Shown here piece after piece: positions 1-52,091 of a stretch of 52,091 bases of DNA (position 1 is the stretch's first letter; the number at the start of each line of letters is the position of its first letter). The translations under genes were made by a program, and so were the position numbers. The notes below the pieces were generated by a model. It was not told the DNA's origin. It did not search any database and saw only the letters and a list, made by a program, of their open reading frames with translations. The stretch spans positions 1 through 52,091 of the forward strand of contig JBEBTS010000001.1 of NCBI GenBank assembly GCA_040393665.1, given 5' to 3'. Source of the DNA: Conexibacter woesei (GTDB taxonomy: Bacteria; Actinomycetota; Thermoleophilia; Solirubrobacterales; 70-9).

Positions 1-907
1 TGATCGAGATCGCCAGGCCCGCCGCGATGCCGGCCAGGATCAGCGGCCCCTTGTCCAGCAGCGGAGCGTCCGGATCCGGCGCGTCCTCGACCGCACCGCT
101 CTTGGGGGCTCGTCGCTGGTGACCGTTGATCAGGAATGCCGCGAAGGCGATCAGGAAGGCGAAGCAGATGATGTCGTTGCGGCCCTCACCCGGCTGGGTC
201 TCGATCATCACGCCCGAGGAGAGCAGGATCGCGCCGCCGACCAGGGTGGCCGGGCCGACGCCGTAGGGACGGCCGACGCACCAGCAGGCGAGCAGGGCGA
301 TCGCCAGCGGCAGCATGTTGAACACCGGTGAGAGCCAGTCGCTCTTCATCAATCCCATCAGGGCGCCGTGCATCAGCTCGCCGCCCAGCGGGTAGAGCCA
401 CACCGCCAGCCGGAGCGGGTCGGTGTAGTGGAGCGGGATCGTCGAGGCCTCCTGGATGAACCGGGCCGACGAAGGCATGTGGTACCAGGTGGTGTCGCCG
501 CCGAACATGCCCTGGTCGAGGCTGAGCTGCGACGGGAAGCTCCACTCGGCGACCACCCACGAGGCGACCGCGACGGCGACCAGCAACGTCCAGGTCGGCA
601 CCTTCGGGGCCGCGATCTCCTCGACGTCGCGAGGCGCGAACCGGTACCCGAGCCCGGCCGCGATCAGCGGGATCACGACGCAGGAGGCGAGCATCCAGCC
701 CGGGGTCAGGATCGAGAGCGAACCGACCAGCTGGAGCGCGATGGTCAGCAGCGCGAAGCCGAGGGTGAGCTCAGCCAGGCGCGAGAGCGCACCCGAGAAC
801 TCGGGCACGATCCAGCGGCGCAGCCAGTAGGCCCCCAGCCAGAGGGCCAGGACCGACGCCGTGATCGCGACGACTCCGAAGAGGTATGAGGAGAGGGTCG
901 GGATCAA
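1..907 (-). CDS. integral membrane protein, N-terminal ~300 aa (runs off the left edge)
   Basis: Absent from the ORF track because no stop lies inside the window. Hand translation of the minus strand from TTG at 905..907 (first start after the in-frame TAG at 944..946) gives MIPTLSSYLFGVVAITASVLALWLGAYWLRRW... It has several hydrophobic helices and G/C-rich third codon positions. The listed ORFs 119..331, 186..560, 368..889 and 456..830 read as Arg/Pro/Gly-rich shadow frames. Confidence 0.55.
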   Translation of the reverse strand, partial: MIPTLSSYLFGVVAITASVLALWLGAYWLRRWIVPEFSGALSRLAELTLGFALLTIALQLVGSLSILTPGWMLASCVVIPLIAAGLGYRFAPRDVEEIAAPKVPTWTLLVAVAVASWVVAEWSFPSQLSLDQGMFGGDTTWYHMPSSARFIQEASTIPLHYTDPLRLAVWLYPLGGELMHGALMGLMKSDWLSPVFNMLPLAIALLACWCVGRPYGVGPATLVGGAILLSSGVMIETQPGEGRNDIICFAFLIAFAAFLINGHQRRAPKSGAVEDAPDPDAPLLDKGPLILAGIAAGLAISI

Positions 908-1052
908 ATCCCGACCTTGAGCTCGGCAGACACCGCGGGAATCCTAGTTGAGTTTCCGGAGGCGGCGAAGCACGAGGCCCTCAGTCCGGGGTCGAGACCG
1001 GACTTTTGGGTCTATATGAACCAATAGTCCGGTTTCGATTCGCGGTGGGCGG

Positions 1053-1700
1053 TCAGGCCGCGGGGACCTGGCAGGCGACGCCGGTCCCGGCGAGGCCGCA
1101 GTACCCGCCCGGCACCTTGTCGAGGTACTGCTGGTGGAGCTCCTCGGCGTAGTAGAACGGCCCGGCGGGCTCGATCACGGTGGTGATCTCCCCCAGCCCT
1201 CGCGCGGTCAGCGCCTCCTGGTAGGCGTCCCGGGCCCGCAGAGCCGCCGCCCGCTGGGCCTCGTCGACGGTGAAGATCCCGGAGCGGTACTGGCTGCCGA
1301 CGTCGTTGCCCTGACGCATCCCCTGGGTCGGGTCGTGCTCGGAGAAGAACGTCTCGAGCAGCTGCTCGTAGGAGACGACCGCGGGGTCGAACGCGACCAG
1401 GACCGCCTCGGCGTGGCCGGTCATCCCGGAGCAGACCTCCTCGTAGGTCGGGTTCGGCGTGATCCCGTTCTGGTAGCCGACCGCGGTCGTCCACACGCCG
1501 TCCAGGCGCCAGAACAGACGCTCCGCCCCCCAGAAGCAGCCGAGGGCGAAGTAGGCCGTCTCGATCCCGTCCGGGAAGGGCCCTTCCAGCGGATGGCCGA
1601 GGACGGTGTGAGTGGCCGGGACCGGGAACGGGCGGTCCGCCCGTCCGGGCAGCGCCGTGTCCGCGTCGGGCATCGTCACTTCTTTTCGACCGAAGAGCAT
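1053..1700 (-). CDS. msrA: peptide-methionine (S)-S-oxide reductase
   Basis: 215-aa ORF with the MsrA active-site block [11 protein letters not shown] and a colinear conserved core. The internal ATG at 1673 (MPDADT...) is an alternative start. Confidence 0.93.
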
Positions 1701-1756
1701 GAACCGATGCTACTCCCCGTCTAGACTTGCGCCATGAGCGAGCGGGGTGGCGGGCA

Positions 1757-2368
1757 GTGAGCGCGAAGATCATCGAACGGGGCGAGATCGGGATCACCTG
1801 GGTCATGGACGAGCCCAACGCCCGCGCGTCGCACGCGCTCGTCTCCGACGGCAGGGTCTGGATCATCGACCCGGTCGACGATCCCGCCGCGATCGAACGA
1901 GCCGTCGAGCTGGGCCGGCCGGTCTCCGTGCTGCAGCTCCTCGACCGCCACAACCGTGATTCCCAGGCGGTCGCCGACCGGCTCGGGGTCCCCCGGGTGG
2001 TCCTGCCCCTGGAGCTGAGGAACACCCCCTTCGAGGCGATCGAGGTGGTCGAGAACCGGATCTGGAAGGAACGCGCCCTGTGGTGGCAGGCGGAGCAGAC
2101 CCTGGTGGTCGCCGAGGCGATCGGGACCAGCCCGATGTTCAAGCCCTCCGACGCCGGTGCCGGGGTCCACATCGGGCTGCGGCTGAACCCGCCCCGCAAG
2201 GCGCTCGGCAGCTACGTGCCGCGCCACCTCCTGGTCGGACACGGCGAGCCGATCCACGGCACCGGGGCCGCCCGTGCCCTGGACGAGGCCCTGGCCCGCT
2301 CCCGCCGCGATCTGCCCGCGGCCATGATCGGGCTCCCGGGCGCGTTCCGCAAGCGCGCCTCGAACTGA
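1757..2368 (+). CDS. hypothetical protein, possibly a degenerate metallo-beta-lactamase fold
   Basis: GC3-rich frame of ORF 1727..2368. GTG at 1757 (VSAKIIERGE...) is the preferred start. 'LLDRHNRD' sits where MBL proteins carry HxHxDH. The family assignment is tentative. Confidence 0.55.
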   Translation: MSAKIIERGEIGITWVMDEPNARASHALVSDGRVWIIDPVDDPAAIERAVELGRPVSVLQLLDRHNRDSQAVADRLGVPRVVLPLELRNTPFEAIEVVENRIWKERALWWQAEQTLVVAEAIGTSPMFKPSDAGAGVHIGLRLNPPRKALGSYVPRHLLVGHGEPIHGTGAARALDEALARSRRDLPAAMIGLPGAFRKRASN

Positions 2369-2411
2369 CCGACCTCACGATCGTCGTCCCCGACCGGAAG
2401 GAACCATCAGC

Positions 2412-2696
2412 ATGAGCAGCGAAGGAAACGCACCGCTCCCGCCCGAGACCCTGCAGGGATGGGTCGACGACCTCAAGGCCACGCTCGACCTGGAGGACGA
2501 CATCCAGATCGCGGAGATCCTCGACCTGGCCAAGGACTTCGCCCACAACGTGGCGCGACCGGCCGCGCCACTGACCACCTTCGCGATCGGCCTGGCGGTG
2601 GGCCGGGCCGCGGCCGGGGGCAGCGACCCGGCGAGCGAGTTCACCCGGCTGTCGGAGGCAGCCCGGGCCCGTTCCTTCGAGTGGAAGCCGGAGTGA
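2412..2696 (+). CDS. small acidic protein, DUF6457-like (commonly next to molybdopterin genes)
   Basis: 94-aa GC3-rich ORF whose stop overlaps the next start (GTGA) of moaD. The family name is from memory and unverified. Confidence 0.55.
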   Translation: MSSEGNAPLPPETLQGWVDDLKATLDLEDDIQIAEILDLAKDFAHNVARPAAPLTTFAIGLAVGRAAAGGSDPASEFTRLSEAARARSFEWKPE

Positions 2697-2974
2697 CGGC
2701 CGGTCCCGAGTCCGGTTCCGGAGCGGGCACGGTGAGGATCCGGCTGTTCGCCGGTGCGGCCGACGCGGTCGGCCGCGGAGAGATGGAGCTGGACGACCCC
2801 GGGACGATCGGGGCCGTGGTCGACTCGCTGTGCGCGGGCCGCGCCCCGCGGTGCCGAGAGGTGCTGGAACAGTGCTCGCTGCTGATCGACGGCGAGCGGG
2901 CTCGCGGGCCGGAGACCGCGGTGCCCCCGGGCGCGACGGTCGACGTGCTGCCGCCGTTCGCGGGCGGCCGGTAG
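2693..2974 (+). CDS. moaD: MoaD/ThiS-family sulfur-carrier protein (molybdopterin synthase small subunit)
   Basis: C-terminal part of track ORF 2459..2974: ...VRIRLFAGAADAVGRGEMELDD...GATVDVLPPFAGGR. This is a beta-grasp-size protein ending in GG plus one extra Arg. GTG 2693 overlaps the upstream stop; GTG 2732 (VRIRLFAG) is an alternative start. Confidence 0.75.
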   Translation: MTAGPESGSGAGTVRIRLFAGAADAVGRGEMELDDPGTIGAVVDSLCAGRAPRCREVLEQCSLLIDGERARGPETAVPPGATVDVLPPFAGGR

Positions 2975-3019
2975 GCGCGGGCCGCGACCAGCGGCCACGG
3001 GCCGGCGGGACGAACCGCC

Positions 3020-4030
3020 TCAGCCGCCGATCGCGTTCATCCCCCGGGAAGGCTGCAGGAACCCGGGATCGTCGATGTTGTGGCCGGGCAGCTTGTGCCA
3101 GACGCAGTCGCGCAGCATCGCCTCGATCGCCGCGTCGGAGCCGCCGTCCCGGAGGATCGGCTTGAGGTCGTACTCGGTGGTCGAGAAGAGGCAGTTCCTC
3201 ACCTGCCCGTCCGCGGTCAGGCGCAGCCGGTCGCAGTTGCCGCAGAACGGCGCGGTGACCGAGGCGATCACGCCGACCGTGTGCGGGCCGCCGTCGAGGG
3301 TCCAGGTCTCCGCCGGGGCGCCGCCACGGCCCGGCACCGGTTCGAGAGCGAACCGGCCGGCGAGCGCCTCGAGGATCTCCTCCCGGGTGACCATCTCCCC
3401 CCGGTCCCAGGTGTGGCCGACGTCGAGCGGCATCTGCTCGATGAAGCGCATCTGGGCGTCGTTCTCGATCGCGAACTCGACCAGGTCGACCAGCTCGTCG
3501 TCGTTCACCCCGCGCATCGCGACGGCGTTCAGCTTCAGGGGCCGGAGGCCGGACTCGCGGGCCGCCCGGATCCCGCTCAGGACCTCGTCCAGCTTGTTCC
3601 GGTGGGTCAGCTCGAGGAAGCGGTCGCGGCGCAGGGTGTCGATGCTGATGTTGAGCCGGTCGAGCCCGGCCGCGGCGAGCTCCGGCAGGAACCTCGGCAG
3701 CTTGATCCCGTTGGTGGTCATCGCGACCCGGACCGGCCCCTCGGGGCCCTCCAGCTCGGAGACCCGCCGGACGACCTCGACGATCTCGGCGTAGAGGAGC
3801 GGCTCGCCGCCCGTCAGCCGGATCGTCGTGATGCCGAGGCCGGCCGCGATCCGGGCGACCCGGACCAGCTCGTCGGTGGAGAGCACGCTCGCCATCGGCA
3901 TCCACTCCACGCCTTCGGCCGGCATGCAGTAGGAGCAGCGCAGCGAGCACTTATCGGTCAGGGAGACCCGCAGGTCACGGTGGACCCGGCCGAAGGAGTC
4001 GACCAGCGGGCCGTCGGCGGCGGCGTTCAC
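3020..4030 (-). CDS. moaA: GTP 3',8-cyclase (radical SAM)
   Basis: 336 aa with the CSLRCSYC radical-SAM cluster motif, a C-terminal CGNCDRLRLTADG second cluster, and a GG tail. Confidence 0.95.
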   Translation of the reverse strand: MNAAADGPLVDSFGRVHRDLRVSLTDKCSLRCSYCMPAEGVEWMPMASVLSTDELVRVARIAAGLGITTIRLTGGEPLLYAEIVEVVRRVSELEGPEGPVRVAMTTNGIKLPRFLPELAAAGLDRLNISIDTLRRDRFLELTHRNKLDEVLSGIRAARESGLRPLKLNAVAMRGVNDDELVDLVEFAIENDAQMRFIEQMPLDVGHTWDRGEMVTREEILEALAGRFALEPVPGRGGAPAETWTLDGGPHTVGVIASVTAPFCGNCDRLRLTADGQVRNCLFSTTEYDLKPILRDGGSDAAIEAMLRDCVWHKLPGHNIDDPGFLQPSRGMNAIGG

Positions 4031-4473
4031 CGGAGGCCGACCCAGCTCTCGGCTCCCCCGGACTCGATCTGGCGCTTCCAGATCGGCAGATCGGACTTGA
4101 TCGCCTCGACCAGCTCGCGGTTGGCGGCGTACGCCTCCGCGCGGTGGGCCGAGGCGACGCAGGCCACCAGGGCGAGCCCGCCCACGGGAACGTGGCCGAT
4201 CCGGTGGCTGACCGCGATCATCACGTCCGGGCCGGCGAACCGGGAGGCGATCTCCCCGATGATCCGCCCGGCGTCCGGATGGCAGGTGTACTCGATCGAC
4301 TCGACCTCGCCGACGGCGTCGGGGTCGTGATCGCGGATCTGGCCGATGAAGGTCGCGACGGCGCCGAACCGGGGCGAGGCGACCGCGTCGAGGTGCGCCT
4401 GGAGGTCCAGCGGCTCGGCGGTGACCCTCGCGAAGGCGACCGCGGCGGCCGGCGATCCGACTCCGCCGCTCAC
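4027..4473 (-). CDS. moaE: molybdopterin synthase catalytic subunit
   Basis: 148 aa, MoaE-like (...FIGQIRDH...IWKRQ...). It overlaps moaA by 4 nt. Confidence 0.9.
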   Translation of the reverse strand: MSGGVGSPAAAVAFARVTAEPLDLQAHLDAVASPRFGAVATFIGQIRDHDPDAVGEVESIEYTCHPDAGRIIGEIASRFAGPDVMIAVSHRIGHVPVGGLALVACVASAHRAEAYAANRELVEAIKSDLPIWKRQIESGGAESWVGLR

Positions 4474-5003
4474 CGGTGGTCCCCTCCCCGCATCTGGTCG
4501 ATCGCGTGCGGGATCAGCGGCGTCAGCACCGCGAGCCCGTCCCGGACGCCGCCGGGCGAGCCGGGCAGGTTCACGATCAGCGCCTCGTGGGCCCCGGAGG
4601 GCGAGACCCCGACCCCGGCCAGACCACGGGAGAGCACGGCGGTCGGCACCTGATCGACCCCTTTCGTCCGGATCGCCTCGGCCACGCCGGGCAGCTCGCG
4701 GACCAGCAGCGGGCGGGTGGCCTCCGGGGTCTCGTCGCGCGGGCCGAGCCCGGTGCCGCCGAGGGTCACCAGCACGTCCGCCCCTCCGACCAGGTTCCGT
4801 TCGAGGGCGCCGGAGACGGAGGCGACGCCGTCCGCGACCACTTCCAGCGAGACGTCGTCGAACCCCGCCGCGGCGAGGATCTCCACCGCGGCCGGCCCGG
4901 AGCGGTCCTCGCGCTCACCGGCAGCCGAGCGGTCCGAGACGGTGATCACCGCGACCGAGACGTCGGCGGAACTGACGGTGCCGGAACTGACGGTGCCTGT
5001 CAT
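4470..5003 (-). CDS. moaB: MoaB/MogA-family molybdenum cofactor biosynthesis protein
   Basis: 177 aa with TLGGTGLGPRDETPEAT and NLPGSPGG motifs typical of MogA/MoaB. It overlaps moaE by 4 nt. Confidence 0.9.
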   Translation of the reverse strand: MTGTVSSGTVSSADVSVAVITVSDRSAAGEREDRSGPAAVEILAAAGFDDVSLEVVADGVASVSGALERNLVGGADVLVTLGGTGLGPRDETPEATRPLLVRELPGVAEAIRTKGVDQVPTAVLSRGLAGVGVSPSGAHEALIVNLPGSPGGVRDGLAVLTPLIPHAIDQMRGGDHR

Positions 5004-5069
5004 AGCTGGACCTTAGAGGACCGGCCTCGGCCGCCCTCGCGGTTTCCCCGCAGACACGGCCGCTCCGGA

Positions 5070-5143
<74 letters not shown>

Positions 5144-5193
5144 ACGCAATGAGCGATTCTACCCCGCGGCGACGCCCGTGGCACCCCCACCGC

Positions 5194-6147
5194 CTAGAGG
5201 CCCTGAGACTCCCGCCACGCGGTGAACGCCTCCCGGGTGGTGTACCGCGGGACATAGCCGAAATCCGCCTTCAGCCGGGAGTTGTCGAGCACCGGGCGGT
5301 AGCGGAGGAAGTCGGTCTGAGCCGGCCCGTGCGGGGTGAGCCGCAGCGCGTGGCCGACCGCGAGCGCGGCCTTGAGCGCCCCCACCGGGATCTCGGTCAC
5401 GCCCTTGCCCAGCTCGGCGGCGATCTCGTCGACCGTCATCGCCCCGTCCCCGGCGACGTTGAAGATCCCGGTCCTCTCGCCCAGCACCGCTTGGAGCATG
5501 ATCCCGACCACGTCCTGGTCCCAGATGAAGACGAACGGCGAGTCCGAGCCGCGGATCTTGAGCAGCTTCTTCTTGCGGAAGAGGTCGGTGATCTGGTTGT
5601 CCACCGTCTCCCCGAGGATCGTCCCGATCCGCAGCACCACCTGGCCCAGCTGGGGACTGGTCTCGCGCAGCTCGGCCAGCATCTCCTCGACCAGCCGCTT
5701 GTGCAGGCTGTACGGGAAGGTGTCGGTGCCCCGGACCGGATCGTCCTCGGTCAGCCACTCGGGGCTGTCGGCGTGGTAGCCGTAGGCGGCCCCGGACGAG
5801 GAGACGACGACCCGCCCCACCCCGTGCTCGACGCAGGCGTCGAAGACGTTGCGGGATCCGGTCACGTCCACCGCGTACTCCTGCTCGCGGGTGGTCGACT
5901 TGCCCGGGTTGACGATCGAGGCGAGGTGGACCACCGTGTCGACCCGGTGCTCGCCGATCACGTCCGACACCGCCGCGGCGTCGGTCACGTCGGCGATCGC
6001 GTACTCGGCGCCCGGGATCCGGTCCGCCTCGTCCGGAACCCGCAGATCACCGCTGACGACCAGCTCGACCTCGTCGGCCGCCGCCAGGCCCGCGACCACG
6101 GACCGGCCGAGGAACCCCGACCCACCGGTGACGAAAACCCGCTTCAT
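5194..6147 (-). CDS. NAD-dependent epimerase/dehydratase-family SDR
   Basis: MKRVFVTGGSGFLGRS Rossmann motif. The ATG at 6147 is preceded by GGAGGAGGG. The track ORF extends to 6183, but that extension lacks an RBS. Confidence 0.85.
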   Translation of the reverse strand: MKRVFVTGGSGFLGRSVVAGLAAADEVELVVSGDLRVPDEADRIPGAEYAIADVTDAAAVSDVIGEHRVDTVVHLASIVNPGKSTTREQEYAVDVTGSRNVFDACVEHGVGRVVVSSSGAAYGYHADSPEWLTEDDPVRGTDTFPYSLHKRLVEEMLAELRETSPQLGQVVLRIGTILGETVDNQITDLFRKKKLLKIRGSDSPFVFIWDQDVVGIMLQAVLGERTGIFNVAGDGAMTVDEIAAELGKGVTEIPVGALKAALAVGHALRLTPHGPAQTDFLRYRPVLDNSRLKADFGYVPRYTTREAFTAWRESQGL

Positions 6148-6184
6148 CGCTCCACCCTCCTCCTGATCGCTTCGCATCTCCACC

Positions 6185-7150
6185 TCACGCCGTGGCCTCC
6201 GACCCGACCGAGCGCTTCGCCCACCAACTGGCCAGGGCCAGCCCGGCGATTATGTCCCAGATCCCCCACCAGCCGGCGACCATCGCCATCCCGCCGAGGC
6301 CGTCGAAGAAGCTGAAGATGATGCCGAGCCCGAGGCCGGCGTTCCGCACCCCGACCTCGAAGGTGACCGCCCGCCGGTTCCGCTCCTCCAGCTTGAAGGA
6401 GGCGGCGATGCCGTAGCCGAGCGAGAGCGCCAGCGTGTCGTGCAGGAACACGGCCAGCGCGACGATCGCGATGTGCTCGCGGAAGGCGGTGAAGTTGGAG
6501 GCGAAGGCGATCAGGATGAACGCGACCAGGGCGAGCAGGCTGAACCGCTTGACCCACGGCTGCGCACGGGCGGCGAAGCCCGGATGCCGATGGGCGAGCG
6601 AGATCCCGACCACGAACGGCAGCCCGATGATCAGGACGATCTCGCCCAGCATCTCCAGGGCGCTGAGCTCGATCGAGGTCAGGATCTGCGAGGCCTCGGG
6701 GTGGATCCCGCCCCAGAAGGCGATGTTCAACGGCATCAGGAAGATCGCCAGCAGGTTGGAGATCGCGGTCATCGAGACGGAGAGCGCGACGTTGCCCTGC
6801 GATCGGTAGGTGAGGACGTTGGAGATGTTCCCCGGCGGGCAGCAGGCGACCAGGATCATCCCCAGCGAGATCGAGGCCGAGAAGCCGAGCAGGATCGTCA
6901 GCCCGAAGGTGATCGCCGGCAGGCAGATGAACTGGGCGGCGATCCCGACCGCCATCGCCTTCGGCATCTTCGCCACCGAGCGGAAGTCCTCGATCTTGGT
7001 GTCGAGGGCGATCCCGAACATGAGGAAGCCCAGCACGACGCTGAGCAGGACCAGCGAAGAGTCGTTGAAGTTGAGCTTGACCTCGTCGATGTCCGCCAGC
7101 GGCAGGGCCGGCAGGTGCGCCGCGAGCTCGAGCACCGCTCCGGGCAGCAT
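6185..7150 (-). CDS. bile acid:sodium symporter (BASS/SBF) family transporter
   Basis: 321 aa, polytopic. Contains CCPGGNISNV... and EVGVRNAGLG signatures typical of the SBF family. Confidence 0.85.
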   Translation of the reverse strand: MLPGAVLELAAHLPALPLADIDEVKLNFNDSSLVLLSVVLGFLMFGIALDTKIEDFRSVAKMPKAMAVGIAAQFICLPAITFGLTILLGFSASISLGMILVACCPPGNISNVLTYRSQGNVALSVSMTAISNLLAIFLMPLNIAFWGGIHPEASQILTSIELSALEMLGEIVLIIGLPFVVGISLAHRHPGFAARAQPWVKRFSLLALVAFILIAFASNFTAFREHIAIVALAVFLHDTLALSLGYGIAASFKLEERNRRAVTFEVGVRNAGLGLGIIFSFFDGLGGMAMVAGWWGIWDIIAGLALASWWAKRSVGSEATA

Positions 7151-8577
7151 CAGGCCGGATCGGAGAACAGCTTCAGGTGGTCACGGATCGCCGCCCGGTA
7201 CGCGTCCTTGTTCACGTAGTACGGGAGGCGGTCGAGCTGGCGGTAGTTGTAGCCGGCGAAGAGATCCGGCTTGGGGCCGTTGATCCGGCGCCACATCTCC
7301 TCCGCCTTGGCCGGGGACTGCTCGGCGGCGAGGATCAGCTCCGCGACCAGGTCGGACTGGTTCGAGCGGCCCTGCCAGCCCAGGCCGGTCGCCTCGACCA
7401 TGCCGAGGACGAACAGGTTGCGGTGCCGGGGGGTGAAGATGTTGAGGTACAGGTCGGGCGAGTTGCCGGACCAGTTGAGGTGCTCGGGGTCGATGAACGG
7501 GTAGTGGAGCCGGTAGCCGGTCGCCAGCATCACCAGGTCGTACTCGCCGGAGCTGCCGTCGACGAACCGGACCCCGTCCGGCTCGAACCGCTCGACGTCC
7601 TTGCGGATCGAGATGTCGCCGTGGCCGGCGTAGTAGAGCACCTGGGTGTTCATCACCGGGTGGGTCTCGTAGATCCGTCCGGTCGGCTCGGGGAAGCCGA
7701 GCCGGGCCGGGTTCCCGGTGAGGAACCGGATGAACTTGCCGTCGATCCTGGTCTTGAGGAAGGCGGGCAGGGCCTTGCCCTCGTTGAGCGTGTCGGACGG
7801 ACGTCCGAAGATGTACTTGGGGAAGAACCAGTAGCCGGAGCGCAGGCTCATCTCCACCGACTTCGCGTAGTGGACGGCGTCGACCGCGATGTCGCAGCCG
7901 GAGTTGCCGGCGCCGATGATCAGGACCCGCTTGTCGCGGAAGATGTCGGGCCGCTTGTAGACGGAGGTGTGGAGGATCTCGCCGGTGAAGTCCTCCTGCC
8001 CCGGGAACACCGGGACGTTCGGCTCGGAAAGAATGCCGTTGGCGATCAGCACCCCGGCGTACCGCCCGGTCTCCTCCGTCCCGTCGGACCCGCGCACGGT
8101 GACCAGCCACGGACCGTGGTCGCCCTCCCCCTCCGGCTCGGCCCGGATCACCTCGGTGCCGAACCGGTAGTGGCGCCGCAGGTCGAAGGTGTCGGCGTAG
8201 TCGTTGAAGTAAGCGTTCATCTCCCGGTGGCTGGGGAAGTCGGCGACCTCGTCGCGCATCGGGAACTCGTCGTAGGCGGTGGTGGTCTTCGAGGAGATCA
8301 GGTGGGCCGACTCGTACATGGTGCTCTTCGGGCTCTCGATGTCCCAGAGCCCGCCGACCTCGGTGTGGATCTCGAACCCGACGAAGGGGATCCCGCGCCG
8401 GGCGAGGTTGCGGGCCGCTGCCAGGCCGGTCGGCCCGGCGCCGATCAGGGCCCAGGGCAGGGCGCCGTCCGCCTCCGTCACGGCTCCCCCCGCCGCACCC
8501 GGCAGCTCCGAGACCGCGCCTTCCACCACGTCAGTTCCCTGCTCCTCCGTCCCCATGGGCGGAGATCCTAACGGCAC
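7150..8577 (-). CDS. class B flavin-containing monooxygenase (NAD(P)/FAD-dependent)
   Basis: Contains GAGPTGL (FAD), the FMO motif FTGEILHTSVY (FxGxxxHxxxY) and GAGNSGCD (NADPH). The start may instead be the ATG at 8556. A 1-nt overlap with the transporter gene suggests an operon. Confidence 0.85.
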   Translation of the reverse strand: MPLGSPPMGTEEQGTDVVEGAVSELPGAAGGAVTEADGALPWALIGAGPTGLAAARNLARRGIPFVGFEIHTEVGGLWDIESPKSTMYESAHLISSKTTTAYDEFPMRDEVADFPSHREMNAYFNDYADTFDLRRHYRFGTEVIRAEPEGEGDHGPWLVTVRGSDGTEETGRYAGVLIANGILSEPNVPVFPGQEDFTGEILHTSVYKRPDIFRDKRVLIIGAGNSGCDIAVDAVHYAKSVEMSLRSGYWFFPKYIFGRPSDTLNEGKALPAFLKTRIDGKFIRFLTGNPARLGFPEPTGRIYETHPVMNTQVLYYAGHGDISIRKDVERFEPDGVRFVDGSSGEYDLVMLATGYRLHYPFIDPEHLNWSGNSPDLYLNIFTPRHRNLFVLGMVEATGLGWQGRSNQSDLVAELILAAEQSPAKAEEMWRRINGPKPDLFAGYNYRQLDRLPYYVNKDAYRAAIRDHLKLFSDPA

Positions 8578-8605
8578 CGTCGGGTTCCCCCGCTACGGTT
8601 GGATC

Positions 8606-9874
8606 ATGGCCGAGGTCCTGCCCTTCCCCGCGCTCCATTACAACCTGCGGTCGGTCGAGTCGCTGGCCGCGGTCACCGCGCCGCCCTACGACGTGATCGA
8701 CGCCGCCGGGCGGGCCGACCTGGTCGCCCGCTCCCCGTTCAACGTGGTCGAGCTGGATCTGCCCGAGCCGACCGGCCCCGGCTCGGACCGCTACGAGGAC
8801 GCGGCCGAGATCCTCGAGGAGTGGGTCCTGAACGGCATCCTCACCCAGGACCGGGAGCCGACGCTCTGGGCCCTGACCCAGGAGTTCGACCGGCCGGACG
8901 GCGGCCGCCAGACCCGCAACGCGATCCTTGCCCGAGTGCGGGTCACCGGGTACGGCGCGGGGCTGATCCGCCCCCACGAACGCACCCAGCCGGGACCGAA
9001 GCAGGACCGGCTCGACCTCACCCGGGCCACCAGGTACAACCTGTCCCCGATCTTCTCGCTGACCAGCCGCGACGCCTGGCCGGCGGTGGCTCCGGTCACC
9101 GACACGGCCCCCTGGGCCGAGGTCACCGACGACGAGGGCACCACCCACCGACTGTGGCCGATCGCCGATCCCGAGGTCCACGCGGCGGTCACCGCCGAGC
9201 TGGCCGAGGCCGAGCTACTGATCGCCGACGGCCACCACCGGTACGAGACCGCCCGCGCCTACATGGCGGAGGTCGGCGGCGAGGGCGCCCACTGCTACAC
9301 GCTGATGGCCCTGACCGGGCTGGACGACCCGGGCCTCGCCGTCTTCCCCACCCACCGCCTGCTGACCGGGATCGACAACCCGGACCTGCACGACCGGCTG
9401 GAGCGCGGGCTGGCCGACGCCTTCGAGATGGAGGAGGTCGACGCCGGCGCCGCGCGCGGAATCGACCCGGACCGCATGGACGGCATCGGCTGCTTCGGCT
9501 TCGCCGACGGGATCACCGGGCGCCGCTTCCGCCTGCGGCTGCGGGAGCCGACCCGGCTGGCCGGCCTCTTCCCCGAGGCGTCCGAGGGCTTCCGCACCCT
9601 CGACGCGGCCGTCCTCGAGCGGATCGTCTTCCACGACCTGCTCGGGCTGAGCCCGGAGGACGTCGAAGCGAAGCGCGGACTCGCCTACGCCCGCACCACC
9701 GACGAGGCGGAGGCCGCGCTCGCGGCCGGCGAGGCCCACGCCGCCTTCCTCCTGCGAGCAACCCCGATCGAGCAGGTCCGGGCGGTCGCCGCCGCCGGCG
9801 AGACGATGCCGCCGAAGTCCACCTTCTTCTTCCCCAAGCTGCTGTCCGGAATGGCCTTCAACCCGCTGAGCTGA
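8606..9874 (+). CDS. DUF1015 family protein
   Basis: MAEVLPFPALHYN...APPYDVID...ADGHHRYETA are hallmark DUF1015 blocks. The track ORF starts at 8279, but that part overlaps the FMO gene on the other strand. Confidence 0.85.
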   Translation: MAEVLPFPALHYNLRSVESLAAVTAPPYDVIDAAGRADLVARSPFNVVELDLPEPTGPGSDRYEDAAEILEEWVLNGILTQDREPTLWALTQEFDRPDGGRQTRNAILARVRVTGYGAGLIRPHERTQPGPKQDRLDLTRATRYNLSPIFSLTSRDAWPAVAPVTDTAPWAEVTDDEGTTHRLWPIADPEVHAAVTAELAEAELLIADGHHRYETARAYMAEVGGEGAHCYTLMALTGLDDPGLAVFPTHRLLTGIDNPDLHDRLERGLADAFEMEEVDAGAARGIDPDRMDGIGCFGFADGITGRRFRLRLREPTRLAGLFPEASEGFRTLDAAVLERIVFHDLLGLSPEDVEAKRGLAYARTTDEAEAALAAGEAHAAFLLRATPIEQVRAVAAAGETMPPKSTFFFPKLLSGMAFNPLS

Positions 9875-9911
9875 GTCGTCGACGCCCCGGCCAAGACCAG
9901 GAAAGGAACCC

Positions 9912-10262
9912 ATGTCCACACGCAAAGAGTCGGTCGAGACCTACTTCGAGGGATTCCGCCGCGGGGACCACGAGCTGATCCTCGGCCTCCTGACCGAGGA
10001 CGTGGCCTGGGACCTGCCGGGCTTCCGCCACCTGGAGGGCAAGGCGGCCTTCGACGGCGAGATCGAGAACGAGGAGTTCACCGGCCACCCGACGCTGAAC
10101 CTCGATCGGCTGGTCGAGGAAGGCGACGTCGTGGTCGCGATCGGCACCGGGGCCGGTACCCACAAGAGCGGCCAGGCCCAGCGGTTCGCCTTCTGCGACG
10201 TCTTCACCTTCTCCGGCGAGCTGATCGCGCGGGTCGAGTCCTACCTGGTGCCGCTCGGCTGA
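9912..10262 (+). CDS. SnoaL/NTF2-like (ketosteroid isomerase-like) protein
   Basis: 116 aa. The N-terminal VETYFEGFRRGD... pattern and the size are typical of the SnoaL-like fold. Confidence 0.75.
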   Translation: MSTRKESVETYFEGFRRGDHELILGLLTEDVAWDLPGFRHLEGKAAFDGEIENEEFTGHPTLNLDRLVEEGDVVVAIGTGAGTHKSGQAQRFAFCDVFTFSGELIARVESYLVPLG

Positions 10263-10357
10263 ACCCCGGGCGACGGCGCCGTCGCCGACCTCAGCGGCCC
10301 GGGCCCGGATCCCTCGAGTCGCCGGCCGCACCTCCGGGACGCCCGGACGACAAGCTC

Positions 10358-10363
10358 TAGGAT
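10358..10363 (+). promoter_or_regulatory. -10-like TAGGAT placed for a leaderless transcript
   Basis: TAGGAT ends 7 nt before the A of the ATG at 10371, and no SD is present. This is the arrangement typical of actinobacterial leaderless mRNAs. Confidence 0.3.
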
Positions 10364-10370
10364 CAAGCCC

Positions 10371-10937
10371 ATGGTCAAGATCTACACGAAGAAGGGCGAC
10401 GACGGTACGACCGGCCTCTGGTACGGAGGACGGGTCGAGAAGTCCGGACTGCGGACCGACGCCTACGGCACGCTGGACGAGGCCTGCTCCGCCCTGGGCG
10501 TGGCCCGCTCGCTCTGCGGCCCGGACCGGTCCGGGCTCGCCGCCGACATCCTCGCCCTGCAGAACGAGCTGTTCGTGGCCGGCGCCGAGCTGGCCACCGC
10601 TCCCGAGGCGGCCGAGCGGCTCGAGGACGGGATCAGCCGGATCACCGCCGACATGACCGACGCGCTCGACGCCGAGATCGACAAGTACATGTCGCAGGTG
10701 GACCTGCCACCCAAGTTCGTGATCCCCGGAGGCAACCAGCTCTCCGCCCAGCTCGACGTCGCCCGCACCGCGATCCGCCGCGGCGAGCGCAAGGTGGTGA
10801 AGATCCAGCTGGCCGAGGAGCTCGCCTCGCTGGAGATCCTGCGCTTCCTCAACCGCGCCTCCGACTACTGCTTCGCGATGGCCCGCTTCGCCGACGTCGA
10901 GGATCCCGACCTGTTCGAGGGACGCAGGAAGTCCTGA
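10371..10937 (+). CDS. pduO: cob(I)yrinic acid a,c-diamide adenosyltransferase, PduO type
   Basis: MVKIYTKKGDDGTTGL N-terminus plus a colinear PduO-type core. Confidence 0.9.
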   Translation: MVKIYTKKGDDGTTGLWYGGRVEKSGLRTDAYGTLDEACSALGVARSLCGPDRSGLAADILALQNELFVAGAELATAPEAAERLEDGISRITADMTDALDAEIDKYMSQVDLPPKFVIPGGNQLSAQLDVARTAIRRGERKVVKIQLAEELASLEILRFLNRASDYCFAMARFADVEDPDLFEGRRKS

Positions 10938-11320
10938 TGGCCCAGGCCCGCCTCAGCCGGCGCGACGGCTTCGTGCACACGGTCGAGACGAGCACCGGGC
11001 ACACGGTCGTCTTCGACGAGCCCGAGAGCGCCGGCGGCACCAACACCGCCCCCGCCCCGACCGAGATGCTCGCGGCCGCGCTGACCGCGTGCACCGCCCT
11101 GACCCTCAAGGTCTACGCCGACCGCAAGGGCTGGGACATCGAGGGGATCGAGGTCGAGGTCGACACGACCTGGGACGGCCCGCGCCCGGCCGGCTACTCG
11201 GTGAAGCTGCGTCTCCCGGACCACCTCGACCAGGACCAGCAGGACCGGTTGCGGGTGATCGCCGGCAAGTGCCCGGTCCACCACACCCTGGCCAACCCGA
11301 TCCCGGTGGAGATGGCCTGA
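10937..11320 (+). CDS. OsmC-family peroxiredoxin-like protein
   Basis: 127 aa with PTEMLAAALTACTALT and AGKCPVHHTL, the two conserved Cys blocks of OsmC/Ohr. ATGA overlap with pduO. Confidence 0.85.
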   Translation: MAQARLSRRDGFVHTVETSTGHTVVFDEPESAGGTNTAPAPTEMLAAALTACTALTLKVYADRKGWDIEGIEVEVDTTWDGPRPAGYSVKLRLPDHLDQDQQDRLRVIAGKCPVHHTLANPIPVEMA

Positions 11321-11322
11321 CC

Positions 11323-12123
11323 GTGGACTTCGGCCTGAAGGGAAAGGTCTGCGCGGTCACTGGCGCCAGTGGCGGCATCGGGCTTGAGGTGACCCGCCAG
11401 CTCTGCTCCGAGGGGGCGAAGGTGCTGATGATCTCCCGCAACCCCGAGCAGCTCGCGGCGATGGCCGAGGTGGTCCGGGCCGAGGGCGGCGAGGTCGAGG
11501 TGCTGATGCTCGACGTCACCGCCGACTGCGCCGGCGAGCATCTGATCGCCTCCGCCAACCAGCATTTCGGGCGGCTCGACGCCCTGGTCAACAATGCCGG
11601 CGCCGCCACCTGGCGGAGCCTCGAGGAAGCCACCCCGGAGGACTTCCGGTTCCAGTTCGAGCTGAGCGTGGTCGCCCCGCTGAACCTGATGCGGGCGGTC
11701 GTCCCCGGGATGGTCGAACGCGGCTGGGGCCGGATCGTGAACGTCTCGTCGACCGCCGGCAAGCGGCCCTCGGCGATGATGCCCGACTACTCGGTGGGCA
11801 AGGCGGCGATGCTCTCGCTCTCCCGCCAGTTCGCTGAGCGGTACGCGGCGGAGGGGGTCCTGGTCAACGCGGTCTGCCCCGGCCCGACGGCGTCCGATCT
11901 CTGGATGGAGGCGGGCGGGCTGCTGGACCAGTCGCGCGAGCGCGCCGGCGGGACGAGCCGCAAGGAGGCCCTGGCCGCGGTCGGCGGCAAGCGTCCGATC
12001 GGCCGCCTCGCGACCCCCGAGGAGATCGCCTCGACCATCGTCTTCCTCTGCTCCGGCCAGGCGTCCTACGTCACGGGTGCCGCCTGGGGCGTGGACGGCG
12101 GCACCGTGCCCGTCATCATCTGA
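11323..12123 (+). CDS. short-chain dehydrogenase/reductase
   Basis: GTG start gives VDFGLKGKVCAVTGASGGIG. NNAG and YSVGK catalytic motifs are present. The upstream part of track ORF 11089..12123 overlaps the OsmC gene. Confidence 0.85.
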   Translation: MDFGLKGKVCAVTGASGGIGLEVTRQLCSEGAKVLMISRNPEQLAAMAEVVRAEGGEVEVLMLDVTADCAGEHLIASANQHFGRLDALVNNAGAATWRSLEEATPEDFRFQFELSVVAPLNLMRAVVPGMVERGWGRIVNVSSTAGKRPSAMMPDYSVGKAAMLSLSRQFAERYAAEGVLVNAVCPGPTASDLWMEAGGLLDQSRERAGGTSRKEALAAVGGKRPIGRLATPEEIASTIVFLCSGQASYVTGAAWGVDGGTVPVII

Positions 12124-12162
12124 CCGGCCGGCGCGCGGCAGCGCCTCAGCCGGGCGGCGCGG

Positions 12163-12702
12163 TCAGTCGTAGCGGATCAGCGAGCGGACCCGGTGGGGGC
12201 TCAACCGCTCGCGGCCGCCGAGCCCGCCCAGCTCGATCAGGAAGCCGCAGCCGACCACCTCGCCGCCCAGGCCCTCGACGATCCGCACGACGGCCTCGGC
12301 GGTGCCGCCGGTGGCGATCAGGTCGTCGTGGACCAGCACCCTGGTCCCCGCCTCGAAGGCGTCGGCGTGGAGCTGCAGCTCGTCCAGGCCGTACTCGAGC
12401 TCGTACTCGGCCGAGACGGTGCGGGCCGGGAGCCGGCCGGGCTTCCGGGCGGGCACGAAGCCCGCGCCCAGTCGTTGGGCGAGCGCCCCGCCGAGGATGA
12501 AGCCGCGGGCCTCGGCCGCGACCACGATCTCGACCTCCAGGTCCTCGGCGAACCGGGCCAGCTCGTCGACCGCGTGGGCGGTCGCCTCCGGGTCCAGCAG
12601 GAGAGGCGTGACGTCGCGGAAGGTGATTCCGGGGCGGGGGAAGTCCGGGATGTCGCGGATCAGGCTCTGGAGGTCCACGCGCCGAGAGTAGCGGTGGGGC
12701 AT
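12163..12702 (-). CDS. apt: adenine phosphoribosyltransferase
   Basis: C-terminal 179 aa of track ORF 12163..13557: LIRDIPDFPRPGITFRDVTPLL...VLVHDDLIATGGTA (PRPP motif). GTG at 12678 is an alternative start. Confidence 0.9.
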   Translation of the reverse strand: MPHRYSRRVDLQSLIRDIPDFPRPGITFRDVTPLLLDPEATAHAVDELARFAEDLEVEIVVAAEARGFILGGALAQRLGAGFVPARKPGRLPARTVSAEYELEYGLDELQLHADAFEAGTRVLVHDDLIATGGTAEAVVRIVEGLGGEVVGCGFLIELGGLGGRERLSPHRVRSLIRYD

Positions 12703-12783
12703 GATCCTCCCGTGGAGACTGGCCTGAACTTCGACTCCCTCGATCTCGGCTCCGCCCTGCTGCAAGCGGAGGAGGCGGCCGGG

Positions 12784-13293
12784 ATGAAGACCCACGGCAG
12801 CCGCAACGCGGCGGTGCTGGTCCCGGTGACGGAGTGGCCGTCCCGGCCGCACATCACCTTCACCGAGCGGCGGGCGGACCTGCGCAAGCACGCCGGCGAG
12901 ATCTCGTTCCCCGGTGGGATGGGCGAGGAGATCGACCGAGACCTGACCGCGACCGCGCTGCGCGAGTCGCACGAGGAGATCAACCTCAGCCCGGACCGGG
13001 TCGACGTGGTCGGGGCCCTGCCGCCGGTCGGCACGTTCGTCACCTCGTTCCGCATCCAGCCGTTCGTCGGCCTGGTCTCGGGGGGCCAGCCGCTGGTCGC
13101 GAACCCGGACGAGGTCGCCGCGATCCTCAACTTCTCGATCGACGACCTGGTCGAGTCCTACGCGATGCGCCGGCTGGTCCGGCGAGGGGTCCCGATCCGC
13201 ACCCCCACCTTCGAGATGGAGCGGCACCTGATCTGGGGCGCGACCGCCCGGATCCTCACCGAGTTCCTGGTCAGGATCAGAGCCCTGACCTGA
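12784..13293 (+). CDS. NUDIX hydrolase, CoA pyrophosphatase-like
   Basis: Nudix box GGMGEEIDRDLTATALRESHEEINL. The ATG at 12784 is preferred; GTG 12712 is possible but would lie 9 nt from the apt start. Confidence 0.8.
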   Translation: MKTHGSRNAAVLVPVTEWPSRPHITFTERRADLRKHAGEISFPGGMGEEIDRDLTATALRESHEEINLSPDRVDVVGALPPVGTFVTSFRIQPFVGLVSGGQPLVANPDEVAAILNFSIDDLVESYAMRRLVRRGVPIRTPTFEMERHLIWGATARILTEFLVRIRALT

Positions 13294-13350
13294 CCCACCC
13301 GGCCGCTCGGTTCCCCGGCGCCAGCACCACCCACGCCCACGTGTCCCGAA

Positions 13351-13548
13351 GTCGCTGGGGCGATCACTCCAGCACAGCGAGAGCAATCGCCCCAGCGAAT
13401 GATGTGCGCCGGTGCCCCCAAGATCCCCGGGGCGATCGCTACGGCACAGCTGGAGCAATCGCCCCAGCGAAGAATGATGGGTGCTGGTGCCTCGAAAGAT
13501 CGCCGGGGCGATCGCTTCAGCACAGCGAGAGCTATCGCCCCGGCGAAC
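13351..13548. repeat. three tandem ~72-76-nt units, each with an internal GC-rich hairpin
   Basis: Units run 13351-13421, 13422-13497 and 13498-~13548. Each contains GGGGCGAT(C)(A/G)CT...CAGCACAGC...AGC(A/T)ATCGCCCC (10-bp arms in unit 1: CTGGGGCGAT / ATCGCCCCAG) followed by a similar tail. The repeat lies in the convergent gap between the NUDIX gene and sseA. Confidence 0.8.
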
Positions 13549-13576
13549 GAGGTTCACCGGTGAGCCGGGGCTCGGG

Positions 13577-14425
13577 CTAGGCGGCGCCCTTTTCGACCGG
13601 GACGTCGACCAGGTTGCCCCACTCGGTCCAGGAGCCGTCGTAGTTCTTGACGTCCTTCTGGCCGAGCAGCTCGTGGAGCACGAACCAGGTGTGCGCCGAG
13701 CGCTCGCCGATCCGGCAGTAGGCGATGATCGGGCCGTCGTCCTCGCGCAGGACGCCCTTGCTGCCGTAGAGCTCGCGCAGCTCCTCGGCCGACTTGAAGG
13801 TGCCGTCCTCCCGGACCGCCTGCGACCACGGGACCGAGGCGGCGCCGGGGATGTGGCCCCCGCGCTGCGCGCCCTCCTGCTCGTAGCCCGCGGGCGAGAT
13901 CAGCTCGCCGGAGAACTCCTGGGGGCTGCGGACGTCGACCAGGCTGGTGCCGTCGTCGAGCGCGGCCCGGACGTCGTCGCGGAAGGCCCGGATCGACCGG
14001 TCGCCTTCCTTGGCCTCGAAGGTCGCCGGCGGGTGGCTCGGCACCTCGGTCGTGGTCTCACGGCCCTCGGCGATCCACTTCTCGCGCGGACCGTTGATCA
14101 GCTTGACCTTGTCGTGGCCGTAGTAGCGGAGGTACCAGTAGGTGTAGGCAGCGAACCAGTTGTTGCGGTCGCCATAGAGGACGATCGTGTGGTCGTTGGA
14201 GATGCCGTGCTCGCCGAAGAGCCGGCCGAAGGCCTCCGCGTCGAGGAAGTCGCGCTTGACCTGGTCCTGAAGGTCGGCCTGCCAGTCGAAGCCGATCGCG
14301 CCGGGGATGTGCGCCTCGGCGTAGAGGCCGGGGTTCTCGTCGACCTCGACGATTCGGATCGAGTCGTCGTCCAGGTGCTCGGCGACCCAGTCGGTCTCGA
14401 CCAGAACGTCGTTTGAGTAGCTCAT
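13577..14425 (-). CDS. sseA: thiosulfate/3-mercaptopyruvate sulfurtransferase (tandem rhodanese)
   Basis: MSYSNDVLVETDWV...; active-site loop YCRIGERS; two rhodanese domains. The ATG at 14425 is preceded by GGAAGGA. Confidence 0.9.
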   Translation of the reverse strand: MSYSNDVLVETDWVAEHLDDDSIRIVEVDENPGLYAEAHIPGAIGFDWQADLQDQVKRDFLDAEAFGRLFGEHGISNDHTIVLYGDRNNWFAAYTYWYLRYYGHDKVKLINGPREKWIAEGRETTTEVPSHPPATFEAKEGDRSIRAFRDDVRAALDDGTSLVDVRSPQEFSGELISPAGYEQEGAQRGGHIPGAASVPWSQAVREDGTFKSAEELRELYGSKGVLREDDGPIIAYCRIGERSAHTWFVLHELLGQKDVKNYDGSWTEWGNLVDVPVEKGAA

Positions 14426-14490
14426 GTTCGTCCTTCCAGTTGCTTCGTGACCGCGAGGATCCACACTGGGGAACCACGGCCGATTCCCCC

Positions 14491-14548
14491 TCGAATTCGA
14501 TGAATTTCGATATACGGCAATTCCTATCAGACTTTACATATATGCCTG
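14491..14548 (-). promoter_or_regulatory. AT-rich island upstream of sseA (probable promoter/operator)
   Basis: The sharpest local GC drop in this part of the window. It contains CGAATTCGATGAATTTCGA (14492-14510; CGAA(A)TTC repeated) and ATCAG-N15-CTGAT. Confidence 0.3.
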
Positions 14549-14612
14549 ATCGGGTCTGCCGGGAAGGTGGATTCCGGCAGCCGCGAGGACCGTCCGAGGG
14601 GCGGCGACAAGC

Positions 14613-14638
14613 GCGGCCCGGCGATCGGGCCGGGCCGC
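14613..14638 (-). terminator. GC-rich hairpin downstream of trxB
   Basis: GCGGCCCGGC-GATCGG-GCCGGGCCGC forms a perfect 10-bp stem 20 nt after the trxB stop, with only a weak T-run on the minus strand. Confidence 0.45.
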
Positions 14639-14657
14639 GGAAGGAGCTGCGAGAGGG

Positions 14658-15602
14658 CTAGAGGTCGGAGTCGCGCAGGTACCACTCGGCGTCGAGCGCG
14701 CCCTGGCAGCCGGAGCCGGCGGCCGTGATCGCCTGGCGGTAGGTGTGGTCGACCAGGTCCCCGACCGCGAAGACCCCGGAGAGGTTCGTCTTCGTCGACG
14801 GCGAGCTGGTGATGACGTAGCCCTCGTCGTCGGTGTCGATCTGCCCCTTGACGATGTCCGAGAGTGGGATGTGGCCGATCGCGATGAAGGCACCGTCCAC
14901 CGGGACCTCCTCGACCTCGTCGGTGTCGACGCAACGCAGCTTGACCGCGGCCAGGGCACCGTCCTCGCCGGCCACGAACTCCTCGGGGACGTACGGGGTC
15001 TTGAGCTCGATGTTGGACTGCGACTCGGCCCGCTCCTGCATGATCTTCGAGGCCCGGAACTCTTCCCGTCGGTGAACCAGATCCAGGTCGGAGGCGAACT
15101 TCGAGATGAAGACCGCGTCTTCCATCGCCGAGTCGCCGCCGCCGATCACCATGGTCGAGCGGTCCTTGAAGAAGGCCCCGTCGCAGACGCCGCAGGTGGA
15201 GACGCCGCGTCCCATCAGCTCCATCTCGCCCGGGATGCCGAGCCGCTTGGGCTCCGCGCCCATGGCGAGGATGACCGCCTTGGCCCGGTACTCCTCGTCC
15301 CCGAGGAACACCTTTTGGATGCCGCCGTCGCTGAGCTCGACCCGGTCGACGTCGTCGGAGACGAACCGGGTGCCGAACCGCTCGGCCTGCTCGCGGAACC
15401 GGGTCATCATCTCCGGGCCCATGATCCCCTCGGGGAAGCCGGGGTAGTTCTCTACCTCGGTCGTGTTCTGGAGCTGACCGCCCCACTGGAAGCCCTCGAA
15501 GACGAGCGGCCTGAGCTCGGCCCGGGCGGCGTAGAGCGCCGCCGTGTAGCCGGCCGGCCCACCGCCGATGATGATCAGGTTCTCGACCTCGTTGCTGCTC
15601 AT
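14658..15602 (-). CDS. trxB: thioredoxin-disulfide reductase
   Basis: IIGGGPAGYTAA, redox-active CGVCDG, GGGDSAMED; 314 aa. Confidence 0.95.
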   Translation of the reverse strand: MSSNEVENLIIIGGGPAGYTAALYAARAELRPLVFEGFQWGGQLQNTTEVENYPGFPEGIMGPEMMTRFREQAERFGTRFVSDDVDRVELSDGGIQKVFLGDEEYRAKAVILAMGAEPKRLGIPGEMELMGRGVSTCGVCDGAFFKDRSTMVIGGGDSAMEDAVFISKFASDLDLVHRREEFRASKIMQERAESQSNIELKTPYVPEEFVAGEDGALAAVKLRCVDTDEVEEVPVDGAFIAIGHIPLSDIVKGQIDTDDEGYVITSSPSTKTNLSGVFAVGDLVDHTYRQAITAAGSGCQGALDAEWYLRDSDL

Positions 15603-15675
15603 TCGGTTCCCCTTGCGTTCAATACTTTACTTTTTGAAGTGTAGCTGACGGCATCCCGGCCGCGACCGGCCCCGC

Positions 15676-16818
15676 TCACGGCTCCACCCTGATCAGGCTG
15701 GGGCTGGGTTGGCGGTCGATCGGCAGGCCCTCTTCCTTCCACCGCCGGACCCGCTTGCGGAGCTGGAAGAAGGCGGCGACCCCGGTCGGGATCGGCAGCC
15801 AGAAGGCGACCAGGCGGTAGATCAGGATGGCGGCGAAGACCTCCGCCTCCGGGAAGCCGAACAGCACGAACACGCCGATCATGCCGGCGTCGACCGCGCC
15901 GACGCCGGCCGGGACGAACGGGATCAGGTTGGCGACCATCCCGAGGAAGAAGCCCATCACCACCACGCCGAACGGCACCTCGATCCCGAAGGCCTTGAAG
16001 GAGGCCCACAGGATGCCGATGTTCGCGGCCCAGAACCCGACCGCGCCGACGATCGCCAGGCCGGCCCGGGTCGGCGCCGTGACCAGCTTGAGCGCGGCCC
16101 GCACCCCGTCGGCGACGGTGACCGGCACGGTCGCGAGCTTGGAGAGGAAGGCGACCCCGGGCCGACGGTCGGCGTAGTAACGGATCCGCCGCTCGATGTC
16201 GCTCGGCACCAGGGCCAGCGCCAGGCCGAGGATCATCACCACCCCGGCGATCGCGGCCGGGACGATCGTGAGCGACACGGCGGTCCCGCCATGCAGGATC
16301 CCGGTGCGGAGCAGCACCCCGAACACGACCACCGCGAGCGGGTAGAAGAGGTAGTGGAGCACGATGAAGGCGACCATCCTCGTCCCCACGTCGCGCCGCA
16401 CCATGCCGCCCTGGCGCAGGGCCCAGTAGGTCAGCACGACCCCGCCGGCGCCGCCGGCGGAGAACAGGAGGGTCGCGGCGAAGCCGGCCATGTTGATCTC
16501 GTACGCCTCGCCCCAGGTGATCGGGAAGGCCTCGCCGCCGACCACCGCGCGGAACAGGGCGATGTAGGTGATGAAGGAGAGCACGCAGAAGCCGACCGCG
16601 ACGCCGACGTAGACCGCGTTGGCCTCCCCCAGCATGCCGATCGCGTCGCCGAACCCGGCGAGCTTGGGAAGCAGGAAGTAGATCCCGACGACCAGCAGGA
16701 TGATCACGACCGTCGTCTGGATCGCGGCCCGGGTCGAGATCACGGGGAGGCCGTCGCCCGCCTCCTCCTCCGGCTCGACCGTCGGCTCCGAACCGGCCGG
16801 TTCAGGTGCCACTGGCAA
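15676..16818 (-). CDS. LPG-synthase-TM / flippase-like (UPF0104) membrane protein
   Basis: 380 aa, polytopic, with ...MVANLIPFVPAGVGAVDAGMIGVF... characteristic of the lysylphosphatidylglycerol synthase TM-region family. No aminoacyl-transfer domain is present. Confidence 0.8.
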   Translation of the reverse strand: MPVAPEPAGSEPTVEPEEEAGDGLPVISTRAAIQTTVVIILLVVGIYFLLPKLAGFGDAIGMLGEANAVYVGVAVGFCVLSFITYIALFRAVVGGEAFPITWGEAYEINMAGFAATLLFSAGGAGGVVLTYWALRQGGMVRRDVGTRMVAFIVLHYLFYPLAVVVFGVLLRTGILHGGTAVSLTIVPAAIAGVVMILGLALALVPSDIERRIRYYADRRPGVAFLSKLATVPVTVADGVRAALKLVTAPTRAGLAIVGAVGFWAANIGILWASFKAFGIEVPFGVVVMGFFLGMVANLIPFVPAGVGAVDAGMIGVFVLFGFPEAEVFAAILIYRLVAFWLPIPTGVAAFFQLRKRVRRWKEEGLPIDRQPSPSLIRVEP

Positions 16819-17761
16819 TCGCCTCGAGTCGCCGGAGCCCGTTGTTGACCTGCTCGACCAGGGGCCGGGCCAGCGGCTCCCCCTTGCGCACCAGCAGGAC
16901 CACGGCCCCGCCCGCGAGGAGGTCGGTCACATAGTGCTCGCCCAGGTAGACCAGGGCGAAGGCGAGCGATCCCGCGTATCCCCAGCCGAGGGCCCGCTCC
17001 ACCCGGTTGCCGGCGTCGCTCAGCAGGATCGCCGCCATCAGGGCGGTCGCGAAGTGGAGCGACGGCATGGCCGCCCACGGGTTCGAGGCGAGGGTGCCGA
17101 AGGCCCGGGTCCAGATCGGCCCCCAGATCTTCTCGCCGAACTCGACCATCACCCGCTTGATCTCCTCCTCGGTGTACCCGTTCTCGGAGGCCCACCACGG
17201 CGGCGCGGTCGGCACCGCGAAGTACATGGCGCAGCCGATGTCGAACACGGCCGCCATCTGCCTCGCCGAATGCGGGAAACGGTCGTTGTGCCGGATCAAG
17301 ATCCAGAACAGCGCCGCGTAGGGCTGGACGAACCAGAACCAGTGGGTCCAGGCCGAGAGCTGGGTCAGCTTCTGGCCGAAGCGGCTGTCGTGGAGCGCGC
17401 GCTGGAGGCGGGCGTTGGGCAGCCGGCCGCGACCGATCCACCGGTCGACCTTGATCGGGTACTCGATCCGCAGTCGTTCGCGCAGCCGCTCGGGGTCGTC
17501 GTAGGGAAGCTCGTGGCTGACCGCGAAGGCCCACATCTGACCGGCGAACAGGGCGAGGTCGCGCCGCCGGGAACGGGGCCAGAGCACGGCTATCGCCACC
17601 GGGGCAGCGACCGTCGAGGCCACCGTCACGGTCATCGGGATCTTCAGCTGCCGCCGGACGTGGGGCACGATCACGGCAGCCGCGATCGCGGCGAAGGCAC
17701 CTGCCCGGACGGCGGTGCGGGGACTGGGTACCCGGGACCTGAGCACTCTGGGCATTCTCAT
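16802..17761 (-). CDS. PAP2_3-type (inositol-phosphotransferase-like) membrane phosphatase-superfamily protein
   Basis: AMPSLHFATAL and GEHYVTDLLAG motifs. The start is taken at ATG 17761 (MRMPRVLRS...). The upper part of track ORF 16802..18052 overlaps the ctaC-like gene on the other strand. A 17-nt overlap with the downstream gene suggests an operon. Confidence 0.75.
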   Translation of the reverse strand: MRMPRVLRSRVPSPRTAVRAGAFAAIAAAVIVPHVRRQLKIPMTVTVASTVAAPVAIAVLWPRSRRRDLALFAGQMWAFAVSHELPYDDPERLRERLRIEYPIKVDRWIGRGRLPNARLQRALHDSRFGQKLTQLSAWTHWFWFVQPYAALFWILIRHNDRFPHSARQMAAVFDIGCAMYFAVPTAPPWWASENGYTEEEIKRVMVEFGEKIWGPIWTRAFGTLASNPWAAMPSLHFATALMAAILLSDAGNRVERALGWGYAGSLAFALVYLGEHYVTDLLAGGAVVLLVRKGEPLARPLVEQVNNGLRRLEAIASGT

Positions 17762-17809
17762 CGGGAGACGACAGGGTATGTGAGACGCCGCTCGTCCGCC
17801 GCTTGCGAT

Positions 17810-17815
17810 TAGAAT
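17810..17815 (+). promoter_or_regulatory. -10-like TAGAAT (shared TAGAATG..GGCC motif, copy 1)
   Basis: GATTAGAATGGCCCCCGTCTTG. The hexamer overlaps the annotated ATG 17814 and lies 10 nt upstream of the in-frame TTG 17826. Confidence 0.3.
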
Positions 17816-18608
17816 GGCCCCCGTCTTGCTGCCTCGTTCAAGAAAACCCGTGTCCCTGCTCACCGCGCTCGCCGCCGCTCTGGTCGGACTGGCCGCCTCC
17901 GCCACGCCGGCTATGGCCCTTTCGCTGAATCCCGAGGCTGGGTCGCCCGGGATAGAGAAGGTCAACACCCTGCATTGGATCCTCTTCGTGGTCCTGGTGA
18001 TCGTGGTCGTGGCCGTCAACCTGGCCATCCTCCGGGCGGCTCGCCCCCGCACCCGGCATCACGTGCGGGCCGAGGGCAAGGCCCCGAGCCAGCTCAAGGT
18101 CGGGATCGGCCTCGGGGTCGTCGCCGTGGCGATCTTCGTCACCGCCACCGTCTTCTCCGACAAGTCCCGCGAGGTCCCGGCCAGCGTCCAGACCGTCGCC
18201 GGGCTCGATCAGGGACGTCCGCTTCCGATCCGCACCACGGGCCAGCAGTGGCTGTGGCGCTTCGACTACCCCAACGGCGCGTTCAGCTACCGCCGCCTGG
18301 TGGTGCCGACCGGCGTCACTGTCGCGCTCGGGCTCCGCTCGATCGACGTGGTCCACGGTTGGAACGTGCCCTCGCTCACCGGCAAGGCGCAGGCGGTCCC
18401 TGGCAAGACCAACACCGTCTACTTCCGCGCCGACGAGGAGGGCGTCCACAAGGGCCGCTCCTCCGTCCTCAACGGCCAGGGCTACTCGACGATGCAGATC
18501 GAGGTCGACGTCGTCTCCCCGCAGGAGTACGAGAGCTTCATCGCCCAGCAGAAGGCCGACATCCAGGACGCCCAGGACACGGTCGAAAAAGAGATTGCGA
18601 GCAACTGA
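17814..18608 (+). CDS. cytochrome oxidase subunit II-like protein lacking the CuA ligand set
   Basis: Signal peptide, two TM helices and a cupredoxin domain (QQWLWRFDYP, DVVHGWNVP). These are colinear with the bona fide CtaC at 28302..29135, but the CAELCGIGHTTM block reads SSVLNGQGYSTM. The start could be TTG 17826. Confidence 0.8.
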   Translation: MAPVLLPRSRKPVSLLTALAAALVGLAASATPAMALSLNPEAGSPGIEKVNTLHWILFVVLVIVVVAVNLAILRAARPRTRHHVRAEGKAPSQLKVGIGLGVVAVAIFVTATVFSDKSREVPASVQTVAGLDQGRPLPIRTTGQQWLWRFDYPNGAFSYRRLVVPTGVTVALGLRSIDVVHGWNVPSLTGKAQAVPGKTNTVYFRADEEGVHKGRSSVLNGQGYSTMQIEVDVVSPQEYESFIAQQKADIQDAQDTVEKEIASN

Positions 18609-18614
18609 GTTCCC

Positions 18615-20309
18615 ATGAGCACCTACCCCACCACCGTGCCGCCGACCCGCCCCGAGCTCTCCAGCCAGGGCCCCAAATCGCGACCCGCCCGCTGGATCGA
18701 GCTGGCGACCAGCCCCGATCACAAGGTGATCAGCCTGCTGCTGGTCTCCGCTGCCTTCGGCTCGATCTTCCTGGCCGCCCTCGAGCTGCTGCTCACCCGG
18801 GCCCAGCTCGCGATCCCGGAGAACGTCTTCCTCAACGCGGTCACCTTTGACCGGCTGCTGAGCGTCTACGGGACGACCTCGATCTTCCTGATCGCCCTGC
18901 CGCTCGTGCTCGGCCTGCTCTACTACGTCGTCCCGCTCCAGATCGGCGCCCGCGGCACCGCCCTCCCGCGCCTCGGCCAGATCGGCCTCTGGCTGTTCAT
19001 CTTCGGCGGCTTCCTGCTGTACGGCTCGTTCCTCTTCACCCCGCCCGAGGCCGGCATCAACCCGCTGCCGCCCTTCTCCGAGCTCGCGTTCACCCCGAAC
19101 AACGGCGTCGACGTGTGGATCGGGGCCACCGGCCTGGTCACCCTCGGCCTGCTGCTGGTCGCGATCGACCTGATCACCACGCTGCACAACCTCCGCGCCC
19201 CCGGCATGGCCTGGCGCCGCGCGCCCTTCTTCGCCTGGGCCGCCCGCATCGTCACCTGCCTGTTCGTCGTGGTCGCCCCGATCTTCCTCGCCGCCATCAC
19301 CATGCTGATGCTGGACCGGCGCTACGGCGGCGGCTTCTTCGCCGGCTCCGAGGGCGGCTCCCCCATCCTCTGGCAGCACTTCAGCAACATCTTCTTCACC
19401 GCCGTCTACATGATCGTCGCGGTCGGCTTCCTCGCCGCCATCGCCGAGATCGTCCAGACCTTCACCGGCCGTGAGATCCAGGGCCGCAAGACCGTGATCG
19501 GCTCGCTGGTCGCGATCGCCGTGGTCGGCACCCTCGCCTGGACCCAGAACATGGTCACGGCGCCGATCCCGAGCGGCTGGAAGTACTACGGCATGATCAT
19601 GTCGATCGCGCTGATCGTCCCGGTCGGCCTGATCTTCTACAACCTGATCAGCACCGTCGCCGCCTCCGACTTCCACATGCGGGCACCTCTGCGGTTCGCC
19701 CTGGGCGCGCTCTCGCTGGCCTCGCTGGGCCTCGCCGTCGAGGTGATCCACTCGACCGTCGCGATCGGCACCCAGCTGAGCGAGACCTACGACGCCTGGG
19801 CCGCGACCCACTTCGCCCTGATCGGCTTCGTTCTGTTCGGCGGCTTCGCCGCGATCAGCTACTGGTACCCGAAGATGACCGGCGTCCAGCTGAACGAGGA
19901 CCGGTCCCGGATCTCCTTCCAGGTCATGTTCCTCGGCGCGGTCGTCGCGCTGCTCCCGCTCTTCGCGGCGGGCCTCGAGGGCCAGGTCACCGACGCCTAC
20001 CGCTTCTACGGCGACCAGGGCGTCGACGTCTGGAACCTGATCGCCTCGATCGGCACCCTGATCCTGTTCGTCGGCGTCGTGCTCGCCGTCGGCAACCTGA
20101 TCAAGAGCCGCGAGGAAGAGCCGGCCGTCACGCCCGACCCCTGGGGCGGCGACTCGCTCGAGTGGCTCGCGCTCTCGCCGCCTCCGGCCCACAACTTCGA
20201 CGTCCTCCCGGACGTCCGCAGCACCCGGCCGATGCGCGACATCCGCGAGGCCGTCCGTCGCCGGGACTCCGAGGCCACTGCGGCCAGTGAGTCCCAGCCG
20301 GTAGCCTGA
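18615..20309 (+). CDS. haem-copper oxidase subunit I-like protein with 5 of 6 canonical His ligands substituted
   Basis: 564 aa, COX1 length, and colinear with CtaD (26351..28261): YVVPLQIGARGTALPRL, NLRAPGM, ETY...FVLFGG, WYPKMTG. Metal-ligand and proton-channel residues are replaced (see findings). Confidence 0.85.
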   Translation: MSTYPTTVPPTRPELSSQGPKSRPARWIELATSPDHKVISLLLVSAAFGSIFLAALELLLTRAQLAIPENVFLNAVTFDRLLSVYGTTSIFLIALPLVLGLLYYVVPLQIGARGTALPRLGQIGLWLFIFGGFLLYGSFLFTPPEAGINPLPPFSELAFTPNNGVDVWIGATGLVTLGLLLVAIDLITTLHNLRAPGMAWRRAPFFAWAARIVTCLFVVVAPIFLAAITMLMLDRRYGGGFFAGSEGGSPILWQHFSNIFFTAVYMIVAVGFLAAIAEIVQTFTGREIQGRKTVIGSLVAIAVVGTLAWTQNMVTAPIPSGWKYYGMIMSIALIVPVGLIFYNLISTVAASDFHMRAPLRFALGALSLASLGLAVEVIHSTVAIGTQLSETYDAWAATHFALIGFVLFGGFAAISYWYPKMTGVQLNEDRSRISFQVMFLGAVVALLPLFAAGLEGQVTDAYRFYGDQGVDVWNLIASIGTLILFVGVVLAVGNLIKSREEEPAVTPDPWGGDSLEWLALSPPPAHNFDVLPDVRSTRPMRDIREAVRRRDSEATAASESQPVA

Positions 20310-20314
20310 GTCCC

Positions 20315-21253
20315 ATGATCGAAGGTGCCGACGCGCGATCCTCGCGCATTCGGCAAGACACCCCGGCGGCCCGCAGCGGGCTGCGCTTTGACGTGGTCCC
20401 GTTGATACGGGACTACGTCACGTTGACCAAGCCGCGGATCATCAGCCTCCTGCTGCTGACCACGGTGGCGACGATGTTCGTCGCCCGGCCCTCCGGGCTG
20501 GCCCTCTCCACCATCCTCTGGACCATGCTCGGCGGCTACCTCGCCGCCGGTGGCGCCGGGGCGATCAACCACTACATCGACCGCAACCGCGACTCGCGGA
20601 TGGCGCGGACCAGTTCGCGCCCGCTGGCCAACGGCCGGATCAAGCCCCTCCACGGCCTGATCTTCGGCATCGTGCTCGGCGTCCTCGCCTTCTTCCAGCT
20701 CTGGCTGACCACCAACCTGCTGGCCGCCTCCCTGGCCATGGTCGGCCTGTTGGGCTACGTCTTCCTCTACACCCTGTGGCTCAAGCCGCTGACCCCGCAG
20801 AACATCGTGATCGGCGGCAGCGCCGGCGCGGTCCCTCCCCTGGTCGGCTGGGCCGCCGCCTCCGGCGGGCTCACCTGGGACGCCTTCTGGCCCTTCGCCA
20901 TCATCTTCTTCTGGACCCCGCCCCACTTCTGGGCGCTCTCGCTGATGATCAAGGACGACTACGCCAAGACCGGCGTGCCGATGCTGCCGGTGGTCAAGGG
21001 CGAGGCCGAGACCCGGCGCCAGATCCTGATCTACACGATCTTCATGGTCGGCTTCACCGTCGGCCCCAGCTGCACCGGGCTGCTCGGGCCGCTCTACCTG
21101 TTCTCCTCGATCGTCCTCGGTGCCGTCTACGTCGGCTTCTCCTTCGCGCTCTGGCGCAATCCCAACCCGGGGATCATCCTCAAGGCGTATCTCTACTCGC
21201 TGGCGTACCTGGCGCTGCTGTTCGTCGCGATGGCGATCGACGCGGTCTCCTGA
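20315..21253 (+). CDS. ctaB: protohaem IX farnesyltransferase (haem O synthase)
   Basis: UbiA-fold motifs NHYIDRNRDSRMARTSSRPL and FFWTPPHFWAL; 312 aa. It starts 5 nt after the preceding stop. Confidence 0.92.
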   Translation: MIEGADARSSRIRQDTPAARSGLRFDVVPLIRDYVTLTKPRIISLLLLTTVATMFVARPSGLALSTILWTMLGGYLAAGGAGAINHYIDRNRDSRMARTSSRPLANGRIKPLHGLIFGIVLGVLAFFQLWLTTNLLAASLAMVGLLGYVFLYTLWLKPLTPQNIVIGGSAGAVPPLVGWAAASGGLTWDAFWPFAIIFFWTPPHFWALSLMIKDDYAKTGVPMLPVVKGEAETRRQILIYTIFMVGFTVGPSCTGLLGPLYLFSSIVLGAVYVGFSFALWRNPNPGIILKAYLYSLAYLALLFVAMAIDAVS

Positions 21254-21307
21254 TCCGGGCCGCACCGAGCCGTCCCGACAGCCGCCCGTCCTGATAGAAA
21301 TAGCGCC

Positions 21308-21421
21308 ATGGATCGCAAGACCACCAAGTCGAATCTCTCCACCGGCATGCTCTTCGGCGCCGGCTCCGCGGCGGTCTTCGCCCTGACTTTCATCTTCGCG
21401 ATGATCTACATCGCCGGCTAA
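21308..21421 (+). CDS. 37-aa single-TM peptide (hand-found, below the track threshold)
   Basis: ATG 21308 gives MDRKTTKSNLSTGMLFGAGSAAVFALTFIFAMIYIAG*. Third codon positions are G/C-rich. It lies between ctaB and the next small membrane ORF. Confidence 0.45.
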   Translation: MDRKTTKSNLSTGMLFGAGSAAVFALTFIFAMIYIAG

Positions 21422-21440
21422 GACACAGGAGCCCGCCAGA

Positions 21441-21731
21441 ATGAGCCAGAACCAGATCACCAACCCGACCGAGACGATCGAGCTCCCCACCGCCACCTGG
21501 GCCCCCGCCGTGTTCGCCTTCGGCGTGCTCGGCCTCGTCGCCGGCACCTTCGCCTCGGGCTTCATGTTCCCCGCCTGGTGCTACGCCGCCGTCGGCGCGG
21601 TCCTGGTGCTCTTTTCGCTCCGCAGCATGATCAACCGCGGCCGCCGGTCCTTCTACGGCCTCCCTCGCGAGACCGAGGACGTCCGGGCCGAGCTGCCGGT
21701 CGAGAGCTTCAGCGCTCCGACCCGGGACTGA
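21441..21731 (+). CDS. small two-TM membrane protein
   Basis: 96 aa, PAVFAFGVLGLVAGTFASGFMFPAWCYAAVGAVLVLFSL. It is the last gene before a strong terminator. Confidence 0.6.
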   Translation: MSQNQITNPTETIELPTATWAPAVFAFGVLGLVAGTFASGFMFPAWCYAAVGAVLVLFSLRSMINRGRRSFYGLPRETEDVRAELPVESFSAPTRD

Positions 21732-21754
21732 GCCCCGAGCCTCCCCCGCACTTC

Positions 21755-21786
21755 AAAGACCGGCCTCCAGGCCGGTCTTTTTCGTT
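21755..21786 (+). terminator. intrinsic terminator
   Basis: AAAGACCGGCC-TCCA-GGCCGGTCTTT followed by TTCGTT: a perfect 11-bp stem plus a T-run. Confidence 0.8.
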
Positions 21787-21822
21787 CCCCGTCCGTTCTC
21801 TCGCCCGCCCGGGCGCGTCTCC

Positions 21823-22221
21823 TCAGGGAGGGCCGCCCGAGGTGGCGCCGTCGGCGGTCCAGACCCGCATGATGTCCCGCATCGAGAGCACTCCGATCAG
21901 CTCGCCCTCGCGGTAGACGGCGAGGTGCCGGATCCCCCGCCGGGACATCTCCATCGCGGCCCGCTCCATGCTCCACTCCGGGGAGGCGGTGATCACGCTC
22001 TCGCTCATGTGGTCACCGACCTGCTCCGCGTCCGGGTCGAGCCCGGTGCCGAGCGCCCGCAGGATGTCCCGCTCGGTGAGGATCCGCGGGACCGCCCACT
22101 CCTCGTCCTCGACGATCGCCGCGCCGATCCCCTTCTTGGTCATCTCCTCCGCCGCCCGGCGGAGCGTGAGCCCGGGCCCGATCCGCAGAACCACCTCTGA
22201 CATACCCACGCTTACCCGCAT
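21823..22221 (-). CDS. CBS-domain pair protein
   Basis: 132 aa from ATG 22221 (preceded by AAGGA): MRVSVGMSEVV...ILTERDILRAL...VLSMRDIMRV, which reads as two CBS repeats. Confidence 0.8.
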   Translation of the reverse strand: MRVSVGMSEVVLRIGPGLTLRRAAEEMTKKGIGAAIVEDEEWAVPRILTERDILRALGTGLDPDAEQVGDHMSESVITASPEWSMERAAMEMSRRGIRHLAVYREGELIGVLSMRDIMRVWTADGATSGGPP

Positions 22222-22370
22222 CCCACGTCCTTTCCGCGGCCCCGTGACCAGTGCCGTCCGCTCAGGTGCACTTTGTGCTGATTGTCTCCAGCCTACCCAT
22301 TGGAGGCCCGGTGCGCAACCGTCCACGGGCGCCCGTTCCGAGGTCGAGGCATCGGCTCCGCCCGGACATA

Positions 22371-22376
22371 TAGAAT
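22371..22376 (+). promoter_or_regulatory. -10-like TAGAAT (shared motif, copy 2)
   Basis: CATATAGAATGGCCGCGCC, 24 nt upstream of the cytochrome c ATG. Confidence 0.3.
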
Positions 22377-22400
22377 GGCCGCGCCTCATCCCATACGCCC

Positions 22401-23114
22401 ATGCTGAAGATCAAGTCTCTCCACAAACTTCCCGTCCTCCTCGCCTCCATCGGCCTGCTCGGCATCCTCGCCGCCGGCTGTGGCACCAACACCTCGGCCC
22501 CGATCCACGGTGACTTCCAGGATCGCGGACGCCAGCTGTTCAACGCCAAGTGCGGCACCTGTCACATCATGGCCCAGGCTGCCTCCACCGGCACCCAGGG
22601 ACCGGATCTCGACGCCGCCTTCGCCACCGCCCGCGAGATCGGCATGGACGAGGACACGGTCAAGGGCATCGTCCGCGCCCAGGTCATCCGCCCGATGCCG
22701 TCGAACCCGAACTTCCCCGGCATCTCCATGCCGGCCAACATCGTCACCGGCAATGACCTCGAGGACGTCGCCGCCTACGTCGCCCGCTACGCCGGCGTCC
22801 CCGGCGCCCGTCCGCCCCGCGCCCCCGGCCGTGGCCCCGGCGCCCAGGTCTTCGCCAACAACGGCTGCGGCAGCTGCCACATCCTCGCCGAGGCCCAGTC
22901 CGCCGGCACGCTCGGCCCGAACCTCGACGAGGTCATCCCGAGCATGAGCCGCGACCAGATCCACGAGGCCATCGTCGATCCGAACGCGTCCAAGCCGAAG
23001 GGCTACGAGAACGTCGACATGCCCGACCGGTTCGGCAACCTGCCGCCCGATCAGCTCGATCAGCTGATCGAGTTCCTCATGTCATCGGCAGGGTCCGATG
23101 GCCAGAGCAACTGA
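22401..23114 (+). CDS. dihaem c-type cytochrome lipoprotein
   Basis: Lipobox LAAGC after a signal peptide, and two CXXCH motifs (CGTCH, CGSCH), each followed by a distal Met region. Confidence 0.9.
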   Translation: MLKIKSLHKLPVLLASIGLLGILAAGCGTNTSAPIHGDFQDRGRQLFNAKCGTCHIMAQAASTGTQGPDLDAAFATAREIGMDEDTVKGIVRAQVIRPMPSNPNFPGISMPANIVTGNDLEDVAAYVARYAGVPGARPPRAPGRGPGAQVFANNGCGSCHILAEAQSAGTLGPNLDEVIPSMSRDQIHEAIVDPNASKPKGYENVDMPDRFGNLPPDQLDQLIEFLMSSAGSDGQSN

Positions 23115-24054
23115 GTCGATCCGCTCCCGGATTACCGGGTTCCGCCTATCGCCTGAGCGTTATGCACTGATCACGCTCGTCGCATTGATCACGCTGACCG
23201 TGATCGTGCTCACCGGCGCCGCCGTGCGACTGACGGCATCCGGCCTGGGATGCCCCGACTGGCCCAAGTGCTACGACCAGTACGTCGCCCCGGCCCAGAT
23301 CAACGCCTGGATCGAGTACGGCAACCGGCTCGTGACCGGCGTGGTCGGCATCGCGGTCATCGCCGCCTCCCTCCTCGCCTTCTTCCGCCGCCCCTATCGC
23401 TGGCACCTCGCGGTGATCGGCGTCCTCCTGCCGCTCGGGGTCATCGGGCAGGCAATCCTCGGCGCGTTCGTCGTCTACTACCACCTGCCCCCCGAGCTGG
23501 TGATCTTCCACTTCATCCTCTCGATGATCCTGCTCGACGCCGCCTACGCCCTCTGGTGGTGCTCGCGCCACGAACCGGGAGAGCGACGCTTCTCGCGCGA
23601 CTGGCTGGGCGTGTGGGCCGTCCGGGCCCTGATCCCCTTCGGGCAGCTGACCGTGCTTCTGGGGACGATCTCGACCGCCTCAGGCCCCCATCCTGGCGAC
23701 CACGACTCGGAGATGGTCCGCCGCTTCACCTTCAAGGGCGCCGACACCCTCGAGTGGATCGTCCAGCGCCACGCCGCCTCCGCCATCCTGTTCACGCTGG
23801 CGATCATCACCGTGATCTTCATCCTGCGCCGCCGCGGCGGCGACCGTCGCGCCCAGAGGCCGCTGCTCTTCTGCCTCGGCCTGATCCTCACGCAGATCGC
23901 GGTCGGGGTGATCCAGTGGCAGCTCCACCTCCCCGCCGCGCTCGTCTGGGTCCACGTCGCCCTGGCGACCCTGCTGTGGCTTGGCATACTCTGGTCGGTG
24001 GCCACCGCCGGCCAGATCGAGCCATCGGCCCGGCGCGGCATCAAGTGGATCTGA
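23098..24054 (+). CDS. ctaA: haem A synthase (COX15/CtaA)
   Basis: 318 aa with 8 predicted TM helices, GLGCPDWPKC and conserved His-bearing helices. It overlaps the cytochrome c gene by 17 nt. Confidence 0.9.
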   Translation: MARATESIRSRITGFRLSPERYALITLVALITLTVIVLTGAAVRLTASGLGCPDWPKCYDQYVAPAQINAWIEYGNRLVTGVVGIAVIAASLLAFFRRPYRWHLAVIGVLLPLGVIGQAILGAFVVYYHLPPELVIFHFILSMILLDAAYALWWCSRHEPGERRFSRDWLGVWAVRALIPFGQLTVLLGTISTASGPHPGDHDSEMVRRFTFKGADTLEWIVQRHAASAILFTLAIITVIFILRRRGGDRRAQRPLLFCLGLILTQIAVGVIQWQLHLPAALVWVHVALATLLWLGILWSVATAGQIEPSARRGIKWI

Positions 24055-24113
24055 CCGTACCGCCGGCCTGACCGGCCCGGGAGCGGTCCCGTCGAAGCTG
24101 AGAAGGAGCAGGC

Positions 24114-24449
24114 ATGAAGACCGTCCATCCCGTCACCGACCAGCTCCACCCGGAACCGCTGGATCCGGGTCAGATCGTCTCCGGCGATCCCCGGACCTCC
24201 AGCCTCACCCTGGCCGAGAGCGATGACGCGACCGAGGAGGTCGGCTTCTGGCGCTGCGAGCCGGGGACCTTCCGCGACGTCGAGGCCCGTGAGACCTTCC
24301 TCGTGATCACCGGCCGGGCCGTGATCGAGTTCGACACCGGCGAGACGATCACGGTCGGACCGGGAGACATCCACCGCTTCCAGGGCGGCGAGAGAACCCT
24401 CTGGAAGGTCGAGGAGACGCTTCTCAAGACCTACTGGGCCCGGGACTGA
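24114..24449 (+). CDS. cupin_3 (DUF861/EutQ-like) small cupin
   Basis: GFWRCEPGTF...ETFLVITGRAVIEF...GDIHRFQGGERTLWKV. GAAGGAG RBS upstream. Confidence 0.8.
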   Translation: MKTVHPVTDQLHPEPLDPGQIVSGDPRTSSLTLAESDDATEEVGFWRCEPGTFRDVEARETFLVITGRAVIEFDTGETITVGPGDIHRFQGGERTLWKVEETLLKTYWARD

Positions 24450-24536
24450 CCCGCGAGGGGCGCGCTCGCTCTGCGGGCTCCCAGGGCTTCCGGCTCGCGG
24501 GCGGCTGTCACCCGCGCGCCGACCGGCCGGCCGGCG

Positions 24537-24806
24537 TCACTCCTCGGGATCGTCGTCGTCCGGGGAGCCCAGCAGGTAGATGACCACCCGGACCCCCACG
24601 ATCGCGACCGCGATCAGGATCAGGATCCCCCACACCACCGCGGCGGCCGGGGAGATCAGCTTCGCCACGAGCGCCACGGTCACCGCCGCGGCCAGCATCA
24701 GGATCAGCCACTTGAAGGCGACGCTCTCGTCCTGAAAAGGGTTCCCTACAAGCAAAGACCCGAGCCCCTTGCGGGGACTCGGGTTCTTTTCTACAGGCCC
24801 ACTCAT
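24537..24806 (-). CDS. small two-TM membrane protein (candidate oxidase subunit IV-like)
   Basis: 89 aa, WLILMLAAAVTVALVAKLISPAAAVVWGILILIAVAIVGV. It lies 13 nt downstream of ctaE on the same strand. Confidence 0.6.
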   Translation of the reverse strand: MSGPVEKNPSPRKGLGSLLVGNPFQDESVAFKWLILMLAAAVTVALVAKLISPAAAVVWGILILIAVAIVGVRVVIYLLGSPDDDDPEE

Positions 24807-24819
24807 GGTGCGCCCTGGA

Positions 24820-25452
24820 TCAGATGATGTAGATCGCCAGGAACACGATGATCCACATGATGTCGACGAAGTGCCAGTAGATGCTGGGCACCTCGACGCC
24901 GAGGTGGTTCTTCTGCTCCGGGCCGAAGTGGCCGCGGTAGGCGCGGATCGTGGCGAAGGTGATCAGCAGCAGGCCGACGAAGACGTGGGCTCCGTGCAGG
25001 CCGGTGAGGCTGAAGAAGATCGAGCCGAAGGCACCGTCACGGGGAGTGAACCCGATGTGGATGTACTCGTTGATCTGGATGAAGAGGAACGTCGCACCGA
25101 GCAGCCAGGTCAGGGTCAGGCCGAGCTTGAGGCCGGCGTGGTTGCCCCGCTTGATCGCCTCGAGGGCGTAATGGATCGTGAAGCTCGAGGAGACCAGGAC
25201 CGCGGTGTTGATGCCGGCGATCAGGACCGGGAGGTGAATCCCCTGCGGCGGCCAGGCCACCGGGTCGACCACGACGCGGAGGAAGAAGTACGCCGCGAAG
25301 AACGCGCCGAACAGCATGATCTCCGACAGGATGAACAGCAGGATGCCGAGCACCGTCGGGTCGATCCGCGAGCTCTGGTGAGCCTCCGGAGGACCGTGGT
25401 GGTGATGGTCATCGACGTGACCGGGGCTGGCGGCGATACTTGCGCTTTCCAT
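24820..25452 (-). CDS. ctaE: cytochrome c oxidase subunit III
   Basis: 210 aa from ATG 25452: ...FILSEIMLFGAFFAAYF...FFSLTGLHGAHVFVG...YWHFVDIMWI. The track ORF extension to 25614 overlaps the upstream gene. Confidence 0.92.
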   Translation of the reverse strand: MESASIAASPGHVDDHHHHGPPEAHQSSRIDPTVLGILLFILSEIMLFGAFFAAYFFLRVVVDPVAWPPQGIHLPVLIAGINTAVLVSSSFTIHYALEAIKRGNHAGLKLGLTLTWLLGATFLFIQINEYIHIGFTPRDGAFGSIFFSLTGLHGAHVFVGLLLITFATIRAYRGHFGPEQKNHLGVEVPSIYWHFVDIMWIIVFLAIYII

Positions 25453-25454
25453 CT

Positions 25455-26351
25455 CTATGCCTCGTTGCTTTCCGCGTTGGAGCTCTCGTCCGATCCGGCC
25501 TCGCCCTGCGCGACGGCCGCGGCCACCGCTTCCGGCAGGCGGCCGGTCTCGTGGTGAGTGACCGGCTTGTCGGTGATCTCCCGGACCCGGCCCACCAGAT
25601 CGTCCTGCAGCCACTGCGATTCCTCGGCCGCGAGGGTCGAGATCAGGATGTCGTCGACCCGGTAGTGCGCGATCGCGTTCTTGACGGCGCCGAAGGCGTC
25701 GGGGCTCATCGGCTGACCGGTCGCGTCGAAGCCGGCTCGGTAGAGCTCCGCCAGCAGCGCCGCGAGGTTCCGGGAAAGGGTGTTCTCGGAGACCGCGTCG
25801 ACCGTCGGCGAGACGATCGTGAACCGGTGCGGGCGCTCCTTGCCGAGGTTCAGCAGGCGCTCACGCAGGTCCTCGCTCTCCAGGGTCCGGTTGGCGACGA
25901 CCAGGGTGTGGGTCACGTCGAACCGGATCGAGTCCTCCTCGATCCGAACCGGGATGTGGGTGATCTTGGTCTCCGGCTCGAAGGTCAGCTTGGCCCACTC
26001 GAGCAGGTCGCGGAGGGTGAACCCGAACCGCGTGTCGTACAGGCAGGAGAGCAGGACCTCGCTGGGCCGGTGGCTCCGGATCGCGTCGCCGAGCGCCATG
26101 TCGGACTGCGGGTCGAGCACCTCGCCCACCGCCTCGATGCCGAACTCGTCGAGCACGGCCAGGGTCACGTCGACCCGGGCGCGGGCTGCCTCGCGGGCCT
26201 CCGCGGGGTCGAACAGCTGACCGGCCTGCGGCTGGTTCTGCGGGGCGGCCACGACCACGTAGGACGCGTCCGCCGCCTTCTCCCGGACCGCCTCCAGCAG
26301 GAGACGGCCGCCGGCGACCTCGTTGAGGAATATCAGCAGCGGCTGGGCCAT
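25455..26351 (-). CDS. soluble acidic protein with an internal duplication (two USP-like alpha/beta halves), embedded in the cta operon
   Basis: 298 aa with no TM segment. The halves align by eye (LLIFLNE.../TLVVANR...; DAIRSHRPSEVLLS/NAIAHYRVDDILIS; KITHIPV/PVTHHET). Its start shares 1 nt with the ctaD stop (TGATG), and its stop is 2 nt from the ctaE ATG. Confidence 0.75.
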   Translation of the reverse strand: MAQPLLIFLNEVAGGRLLLEAVREKAADASYVVVAAPQNQPQAGQLFDPAEAREAARARVDVTLAVLDEFGIEAVGEVLDPQSDMALGDAIRSHRPSEVLLSCLYDTRFGFTLRDLLEWAKLTFEPETKITHIPVRIEEDSIRFDVTHTLVVANRTLESEDLRERLLNLGKERPHRFTIVSPTVDAVSENTLSRNLAALLAELYRAGFDATGQPMSPDAFGAVKNAIAHYRVDDILISTLAAEESQWLQDDLVGRVREITDKPVTHHETGRLPEAVAAAVAQGEAGSDESSNAESNEA

Positions 26352-28261
26352 CAGGACGCCGCCACCGTGGTCGGCTTGGGCTCGGGCACGGTGGCGCCTT
26401 CCTCGTCACCGGCCATGATGGCGTGACGGGCGCCGGGGGTGCCGTACTCGTACGGTCCGCCGACGACGCGCGGGATCTCGTCGAAGTTGTAGATCGGGGG
26501 CGGCGACGACACCAGCCACTCGATCGAGTTCGCCCGCCAGGGGTTGTTGCCGGCCTTCGGGCCGAACCGCCAGCTGACGATCATGTTGTAGAGGAAGACC
26601 AGCTGGACCGCGCCCAGGAAGAAGGCGGAGATCGAGACGACCAGGTTCCAGTCGCCGTACTGGGAGGCGTAGTCGGCCACCCGTCGCGGCATGCCGTCCA
26701 TCCCGACCCAGTGCATCGGCACGAAGGCCATCCAGGTACCGATCACGGTGCCCCAGAGGTGGATCCGTCCGAGCCGCTCGTCGTACATGCGGCCGGTGAT
26801 CTTCGGGAACCAGTGGTACAGCCCGGCGAAGATCGTGAAGACCGATCCGCCGAACAGCACGAAGTGGATGTGGGCGACGATGAAGTAGGTGTCCGACACG
26901 TGGATGTCGATCGGGATCATGCCGAGCATGACGCCCGAGATCCCGCCGATGGTGAACGTGACGATGAACGCCAAGGCGAACAACATCGCGGTCGAATAGG
27001 TGTGGATCTTGCCGTAGAACAAGGTTCCCAACCAGGAGAAGACCTTGATCCCCGTTGGCACCGCGATCAACATGGTGCTGATCATGATCGGCACCCGGAG
27101 CCAGCTGAACATGCCCGAGACGAACATGTGGTGGGCCCAGACCGAGTAGCTGAGCACGACGATGCCGATCAGCGCGAGCGCCATCAGGCGGTAGCCGAAG
27201 ACCGGCTTGCGCGAGTGCGTCGAGATGATCTCCGAGATGATCCCGAACCCGGGCAACATCATGATGTACACCGCGGGGTGCGAGTAGAACCAGAAGATGT
27301 GCTGGTACGAGATGACGTCGCCGCCCTGGAGGAAGTTGAAGAAGTTCATCCCCAGCACACGGTCGAACAGGGTCATGAACTGGGCGCCCGCGACGAACGG
27401 GGTCGCGCCGACGACCAGCAGCGAGGTCGCCAGCTGGGCCCAGACCATCAGCGGCATCCGCCACAGGTTCATGCCCGGGGCCCGCATGGTGATGATCGTG
27501 ACCAGGAAGTTGAGCGCGGCCGCGATCGACGACGCTCCGGCGAACTGCACGCCGATGTTGAAGAACGTCTGGCCCAGAGGTGCCCCTCCGGCCAATGGCG
27601 CGTAGCCGGTCCAGCCGGCGTCGAAGGCGCCGCCCGGGGCGAGGAACGACCCGAGGAAGATGATGCCGGCGATCGGCAGCAGCCAGAAGCTGAGCGCGTT
27701 GAGGCGTGGGAACGCCATGTCGGGCGCGCCGAGCATCAGCGGCACCACGTAGTTGGCAAGCCCGGCGAAGATCGGGATGATGAACAGGAAGATCATCACC
27801 GTGGCGTGGGTCGAGAACAGCCCGTTGAAGGTGCTGGCCGCGACCACCTGCGAACCGGGCTGTGCCAGCTCGGCCCGGATCAGCAGGGCGAGCAGCCCGC
27901 CGATCAGGAAGAAGAACAGGGTGACGACGATGTACTGGATGCCGATCACCTTGTGATCGGTGTTGAACTTGAAGTAGTCCTGCCAGCGGGTCGCGCCGTG
28001 ATCCGAGTGGTCCTCGGGGATCGTCGGCTTGCCGGCGGCCCAACGGAACCAGTAGTCAAAGGCGCCGAAGCCGAAGAGGAAGCCGAACGGGGCGGTGATC
28101 AGCGGGACGACGACGTGCGGGTAACCGGTCTGCTCCGTCTGGAAGAGCTCGAGCCCGGAGAGCGCACGGAGCGCGATGACGAGCCCGAAACCGAAGCCGG
28201 CGCCGAGCAACAAGCCGAACAGGCCTCGGTACCAACCGGGCTGTCTGAGTGCCATTGCCAT
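26351..28261 (-). CDS. ctaD: cytochrome c oxidase subunit I, A2-type
   Basis: All six His ligands are present (STHATVMIF; YSHPAVY; WAHHMF; VAHIHF). The YS motif with Ala in place of the A1-type HPEVY Glu indicates the A2 subtype. Confidence 0.97.
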   Translation of the reverse strand: MAMALRQPGWYRGLFGLLLGAGFGFGLVIALRALSGLELFQTEQTGYPHVVVPLITAPFGFLFGFGAFDYWFRWAAGKPTIPEDHSDHGATRWQDYFKFNTDHKVIGIQYIVVTLFFFLIGGLLALLIRAELAQPGSQVVAASTFNGLFSTHATVMIFLFIIPIFAGLANYVVPLMLGAPDMAFPRLNALSFWLLPIAGIIFLGSFLAPGGAFDAGWTGYAPLAGGAPLGQTFFNIGVQFAGASSIAAALNFLVTIITMRAPGMNLWRMPLMVWAQLATSLLVVGATPFVAGAQFMTLFDRVLGMNFFNFLQGGDVISYQHIFWFYSHPAVYIMMLPGFGIISEIISTHSRKPVFGYRLMALALIGIVVLSYSVWAHHMFVSGMFSWLRVPIMISTMLIAVPTGIKVFSWLGTLFYGKIHTYSTAMLFALAFIVTFTIGGISGVMLGMIPIDIHVSDTYFIVAHIHFVLFGGSVFTIFAGLYHWFPKITGRMYDERLGRIHLWGTVIGTWMAFVPMHWVGMDGMPRRVADYASQYGDWNLVVSISAFFLGAVQLVFLYNMIVSWRFGPKAGNNPWRANSIEWLVSSPPPIYNFDEIPRVVGGPYEYGTPGARHAIMAGDEEGATVPEPKPTTVAAS

Positions 28262-28301
28262 GTCTTACTTGACCTCCGTAATTTCGAATCGGAACCGGGC
28301 G

Positions 28302-29135
28302 TCAGTCGGCATGGTTGCCGGACCCTTCTTCCTCAACACCACTTCCCTGAATACCTCCGGCGCGCTCCTCGGCCCGCTTCTGCACCTCGAGTGCCTGATC
28401 GGCGGACATCAGGAAAGCCGGTACTTCCGACTTAAGGTTGTTGACCCACTGGTTGTACTTCTCTTCCGACTCGACCACGACCTTGGCCTGCATCGTCGTG
28501 TGACCGATTCCGCAGAGCTCGGCGCACACCAGCTGGAAGGTTCCCTCCCGGTCCGGGGTGACGAGCGCGTTCGTGGTGATGCCGGGGACGTTGTCCTTCT
28601 TGATGCGCCACTCGGGCACCCAGAAGGAGTGGATCACGTCCTGCGCGTGAAGCTTGAAGTCGATCTGCCGGTTGACCGGCACGTGAAGCTCGCCCTCCGC
28701 CCACTTGTTGCCGCTCTCCGGGTAACCGAAGGTCCAGGCGAACTGCTGGGAGTAGACGTCGACCGTGATCGCGTTGCTGTCCTTCTTCTCGATGTCGTCG
28801 AGCACGGCCCAGCTGTAACCGGCCAGGGCGACCACGATCAGGACCGGGATGAGGGTCCACCAGATCTCGAGCTTGGTGTTGCCGTGGATCGGCAGGCCGT
28901 CGCTCTCGTCTCCCGGCTTGGCGCGCCACTTGATCAGGGCGTAGCCGAGGAAGACGCAGACCAGGGCGAAGATGAACGAGGAGACCACGATGGTTACGTC
29001 CATCAACGTGTCGATCGGGCCGGCAGCGGTCGAGGCCGCATCACCGAACCAGTCGAATTGCAGCAGCACGACGGATTGAACCGCGCCGAACGCAAGGGTG
29101 GCCAGGACGAGTTTCAAAATCGGAAGACGAGTCAT
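28302..29135 (-). CDS. ctaC: cytochrome c oxidase subunit II (CuA, no fused cytochrome c)
   Basis: DVIHSFWVPE...CAELCGIGHTTM is a complete CuA site. No CXXCH motif is present. Confidence 0.95.
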   Translation of the reverse strand: MTRLPILKLVLATLAFGAVQSVVLLQFDWFGDAASTAAGPIDTLMDVTIVVSSFIFALVCVFLGYALIKWRAKPGDESDGLPIHGNTKLEIWWTLIPVLIVVALAGYSWAVLDDIEKKDSNAITVDVYSQQFAWTFGYPESGNKWAEGELHVPVNRQIDFKLHAQDVIHSFWVPEWRIKKDNVPGITTNALVTPDREGTFQLVCAELCGIGHTTMQAKVVVESEEKYNQWVNNLKSEVPAFLMSADQALEVQKRAEERAGGIQGSGVEEEGSGNHAD

Positions 29136-29147
29136 CGGACGGCCATC

Positions 29148-29153
29148 ATTCTA
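29148..29153 (-). promoter_or_regulatory. -10-like TAGAAT (shared motif, copy 3)
   Basis: The minus strand reads CATTAGAATGATGGCCGTCCG-ATG. The hexamer ends 12 nt before the ctaC start, and there is no SD. Confidence 0.35.
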
Positions 29154-29187
29154 ATGAAGCCGTGGGCGAAAGCTTTGCGGCCCGGGT

Positions 29188-30720
29188 TCAAGGCTGCTTC
29201 ACCTCCCGGATTTCGCCTGCTGACGCGGAAATCACGTCCTCCGCGACACCCCGCCAACTCCAATTCCGATCCGCGCAGTCGGCGATGTTCCGGCCGATCT
29301 CGGCCCGCTGGCCGGGATCCAGGGCCAGCCACCGGCTCACCTTCGAGGCGATTCCCGCGACCGCGCCGGGGCCTCGCTCGAATCCGGTCAGGCCCCGGAC
29401 CGCCGGAACCTCCTCGTCGAGCCTCCCGGCGACCTCGGCCAGGCCGGAGTGGTCGGCGCAGACCGGCAGGGCCCCCGAGGCGGCCGCCTCGGCCGCGACC
29501 ATGCCGAACGCCTCGGGGAAGGTGCTGGGCACGACCATGGCGTCGGCGCAGGGGACGGTGGCCGCGACCTCGGCGTGCTCCAGCCGGCCGGCGAAGGAGA
29601 TCGTGCCCGCCGCGGCGCGGGCCGCCTCCGCGTAACCGGCCGGCGGATCGAGCAGGAAGGACCGCAGGTACTCGAGCGGCGCGGGATCGCCCCCTTCGAG
29701 GCCCCTCCCCTCCTCCGCGATGCCCAGGGCGGTCTCGAGGTCACCGTCGTCGAGCGCGGTCACCAGGGCCCTCAGGCCCAGCTCGTAGGCCCCGAACCCG
29801 GCGATCAGGAGACGGGCGCCGGGGCTGTCCCGGTGGATCAGCGGCCAGGCGGCGACCAGCAGGTCGACCCCCTTGGAGACGATCAGCTTGCCGACGAAGA
29901 CCACCCGCGGGCCGTCGGCGGCAGCGAAGGCCCGCAGCGCCTCGACCGCCAGATCCTCGTCGCGGCCGAAGGATCCGACCGGGGGCGCGGCGGCGATCCG
30001 CTCGGCCTCGGCCAGCAGACGCGCGGGGCGCAGCTCGGGCGCGACCGGGGCGAACTCCTCCGGGTCCACGCCGGGAGGCCCGAGCCCGGTCTTCTCGGCG
30101 AGCGGCAGGTCGGGCACCGCCTCCCAGAGCGAGGCGGCGGTGTGCCAGGAGCCGACCAGGACCGAGGCCGCCGGCGCGAGGCCCTCCTCGACCCAGGGCA
30201 GGAACCGCGGGTTCGGCTTGATCGTGTACTCCAGGTCGGATCCGTGGTTCTTGACCGCGTACGGCCTGACCCCGGCCCTCGCGAAGATCACCGGCCCCAT
30301 GATCAGGTGGTTGGCGAGGGCGGCGTCCACCCCGCCGGTGGCGCGCAGCACGTCCCGCACCGCCTCGACGTTGACCGCGATGTAGTTCTCGATCTCGGCG
30401 TCGCTCAGCCGGGGGAAGGCCCGGGCCTCGAAGCCCTCGTAGGGATCCTCGACGTAGACCGGCAGCAGACGGCCGATGCCGGGGCGGTAGACGGTGACCG
30501 TGCCGCCCGACGCTCCGGCCGGCCGGAGCTGCTCGACCTCGAGCCGCCCGCCCGGCCAGGTCCCGACCGCGTTCACCCACTCGATGCCCTCCGCCTCGCG
30601 CTCCTGACAGAGCAGGTGCACCTCGTGTCCCATGCCGGCCAGTGCCTGGGCGAGGTTGGCGTTGTAGATGTTGCTGCCGGTCCCGCGAAGCAGGTAGCCG
30701 TGGAATATGAGGATCTTCAT
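29188..30720 (-). CDS. GT4-family (GT-B) glycosyltransferase
   Basis: MKILIFHGYLLRGTGSNIY...; C-terminal ...PSTFPEAFGMVAAEAAASGALPV matches the EX7E-type GT4 signature. Confidence 0.88.
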   Translation of the reverse strand: MKILIFHGYLLRGTGSNIYNANLAQALAGMGHEVHLLCQEREAEGIEWVNAVGTWPGGRLEVEQLRPAGASGGTVTVYRPGIGRLLPVYVEDPYEGFEARAFPRLSDAEIENYIAVNVEAVRDVLRATGGVDAALANHLIMGPVIFARAGVRPYAVKNHGSDLEYTIKPNPRFLPWVEEGLAPAASVLVGSWHTAASLWEAVPDLPLAEKTGLGPPGVDPEEFAPVAPELRPARLLAEAERIAAAPPVGSFGRDEDLAVEALRAFAAADGPRVVFVGKLIVSKGVDLLVAAWPLIHRDSPGARLLIAGFGAYELGLRALVTALDDGDLETALGIAEEGRGLEGGDPAPLEYLRSFLLDPPAGYAEAARAAAGTISFAGRLEHAEVAATVPCADAMVVPSTFPEAFGMVAAEAAASGALPVCADHSGLAEVAGRLDEEVPAVRGLTGFERGPGAVAGIASKVSRWLALDPGQRAEIGRNIADCADRNWSWRGVAEDVISASAGEIREVKQP

Positions 30721-30741
30721 TTCCGGATATTCTCCCGCTCA

Positions 30742-31014
30742 ATGAACTCTGAAGCCAGCACCGAGCAGATCTTCCGTCTCCGGGCAGCCGCCTCCGGGCG
30801 TGAGGCCTTCGCCGTCGCCAAGGAAGGCGTCGTCTACCGCGACGCCGACACCGGCGAGGAGCTCGAGCCGGTGGCCGTCGTGCTGCCGACCGGCCAGGAC
30901 GGCGCCTCCCGCCTGCCGCGGACCCCGATCAACCTCCGGTCCTGCCGCCGGTGCGAGCAGCTCACCCCCCGCGACCTCGCCACCTGCGAGTTCTGCGGCC
31001 TGCCCGCGGCCTGA
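30742..31014 (+). CDS. small protein with a C-terminal CxxC-N11-CxxC zinc-ribbon
   Basis: The last 90 codons of track ORF 29449..31014, starting at ATG 30742, show GC3-rich codon usage: ...CRRCEQLTPRDLATCEFCG. The upstream part of that ORF is antisense to the GT4 gene. Confidence 0.5.
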   Translation: MNSEASTEQIFRLRAAASGREAFAVAKEGVVYRDADTGEELEPVAVVLPTGQDGASRLPRTPINLRSCRRCEQLTPRDLATCEFCGLPAA

Positions 31015-31026
31015 TCCTCAGCGCGC

Positions 31027-31064
31027 GGGTCCGTCATTCACGCGGCAGACGCGATGACGGGCCC
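31027..31064. terminator. long GC hairpin between convergent genes
   Basis: GGGTCCGTCAT...ATGACGGGCCC forms an 11-bp stem (one G-U pair) with an inner CGCG/CGCG extension. There is no T-run. Confidence 0.4.
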
Positions 31065-31081
31065 GGCGCTCGATTCCGCCG

Positions 31082-31939
31082 CTACTTCGCGACCACGGTC
31101 GCGGTGTAGAGCAGACGGCTGCCGTCGTAGTAGCAGCCGTACCGCTTGACCGAGTTCACCTTCTGCTGGGGACGGGTCTTCTGGAGCGCCTCGTTGCGCG
31201 CCTTGGTGGTCGGGTTGTAGCCGAGGGTGCACTGGCCCGGCGCCCGGCTGGCCCGGTAGGTGTTGACCCGCTTGGCGCGAGCGCATCCGGCCGGGTTGAC
31301 CAGCCCGCCCTGCGGTGAGGCGCTGCACGCCCGGGGCGTCCAGAAGGCCGGGGCCCAGGTCGGGATGGTGAGGGCGACCACCTGGCCCTTGATCACGTTG
31401 AGCGGCTTCGCCAGCGCGAAGTGGACGGTCCGGCCGAAGTAGGGGTTGAGCACCTGGGTCGGGCTCTGCCGGACCATCTTGTAGCGCGGCGGCCCGCTCT
31501 TCTTCTTCTCGACCCGGCGCAGCACCGAGATCCGGGCGGTCGCCGGCGAGCCGAACAGCTGGTTGAAGAACGGGGTCTGGGCGTTGCCGGCCGCCTCGGT
31601 CTGCTTCCGCGTCGGCTTCGAGAGCGCGATCGACCAGGAGACGATCTTGCCCTTCTTGTAGGGCACCACGGAGGAGCGGCCGCGGGTCCCCTTCTGGAGC
31701 GCCTGGAACGCGGTCACCTTGCCCTCGGCCGAGCAGTCCCGACCGGCCGCCTTCAGGCCGCAGTTCGGCTCGTGCCGTTGCTTGCTCTTGCCGAGCACGG
31801 TCCGCTTCCCGGACTTGGCCTGGGCCTCGTCCTGGCCGACGACAAGGCAGGCGAGCATGGCGGCGAGAACGAGCGAGGCCACCGCGGTGGCGAGCTTCGT
31901 CCTTCCATTCTGTCGCGAGTCAGGGCGTGGGAGAATCAT
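31082..31939 (-). CDS. secreted Cys-containing protein of unknown function, paralogue A
   Basis: Signal peptide, then blocks shared with the neighbouring gene: PNCG, RDC.AEGKVT.FQ, VSWSI, PATARI.VL, YKMVRQSP.QVLN.YFG, PLNVIKGQ, PTWAP, PRAC, RYGCYY. The start is set at ATG 31939 because 31972 lies inside the upstream terminator. Confidence 0.7.
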   Translation of the reverse strand: MILPRPDSRQNGRTKLATAVASLVLAAMLACLVVGQDEAQAKSGKRTVLGKSKQRHEPNCGLKAAGRDCSAEGKVTAFQALQKGTRGRSSVVPYKKGKIVSWSIALSKPTRKQTEAAGNAQTPFFNQLFGSPATARISVLRRVEKKKSGPPRYKMVRQSPTQVLNPYFGRTVHFALAKPLNVIKGQVVALTIPTWAPAFWTPRACSASPQGGLVNPAGCARAKRVNTYRASRAPGQCTLGYNPTTKARNEALQKTRPQQKVNSVKRYGCYYDGSRLLYTATVVAK

Positions 31940-31965
31940 GCCGTTCAGATACCTCATTGCCCTGA

Positions 31966-31997
31966 ATAACACGAGAAAACCCGCACCGTTGCGGGTT
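31966..31997 (-). terminator. intrinsic terminator after paralogue B
   Basis: The minus strand reads AACCCGCA-ACGG-TGCGGGTT followed by TTTCTCGTGTTATTC. Confidence 0.6.
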
Positions 31998-32126
31998 CAG
32001 CCGGCCGCAACGAACCTCCCGGCATGCCCCGGAGGCGGCCCCGGCCCCGGGAACGCCGGTTCCGCCGACGCCGGAGGCCATCGGTTCCGGCGGGTTGCCT
32101 TCCGGGGCCCTCCCCGGCCGGCGGGC

Positions 32127-32990
32127 CTAGCTCTTGCCGACGATCGTGGCCGAGTAGAGCATGACCTGCGGGGCGTAGTAGCACCCGTATCGCCGGACCG
32201 AGTTGACGCCGGTCTGGGGGCGGGACTTGGCCAGCGCCTCGTTCGGCTCGAAGGTCTCGCGGTCCTGACGGAGCGTGCACTTGTCCTTGCCCCGCGGGGT
32301 GCGGCTGGCCCGGGAGCTGTACCGCTTGAGCAACGCGTCGCAGGCGTCCGGGTCCAGCACCGAGTCGTCGACCGCGTTGCAGGCCCGGGGCTTCCACAGC
32401 GCCGGGGCCCAGGTGGGCACGGTCAGGGCGATGATCTGGCCCTTGATCACGTTGAGCGGGCGGTCCAGGGCGAAGGTGACGGTGGTCCCGAAGTACTGGT
32501 TCAGCACCTGGACCGGGCTCTGGCGCACCATCTTGTACTTGGGCGCGCCCTTGCTCTTCTTCTCGACCTGCTTCAGCACCGCGATCCGGGCCGTGGCCGG
32601 GGCGCCGAAGACGCCGTCGAAGAACGGCTTCTGCGCGCCGTAGTCCTCCCCGTCCACGGTGACCTTGGTGCGGGTCACCTCAGCCAGCGAGATCGACCAG
32701 GAGACGAGCTTGCCGGCCCACGGCACCTCGGTGGTGCGGCCCGGGATGCCCTTGCTCTTCGACTGGAAGATCGTGACCTTGCCCTCGGCCACGCAGTCGC
32801 GGCTGAAGTTCCGGCCGCAGTTCGGGGTCAGGCGCTCGACGTTCTCGCGGCCGAGCTCGACCCGGCGGACCGAGGCGGCGTCGGCGGGCGCGGCGGCCGC
32901 GAGCAGCAGGGCGGCCACGAACAGCCCGATGGTCGCGGTCACCAGACCGGCGAGGAACGAAGACGGGTATGAGGGGGAAGTGAGGGGCAT
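32127..32990 (-). CDS. secreted Cys-containing protein of unknown function, paralogue B
   Basis: 287 aa from ATG 32990 (the remainder of track ORF 32127..33410 overlaps infA in another frame). It has a hydrophobic signal sequence ...AAAAPADA and the same conserved blocks and six Cys positions as paralogue A. Confidence 0.7.
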   Translation of the reverse strand: MPLTSPSYPSSFLAGLVTATIGLFVAALLLAAAAPADAASVRRVELGRENVERLTPNCGRNFSRDCVAEGKVTIFQSKSKGIPGRTTEVPWAGKLVSWSISLAEVTRTKVTVDGEDYGAQKPFFDGVFGAPATARIAVLKQVEKKSKGAPKYKMVRQSPVQVLNQYFGTTVTFALDRPLNVIKGQIIALTVPTWAPALWKPRACNAVDDSVLDPDACDALLKRYSSRASRTPRGKDKCTLRQDRETFEPNEALAKSRPQTGVNSVRRYGCYYAPQVMLYSATIVGKS

Positions 32991-33001
32991 CAGGGGTATG
33001 A

Positions 33002-33023
33002 AACCGGGGGCGAGCCCCCGGTT
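33002..33023 (-). terminator. hairpin just downstream of infA (terminator/attenuator)
   Basis: AACCGGGGG-CTCG-CCCCCGGTT followed by TTCAT on the minus strand. It ends 12 nt before the paralogue B ATG. Confidence 0.45.
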
Positions 33024-33036
33024 GCGCTGCCGCCGC

Positions 33037-33255
33037 CTACTTGTAGCGGTAGGTGATGCGACCGCGGGTGAGGTCGTAGGGGGAAAGCTCGATCTTGACC
33101 CGGTCGCCGGGAAGGATGCGGATGTAGTGACGACGCATCTTTCCGGAGATGTGCCCGAGCACCTCGTGGTCGTTGTCGAGCTTGACGCGAAACATGGTAT
33201 TCGGGAGGGCTTCGGTGATCTCGCCCTCCATCTCGATCTTTTCTTCTTTGGCCAT
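33037..33255 (-). CDS. infA: translation initiation factor IF-1
   Basis: 72 aa: [53 protein letters not shown]... Confidence 0.97.
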
Positions 33256-33321
33256 TCGCGACTGAGGCTACTAGAGCCCGTGGCCGGAATGTCCCGAAGG
33301 TGTGGCGGCGGTGGACTCCAT

Positions 33322-34758
33322 TCATCCCGATCCGAGGAAGCGTCGCGCGTGCTCCACGGCTTCCCCCGCAGTCTCGACCTCACCGGCGTACCGGGCGGCG
33401 GAGAGCTCACCGAGCAGCTCCCCCAGCTTCGGGCCCGGCTCGATCCCGAGCTCCCGGGCCAGCTCGCCGCCCCCGATCAGAGCTGCCGGCGGCCCGTCGC
33501 GGTGCCAGTCCAGGCCGTGCCCGACCATCTCCCGGGCGAGCTCCAGGTGGCCGGCGACCATCTCGCTTCCCGCGATCGACGCGGTACCGCGGGCGGCCAG
33601 CCGGTCGGCGACCGTGAGCAGGGTCACGTCGACCGAGTGCGGGTCGGTCCGATCCAGGTACGAGTAGACCTGCCGTCGGCTCAACGGCCGGTCGGCGACC
33701 ATGAACCCGAGGACCAGGTGGTCCCGGGTCAGCGCCGCGACGTAGTCCCGGAGCTTCCGGCTGGACTTGAGCCGCCCGCTGAAGACGCGGCCGATCATCT
33801 CCGCGCCCAGACGGTCGTGGCCGCGGAAGGAGACGAAGCCGTCCTCCTCCTTGCGGGTGGGCGGCTTGGCGCAGTCGTGGAACAGGGCGGCCAGGCGCAG
33901 GCCGGTGCTGCGGCTGATCCCGTCGGCCAGCGGCTCGGCCAGGTACTCGGCGGTCTCCCCCGCCCGCTCGCCGACGAAGCGGTCGAGCTCCGACTCGATC
34001 CGCAGCACGCCTTCGAGCACCTCGATCGTGTGCCCGTAGACGTCGAGGTGGTGGTTCGGGCCCTGGACCACGCCGTGCAGGGCGCCGATCTCCGGCAGCA
34101 CCGAGTCGAACAGGCCGATCGCGTCCATGCAGGCGAACCCGGAGACCGGGTCGCGGCTGGCCGTGAGCAGGCAGAGCTCGGCCAGGATCCGCTCGCCGGC
34201 GGGCTCCGCCCCGCGAGGGGCCTCCGCCCGGGCCAGGGCCGCGGTCTCCTCGTCCAGGGACCAGCCGAACTGGGCGACGAGCCGGGCGGCCCGCATCAGC
34301 CGCAGGGGGTCGTCGACGAAGGAGCGCTCCGAGCAGGCGCGGAGCACCCCGGCCTCGAGGTCGGCCAGGCCGTCGCCGGGATCGGCGCCTTCCCCGCTCA
34401 CCAGGTCGACCGCGACCGCGCCGAGGGTGAAGTCCCGCAGGCGCAGGTCCTCCTCCAGGCTGCCGCCGCGGAGCTGGGCCACGTCCACCTGCCACTCGCC
34501 CTCGCGGCCGCGCGCCCGCCACGCCGGGAACTCCTCCGACAGCTCGAAGGCGACCCCGTCGAGGGCCTTGGCGATCCGTCGCGCCGGCTCCTTCGGGGAG
34601 CCCGCAACCGCCAGGTCGAGGTCCCCCACCTCGCGCCCGAGCGCGATGTCGCGGACGGTGCCGCCCACCACCCAGGCCGGGGTGTCGCCGAGGATCTCGC
34701 GCAGCCGGGAGACCGGCGCCGTGGCAAGGGTCCGCGCGGCGACCTCAGTCAGGTTCAT
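33322..34758 (-). CDS. cca: CCA-adding enzyme / poly(A) polymerase-family nucleotidyltransferase with HD domain
   Basis: GGTVRDIALGREVGDLDLAV (GGxVRD...DxD), RDFTLGA, and the HD region LFHDCAKP. Confidence 0.85.
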   Translation of the reverse strand: MNLTEVAARTLATAPVSRLREILGDTPAWVVGGTVRDIALGREVGDLDLAVAGSPKEPARRIAKALDGVAFELSEEFPAWRARGREGEWQVDVAQLRGGSLEEDLRLRDFTLGAVAVDLVSGEGADPGDGLADLEAGVLRACSERSFVDDPLRLMRAARLVAQFGWSLDEETAALARAEAPRGAEPAGERILAELCLLTASRDPVSGFACMDAIGLFDSVLPEIGALHGVVQGPNHHLDVYGHTIEVLEGVLRIESELDRFVGERAGETAEYLAEPLADGISRSTGLRLAALFHDCAKPPTRKEEDGFVSFRGHDRLGAEMIGRVFSGRLKSSRKLRDYVAALTRDHLVLGFMVADRPLSRRQVYSYLDRTDPHSVDVTLLTVADRLAARGTASIAGSEMVAGHLELAREMVGHGLDWHRDGPPAALIGGGELARELGIEPGPKLGELLGELSAARYAGEVETAGEAVEHARRFLGSG

Positions 34759-35869
34759 TCACGCCGATCCGCGGGACCCGGGGCGAGAGTCCGCAGGTGA
34801 CCTCGTAGTTGATCGTGTCGAGCCAGCCGGCGATCTCCTCGGTCCGGATCTCGGCCCCGCCCTGGGCCCCGATCAGGGAGACCTCGTCGCCGACCTGGAC
34901 CGGGTCGCTCGGCCCCACGTCGACCGCGATGTTGTCCATCGAGACGGTGCCGACCATCGGGTAGCGGTTCCCGTTGATCAGGACCTCGCCCCGGTTCGAG
35001 AGGGCCCGCCGCACGCCGTCGCCGTAGCCGACCGGGATGGTCGCGACGCGGGTCGGGGCGTCGGCGGTCCAGGTCCGGCCGTAGCCGGCGCTCATGCCCG
35101 GCCGGAAGGGCTTGACCGAGGCGACGTAGGAGTGGAAGGAGAGCACCGGCCGGAGCCCGTGGTCGGCGGGATCGTGGCCGAACGGGTCCATGCCGTAGAT
35201 CGCGACCCCGGGCCGCACCAGGTCGAAGTGGGTGCCCGGATCGGCGATCATCGCGGCCGAGTTCGCCGCGTGGAGCCGGATCCCGGGGAACTCCTCCCGG
35301 GCTCGCTCGCCCAGGGCGGCGAGCCGGTCCCGCTGGAGGTCGCGGAAGGAGGTGTCGGCCTCGTCGGCGGTGGCGAAGTGGGTCCAGATCGCCTCCAGCC
35401 GGAGGTTCGGGTTGGCCTGGACCGACCGGGCCATCTCGAGGACCTGCTCCGGGTCGGCCGAGCCGAGGCGGCCCATGCCGGTGTCGTACTTGACGTGGAC
35501 CCCGATCTGGCCCTCGATCGCCGCGGCCTGGGTCGCCAGGGAGACGATGAAGGCCGGGTCCCAGGCGGCCACGTCGGTGCGGGCCGAGACCGCCATCTCG
35601 ATCTCCCCCGGCGCCAGCGCCCCGAGCACCAGCAGCGGGATCTCCGGCAGGATCGACCTGACCTGCACGCCCTCGCGGGCGGTCGCGACCGCGATCCGGT
35701 CCGCCCCGGACCGGGCGACCGTGGTCACGCAGTGCAGGGCGCCGTGGCCGTAGCCGTCGGCCTTGAGCACGGGGCAGAGCTCCACCCCGGGCGCGAGCCG
35801 TGACTTGAGCTCACGGCAGTTGTGGCTCAGTGCCTCGAGATCTATCCGGGCTTCGGCCCGTTCGTACAT
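34745..35869 (-). CDS. alr: alanine racemase
   Basis: PVLKADGYGHG PLP-lysine motif; 374 aa, colinear with Alr. Confidence 0.93.
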   Translation of the reverse strand: MYERAEARIDLEALSHNCRELKSRLAPGVELCPVLKADGYGHGALHCVTTVARSGADRIAVATAREGVQVRSILPEIPLLVLGALAPGEIEMAVSARTDVAAWDPAFIVSLATQAAAIEGQIGVHVKYDTGMGRLGSADPEQVLEMARSVQANPNLRLEAIWTHFATADEADTSFRDLQRDRLAALGERAREEFPGIRLHAANSAAMIADPGTHFDLVRPGVAIYGMDPFGHDPADHGLRPVLSFHSYVASVKPFRPGMSAGYGRTWTADAPTRVATIPVGYGDGVRRALSNRGEVLINGNRYPMVGTVSMDNIAVDVGPSDPVQVGDEVSLIGAQGGAEIRTEEIAGWLDTINYEVTCGLSPRVPRIGVNEPD

Positions 35870-36330
35870 CAGGCCCCGGTGAGGGCCGCCAGGACGTCGA
35901 CCCGGGTGACGACGCCCACCAGTCGGCCCTCGTCGTCGACGACGGGAAGGCGGTTGTGCGTGGAGTCCGAGATCAGCTTGCCGGCACGCTCGACCGGATC
36001 GTCCGGGGAGACGGTGATCGGGTCGGCGGTCATCATGTCGGACGCGGTGGCGGCGAAGGCCTTCTTCGCCCGCTCCTCGAAGTGCTTGGTCGACTCGAGG
36101 AACACGACCCCGCCCATGATGTTCACGTAGTGCGGCAGGTGGAAGTCCGACTTCTCGTCGGAGATGACCAGGTCGGAGTCGGTGATGATGCCGATCACCT
36201 TGTGGACCTCGTCGACCACGGGGACGCCGGGCAGGTCGTGGGTCTGCATCACGTCGATCACCTGTTTGATCCCGTCGTCAGGCGAGACGGAGGCGGGTTC
36301 ACGATCCATGATTTCGGCGACGGTCGACAT
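35869..36330 (-). CDS. CBS-domain pair protein
   Basis: 153 aa from ATG 36330 (MSTVAEIMDREP...), with two CBS repeats. The upstream 500 codons of track ORF 35869..37815 are a shadow of nnr. Confidence 0.8.
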   Translation of the reverse strand: MSTVAEIMDREPASVSPDDGIKQVIDVMQTHDLPGVPVVDEVHKVIGIITDSDLVISDEKSDFHLPHYVNIMGGVVFLESTKHFEERAKKAFAATASDMMTADPITVSPDDPVERAGKLISDSTHNRLPVVDDEGRLVGVVTRVDVLAALTGA

Positions 36331-36341
36331 GATCCGCGAGA

Positions 36342-37874
36342 TTACCCGACCTCGCGGTCGCCCGGGACCAACGCCCGCGGCAGGGCCGAGATCACGTCGG
36401 AGGCGATCACCCCGTCCGCGGTGCCGATCCGGGCCGCCGCCATCACCCCGGCCCGGGCGTGTCCGTAGACGGCGGCGCAGGCGGCGGTGAACGGATCGAC
36501 CCGCCGGGCGAGCATTGCCGCGAGCACGCCGGAGAGCACGTCGCCGGTGCCGGCGGTGGCCAGGCCGGGGGCCGGCAGGCGGTTGACGGCGACCCGCTCG
36601 CCGTCGGTGACGATCGTGTCGTCGCCCTTGAGCACGACGATCGCCCCGGTGTCGCGGGCGAGCTCCCGGGCGGAGTCGAGGCGGCGGGCCTCGACCTGGG
36701 CCGAGCGCAGACCGAGCAGCCGGCCCATCTCGCCCGGGTGCGGGGTGAGCACGGTCGCCGCGGTGCGGGACCGGATCGGCTCCAGCGAGGTGCCGGTCGC
36801 GCTCAGGCCGTCGGCGTCCACGACCAGAGGCGCCCCGATCCCCAGGGTCAGCGCCGCGACCAGCTCGCCTCGCCGCGCGCCCCGGCCGAGACCCGACCCG
36901 AGGATCGCCGCGTCGGCGCCCCGGCAGTGGTCGAGGATGGCCCCGACGGCGTCGGGCGAAAGCTCGCGGGCGTCGCCGCCGACCCCGGCGGTCATGACCT
37001 CGGTCAGCTTGACCTCGAAGATCGGCTCGAGCCCGCCCGGCACGGCGGCGGTGGCGTAGCCGGCACCGGAGCGGATCGCCGCCTCCGCCGCCAGGCAGAC
37101 CGCGCCGGTCAGGCCGGCGGAGCCGCCGACCACCGAGACCCGGCCGGAGGTGAACTTGTTGGACCCGGGGCCGCGCCGGGGCAGCAGCTCGAGCACCGCC
37201 GGCCCCAGCGCGCCGACCTCGGCCTGCGGCGCGCCGTCCGGGATGCCGATGTCGACGACCTCGACCGGGCCGCATCGCCCCTTGCCGGGAGCGATCAGGT
37301 GCCCCAGCTTCAAGCCGTGGAAGGTGACGGTGGCGTCCGCCCGCACCGAGAGGCCAGCCTGCCCGGTCGAGCCGTCGACCCCGGACGGGAGGTCGCAAGC
37401 CAACACCGGGCAGGGAGAGTGGTTGATCGCGCGGATCGCCGCGGCGACCGGATCCCGGGGCTCGCCGGAGAAACCGGTGCCGAGCAGCGCGTCGATCACG
37501 AGCGCGAACCCGTCGAGCAGCTCGGCGCCGGGCGACCCATCCAGCTCGGCCACCGTTCCCGCGGGCAGCCGATCCAGGTTCGCCCGCGAGTCCGGGCTCA
37601 GCTCGTCGCCGGGCCACAGCAGGAAGACCCGGACCGGATGGCCGGCCTCGAGCAGGTGACGGGCCGCGACCAGGGCGTCTCCCCCGTTGTTCCCCTTGCC
37701 ACAGAGGATCGCGACCGAGCCCTGCCCCGCCATCCGCGAAGCCGCCTCGGCCAGGCTGCGGCCGGCCGACTCCATCAGGGTCAGCGAGGGCACCCCGGCG
37801 ACCTCGATCGCCCACCGGTCGGCGGCGGCCATCCCGGACGCGTCGAACACCGGGTCGAGCCAGTCCGGCCTCAT
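36342..37874 (-). CDS. nnr: bifunctional NAD(P)H-hydrate epimerase / ADP-dependent dehydratase
   Basis: N-terminal YjeF_N (ILCGKGNNGGDALVAA) plus a C-terminal carbohydrate-kinase-like domain (GTGDVLSG). Confidence 0.9.
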   Translation of the reverse strand: MRPDWLDPVFDASGMAAADRWAIEVAGVPSLTLMESAGRSLAEAASRMAGQGSVAILCGKGNNGGDALVAARHLLEAGHPVRVFLLWPGDELSPDSRANLDRLPAGTVAELDGSPGAELLDGFALVIDALLGTGFSGEPRDPVAAAIRAINHSPCPVLACDLPSGVDGSTGQAGLSVRADATVTFHGLKLGHLIAPGKGRCGPVEVVDIGIPDGAPQAEVGALGPAVLELLPRRGPGSNKFTSGRVSVVGGSAGLTGAVCLAAEAAIRSGAGYATAAVPGGLEPIFEVKLTEVMTAGVGGDARELSPDAVGAILDHCRGADAAILGSGLGRGARRGELVAALTLGIGAPLVVDADGLSATGTSLEPIRSRTAATVLTPHPGEMGRLLGLRSAQVEARRLDSARELARDTGAIVVLKGDDTIVTDGERVAVNRLPAPGLATAGTGDVLSGVLAAMLARRVDPFTAACAAVYGHARAGVMAAARIGTADGVIASDVISALPRALVPGDREVG

Positions 37875-37875
37875 C

Positions 37876-38232
37876 TCAGGCGGCCTCCGCCACCGCGACC
37901 GCCCCCGCCATCTCCCGGGAGTGGGTCAGGCTGAGGTGGATCTCGACGCCCGGCGAGCCCGCCGCCACGTCGCCGTGCATGCGGATCCCGGGCGGCGCTC
38001 CGGGGATCACCTCGATCTCCCGCAGGTCGGTGCCGGGGCCGAGCGCCAGCGCCTTGACCACCGCCTCCTTCGCGGCGAACCGGGCCGCGAGATGCTGCCC
38101 GGGCCGGGCGCGGCCGGAGGCGTACTCCTGCTCGGCCGCGGTGAAGAGCCGGTCCGCGAGGCGGGGATGGCGATCGAGGGCACGCTCGATCCGAGCGATC
38201 TCGATCAGGTCCATCCCCACCCCGGCGGTCAC
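37876..38232 (-). CDS. acpS: holo-[acyl-carrier-protein] synthase
   Basis: MTAGVGMDLIEIARIERA...FAAKEAVVKAL. Confidence 0.9.
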   Translation of the reverse strand: MTAGVGMDLIEIARIERALDRHPRLADRLFTAAEQEYASGRARPGQHLAARFAAKEAVVKALALGPGTDLREIEVIPGAPPGIRMHGDVAAGSPGVEIHLSLTHSREMAGAVAVAEAA

Positions 38233-38236
38233 CGGG

Positions 38237-39868
38237 TCAGTCCTTCAGGCCGAGGTTGAGCTCGAACGAGTTGTCCTCCTCGCCCGATCCGGAGGCGAGG
38301 TACTCGAACTTGCCGAGGATCTCGGTCGCCTTGCTCGCGCTCGGGTCGCCGCCGGCGACGCCGGAGATCAGGTCGGCCAGTGCCGTCGGATCGCCGAACA
38401 TGTCGATCCCGTCGCCCGGGATGGACTCGTCCGCGGCCTGGAACGCCGGGGAGGCCGAGAGCGGCGTGCCGCTCTGCTTGAGGGCCTGACGGGCGGCCGG
38501 CATGCCGACGGCGATGACCAGGCGGTCCTTGCCCACGGCGATCACGATCGGACGGCCCGGCAGCTGGTCGGTGGAGACCCGGAAGCCGGTCATCCCGCCG
38601 CCCAGCGGCTTCACGTCCGCGTCGTCGGCGAGCGCCATCAGCGAGGAGAACGCCTTGAGCGAGCTCTCGATCGGCTTGATGTCGGAGCTGGTGGCGACCA
38701 GGGCGCCGCCGAGGCTCTTCACCGAGTCGCCGCTGACGAACAGGCCGACGGTCTCCAGGTTCTCGATCAGGGACCGCACGTCGATGCCCTGCTGGGAGAT
38801 CTGGTCGAGGAACTTGTCCAGCTCACCGGGCTTGAGGACCCCCTTGATCCCCTCCTTGTTCAGGGCCTCCATCACCTTGGTGGCGTTCGCGCCGACGTCA
38901 CCGCTGCCGGTGGCGAAGACGGTGTTGGCCGGGAAGGTCTTGATCAGCTCCGACGGGTCGCCGCTCTCCAGCTCGGAGCTGCCCCCGTTGACGCCGCGGA
39001 TCGAGATCTCGTCCTCGTCCGGGACCAGGCTGATGATCATGCCCGTGCCCTCGAGGTCCAGGCCCAGCGCCTTGTAGAAGCCGCCGAGGTCGTATCCGCC
39101 CTCGACTCCCGTCGAGGTGAGCGCGTCGTTGGACAGGTACACGTTGAGCAGGCTGTCGTCGGCGGCCTTGTCGGCCACCGAGGAGAAGGCGTCGGTGCCG
39201 TCGAGGGAGTCGCCCTTCGACGCGTCGACCATCGCCTTGAACACGTCCTCGTCGGACGAGGCCACGACGTTGTCGTCGACGATGCCGACCACGGAGTCGT
39301 CGTCCTTGCTGACCTTGTACGAGAAGCCTTCGTACTCGCCGTCGGTGGCGCCGCCATCCTCCTTCGAGACCTTGTCGATGAAGGCCTCGGCCGCGTCGAC
39401 GTCGGTGGTCTGGGCGACCAGGCCGAAGGGCTGCTCATCCTTCGCGAGCGCGGTCACGGCGCCGCTCTTCGAGTCGACGGCCGCCGTCATCGCGGCCTCG
39501 GTGAGCGACCCGGACGAGAGGCTGCCCAGATCGAAGGTGGTGAACAGGCCGGCTGACTCGCCGAGCCACGGCTTGACGTCGGCCTCGAAGTCGATGTCGG
39601 ACTCGTTGGACGAGGCGATCGCCTGCTTGATCGTGTCGCCGAGGGTCTCGCCGGTCAGCTTCTCGGTGATCGAGTCGACGTCGGCGGCGAGGTCACCCTC
39701 CGGCTGGACGGTTCCCTCGATGAAGACGGGGGCGTCAGCCGGGACGTACTTGGCGAGCTCTGCGGTTGAGGACGAGTCGTCGGACCCGCCACAGGCGGCC
39801 AGCGCGACCGAGGCGACGGCGGCGGTGACCAGGGACGGGATCACGAATCTCTTGGGATGCTTGAACAT
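38237..39868 (-). CDS. large acidic lipoprotein, DUF3352-like
   Basis: Signal peptide with lipobox LAACGGS; 543 aa, Asp/Ser-rich. The family name is recalled from memory and unverified. Confidence 0.7.
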   Translation of the reverse strand: MFKHPKRFVIPSLVTAAVASVALAACGGSDDSSSTAELAKYVPADAPVFIEGTVQPEGDLAADVDSITEKLTGETLGDTIKQAIASSNESDIDFEADVKPWLGESAGLFTTFDLGSLSSGSLTEAAMTAAVDSKSGAVTALAKDEQPFGLVAQTTDVDAAEAFIDKVSKEDGGATDGEYEGFSYKVSKDDDSVVGIVDDNVVASSDEDVFKAMVDASKGDSLDGTDAFSSVADKAADDSLLNVYLSNDALTSTGVEGGYDLGGFYKALGLDLEGTGMIISLVPDEDEISIRGVNGGSSELESGDPSELIKTFPANTVFATGSGDVGANATKVMEALNKEGIKGVLKPGELDKFLDQISQQGIDVRSLIENLETVGLFVSGDSVKSLGGALVATSSDIKPIESSLKAFSSLMALADDADVKPLGGGMTGFRVSTDQLPGRPIVIAVGKDRLVIAVGMPAARQALKQSGTPLSASPAFQAADESIPGDGIDMFGDPTALADLISGVAGGDPSASKATEILGKFEYLASGSGEEDNSFELNLGLKD

Positions 39869-39959
39869 GCCGCCATGCTACCGGCGGCCCTTGCGAATAC
39901 CTTGCGGGCCGGCGATCCGCGGCCGGGGCCGCGCCCGCCGTGGGCGAGCCGCCTCGGGG

Positions 39960-41819
39960 CTACTCGACCGTGACCGTCTTGGCGAGGTTGCGGGGCTGAT
40001 CCACGTTCAGCCCGTTCAGGCGGGCGACGTGGTAGGCCAGCAGCTGTAGCGGCAGGATCGCGACCAGCGGCTGGAGCACCCAGTCGGTGACCGGCACGGT
40101 GATCGTCTCGTCGGCGACGCGCTCGACCCGGTCGGACCCCTCGGTCGCGACCGCGATCGTGTCGGCCCCGCGGGCCCGGACCTCCTCGACGTTGGAGAGC
40201 ACCTTGTCGAGGATCGGGCTGTCGGTGGCGACGCAGACGACCGGGGTCGACTCGTCCAGCAGGGCGATCGGGCCGTGCTTCATCTCGCCGGCCGCGTAGG
40301 CGTCGGTCGGGATGTAGGAGACCTCCTTCAGCTTGAGCGCGCCCTCGAGGCAGACCGGGAGGCCGATGTGGCGGCCGAGGTACAGGAAGAACTTCTGGTC
40401 GGCGTGCCGCTCGGCGACCTTGAGCACGCTCGCCGAGACGGAGTCGATCGTCCGCTCCATCTTGTCCGGGATCGCCTTGAGCTCGGCGACCAGGTTCGCG
40501 ATCTCCTCCGGCGGCAGGCTGCCGCGCAGCTCGGCCAGGCGGAGCGCCAGCAGGTACATGGCCGCCACCTGGGCGACGTAGGTCTTGGTCGCGGCCACGC
40601 CGATCTCCAGGCCGGCGCGCGTGTAGAGCACGGCGTCGCTGTCCCGGGTCGCCTGCGAGCCCATGATGTTGGTGACCGCGAGCACGGTCGCTCCGGCCTC
40701 GCGGGCCAGCCGCATCGCCGCCAGGGTGTCGGCGGTCTCGCCCGACTGGGTGATGCCGATGACCAGGTCCCCCGGACCGATCACCGGGTCGCGGTACCGG
40801 TACTCGGAGGCGATGTCCATCTCGACCGGGACCCGCGCCCACCGCTCGATCGCGTACCGGCCGACCAGGCCGGCGTGGTACGAGGTGCCGCAGGCGACGA
40901 CCACGATCCGCTTGAGGCCGGCCAGGAACTCGTCGGAGAGGTCGACGTCGGAGAGGTCCACGCCGTCGTCGTGCGGCAGTCGGTCGAGGATCGTCTCGGC
41001 GATCGCCTCCGGCTGCTCGTGGATCTCCTTCATCATGAAGGTGTCGTAGCCGCCCTTCTCGGCCGCCTCCTCGTCCCAGGTGACCTCCTCGGCCTCCCGT
41101 TCGACCGGGTCGCCTTCGGCGGTGGTGATCGTGATCCCGTCCGGGGTCACGGTGACGATCTCGCCGTTCTCGATCGCCATCACGCGCCGGGTCTCGGCCA
41201 TGAAGGCGGGGATCGCGGAGGCGACGAAGTGCTCGCCCTCGCCCACTCCGACGATCAGCGGGCACTCCTTGCGGGCGCCGACCAGCACCCCGGGAGAGTC
41301 GGCGTGGAGGGCGACGATCGAGTAGTGGCCCCGCAGCTCGGCGTAGGCGGCGCGGACGGCGGCGGTCAGGTCCCCGGCGTAGTGGCGGCTGATCAGGTGG
41401 GCGACCACCTCGGCGTCGGTCTCGGAGCTGAAGACGCATCCCCCCGCCTCGAGCTCGGCCCGCAGGTCGGCGTGGTTCTCCACGATCCCGTTGAGCACGA
41501 TCTGGACGTCCCCGGACTCGTCGGAGTGCGGGTGGGCGTTGGCGACCGTCACGCGGCCGTGGGTGGCCCAGCGGGTGTGGGCGATGCCGGTGAAGCTGCC
41601 GTCGGCCGTGGGCCGCTCGGCCGCGGCCGTCAGGTCGGATCCGTCGAGGGCGTCCCGGAGCTTCGCCAGGTTCCCGACGGCGCGGACCTTCTCCACCCCA
41701 TCCGGGATCAGCATCGCGACCCCGGCGGAGTCATACCCCCGGTATTCGAGCTTCTCCAACCCCGCCACGAGGATGTCCTCGCAGGGCCGACCGCCGACGT
41801 ATCCGATGATTCCGCACAT
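39960..41819 (-). CDS. glmS: glutamine--fructose-6-phosphate aminotransferase
   Basis: MCGIIGYVG N-terminal nucleophile, two SIS domains, C-terminal ...NLAKTVTVE. Confidence 0.97.
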   Translation of the reverse strand: MCGIIGYVGGRPCEDILVAGLEKLEYRGYDSAGVAMLIPDGVEKVRAVGNLAKLRDALDGSDLTAAAERPTADGSFTGIAHTRWATHGRVTVANAHPHSDESGDVQIVLNGIVENHADLRAELEAGGCVFSSETDAEVVAHLISRHYAGDLTAAVRAAYAELRGHYSIVALHADSPGVLVGARKECPLIVGVGEGEHFVASAIPAFMAETRRVMAIENGEIVTVTPDGITITTAEGDPVEREAEEVTWDEEAAEKGGYDTFMMKEIHEQPEAIAETILDRLPHDDGVDLSDVDLSDEFLAGLKRIVVVACGTSYHAGLVGRYAIERWARVPVEMDIASEYRYRDPVIGPGDLVIGITQSGETADTLAAMRLAREAGATVLAVTNIMGSQATRDSDAVLYTRAGLEIGVAATKTYVAQVAAMYLLALRLAELRGSLPPEEIANLVAELKAIPDKMERTIDSVSASVLKVAERHADQKFFLYLGRHIGLPVCLEGALKLKEVSYIPTDAYAAGEMKHGPIALLDESTPVVCVATDSPILDKVLSNVEEVRARGADTIAVATEGSDRVERVADETITVPVTDWVLQPLVAILPLQLLAYHVARLNGLNVDQPRNLAKTVTVE

Positions 41820-41858
41820 GAACGCTAAAGGCTACTCAGCCGGGCAGGCGAAGCGAGC

Positions 41859-43181
41859 TCAGCCGAGCTCGGACCGGACCAGATCGGCGAGCTCGCCGCA
41901 GATCCGGTCGGCGTCCTCGGCGGTCTCCGCCTCGACCATCACCCGCACCATCGGCTCGGTCCCGGAGGGCCGGATCAGCACCCGGCCGTGACCTTCGAGC
42001 TCGGCGTTGGTCCGCTCGACCGCCGACCACACGGCCTCCGCCCCGGCGATCGCCTCGCGGTCGGCCACGGTCACGTTGATCAGCTTCTGGGGCAGCTTCT
42101 CCATCACGCCCGAGCCCGCGAGATCGCGTCCGTCGAGCGCCTGCAGGGTCATAAGCGCGGCCGCGATCCCGTCGCCGGTCGGCGCGTAGTCGGCGGAGAT
42201 GATGTGGCCGGACTGCTCGCCCCCTAGAGTCCATCCCTTCTCCTTCAGGGCGGCCACCACGTAACGGTCCCCGACCTTGGTCACCTCGACCTCGACCCCG
42301 GCGTCCACCATCGCCTGGTGGAAGCCGTAGTTGGTCATCACGGTGACCGCGACCCCGCCTTCGAGCGTCCCGCGCCGGTGGCGGTCGACCGCGACCAGGG
42401 CGATCATCTCGTCCCCGTCGAAGACCTTTCCGTCGCCGTCGACGGCCAGCACGCGGTCGCCGTCGCCGTCGAAGGCGAAGCCGATCGCGGCCTCGGACGA
42501 CCCGACGTGGGCCGCCAGGGCCTCGATCGAGGTCGAGCCGCAGCCGGCGTTGATGTTGCGTCCGTCGGGCTCGTCCGCCAGCACCTCGACCTCCGCTCCG
42601 AGCCGGGTGAAGATCTCGCGGGCGACCCGGTAGGTCGCCCCGTTGGCGCAGTCGAGCGCGATCCGCCGCCCGGTGAGGTCGAGCCGGAAGTGGTCGGCCA
42701 GGGCGCGCACGTAGTCCTGCTCGGCCGCCTCGAGGGTGGTGATCCGACCGGGCCGCTCGGCCGGGGCCGGGGGCTCGTGGATCAGGGCCTCGACCCGGGC
42801 CTCGGTCGCGTCGTCGAGCTTGCCGCCGTCACCGGCGAACAGCTTGATCCCGTTGTCGTGGAACGGGTTGTGCGAGGCGGACACGACGGCCGCCATGTCG
42901 AAGCCGTACTTCCGTGAGAGCAGCGCCGCCGACGGGGTCGGCAGGATCCCGCCGAGCAACACGTCGCCGCCGGCCTCGGTGACTCCCGCGGCCAGGGCCG
43001 ATTCGAGCATCGGCCCGGACTCGCGGGTGTCCCGGATGATCAGCACCCGGGGTCGTTCGACCCCGAGCGCGGCGGTGCCGGCCCGGCCGATGGCCAGGGC
43101 CAGCTCCGCATTCAGTTTTTCCCCTACGCGACCCCGGACACCGTCGGTGCCGAAGAGAGTGCGTACCGGGGCAGCCAGGAT
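41859..43181 (-). CDS. glmM: phosphoglucosamine mutase (start codon non-canonical or unresolved)
   Basis: Active-site SASHNP is present. The conserved N-terminal LFGTDGVRG is encoded upstream of the first ATG/GTG/TTG (GTG 43046), in frame with and 13 codons after the rpsI TAG. Candidate starts are ATC 43181 (7 nt after AAAGG) and CTG 43178. Confidence 0.85.
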   Translation of the reverse strand: MLAAPVRTLFGTDGVRGRVGEKLNAELALAIGRAGTAALGVERPRVLIIRDTRESGPMLESALAAGVTEAGGDVLLGGILPTPSAALLSRKYGFDMAAVVSASHNPFHDNGIKLFAGDGGKLDDATEARVEALIHEPPAPAERPGRITTLEAAEQDYVRALADHFRLDLTGRRIALDCANGATYRVAREIFTRLGAEVEVLADEPDGRNINAGCGSTSIEALAAHVGSSEAAIGFAFDGDGDRVLAVDGDGKVFDGDEMIALVAVDRHRRGTLEGGVAVTVMTNYGFHQAMVDAGVEVEVTKVGDRYVVAALKEKGWTLGGEQSGHIISADYAPTGDGIAAALMTLQALDGRDLAGSGVMEKLPQKLINVTVADREAIAGAEAVWSAVERTNAELEGHGRVLIRPSGTEPMVRVMVEAETAEDADRICGELADLVRSELG

Positions 43182-43193
43182 CCCGGCGCCTTT

Positions 43194-43982
43194 CTAGCGC
43201 TTCGAGAACTGCGGCCGCTTACGGGCCTTCTTGAAGCCGGCCTTGCGGCGTTCCTTGGCCCGGGCGTCACGGGTCAGGAACCCACGTCGCTTGAGCTCGG
43301 AGCGCAGCTCCGGATCGGCTTCGGTCAGCGCCCGGGCGATGCCGTGACGGACCGCTCCGGCCTGGCCGGAGATGCCGCCGCCGTGAACCCGGATGCGGAT
43401 GTCGACGGCCGACTCGTAGCCGGTGGCGACGAGCGGCGAGTTGACCACGGTCCGGTGACGGGCGCGCGGGAAGTACTCGTCGATCTCACGATCGTTGATG
43501 GTGATCTTGCCCTCGCCGGCGAGGACGATCACGCGGGCCACGGAGCGCTTGCGCTTGCCGGTGGCGATGAAGCGGGCGTCCTTGGCGATCGTGACCGGAT
43601 CCTTGACGGCCAGCGGCGCGTCGTCCTCATCTTCCTGCTGGGCCGCGGCCTCACGCTGGGCGCGCTCTTCCTCTTCGGCCTCGAGACGGGCGCGCTCCTC
43701 GGCGGAGAGCTCGGCCTCGGGCTCGATCGAGATCGGCTCGAGATCGGCGCCGGGCGGCAGGTCGGACTTCTTCTCCTTGGCCGCGACGACTTCCTCGGCG
43801 GCTTCCTCCGCGGCCGCTTCGACCTCGATCTCGCCGGTGGCCTCGGCCGGAGCCTCTTCGGCCGCAGCCGGGGCTTCCTCGGTGGCCTCGACGGCGACTT
43901 CCTCGGTCACGACCTCTTCGGCCGGAGCTTCCTCGGGGGTCACGCCCTCGGCCTCAATCTCTTCGTTCTTCTCTTCGCTCAC
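43194..43982 (-). CDS. rpsI: 30S ribosomal protein S9 with a ~130-aa Glu/Ala-rich N-terminal extension
   Basis: The C-terminal ~130 aa are canonical S9 ([12 protein letters not shown]...[19 protein letters not shown]...[12 protein letters not shown]). The GTG start overlaps the rplM stop (GTGA). There is no in-frame ATG/GTG/TTG near the S9 core. Confidence 0.88.
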
Positions 43983-44413
43983 TTCTCGATCTCCAGGGGC
44001 TTGGGCTGCTGTGCTTGATGGGGGTGCTCCGGGCCGGCGTGCACCTTGAGCTTGAGCAGCTGCTGACGCGCCAGCTTGTTGCGCGGCATCATCCCCTTGA
44101 CGGCCTTGCGGATGACTTCCTCGGGCTGCTTCTCGAGCATCTCGGTGAGGGTCCGCGACTTGATCCCACCCGGGTAGCCGCTGTGGCGCCAGTAGGTCTT
44201 CTGGGTCATCTTGTTACCGGTGACCCTGATCTTCTCCGCATTGATCACGACGACGAAGTCGCCCGTGTCGATGTGGGGGGTGTAGTCCGGCTTGCGCTTG
44301 CCACGCAAGGTGTCGGCGAGCTGGGTCGCGAGACGGCCCAGGGTCTGACCCTCGGCGTCGACGATGTACCAGTCTCTCTGGCGGTTGGTGGGAGTGGCTA
44401 CGAAAGTCTTCAT
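43979..44413 (-). CDS. rplM: 50S ribosomal protein L13
   Basis: 144 aa from ATG 44413: [30 protein letters not shown]... Confidence 0.95.
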
Positions 44414-44594
44414 GGGAAAATGGCGCTGACAGCAAGTCGCTGCGGAAGCGCGGCCACGGCATGATACGGAACCGGTGCCTCGCGCGCCTTTTGCCCGCCC
44501 TCCCGGCTCCTCGATCCCGGTCCGTCCCGGGCTGCCGGCCCCTCTGGGAGCACCGATCGCCGAACATCCGTCACCGGCCCTCCCTATACTGCCG

Positions 44595-44745
44595 CAATTG
44601 ATAGCCGAGCCCAGCCGGACCACCGGTCGGGGCGGAGGAACCAACTGGGGAGAAATTTCCCCAAGGGGCGAATCGGAGGCATTCACTGCTCCGTAGCGCA
44701 ACTCTTTCAGCGCGAGCCCGCCAGCTAACTCCGCAGGCGCCTGGA
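44595..44745 (+). promoter_or_regulatory. cyclic-di-AMP (ydaO-yuaA class) riboswitch
   Basis: Hand match to the class consensus: GCCGAGCCC...GCGGAGGAACC...GGGGCGAAUC...CCCGCCAGCUAACUCCGCAGGC. Compare the Thermoanaerobacter aptamer ...GCCGAAUCC..ACGGAGGAACC..GGGGUUAAUC..CCCGACAGCUAACUCCGGAGGC. It is preceded by TATACT (44585-44590) and followed by GGAAAGAG and then the TTG start at 44753. Confidence 0.75.
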
Positions 44746-44752
44746 AAGAGCG

Positions 44753-46039
44753 TTGAGAACGAGCAATCGAAATCCTTTCTCACTGGTCGCTTTCGCGGCC
44801 ATCTTCTGCTGCTTGATCCCGGTGGCCGGGGCCTCCGCGCTCACCGCGCAGCCCACGGACCAGACGGATCCCGCCACGGCCGACGGCTCGACCGAGGCCG
44901 GCACCTCCAAGGCGATGAGCAGCCCTGCCGGCGGCATGCTGGTCCCGGACGTCCCCCAGGTCAACGACGTGATCTGCCTCACCGGCTGCACCAAGATCCG
45001 CACCAGCTCGCCCGGCGGCACCGTCCAGATCACCGGCAAGTCGCTCGGCTCGGTCGAGACGGTCAGCTTCGCCGCCGCCAAGGGCCGGGTCATCGCCAAG
45101 CCCGACTCGGTCTCTCCGACCCAGGTCGTGGCGACCGTCCCCACGGGCGCGGCTTCCGGCAAGGTCCGGGTGATCGGCGTCGGCGGCTCCAAGTCGAACC
45201 TCTCCCCCGCGAAGCTCGAGATCGGCGCGGCGATGCGCGCCGGCGGCAAGGTCCGGGTGACCGACGCCTCCACCTCCCCGGCCAAGGCCTTCCAGTTCGG
45301 CAAGAAGATGCCGAAGCTGAACTTCATCGTCGCCAGCGGCCGCGACACGGCCGACCTGAGGGTCGACGTCGTCAACGGCAAGGGCGAGATCGTCCGCAGC
45401 TTCTTCCGCACTGGAGTCCAGACCGGCTCGTCCCAGTCGATCACCTGGGGCGGCAAGGTGACGGGCGGCAAGCTCGCCCCCAACGGCACCTACAAGTTCG
45501 TGATCCGCACCCCGGACGGTGCCGAGGCCGCGCTCTCCAAGAACCTGAAGAAGAAGCGCACGCGCGCCAAGCGCACCCGGGCCAAGACCTCGGCCGCGGT
45601 CGCCGATCCGTTCGGCTTCAAGATCTTCCGCTTCATCTTCCCGGTCAAGGGCGCCCATACCTATGGCGACAGCCCCGGTGCCGGACGCGGCCATCAGGGC
45701 GTGGACATCCTCGCCCGCTGCGGCCTGCCGATCCGGGCGGCCCGTGCCGGAACCGTCTATTACAACGCCTACCAGGCGGGTGGCGCCGGCAACTACCTGG
45801 TGATCAACACCAAGGGCAACGGCGGCAAGAGCCACGTCTACATGCATATGCCGCAGCGCTCCAAGCTCAAGGTGGGTGCCCAGGTCAAGACCGGCCAGGT
45901 GATCGGCCGGGTCGGCACCACCGGCCGCAGCTCCGCCTGCCACCTCCACTTCGAGGAGTGGAGCAGCCCCGGCTGGTACCAGGGCGGCACCTTCCTCGAT
46001 CCCACCACCGCCCTGAAGCGGTGGGACCGCTACAGCTGA
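44753..46039 (+). CDS. secreted M23 (LytM-type) metallopeptidase with N-terminal Ig-like domains
   Basis: Signal peptide; IPT/TIG-like and FlgD-Ig-like segments; a Lys/Arg-rich linker ([13 protein letters not shown]); and an M23 core HQGVDIL...HVYMHM...CHLHFE. Confidence 0.88.
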
Positions 46040-46098
46040 TCCTTCCGGCCGTCCCGCCTCCCGGCTCCGGCCGCCTCGGCCGCTGCTAGGCTCGGCCC

Positions 46099-46269
46099 AT
46101 GTGCATGCAGTGCGTCACCGGGGCCACGGTGGTCGCCGCCGCTTCGGCGACCGGGATCCGGGCCTGGCTCAAGGTCCATCAGCCCGCCTGGCTCACCGCC
46201 GGCCGCATGAAGCTGGCGACCGCGGTGCTGCTCGCCTGCGGCGTCCTCGCCGCCGGGCTCCAGCCCTGA
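46099..46269 (+). CDS. 56-aa protein with N-terminal CxxC and a C-terminal TM helix (hand-found)
   Basis: MCMQCVTGATVVAAASATGIRAWLKVHQPAWLTAGRMKLATAVLLACGVLAAGLQP*. GC3-rich and below the track length cut-off. Confidence 0.4.
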   Translation: MCMQCVTGATVVAAASATGIRAWLKVHQPAWLTAGRMKLATAVLLACGVLAAGLQP

Positions 46270-46335
46270 CCTGATTCCCGAGCCGGATCGCCTGCAGTCC
46301 GCCCCCGACCCGCCCAGGCGGTCTCGGAGCCGGGC

Positions 46336-47508
46336 TCAGTGGTGGTGGCCGTGCGCGGCGGCTTCCGCCAGCTCGCCGCGACTCAACGTCCGGGCCAGCA
46401 GGGCCGCCAGGATCGTGGTGATCGGCACCGCGGCGATCAGGCCGATCGAGCCGACCAGCGTCGCCACCACCTCCTTGGCCACGATCTCCATGTTCACCGC
46501 CCCGCCGAGGCCGAACTGACCGGATCCGAGGATCAGCAGCACCGGCAGGGAGGAACCGACGTAGGCGAGGACGAGGGTGTTGACCGTCGCGCTGACGTGA
46601 TCCCGCCCGACGTCGATCGCCCGGCGGTACAGCTGGCCGACGCTCTGGCGGGGATTCGCCGCCCGGAGGGCGAGCACGGTCGAGGCCTGGCTGATGGTGA
46701 CGTCGTCGAGCACGCCGAGCGCACCGATGATGATGCCCGCGACGACCAGGCCGCTGATCGACAAGCCGGAGTCCCCGACGGAGAGCAGGCTGGCCTCCTC
46801 CGAGCTGAAGCCGGTCAGGTTCGCGGCCTGGGTGAAGACGACCGCCAGGAGGCCGACCAGGAGCAGACTGAAGGTGGTGCCCAGCACCGCCGCGACGCTC
46901 TTCGGCCCGAATCCGTGCGCCAGGAAGATGGTCACCAGCATGACCGCCATCGAACCGGCCAGCGCGACCGCCAGCGGTGGCTTGTGGTCGAGGATCGCGG
47001 GGATGATGAACATCAGCACGATCACCAGGCTGATCGCGAGCCCGACCAGCGACATCGCCCCGCGCAGCCGGCCGAAGAACACGACCAGCAGGGCGAACGC
47101 CACCGCGAGCACGATCAGCGGCTGCTTCCGCTCGAAGTCGATGATCGAGTAGACCGGCTCGCCCCCGGCAGCCGGCATCGAGGCGACCTTGACCCGGTCC
47201 CCCACCCCGAAGACGGTGTCCTGCGACCGGCTGGTGACGTCGACCGGGACCAGGTTCCCCTGCTCCGGCCCGGACTCGATGCGGATCGACGCCTCGCGGC
47301 AGACGACGTCGTCGATCGGCACCGAGCAGTCGGTCAGCTCGATCTTCTCGATCGTCCCGGGCTCGGTCTGGGTCCGGTTGCCGAACTCGAGCTCGGACCC
47401 CTCGCCACCGCCCGGCCAGAGCAGGGCCACCGCGATCACGGTCAGCACCGCGACCGCGACGACCGCGCCGTGGAACCACATCCTCGGATTGAACTCGAAC
47501 CGACTCAC
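46336..47508 (-). CDS. YibE/F-family membrane protein with a C-terminal HGHHH tail
   Basis: 390 aa: an N-terminal TM helix plus a periplasmic beta-rich domain, then a polytopic YibE/F core (...GVLDDVTISQAS...). It ends AAAHGHHH. Confidence 0.85.
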   Translation of the reverse strand: MSRFEFNPRMWFHGAVVAVAVLTVIAVALLWPGGGEGSELEFGNRTQTEPGTIEKIELTDCSVPIDDVVCREASIRIESGPEQGNLVPVDVTSRSQDTVFGVGDRVKVASMPAAGGEPVYSIIDFERKQPLIVLAVAFALLVVFFGRLRGAMSLVGLAISLVIVLMFIIPAILDHKPPLAVALAGSMAVMLVTIFLAHGFGPKSVAAVLGTTFSLLLVGLLAVVFTQAANLTGFSSEEASLLSVGDSGLSISGLVVAGIIIGALGVLDDVTISQASTVLALRAANPRQSVGQLYRRAIDVGRDHVSATVNTLVLAYVGSSLPVLLILGSGQFGLGGAVNMEIVAKEVVATLVGSIGLIAAVPITTILAALLARTLSRGELAEAAAHGHHH

Positions 47509-47565
47509 CGGACGCGGACTATCCCATCCCCGGCGGCGGTTGGGCGCGCCGGGGATGGGCCGAGG

Positions 47566-48840
<1,275 letters not shown>

Positions 48841-48871
48841 CTCGATCCTCCTGTTGTGACAACCCGTTGTA

Positions 48872-48890
48872 AATGAGATCAATTCTCATT
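48872..48890. promoter_or_regulatory. palindromic operator 1 (Zur/Fur-family-like)
   Basis: AATGAGA-TCAAT-TCTCATT is a perfect 7-5-7 inverted repeat in the low-GC divergent intergenic region. Confidence 0.55.
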
Positions 48891-48921
48891 ACTAACAGAT
48901 CGAGGTCCGTTCGCGGCTCTT

Positions 48922-48940
48922 AGTGAGACTGATTCTCAAT
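48922..48940. promoter_or_regulatory. palindromic operator 2 (Zur/Fur-family-like)
   Basis: AGTGAGA-CTGAT-TCTCAAT has the same TGAGA-N5-TCTCA core, and its centre is 50 bp from operator 1. Confidence 0.5.
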
Positions 48941-48985
48941 CTGATATAAAACCCCGGCCCGTCCACCTCAGATTCGGAGACCACC

Positions 48986-50920
48986 TTGCTAGAGCCGTTC
49001 AGCCTTCCCTACGTCCAGGAAGGACTCATCGAGATATTCCTGCTCGCCATCGCCGCCGGCCTGATCGGCTCCTGGCTCGTCCTGCGCGGGCTGGCCTTCT
49101 ACTCGCACGCGATCGGCACCGCCTCCTTCCCGGGGCTCGTGCTCGCGGACGGCATCGGGTTCCCGGCCGCGGCGGGGGCCTTCGGCATGGCGGGCGCGTT
49201 CACCGCGCTGTCCGCCCTCCTGACCCGGTCACGCCGGGCCACCACCGACAGCGTCACCGCACTGACCCTGGTCGCCTGCATGGCCGCGGGCGTGATCCTG
49301 GCCAGCGACGTCTTCAACTCGGGCGCCAACGTCGACACCCTGCTGTTCGGCTCCCTGCTCGCCATCGACTCCACTGACCTCTGGCTGGCCGCCGCGGCGG
49401 CGGCCGTCTCGGCCCTCGCCGTCGGCCTGCTCTCCCACCGCTGGCTGGCCAAGGGGTTCGACGAGACCTCGGCCCGCTCCCTGAACTCGGGCTCGGGCCT
49501 GTTCGACCTCGCTCTGATGACCGTCGTCGCCTTCACGGTGATCGCGGCGCTGAGCGCGGTCGGGGCCCTGCTGGTCGCGGCCCTGATGGTGATCCCGGCG
49601 GCCACCGTCCGCCTCTTCACGCACCGGGTCTCGACCCTGCAGCTGGGCTCGGTCCTGCTGGTGGCGGCGGAGGGCACGGCGGGCCTCTGGCTCTCGGTCA
49701 AGACCAACGCCCCTCCGGGGGCGACCATCGCGGTGGTCGCGGGCGCCGTCTTCGCCCTCGCCGCCCTCGCCCGCCGGCTCCGTCCCTTCCGGCTGATGGC
49801 CCTGGCGGCCACGGCCGGCGCGCTCGGCCTCTTCGCCGCCGGGTGCGGCGGATCCGGAAGCGACCCCGACTCGGGGCAGCTGAAGGTCGCCGCGACCACC
49901 ACCCAGGTCGCCGACTTCGTCGAGCAGGTCGGTGGGGACCGGGTCGAGCTGACCCGCATCCTCCAGCCGAACACGGATCCCCATGAGTACGAGCCGCGTC
50001 CCTCGGACGTCCAGTCCGTCGCGGACGCCCGTCTGGTCTTCCGCAGTGGCGGGCACCTCGACGAGTGGGCCGACCAGCTCGTCGCCGACAGCGGGAGCGA
50101 AGCCGAGGTGATCGACCTCTCCGCCCATCTGCCGGTGAAGCTCCACGGTGGTCACGACCACGAGGGCCATGAGCACGAGGGCGAGGAGTCCCACCAGGAC
50201 GAAGCCGCGCACGGGGACGAGCACGGGCACGAGGATGAGCACGGGCACGAGGGCGAGGTCCACGGGCACGAGGAGGGTCACGACGACCACGACGCGGAGC
50301 ACGATCACGACGCCGCCGACCACGACCACGAGGCGGAGCACGACCACGGGGACGAGGAGGTCGACCCCCACTGGTGGCACGACCCGGTCAACGTGGCCGC
50401 CGCCGTCGGAGAGATCGAGGAGGCGCTGAGCGAAGCCGCCCCCGCCGACGCCGCCCACTTCAAGGCGAACGCCGACGCGTACCGCACCGAGGTGGCCCAA
50501 CTGCAGCGCGCGATCAAGGCCTGCGTCAAGACCGTTCCCGAGGACGAGCGGAAGATCGTCACGGACCACGACGCCTTCGGCTACTTCACCAACCGCTTCG
50601 GCATCGAGACCGTCGGCACGGTGATCCCGGCCCTGACCACCCAGGCCCAACCTTCCGCCGGGGACCTGGCCGACCTCGAGCAGACCATCCGCGACGAGCA
50701 GGTGAAGGCCGTCTTCCCCGAGAGCTCCGTCTCCCCCAAGCTGGCCGAGGCGATCGCTCGCGACACCGGGGCCCGCACGGACTACACGCTCTATGGCGAT
50801 ACCCTCGGCCCGGAAGGGTCCGACGGGGAGACCTGGATCGGGATGATGGAGACCAATGCCGACAACGTCGTGAAGGGGATGACCGGTGGCAAGAGAGGCT
50901 GCGACCTCGGCGATGGATGA
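48986..50920 (+). CDS. in-frame fusion of an ABC-3 (ZnuB/MntB-type) permease and a ZnuA-type metal-binding lipoprotein with a giant His-rich loop
   Basis: Single 644-aa ORF from TTG 48986. Residues 1-~265 form a polytopic permease (..VIPAATVRLFT..). Then comes MALAATAGALGLFAAGC (signal/lipobox-like), followed by a cluster A-I SBP (TTTQVADFV..NTDPHEYEP..HDAFGYF). There is no stop codon between the two parts. Confidence 0.85.
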   Translation: MLEPFSLPYVQEGLIEIFLLAIAAGLIGSWLVLRGLAFYSHAIGTASFPGLVLADGIGFPAAAGAFGMAGAFTALSALLTRSRRATTDSVTALTLVACMAAGVILASDVFNSGANVDTLLFGSLLAIDSTDLWLAAAAAAVSALAVGLLSHRWLAKGFDETSARSLNSGSGLFDLALMTVVAFTVIAALSAVGALLVAALMVIPAATVRLFTHRVSTLQLGSVLLVAAEGTAGLWLSVKTNAPPGATIAVVAGAVFALAALARRLRPFRLMALAATAGALGLFAAGCGGSGSDPDSGQLKVAATTTQVADFVEQVGGDRVELTRILQPNTDPHEYEPRPSDVQSVADARLVFRSGGHLDEWADQLVADSGSEAEVIDLSAHLPVKLHGGHDHEGHEHEGEESHQDEAAHGDEHGHEDEHGHEGEVHGHEEGHDDHDAEHDHDAADHDHEAEHDHGDEEVDPHWWHDPVNVAAAVGEIEEALSEAAPADAAHFKANADAYRTEVAQLQRAIKACVKTVPEDERKIVTDHDAFGYFTNRFGIETVGTVIPALTTQAQPSAGDLADLEQTIRDEQVKAVFPESSVSPKLAEAIARDTGARTDYTLYGDTLGPEGSDGETWIGMMETNADNVVKGMTGGKRGCDLGDG

Positions 50921-51716
50921 CCGGCAGGCCGAACGGCCCGGGGACCGCCCCGGGCCCGAGGAGCCGTCGGTGGTCACGGCGGACCACGTCACCCTCGGCT
51001 ACGGCGGCAAGCCGGCCCTGTCCGGCCTGGAGTTCGCGATCCCGGCCGGATCGCGGGTCGGCCTGCTGGGACCGAACGGGGGCGGCAAGACCACCCTCTT
51101 CCGGGCCCTGCTCGGAGAGCTGAGCCCGCTCTCCGGCAGGCTCGAGGTCGGAGTCAGCAGCGCGACCGTCGCCCAGACCGACCGGTCCCGACTCGACTAC
51201 CCGGTGTCGGCCCTGGACGTGGCGACGATGGGGTCCCTGGCCCGCCTCCCGTGGTGGAAGCGCCCCGGGCGAGCCGAGCGGGCCCGCGCCCTGGACGCCC
51301 TCGCGGAGGTCGACCTGGCCGATCGGGCCAAGACCCGGTTCGGCGACCTCTCCGGCGGCCAGCGCCAGCGAGTGCTGATCGCCCGCGCCCTGACCGCGGA
51401 CGCGGAGCTGCTGCTGCTCGACGAGCCCTTCACCGGGCTCGACTCCAAGAACGAGGCGCGGCTGGAGCAGCTGATCGACGACCTCGCCGCCTCCGGCCGG
51501 ACGGTGATGATCGCCACCCACGAGGTGGAGCAGGCCGAACGGTGGGACCTGGTGCTCTGCCTGAACCACAAGCAGGTCTCGTTCGGGGATCCGGCGGTGG
51601 CGCTCAGCAAGCCGGTCCTGGAGGCGACCTACGGCGGCCACATGGTCGAGATCCCGGGGCAGCCCGGACTGACCGTCCTGCCCGCCCACCACCACGACCA
51701 CGAGGACCGCCGATGA
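50913..51716 (+). CDS. znuC: ABC transporter ATP-binding protein (ZnuC-type)
   Basis: GPNGGGKTT Walker A, LSGGQRQRV signature, LLLLDEP Walker B. ATG 50913 overlaps the upstream stop; GTG 50886 is an alternative start. Confidence 0.9.
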   Translation: MDDRQAERPGDRPGPEEPSVVTADHVTLGYGGKPALSGLEFAIPAGSRVGLLGPNGGGKTTLFRALLGELSPLSGRLEVGVSSATVAQTDRSRLDYPVSALDVATMGSLARLPWWKRPGRAERARALDALAEVDLADRAKTRFGDLSGGQRQRVLIARALTADAELLLLDEPFTGLDSKNEARLEQLIDDLAASGRTVMIATHEVEQAERWDLVLCLNHKQVSFGDPAVALSKPVLEATYGGHMVEIPGQPGLTVLPAHHHDHEDRR

Positions 51717-52091
51717 TCGAGTGGCTGACCGAGCCGCTCTCCCACGGCACGACGCTCCGGGCCGTGATCGAGATCGCGATCCTGGGCGCGGTCAGCGGCG
51801 CGGTCGGCTGCTGGGTGATCCTGTACGAGATCTCCTACAGCGCCGAGTCGCTCGCCCACGGGCTGTTCCCCGGGCTGGTCGGGGCGGCGCTGCTCGGGCT
51901 GCCGCTCCTGCTCGGCGGCGCGGTCGGGATCATCGTCGCGGCGCTGCTCATCACCATCGCCGGCCGGATAGCCACCGACACCGCGGACACCGCGATCGCG
52001 GTCGTCGTCACCTCGCTCTTCGGCCTCGGGGCTCTGCGGCGACCTGCTCGGCACCTCCGACTCGGACCTTCTCATCGCCGGCGGCGTCGCC
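51713..52091 (+). CDS. second ABC-3 permease (ZnuB-type), partial, with an apparent frame break near 52036
   Basis: ATGA overlap with znuC. The frame gives MIEWLTEPLSHGTTLRAVIEIAILGAVSGAVGCWVILYEISYSAESLAHGLFPG... After ...SLFGLGAL it turns Arg-rich, while the +1 frame reads GDLLGTSDSDLLIAGGVA. The gene runs off the right edge. Confidence 0.65.
   Translation, partial: MIEWLTEPLSHGTTLRAVIEIAILGAVSGAVGCWVILYEISYSAESLAHGLFPGLVGAALLGLPLLLGGAVGIIVAALLITIAGRIATDTADTAIAVVVTSLFGLGALRRPARHLRLGPSHRRRRR

Follow-up and report, generated by a model that had tools for sequence, protein, structure and literature searches.

A ‘deranged’ COX1-like CtaD encoded together with ctaB has been described in Acetobacter (Matsutani et al. 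2014, BBA 1837:1810, as cited in Degli Esposti et al. 2023, PMC10715153). A structural role in stabilising CtaB was proposed for this protein (PMC10715153), which corresponds to APT_01775 (PMC5158111). Within the haem-copper oxidase (HCO) superfamily, gNOR, which has Asp in place of one active-site His, was presented as the first example of a family in which any such His is replaced (PMC11214002), and oxidase classifiers explicitly discard sequences without the six His (PMC3084760). As regards haem supply, CtaA and CtaB form a complex, and the route of haem A from CtaA to subunit I is named as an unanswered question of the field (PMC9145763).

Here we describe two adjacent genes, COX2L and COX1L, coding for homologues of oxidase subunits II and I. 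They lie upstream of ctaB in a 52,091-nt stretch of DNA from the soil actinobacterium Conexibacter woesei (assembly GCA_040393665.1, contig JBEBTS010000001.1, positions 1 to 52,091), hereafter called the window. Rather than an oxidase, the pair is most probably a partner of haem O/A synthesis that has no catalytic activity of its own.

Gene content of the window

The genes considered are the following:

17814..18608, plus strand: COX2L, resembling subunit II, with two transmembrane (TM) helices after a signal-like N-terminus and a cupredoxin domain without a CuA site
18615..20309, plus strand: COX1L, subunit I homologue and the subject of this work, 564 aa, 12 TM helices, end-to-end match to PF00115
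20315..21253, plus strand: ctaB, haem O synthase (PF01040, 210 bits; NCBIfam NF003349, 350 bits against a cut-off of 246)
21441..21731, plus strand: 96-aa membrane protein conserved 3′ of ctaB, without a significant family match
22401..23114, plus strand: dihaem cytochrome c (PF00034 in two stretches, plus PF13442), also a conserved member of the cluster
23098..24054, plus strand: ctaA, haem A synthase (COX15/CtaA; PF02628, 92 bits), the start of which overlaps the cytochrome c gene
24820..29135, minus strand: A2-type aa3 oxidase operon, intact and presumably functional, consisting of ctaC, ctaD, a gene for a 298-aa protein and ctaE/COX3
28302..29135, minus strand: ctaC, with an intact CuA motif CAELCGIGH..M
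26351..28261, minus strand: ctaD, A2-type (PF00115, 499 bits), with all six His, Tyr244, K319, R438/R439 and a YSHPAVY motif
25455..26351, minus strand: 298-aa protein without a family match
24820..25614, minus strand: ctaE/COX3 (PF00510, 139 bits)

COX2L and COX1L are separated by 6 nt (18609-18614), and COX1L and ctaB by 5 nt (20310-20314), exactly the spacing given in the initial sequence-only reading of this DNA. No terminator was found in the COX2L-COX1L-ctaB operon, nor were subunit III or IV genes found in the COX2L-COX1L operon. The aa3 operon is located 4.5 kb from COX1L on the opposite strand, within one conserved cluster. A Pfam scan of 43 ORFs of the window, covering all but a few short ones, revealed no Surf1, Sco, Cox11 or Caa3_CtaG. 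The plus-strand ORFs 15709..16848 and 16700..17812 were rejected as operon members and are considered shadow ORFs, having no family match despite conserved tblastn matches; the minus-strand genes at these places code for an LPG_synthase_TM protein (15676..16818) and a PAP2_3 protein (within 16802..18052).

Fold and gene quality of COX1L

In the profile search, residues 39-483 of COX1L aligned with positions 2-436 of the 436 positions of PF00115 (258.9 bits, E 1e-76). Its best solved relatives, according to HMMER against PDB chains, are actinobacterial CtaD chains, including 6adq_F at E 8e-79, and its BLASTP identity to the CtaD of the same window is 31%. The AF2 model consists of 12 long helices with a pTM of 0.79; Foldseek comparison yielded TM-scores of 0.80 with actinobacterial CtaD 7q21_D and 0.77-0.78 with subunit I from R. 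sphaeroides, P. denitrificans and bovine. By profile match and predicted structure, COX1L is a member of the haem-copper oxidase superfamily with the subunit I fold. It scores under the curated NCBIfam equivalog cut-offs for CtaD/CoxA and actinobacterial aa3 subunit I, with TIGR02891 (355 vs 671) and NF050116 (313 vs 880), as well as under those for the quinol oxidase subunits QoxB (302 vs 1015 bits) and CyoB (293 vs 1020 bits). As had been noticed from the sequence, the ORF is of full length, free of frameshifts and GC3-rich, its GC3 of 0.97 being similar to that of the neighbouring genes.

Ligand and channel residues of COX1L

Residue correspondences to bovine COX1 were taken from four independent alignments, namely HMMER against PDB chains, BLASTP, MAFFT with bovine COX1 as a ruler and hmmalign to an HMM built from 70 canonical COX1 sequences. 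All four place Y85 at the haem a ligand H61, Q311/N312 at the two CuB ligands H290/H291 and A397 at the haem a3 ligand H376, leaving H399 (bovine H378) as the sole ligand His remaining of six. They also agree on G114 for D91 and Y103 for N80 in the D-channel and on I340 for K319 in the K-channel. These are the very replacements that the sequence-only reading had proposed from a hand alignment to the window's CtaD. That reading further had the remaining CuB His become Thr262. The loss of the His holds, but the exact residue is less certain, as the TM6 register is ambiguous by one residue and the position of His240 is occupied by either T262 (HMMER, MAFFT) or F261 (BLASTP, hmmalign); depending on the register, Tyr244 corresponds to M266 or Y265. 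Residues 256-270 contain no His in either register, and profile alignment to the canonical HMM therefore does not bring the ligands back.

Further losses had escaped the earlier inspection, namely W126 -> I148, D364 -> G385, T316 -> V337 and R438/R439 -> T459/D460, and alignment to bovine COX1 revealed no equivalent of Glu242. COX1L retains 54 of the 103 columns conserved in canonical sequences, mainly Gly, Pro, Trp and Arg residues of the fold, and the losses cluster in TM6 (9/13), TM2, TM7-10 and the loop 11-12 (4/4). The former haem a3 pocket has received bulk through G373 -> L, G376 -> E and V395 -> W. Judged by its aligned residues, COX1L falls outside catalytic subunit I as defined by the six invariant His of O2 reductases and NORs.

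The subunit II-like partner

COX2L matches PF00116 with 59 bits and lies under every NCBIfam subunit II cut-off, its scores with CyoA/QoxA being 56-63 bits against cut-offs of 241-266. At the CuA region, where the ligands should read H...C-x-E-x-C-x3-H-x2-M, it has H...S-x-V-x-N-x3-Y-x2-M (Cys -> Ser, Cys -> Asn, His -> Tyr), which bears out the first description of this gene as CuA-less. All 81 COX2L orthologues carry S/A at the first Cys, S/N at the second Cys and Y/F at the second His, and all 81 retain the first His and the Met.

Family size, conservation and selection

The search for relatives recovered 233 full-length members of the COX1L family, which goes under the labels ‘cytochrome c oxidase subunit I’ or ‘cbb3-type’ in annotations, and every named one of these comes from uncultured Solirubrobacterales or other Actinomycetota. 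A relative is encoded by at least 487 species genomes; all named matches are MAGs, with no cultured host found for the family. Ligand loss is common to the family. The hallmark residues are R62 (232 of the 233 members), Q311 (228), N/S312 (231) and D460 (226). According to MAFFT, the D-channel positions have changed to G/T/S (D91), Y (N80), G (N98) and V/A (E242), and the K-channel positions to F/V (T316) and I/V (K319); at the propionate anchor, R438 is replaced by T/V, R439 by D (226/233), W126 by I and D364 by G/A.

In the clade of the window, Y85 is present in 115/115 and H399 in 112/115 members, and 101 of the 117 further family members have no His at any ligand position, with A-T-Q-N-D-L being the commonest pattern. 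The position of Tyr244 is occupied in the wider family by L, Y, V, A or M. The residues at 85 and 399 change together, with Y-H in 124 members and A/S combined with L/I in 82, and two members (P0121, P0124) have F/L at 85 and F/W at 399. Considering this near-invariance and covariation, it may be that the clade of the window still binds something at the old haem a site.

Deep orthologues keep none of Y85, Y265, N312, E376, T398 and H399. A new polar active or ion site made up of these residues and Q311 was rejected as a family feature since only Q311 is left unchanged there. Q311 and N/S312, both near-invariant at the CuB positions, could also be thought to form, together with Tyr85 and His399, the unconventional metal site of a redox enzyme. 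This is extremely unlikely, as most members are devoid of an axial ligand for either haem, and propionate anchoring, CuA or another electron entry site, proton channels and a fixed cross-link Tyr are all missing; besides, Gln and Asn are poor ligands of Cu or Fe.

All 82 copies (81 loci and the window) are stop-free, near-full-length ORFs, with neither frameshifts nor decay seen, and 102 residues are invariant across 115 orthologues. The closest COX1L pairs have dN/dS values of 0.10-0.26, compared with 0.08-0.17 for CtaB, and the median over all COX1L pairs is 0.40; these NG86 ratios are rough only, because the extreme GC3 (0.97) compresses dS, and the median is probably inflated by the GC3 bias. 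COX1L shares 81 positions with orthologues that are 40-48% identical, the kept positions lying preferentially in the C-terminal tail on the cytoplasmic side (508-544) and in the N-side loops. Judging from the intact frames, the invariant residues and the ratios, COX1L is under purifying selection and is no decaying pseudogene. The sequence-only reading had called it a maintained pseudo-oxidase, neither an O2 or NO reductase nor a pseudogene, and this description is supported by the family data together with the loss of ligands and channel residues other than H399.

Linkage to ctaB and ctaA

The gene order COX2L-COX1L-CtaB-small TM protein-cytochrome c-CtaA was found in essentially all of the 81 loci, and ctaB lies directly 3′ of COX1L in nearly all of those whose contig extends that far. 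The junctions are gaps of 5-6 nt or overlaps, 4-nt ones in some loci. The 96-aa protein was detected by tblastn at the same place, with 30-75% identity, in nearly all loci reaching it, and small unannotated ORFs occupy its position in L001, L082, L083, L087 and L090; the positions of cytochrome c and ctaA are conserved as well, and CtaD identity across the loci is 80-87%. Family members 40-48% identical to the query retain the ctaB linkage. Sister lineages have the order COX2L-COX1L-CtaA-CtaB, with ctaA directly between COX1L and ctaB, and more distant degenerate lineages have CtaB-COX1L (Acidimicrobiales-like) or COX2-COX1L-UbiA. The connection with CtaB, initially suggested from the window only, is thus strongly reinforced, the distant degenerate lineages also being found beside ctaB and/or ctaA.

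ctaB commonly adjoins oxidase subunit genes, as in cyoABCDE and the B. subtilis cta cluster, so the linkage could reflect an ancestral gene order with no functional tie behind it. Two partly degenerate subunit I lineages (P0172, P0206) occur in alternative complex III/oxidase clusters away from ctaB, which means that ligand loss is not always tied to haem O synthase. Because of these clusters they were rejected as being the same thing as COX1L; they may be odd but active enzymes.

The short gaps and 4-nt overlaps suggest translational coupling, and the frame might be kept solely because the expression of ctaB needs transcription or translation through the upstream genes, with the protein itself being dispensable. 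The ctaD-like gene of Acetobacter is reported to have been interpreted by Matsutani et al. in 2014 as inactivated by accumulated mutations. We consider this explanation very unlikely for COX1L: an open frame suffices for coupling, which neither requires the 102 invariant residues nor explains the 81 positions shared with distant orthologues, and the dN/dS values of 0.1-0.4 together with invariants specific to the family, among them Q311, D460 and the C-terminal tail, indicate that the protein as such is selected.

Origin

The closest canonical relatives of COX1L are the A1-type CtaD proteins of Thermoleophilia, with 34-39% identity and a median of 313 bits compared with 220 bits to the window's CtaD. 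All 119 of these are fully canonical, possessing every ligand and channel residue (RHDHEYHHKHHRR), and one of them is encoded in a COX2-COX1-UbiA operon. They have in common with COX1L the C-terminal tail ...SPPP.HNFD..P...S.RP[LM]RD[LI]R, and the Thermoleophilia A1-type aa3/caa3 operon ctaC-ctaD-ctaB (P0459 from a Solirubrobacteraceae MAG; Gaiellaceae CtaD) has the same gene order as COX2L-COX1L-ctaB. With 91 bits, COX2L is likewise nearer to the CtaC partner of the Thermoleophilia A1-type oxidase than to the CtaC of the window, with which it scores 58 bits. The A1-type subunit II has both CuA and a fused cytochrome c domain; COX2L has neither.

An intermediate was found as well: P0129, with CtaB next downstream, has lost D91 and R438/R439 and retains all six His, indicating that a haem-binding stage once existed. 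In the NJ tree of subunit I all degenerate lineages cluster, adjoining P0129. The single origin of the Solirubrobacterales, Acidimicrobiales-like and P0160 lineages that the tree would imply was not relied on, as no branches of the tree are longer than theirs, NJ is a simple method and the grouping is likely to be affected by long-branch attraction. On these sequence comparisons, we regard it as established that COX2L-COX1L descend from a functional Thermoleophilia A1-type ctaC-ctaD-ctaB operon.

Proposed role

COX2L and COX1L (17814..20309) would thus represent cofactor-free descendants of a once functional A1-type ctaC-ctaD pair in a lineage that presumably respires via the separate A2-type aa3 oxidase (26351..29135). 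The old subunits would have shed both haems (a and a3), both copper sites (CuB and CuA) and the D- and K-channels. Their 12-helix architecture, their cytoplasmic surface and the partnership with subunit II would have been retained, as would the translational coupling to haem O synthase and, in sister lineages, to haem A synthase too. The pair may be a redox-inactive membrane heterodimer acting as a structural partner of CtaB/CtaA, which would mimic apo-subunit I and so stabilise or organise the complex converting haem O to haem A, and/or serve as a docking platform handing haem A to the real CtaD. We hold with moderate confidence that COX2L/COX1L are a cofactor-free scaffold or docking partner of the haem O/A synthases. 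The sequences show the ligand loss, the purifying selection, the conservation throughout the order, the operon linkage to ctaB and ctaA and the A1-type descent, whereas contact with CtaB/CtaA, absence of haem and any influence on the supply of haem O/A or the assembly of aa3 are inferred. More tentatively, the pair is possibly an obligatory cofactor-free mimic of apo-subunits I/II within the haem O/A synthase complex, needed by CtaB/CtaA for stability or activity and for haem A release, with the native subunits kept as a docking module after a foreign A2-type oxidase took over; if this is true, the hidden step of haem A hand-over to subunit I would be exposed.

A haem carrier or chaperone has to be weighed against this, in which the Tyr85/His399 clade would bind haem O or A by Tyr/His ligation in the old low-spin pocket and store it or pass it to CtaD. 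Proteins that transfer haem typically ligate it through Tyr or His/Tyr, Y85 and H399 are near-invariant in the clade, R62, equivalent to bovine R38 that hydrogen-bonds the haem a formyl group, is almost universal in the family, and the intermediate P0129 has six His. The covariation of positions 85 and 399 would suit such a carrier but equally fits direct side-chain packing in a collapsed pocket. What makes the carrier unlikely is the replacement of the propionate Arg pair by T/V-D along with W126 -> I and D364 -> G, the 101 of 117 more divergent members that share the operon context without a His at the ligand positions, and the F/L and F/W residues at 85 and 399 of P0121 and P0124. As a general function of the family, the residual Tyr85 + His399 haem site considered in the sequence-only reading has to be abandoned, given these 101 members and the family-wide loss of the Arg pair.

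The pair might also have a non-catalytic membrane role outside haem synthesis; for example, it might be built into the A2-type aa3 oxidase or a supercomplex as an accessory or structural subunit, or have been repurposed as an ion or proton pathway. The proximity of the aa3 operon in the same conserved cluster and the retained fold and subunit II partner are compatible with this, and the conserved cytoplasmic surfaces imply protein-protein contacts. It is nevertheless improbable, since COX2L-COX1L are tightly coupled to ctaB/ctaA whereas ctaCDE are on the opposite strand, and since deep orthologues have no conserved chain of polar transmembrane residues, the D- and K-channel residues having become G, Y, I/V and F.

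Comparison with known systems

In the CuA-less state of its subunit II, COX2L resembles the E. coli cyoABCDE bo3 and B. subtilis qoxABCD aa3-600 quinol oxidases, and in cyoABCDE the haem O synthase gene is in one operon with the genes for subunits II and I, as in COX2L-COX1L-ctaB. The quinol oxidase subunit I, however, shows none of the losses of COX1L and retains the six His together with the Arg pair and the channels. gNOR and other recently described HCO families are similar to COX1L/COX2L in belonging to the haem-copper superfamily with altered active-site ligands, to which gNOR adds a CuA-less cupredoxin subunit (Murali et al. 2024, PMC11214002), but COX1L has lost the His ligand of haem a3 and the three of CuB, and in most members both haem a His are replaced too. 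The job proposed for COX1L, between haem A synthase and apo-subunit I, is that of Surf1/Shy1 and CtaM (PMC9145763). Surf1 has no homology to COX1L, being a protein with two TM helices and a periplasmic domain which binds haem A through His, whereas haem binding by COX1L is doubtful.

No description of the actinobacterial COX1L family itself was found in the literature; the original statement that no family with this ligand pattern had been described should nevertheless be toned down, as a similar case in Acetobacter has been published (PMC10715153). The six-His filter of the classifiers and the designation of gNOR as the first His-replacing family suggest that a large, nearly ligand-less family has been overlooked. 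COX1L-type genes counted as terminal oxidases inflate metabolic inferences from soil metagenomes. A cofactor-free pair genetically locked to ctaB/ctaA would also be a natural system for looking, apart from catalysis, at any role that subunit I may have towards the haem synthases through protein-protein contacts.

In Acetobacter, as in the window, a subunit I that has lost its metal-ligand residues was kept with the haem O synthase gene after another terminal oxidase had taken over, the replacement being a ubiquinol oxidase in Acetobacter and the cell's own A2-type aa3 cytochrome c oxidase in the COX1L genome. The COX1L family differs in also retaining a CuA-less subunit II-like partner, in extending over hundreds of species and in showing measurable purifying selection. 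Acetobacter belongs to the Pseudomonadota and COX1L to the Actinomycetota, and the two, compared here from the published description, are apparently of independent origin, for which the descent of COX1L from Thermoleophilia A1-type CtaD also argues. The outcome is nevertheless the same in both, the oxidase having been replaced and its subunit I surviving beside ctaB, and this recurrence suggests a general dependency rather than an accident.

Ligand loss in the subunit I-like protein

The subunit I-like gene COX1L (18615..20309, +) encodes 564 residues which match the Pfam COX1 profile end to end (258.9 bits, E 1e-76), the nearest solved structures being CtaD of actinobacterial bcc-aa3 supercomplexes (6adq_F, E 8e-79), and shares 31% identity with CtaD of the window's own aa3 oxidase (26351..28261, −). 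The latter is A2-type, with a YSHPAVY motif and without a Glu242 equivalent, and is extended at the N-terminus by about 90-100 residues ahead of the conserved DHK motif. Bovine COX1, verified at 22 numbered positions, served as the ruler for residue numbering.

Functional positions of bovine COX1 and their counterparts in COX1L (family alignment on bovine COX1)
H61, haem a ligand: Y85
H240, CuB ligand: T262
Y244, cross-link tyrosine: M266
H290 and H291, CuB ligands: Q311 and N312
H376, haem a3 ligand: A397
H378, haem a ligand: H399, retained
D91, N80 and N98, D-channel: G114, Y103 and G121
K319 and T316, K-channel: I340 and V337
W126 and D364, haem propionate contacts: I148 and G385
R438 and R439, haem propionate arginine pair: T459 and D460

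The sequence-only reading had claimed the loss of five of the six ligand histidines. One of six was likewise left after hmmalign to an HMM of 70 fully canonical subunit I sequences; therefore the ligands are not rescued by profile alignment, and the finding is real and was essentially read correctly. The proposed replacement of a CuB histidine by Thr262 stands only as the absence of histidine, since the TM6 register is ambiguous by one residue, so that the counterpart of H240 is either T262 or F261 and that of Y244 either M266 or Y265; no nearby histidine is present in TM6 under either register.

An AlphaFold2 model built from 40 aligned sequences shows 12 long helices (pTM 0.79) and superposes on CtaD structures with a TM-score of about 0.8. 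Its low-confidence parts are the C-terminus and residues 141-157, 385-395 and 458-462, the three latter being the periplasmic loops which usually lie over the haem propionates and Mg site.

Family extent and selection

An initial search for homologues yielded 115 full-length relatives with 59-98% identity, the named ones all from Solirubrobacterales/Thermoleophilia metagenome-assembled genomes. When each species was represented by a single genome, relatives were found in at least 487 genomes, the best 80 all being from Solirubrobacterales. A second search seeded with the homologue P0124 (40% identical to COX1L) added 117 members, 101 of which have histidine at none of the six ligand positions, the commonest pattern in this set being A-T-Q-N-D-L. 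Family hallmarks (n=233) are R62 (232), N/S312 (231), Q311 (228) and D460 (226).

All 82 copies examined (81 loci and the window) have a near-full-length ORF without internal stops. The NG86 dN/dS against orthologues was 0.10-0.26 in the closest pairs, compared with 0.08-0.17 for CtaB, and its median over all pairs was 0.40, the absolute values being only rough because a GC3 of 0.97 compresses dS. COX1L is thus maintained rather than decaying, as had been proposed, and is very probably a conserved cofactor-poor pseudo-oxidase.

Conservation of the substitutions themselves, which had been left to be checked, holds only in part: 102 columns are invariant across the 115 relatives, with Y85, Q311 and N312 present in all and H399 in 112, but in the deep orthologues none of Y85, Y265, N312, E376, T398 and H399 is retained. 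There is therefore no conserved new catalytic or ion site in the old pockets. An unconventional redox enzyme is extremely improbable, and a non-catalytic accessory subunit or channel with no part in haem synthesis seems unlikely. Conserved even in the deep orthologues are the C-terminal tail on the cytoplasmic side (508-544), the DHK region at the N-terminus and the N-side loops. Canonical subunit I has 103 columns with at least 80% conservation; the family keeps 54 of them, mainly fold-defining Gly, Pro, Trp and Arg. The losses are concentrated in TM6 (9/13), TM2, TM7-TM10 and the TM11-12 loop (4/4), and Gly to Leu, Gly to Glu and Val to Trp changes occur at haem a3 packing sites. What persists is the fold and a cytoplasmic surface.

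Positions 85 (18867..18869) and 399 (19809..19811) covary, Y occurring with H in 124 and A/S with L/I in 82 of the 233 members, which shows that the two former haem a axial positions are coupled. The coupling would reflect either side chains packing together in a collapsed pocket or, in the Y/H clade, a ligand held by both residues. The second case would amount to a residual Tyr/His haem carrier in the window's clade; the deep orthologues have neither residue, and we regard such a carrier as rather improbable.

Operon context

COX1L had been described as wedged 6 nt after a CuA-less subunit II-like gene and 5 nt before ctaB. Both gaps were confirmed, as was the absence of CuA from the upstream cupredoxin protein, COX2L (17814..18608, +), and the downstream gene (20315..21253, +) codes for a true haem O synthase, scoring 350 bits where the cut-off is 246. 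Gene order, read by tblastn of the window proteins against 81 loci, is nearly constant: COX2L, COX1L, CtaB, a membrane protein of about 96 aa, a CBS protein encoded on the other strand, a cytochrome c with two haems and the haem A synthase CtaA. PAP2 and LPG-synthase-like genes lie upstream of COX2L on the opposite strand, and an intact ctaC-ctaD-(298 aa)-ctaE oxidase operon is located a few kb beyond CtaA, also on the opposite strand.

Identity to the window protein across loci
COX1L: 55-76%
CtaD: 80-87% (full-length matches)
CtaB: 55-84%
CtaA: 61-78%

Neighbouring genes in the COX2L-COX1L-CtaB cluster are separated by 5-6 nt or overlap by 4 nt, and the intervals between the cluster genes contain no convincing terminator. 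Such spacing would suit retention purely for translational coupling, which is very unlikely for a protein with the dN/dS values described.

The linkage extends to several more distant lineages. The order is COX2L-COX1L-UbiA for P0121 (48% identical to COX1L) and P0124, COX2-COX1L-UbiA for P0160, and COX2L-COX1L-CtaA-CtaB for P0125 and P0340. In the Acidimicrobiales-like P0153/P0165, which have both haem a histidines and have lost the haem a3 and CuB ligands, the gene lies directly 3′ of ctaB in the order CtaA(−)/CtaB-COX1L-COX3, and a complete oxidase operon comes next. The partly degenerate P0172 and P0206 are located in alternative complex III/oxidase clusters instead. Among the best 150 representatives, hmmalign found at least one of the six ligand histidines missing in 40 of about 110 full-length proteins (at least 480 aa).

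Positions of the distant homologues
P0153: L085 6001..7677
P0160: L086 6001..7641
P0172: L088 6001..7668
P0206: L089 3855..5504

Other features of the window

The dihaem cytochrome c gene (22401..23114, +) and ctaA (23098..24054, +), which adjoin in nearly all related loci, overlap by 17 nt at the ctaA start, so the two products appear translationally linked. The functional aa3 operon has, between ctaD and ctaE, a gene (25455..26351, −) for a soluble-looking 298-aa protein without a Pfam/NCBIfam match; the start codon of this gene overlaps the ctaD stop. It is found there in most loci (33-74% identity, usually 58-74%), the equivalents in L001 and L090 (304 and 309 aa) being likewise unannotated. 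The ORFs 15709..16848 (+) and 16700..17812 (+) were rejected as genes, having no family match and lying antisense to LPG_synthase_TM and PAP2_3. They show 38-66% tblastn identity in nearly all loci reaching them; such shadow ORFs are typical of very GC3-rich genomes and can mislead operon calling. The region 46336..51716 is a putative zinc or metal uptake cluster.

Genes of the putative metal uptake cluster
46336..47508, −, YibE/F membrane protein
47566..48882, −, CobW-type GTPase
48986..50920, +, single 644-aa ORF, ABC-3 permease fused with a ZnuA-type binding domain
50886..51716, +, ABC ATPase

Origin of the pair

COX1L is nearer to canonical A1-type CtaD of Thermoleophilia (Gaiellaceae and Solirubrobacteraceae MAGs; 34-39% identity, median 313 bits, best 395 bits) than to the window's A2-type CtaD (220 bits). 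The full RHDHEYHHKHHRR pattern is present in all 119 A1-type relatives, which have in common with COX1L the tail ...SPPP.HNFD..P...S.RP[LM]RD[LI]R. One of them, P0459, belongs to a COX2(+cytochrome c)-COX1-UbiA operon in which stop and start codons overlap, and COX2L is nearer to its subunit II (91 bits) than to the window CtaC (58 bits). The pair descends from a ctaC-ctaD-ctaB operon.

P0129 (L092 3182..4843) possesses the six histidines, E242, Y244 and K319 and has lost D91, N80, N98 and R438/R439, so it looks like an intermediate stage of degeneration. Upstream of it, on the other strand, is an LPG-synthase gene; ctaB overlaps the end of the subunit I gene, and no upstream subunit II gene was called at L092. 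The ctaB located 3′ of subunit I in canonical-oxidase relatives is 392 aa long (L093 6143..7321; L092 4836..5300); about 100 aa of this form an additional, membrane-like segment at the N-terminus, which the window CtaB (312 aa) does not have.

The simplest reading is that the ancestral functional operon would have lost its cofactors stepwise in lineages respiring through an A2-type aa3 oxidase, both stripped subunits nevertheless being retained with ctaB.

Possible role and comparison with known systems

COX2L/COX1L may form a redox-inactive heterodimer shaped like apo-subunits II/I, presumably free of haem, which would bind the haem O synthase (and haem A synthase) as a structural partner. 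It might stabilise the synthases or offer a surface for docking when haem A is handed over to the functional CtaD, and would thereby influence haem O/A supply or aa3 assembly. We give this scaffold mechanism, including the weaker form of merely stabilising CtaB, about an even chance. According to the review by Hederstedt, CtaA is complexed with CtaB and may also bind apo-subunit I, and the path by which haem A enters subunit I is still unknown (PMC9145763).

The HCO classifier of Sousa et al. dropped sequences without six histidines (PMC3084760). Murali et al. presented gNOR, in which Asp stands for one active-site histidine, as the earliest known case of an HCO family with any such replacement (PMC11214002). 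The sequence-only reading knew of no described family with this ligand pattern; literature searches indeed found no published account of the actinobacterial family, but a ligand-less subunit I retained with ctaB is an already known kind, published for Acetobacter, and the COX1L family is therefore no new category. This precedent, for which a passage in Degli Esposti et al. cites Matsutani et al. 2014 (PMC10715153), comprises ctaB (APT_01774) and ctaD (APT_01775) of A. pasteurianus, which have consecutive locus numbers and were reported as conserved in three complete genomes of the species (PMC5158111); the CtaD-like protein has been suggested to stabilise CtaB structurally. Compared with the Acetobacter ctaBD, the COX1L family is apparently of independent origin, far larger and demonstrably under selection, and it also retains a CuA-less subunit II and coexists with a functional cytochrome c oxidase.
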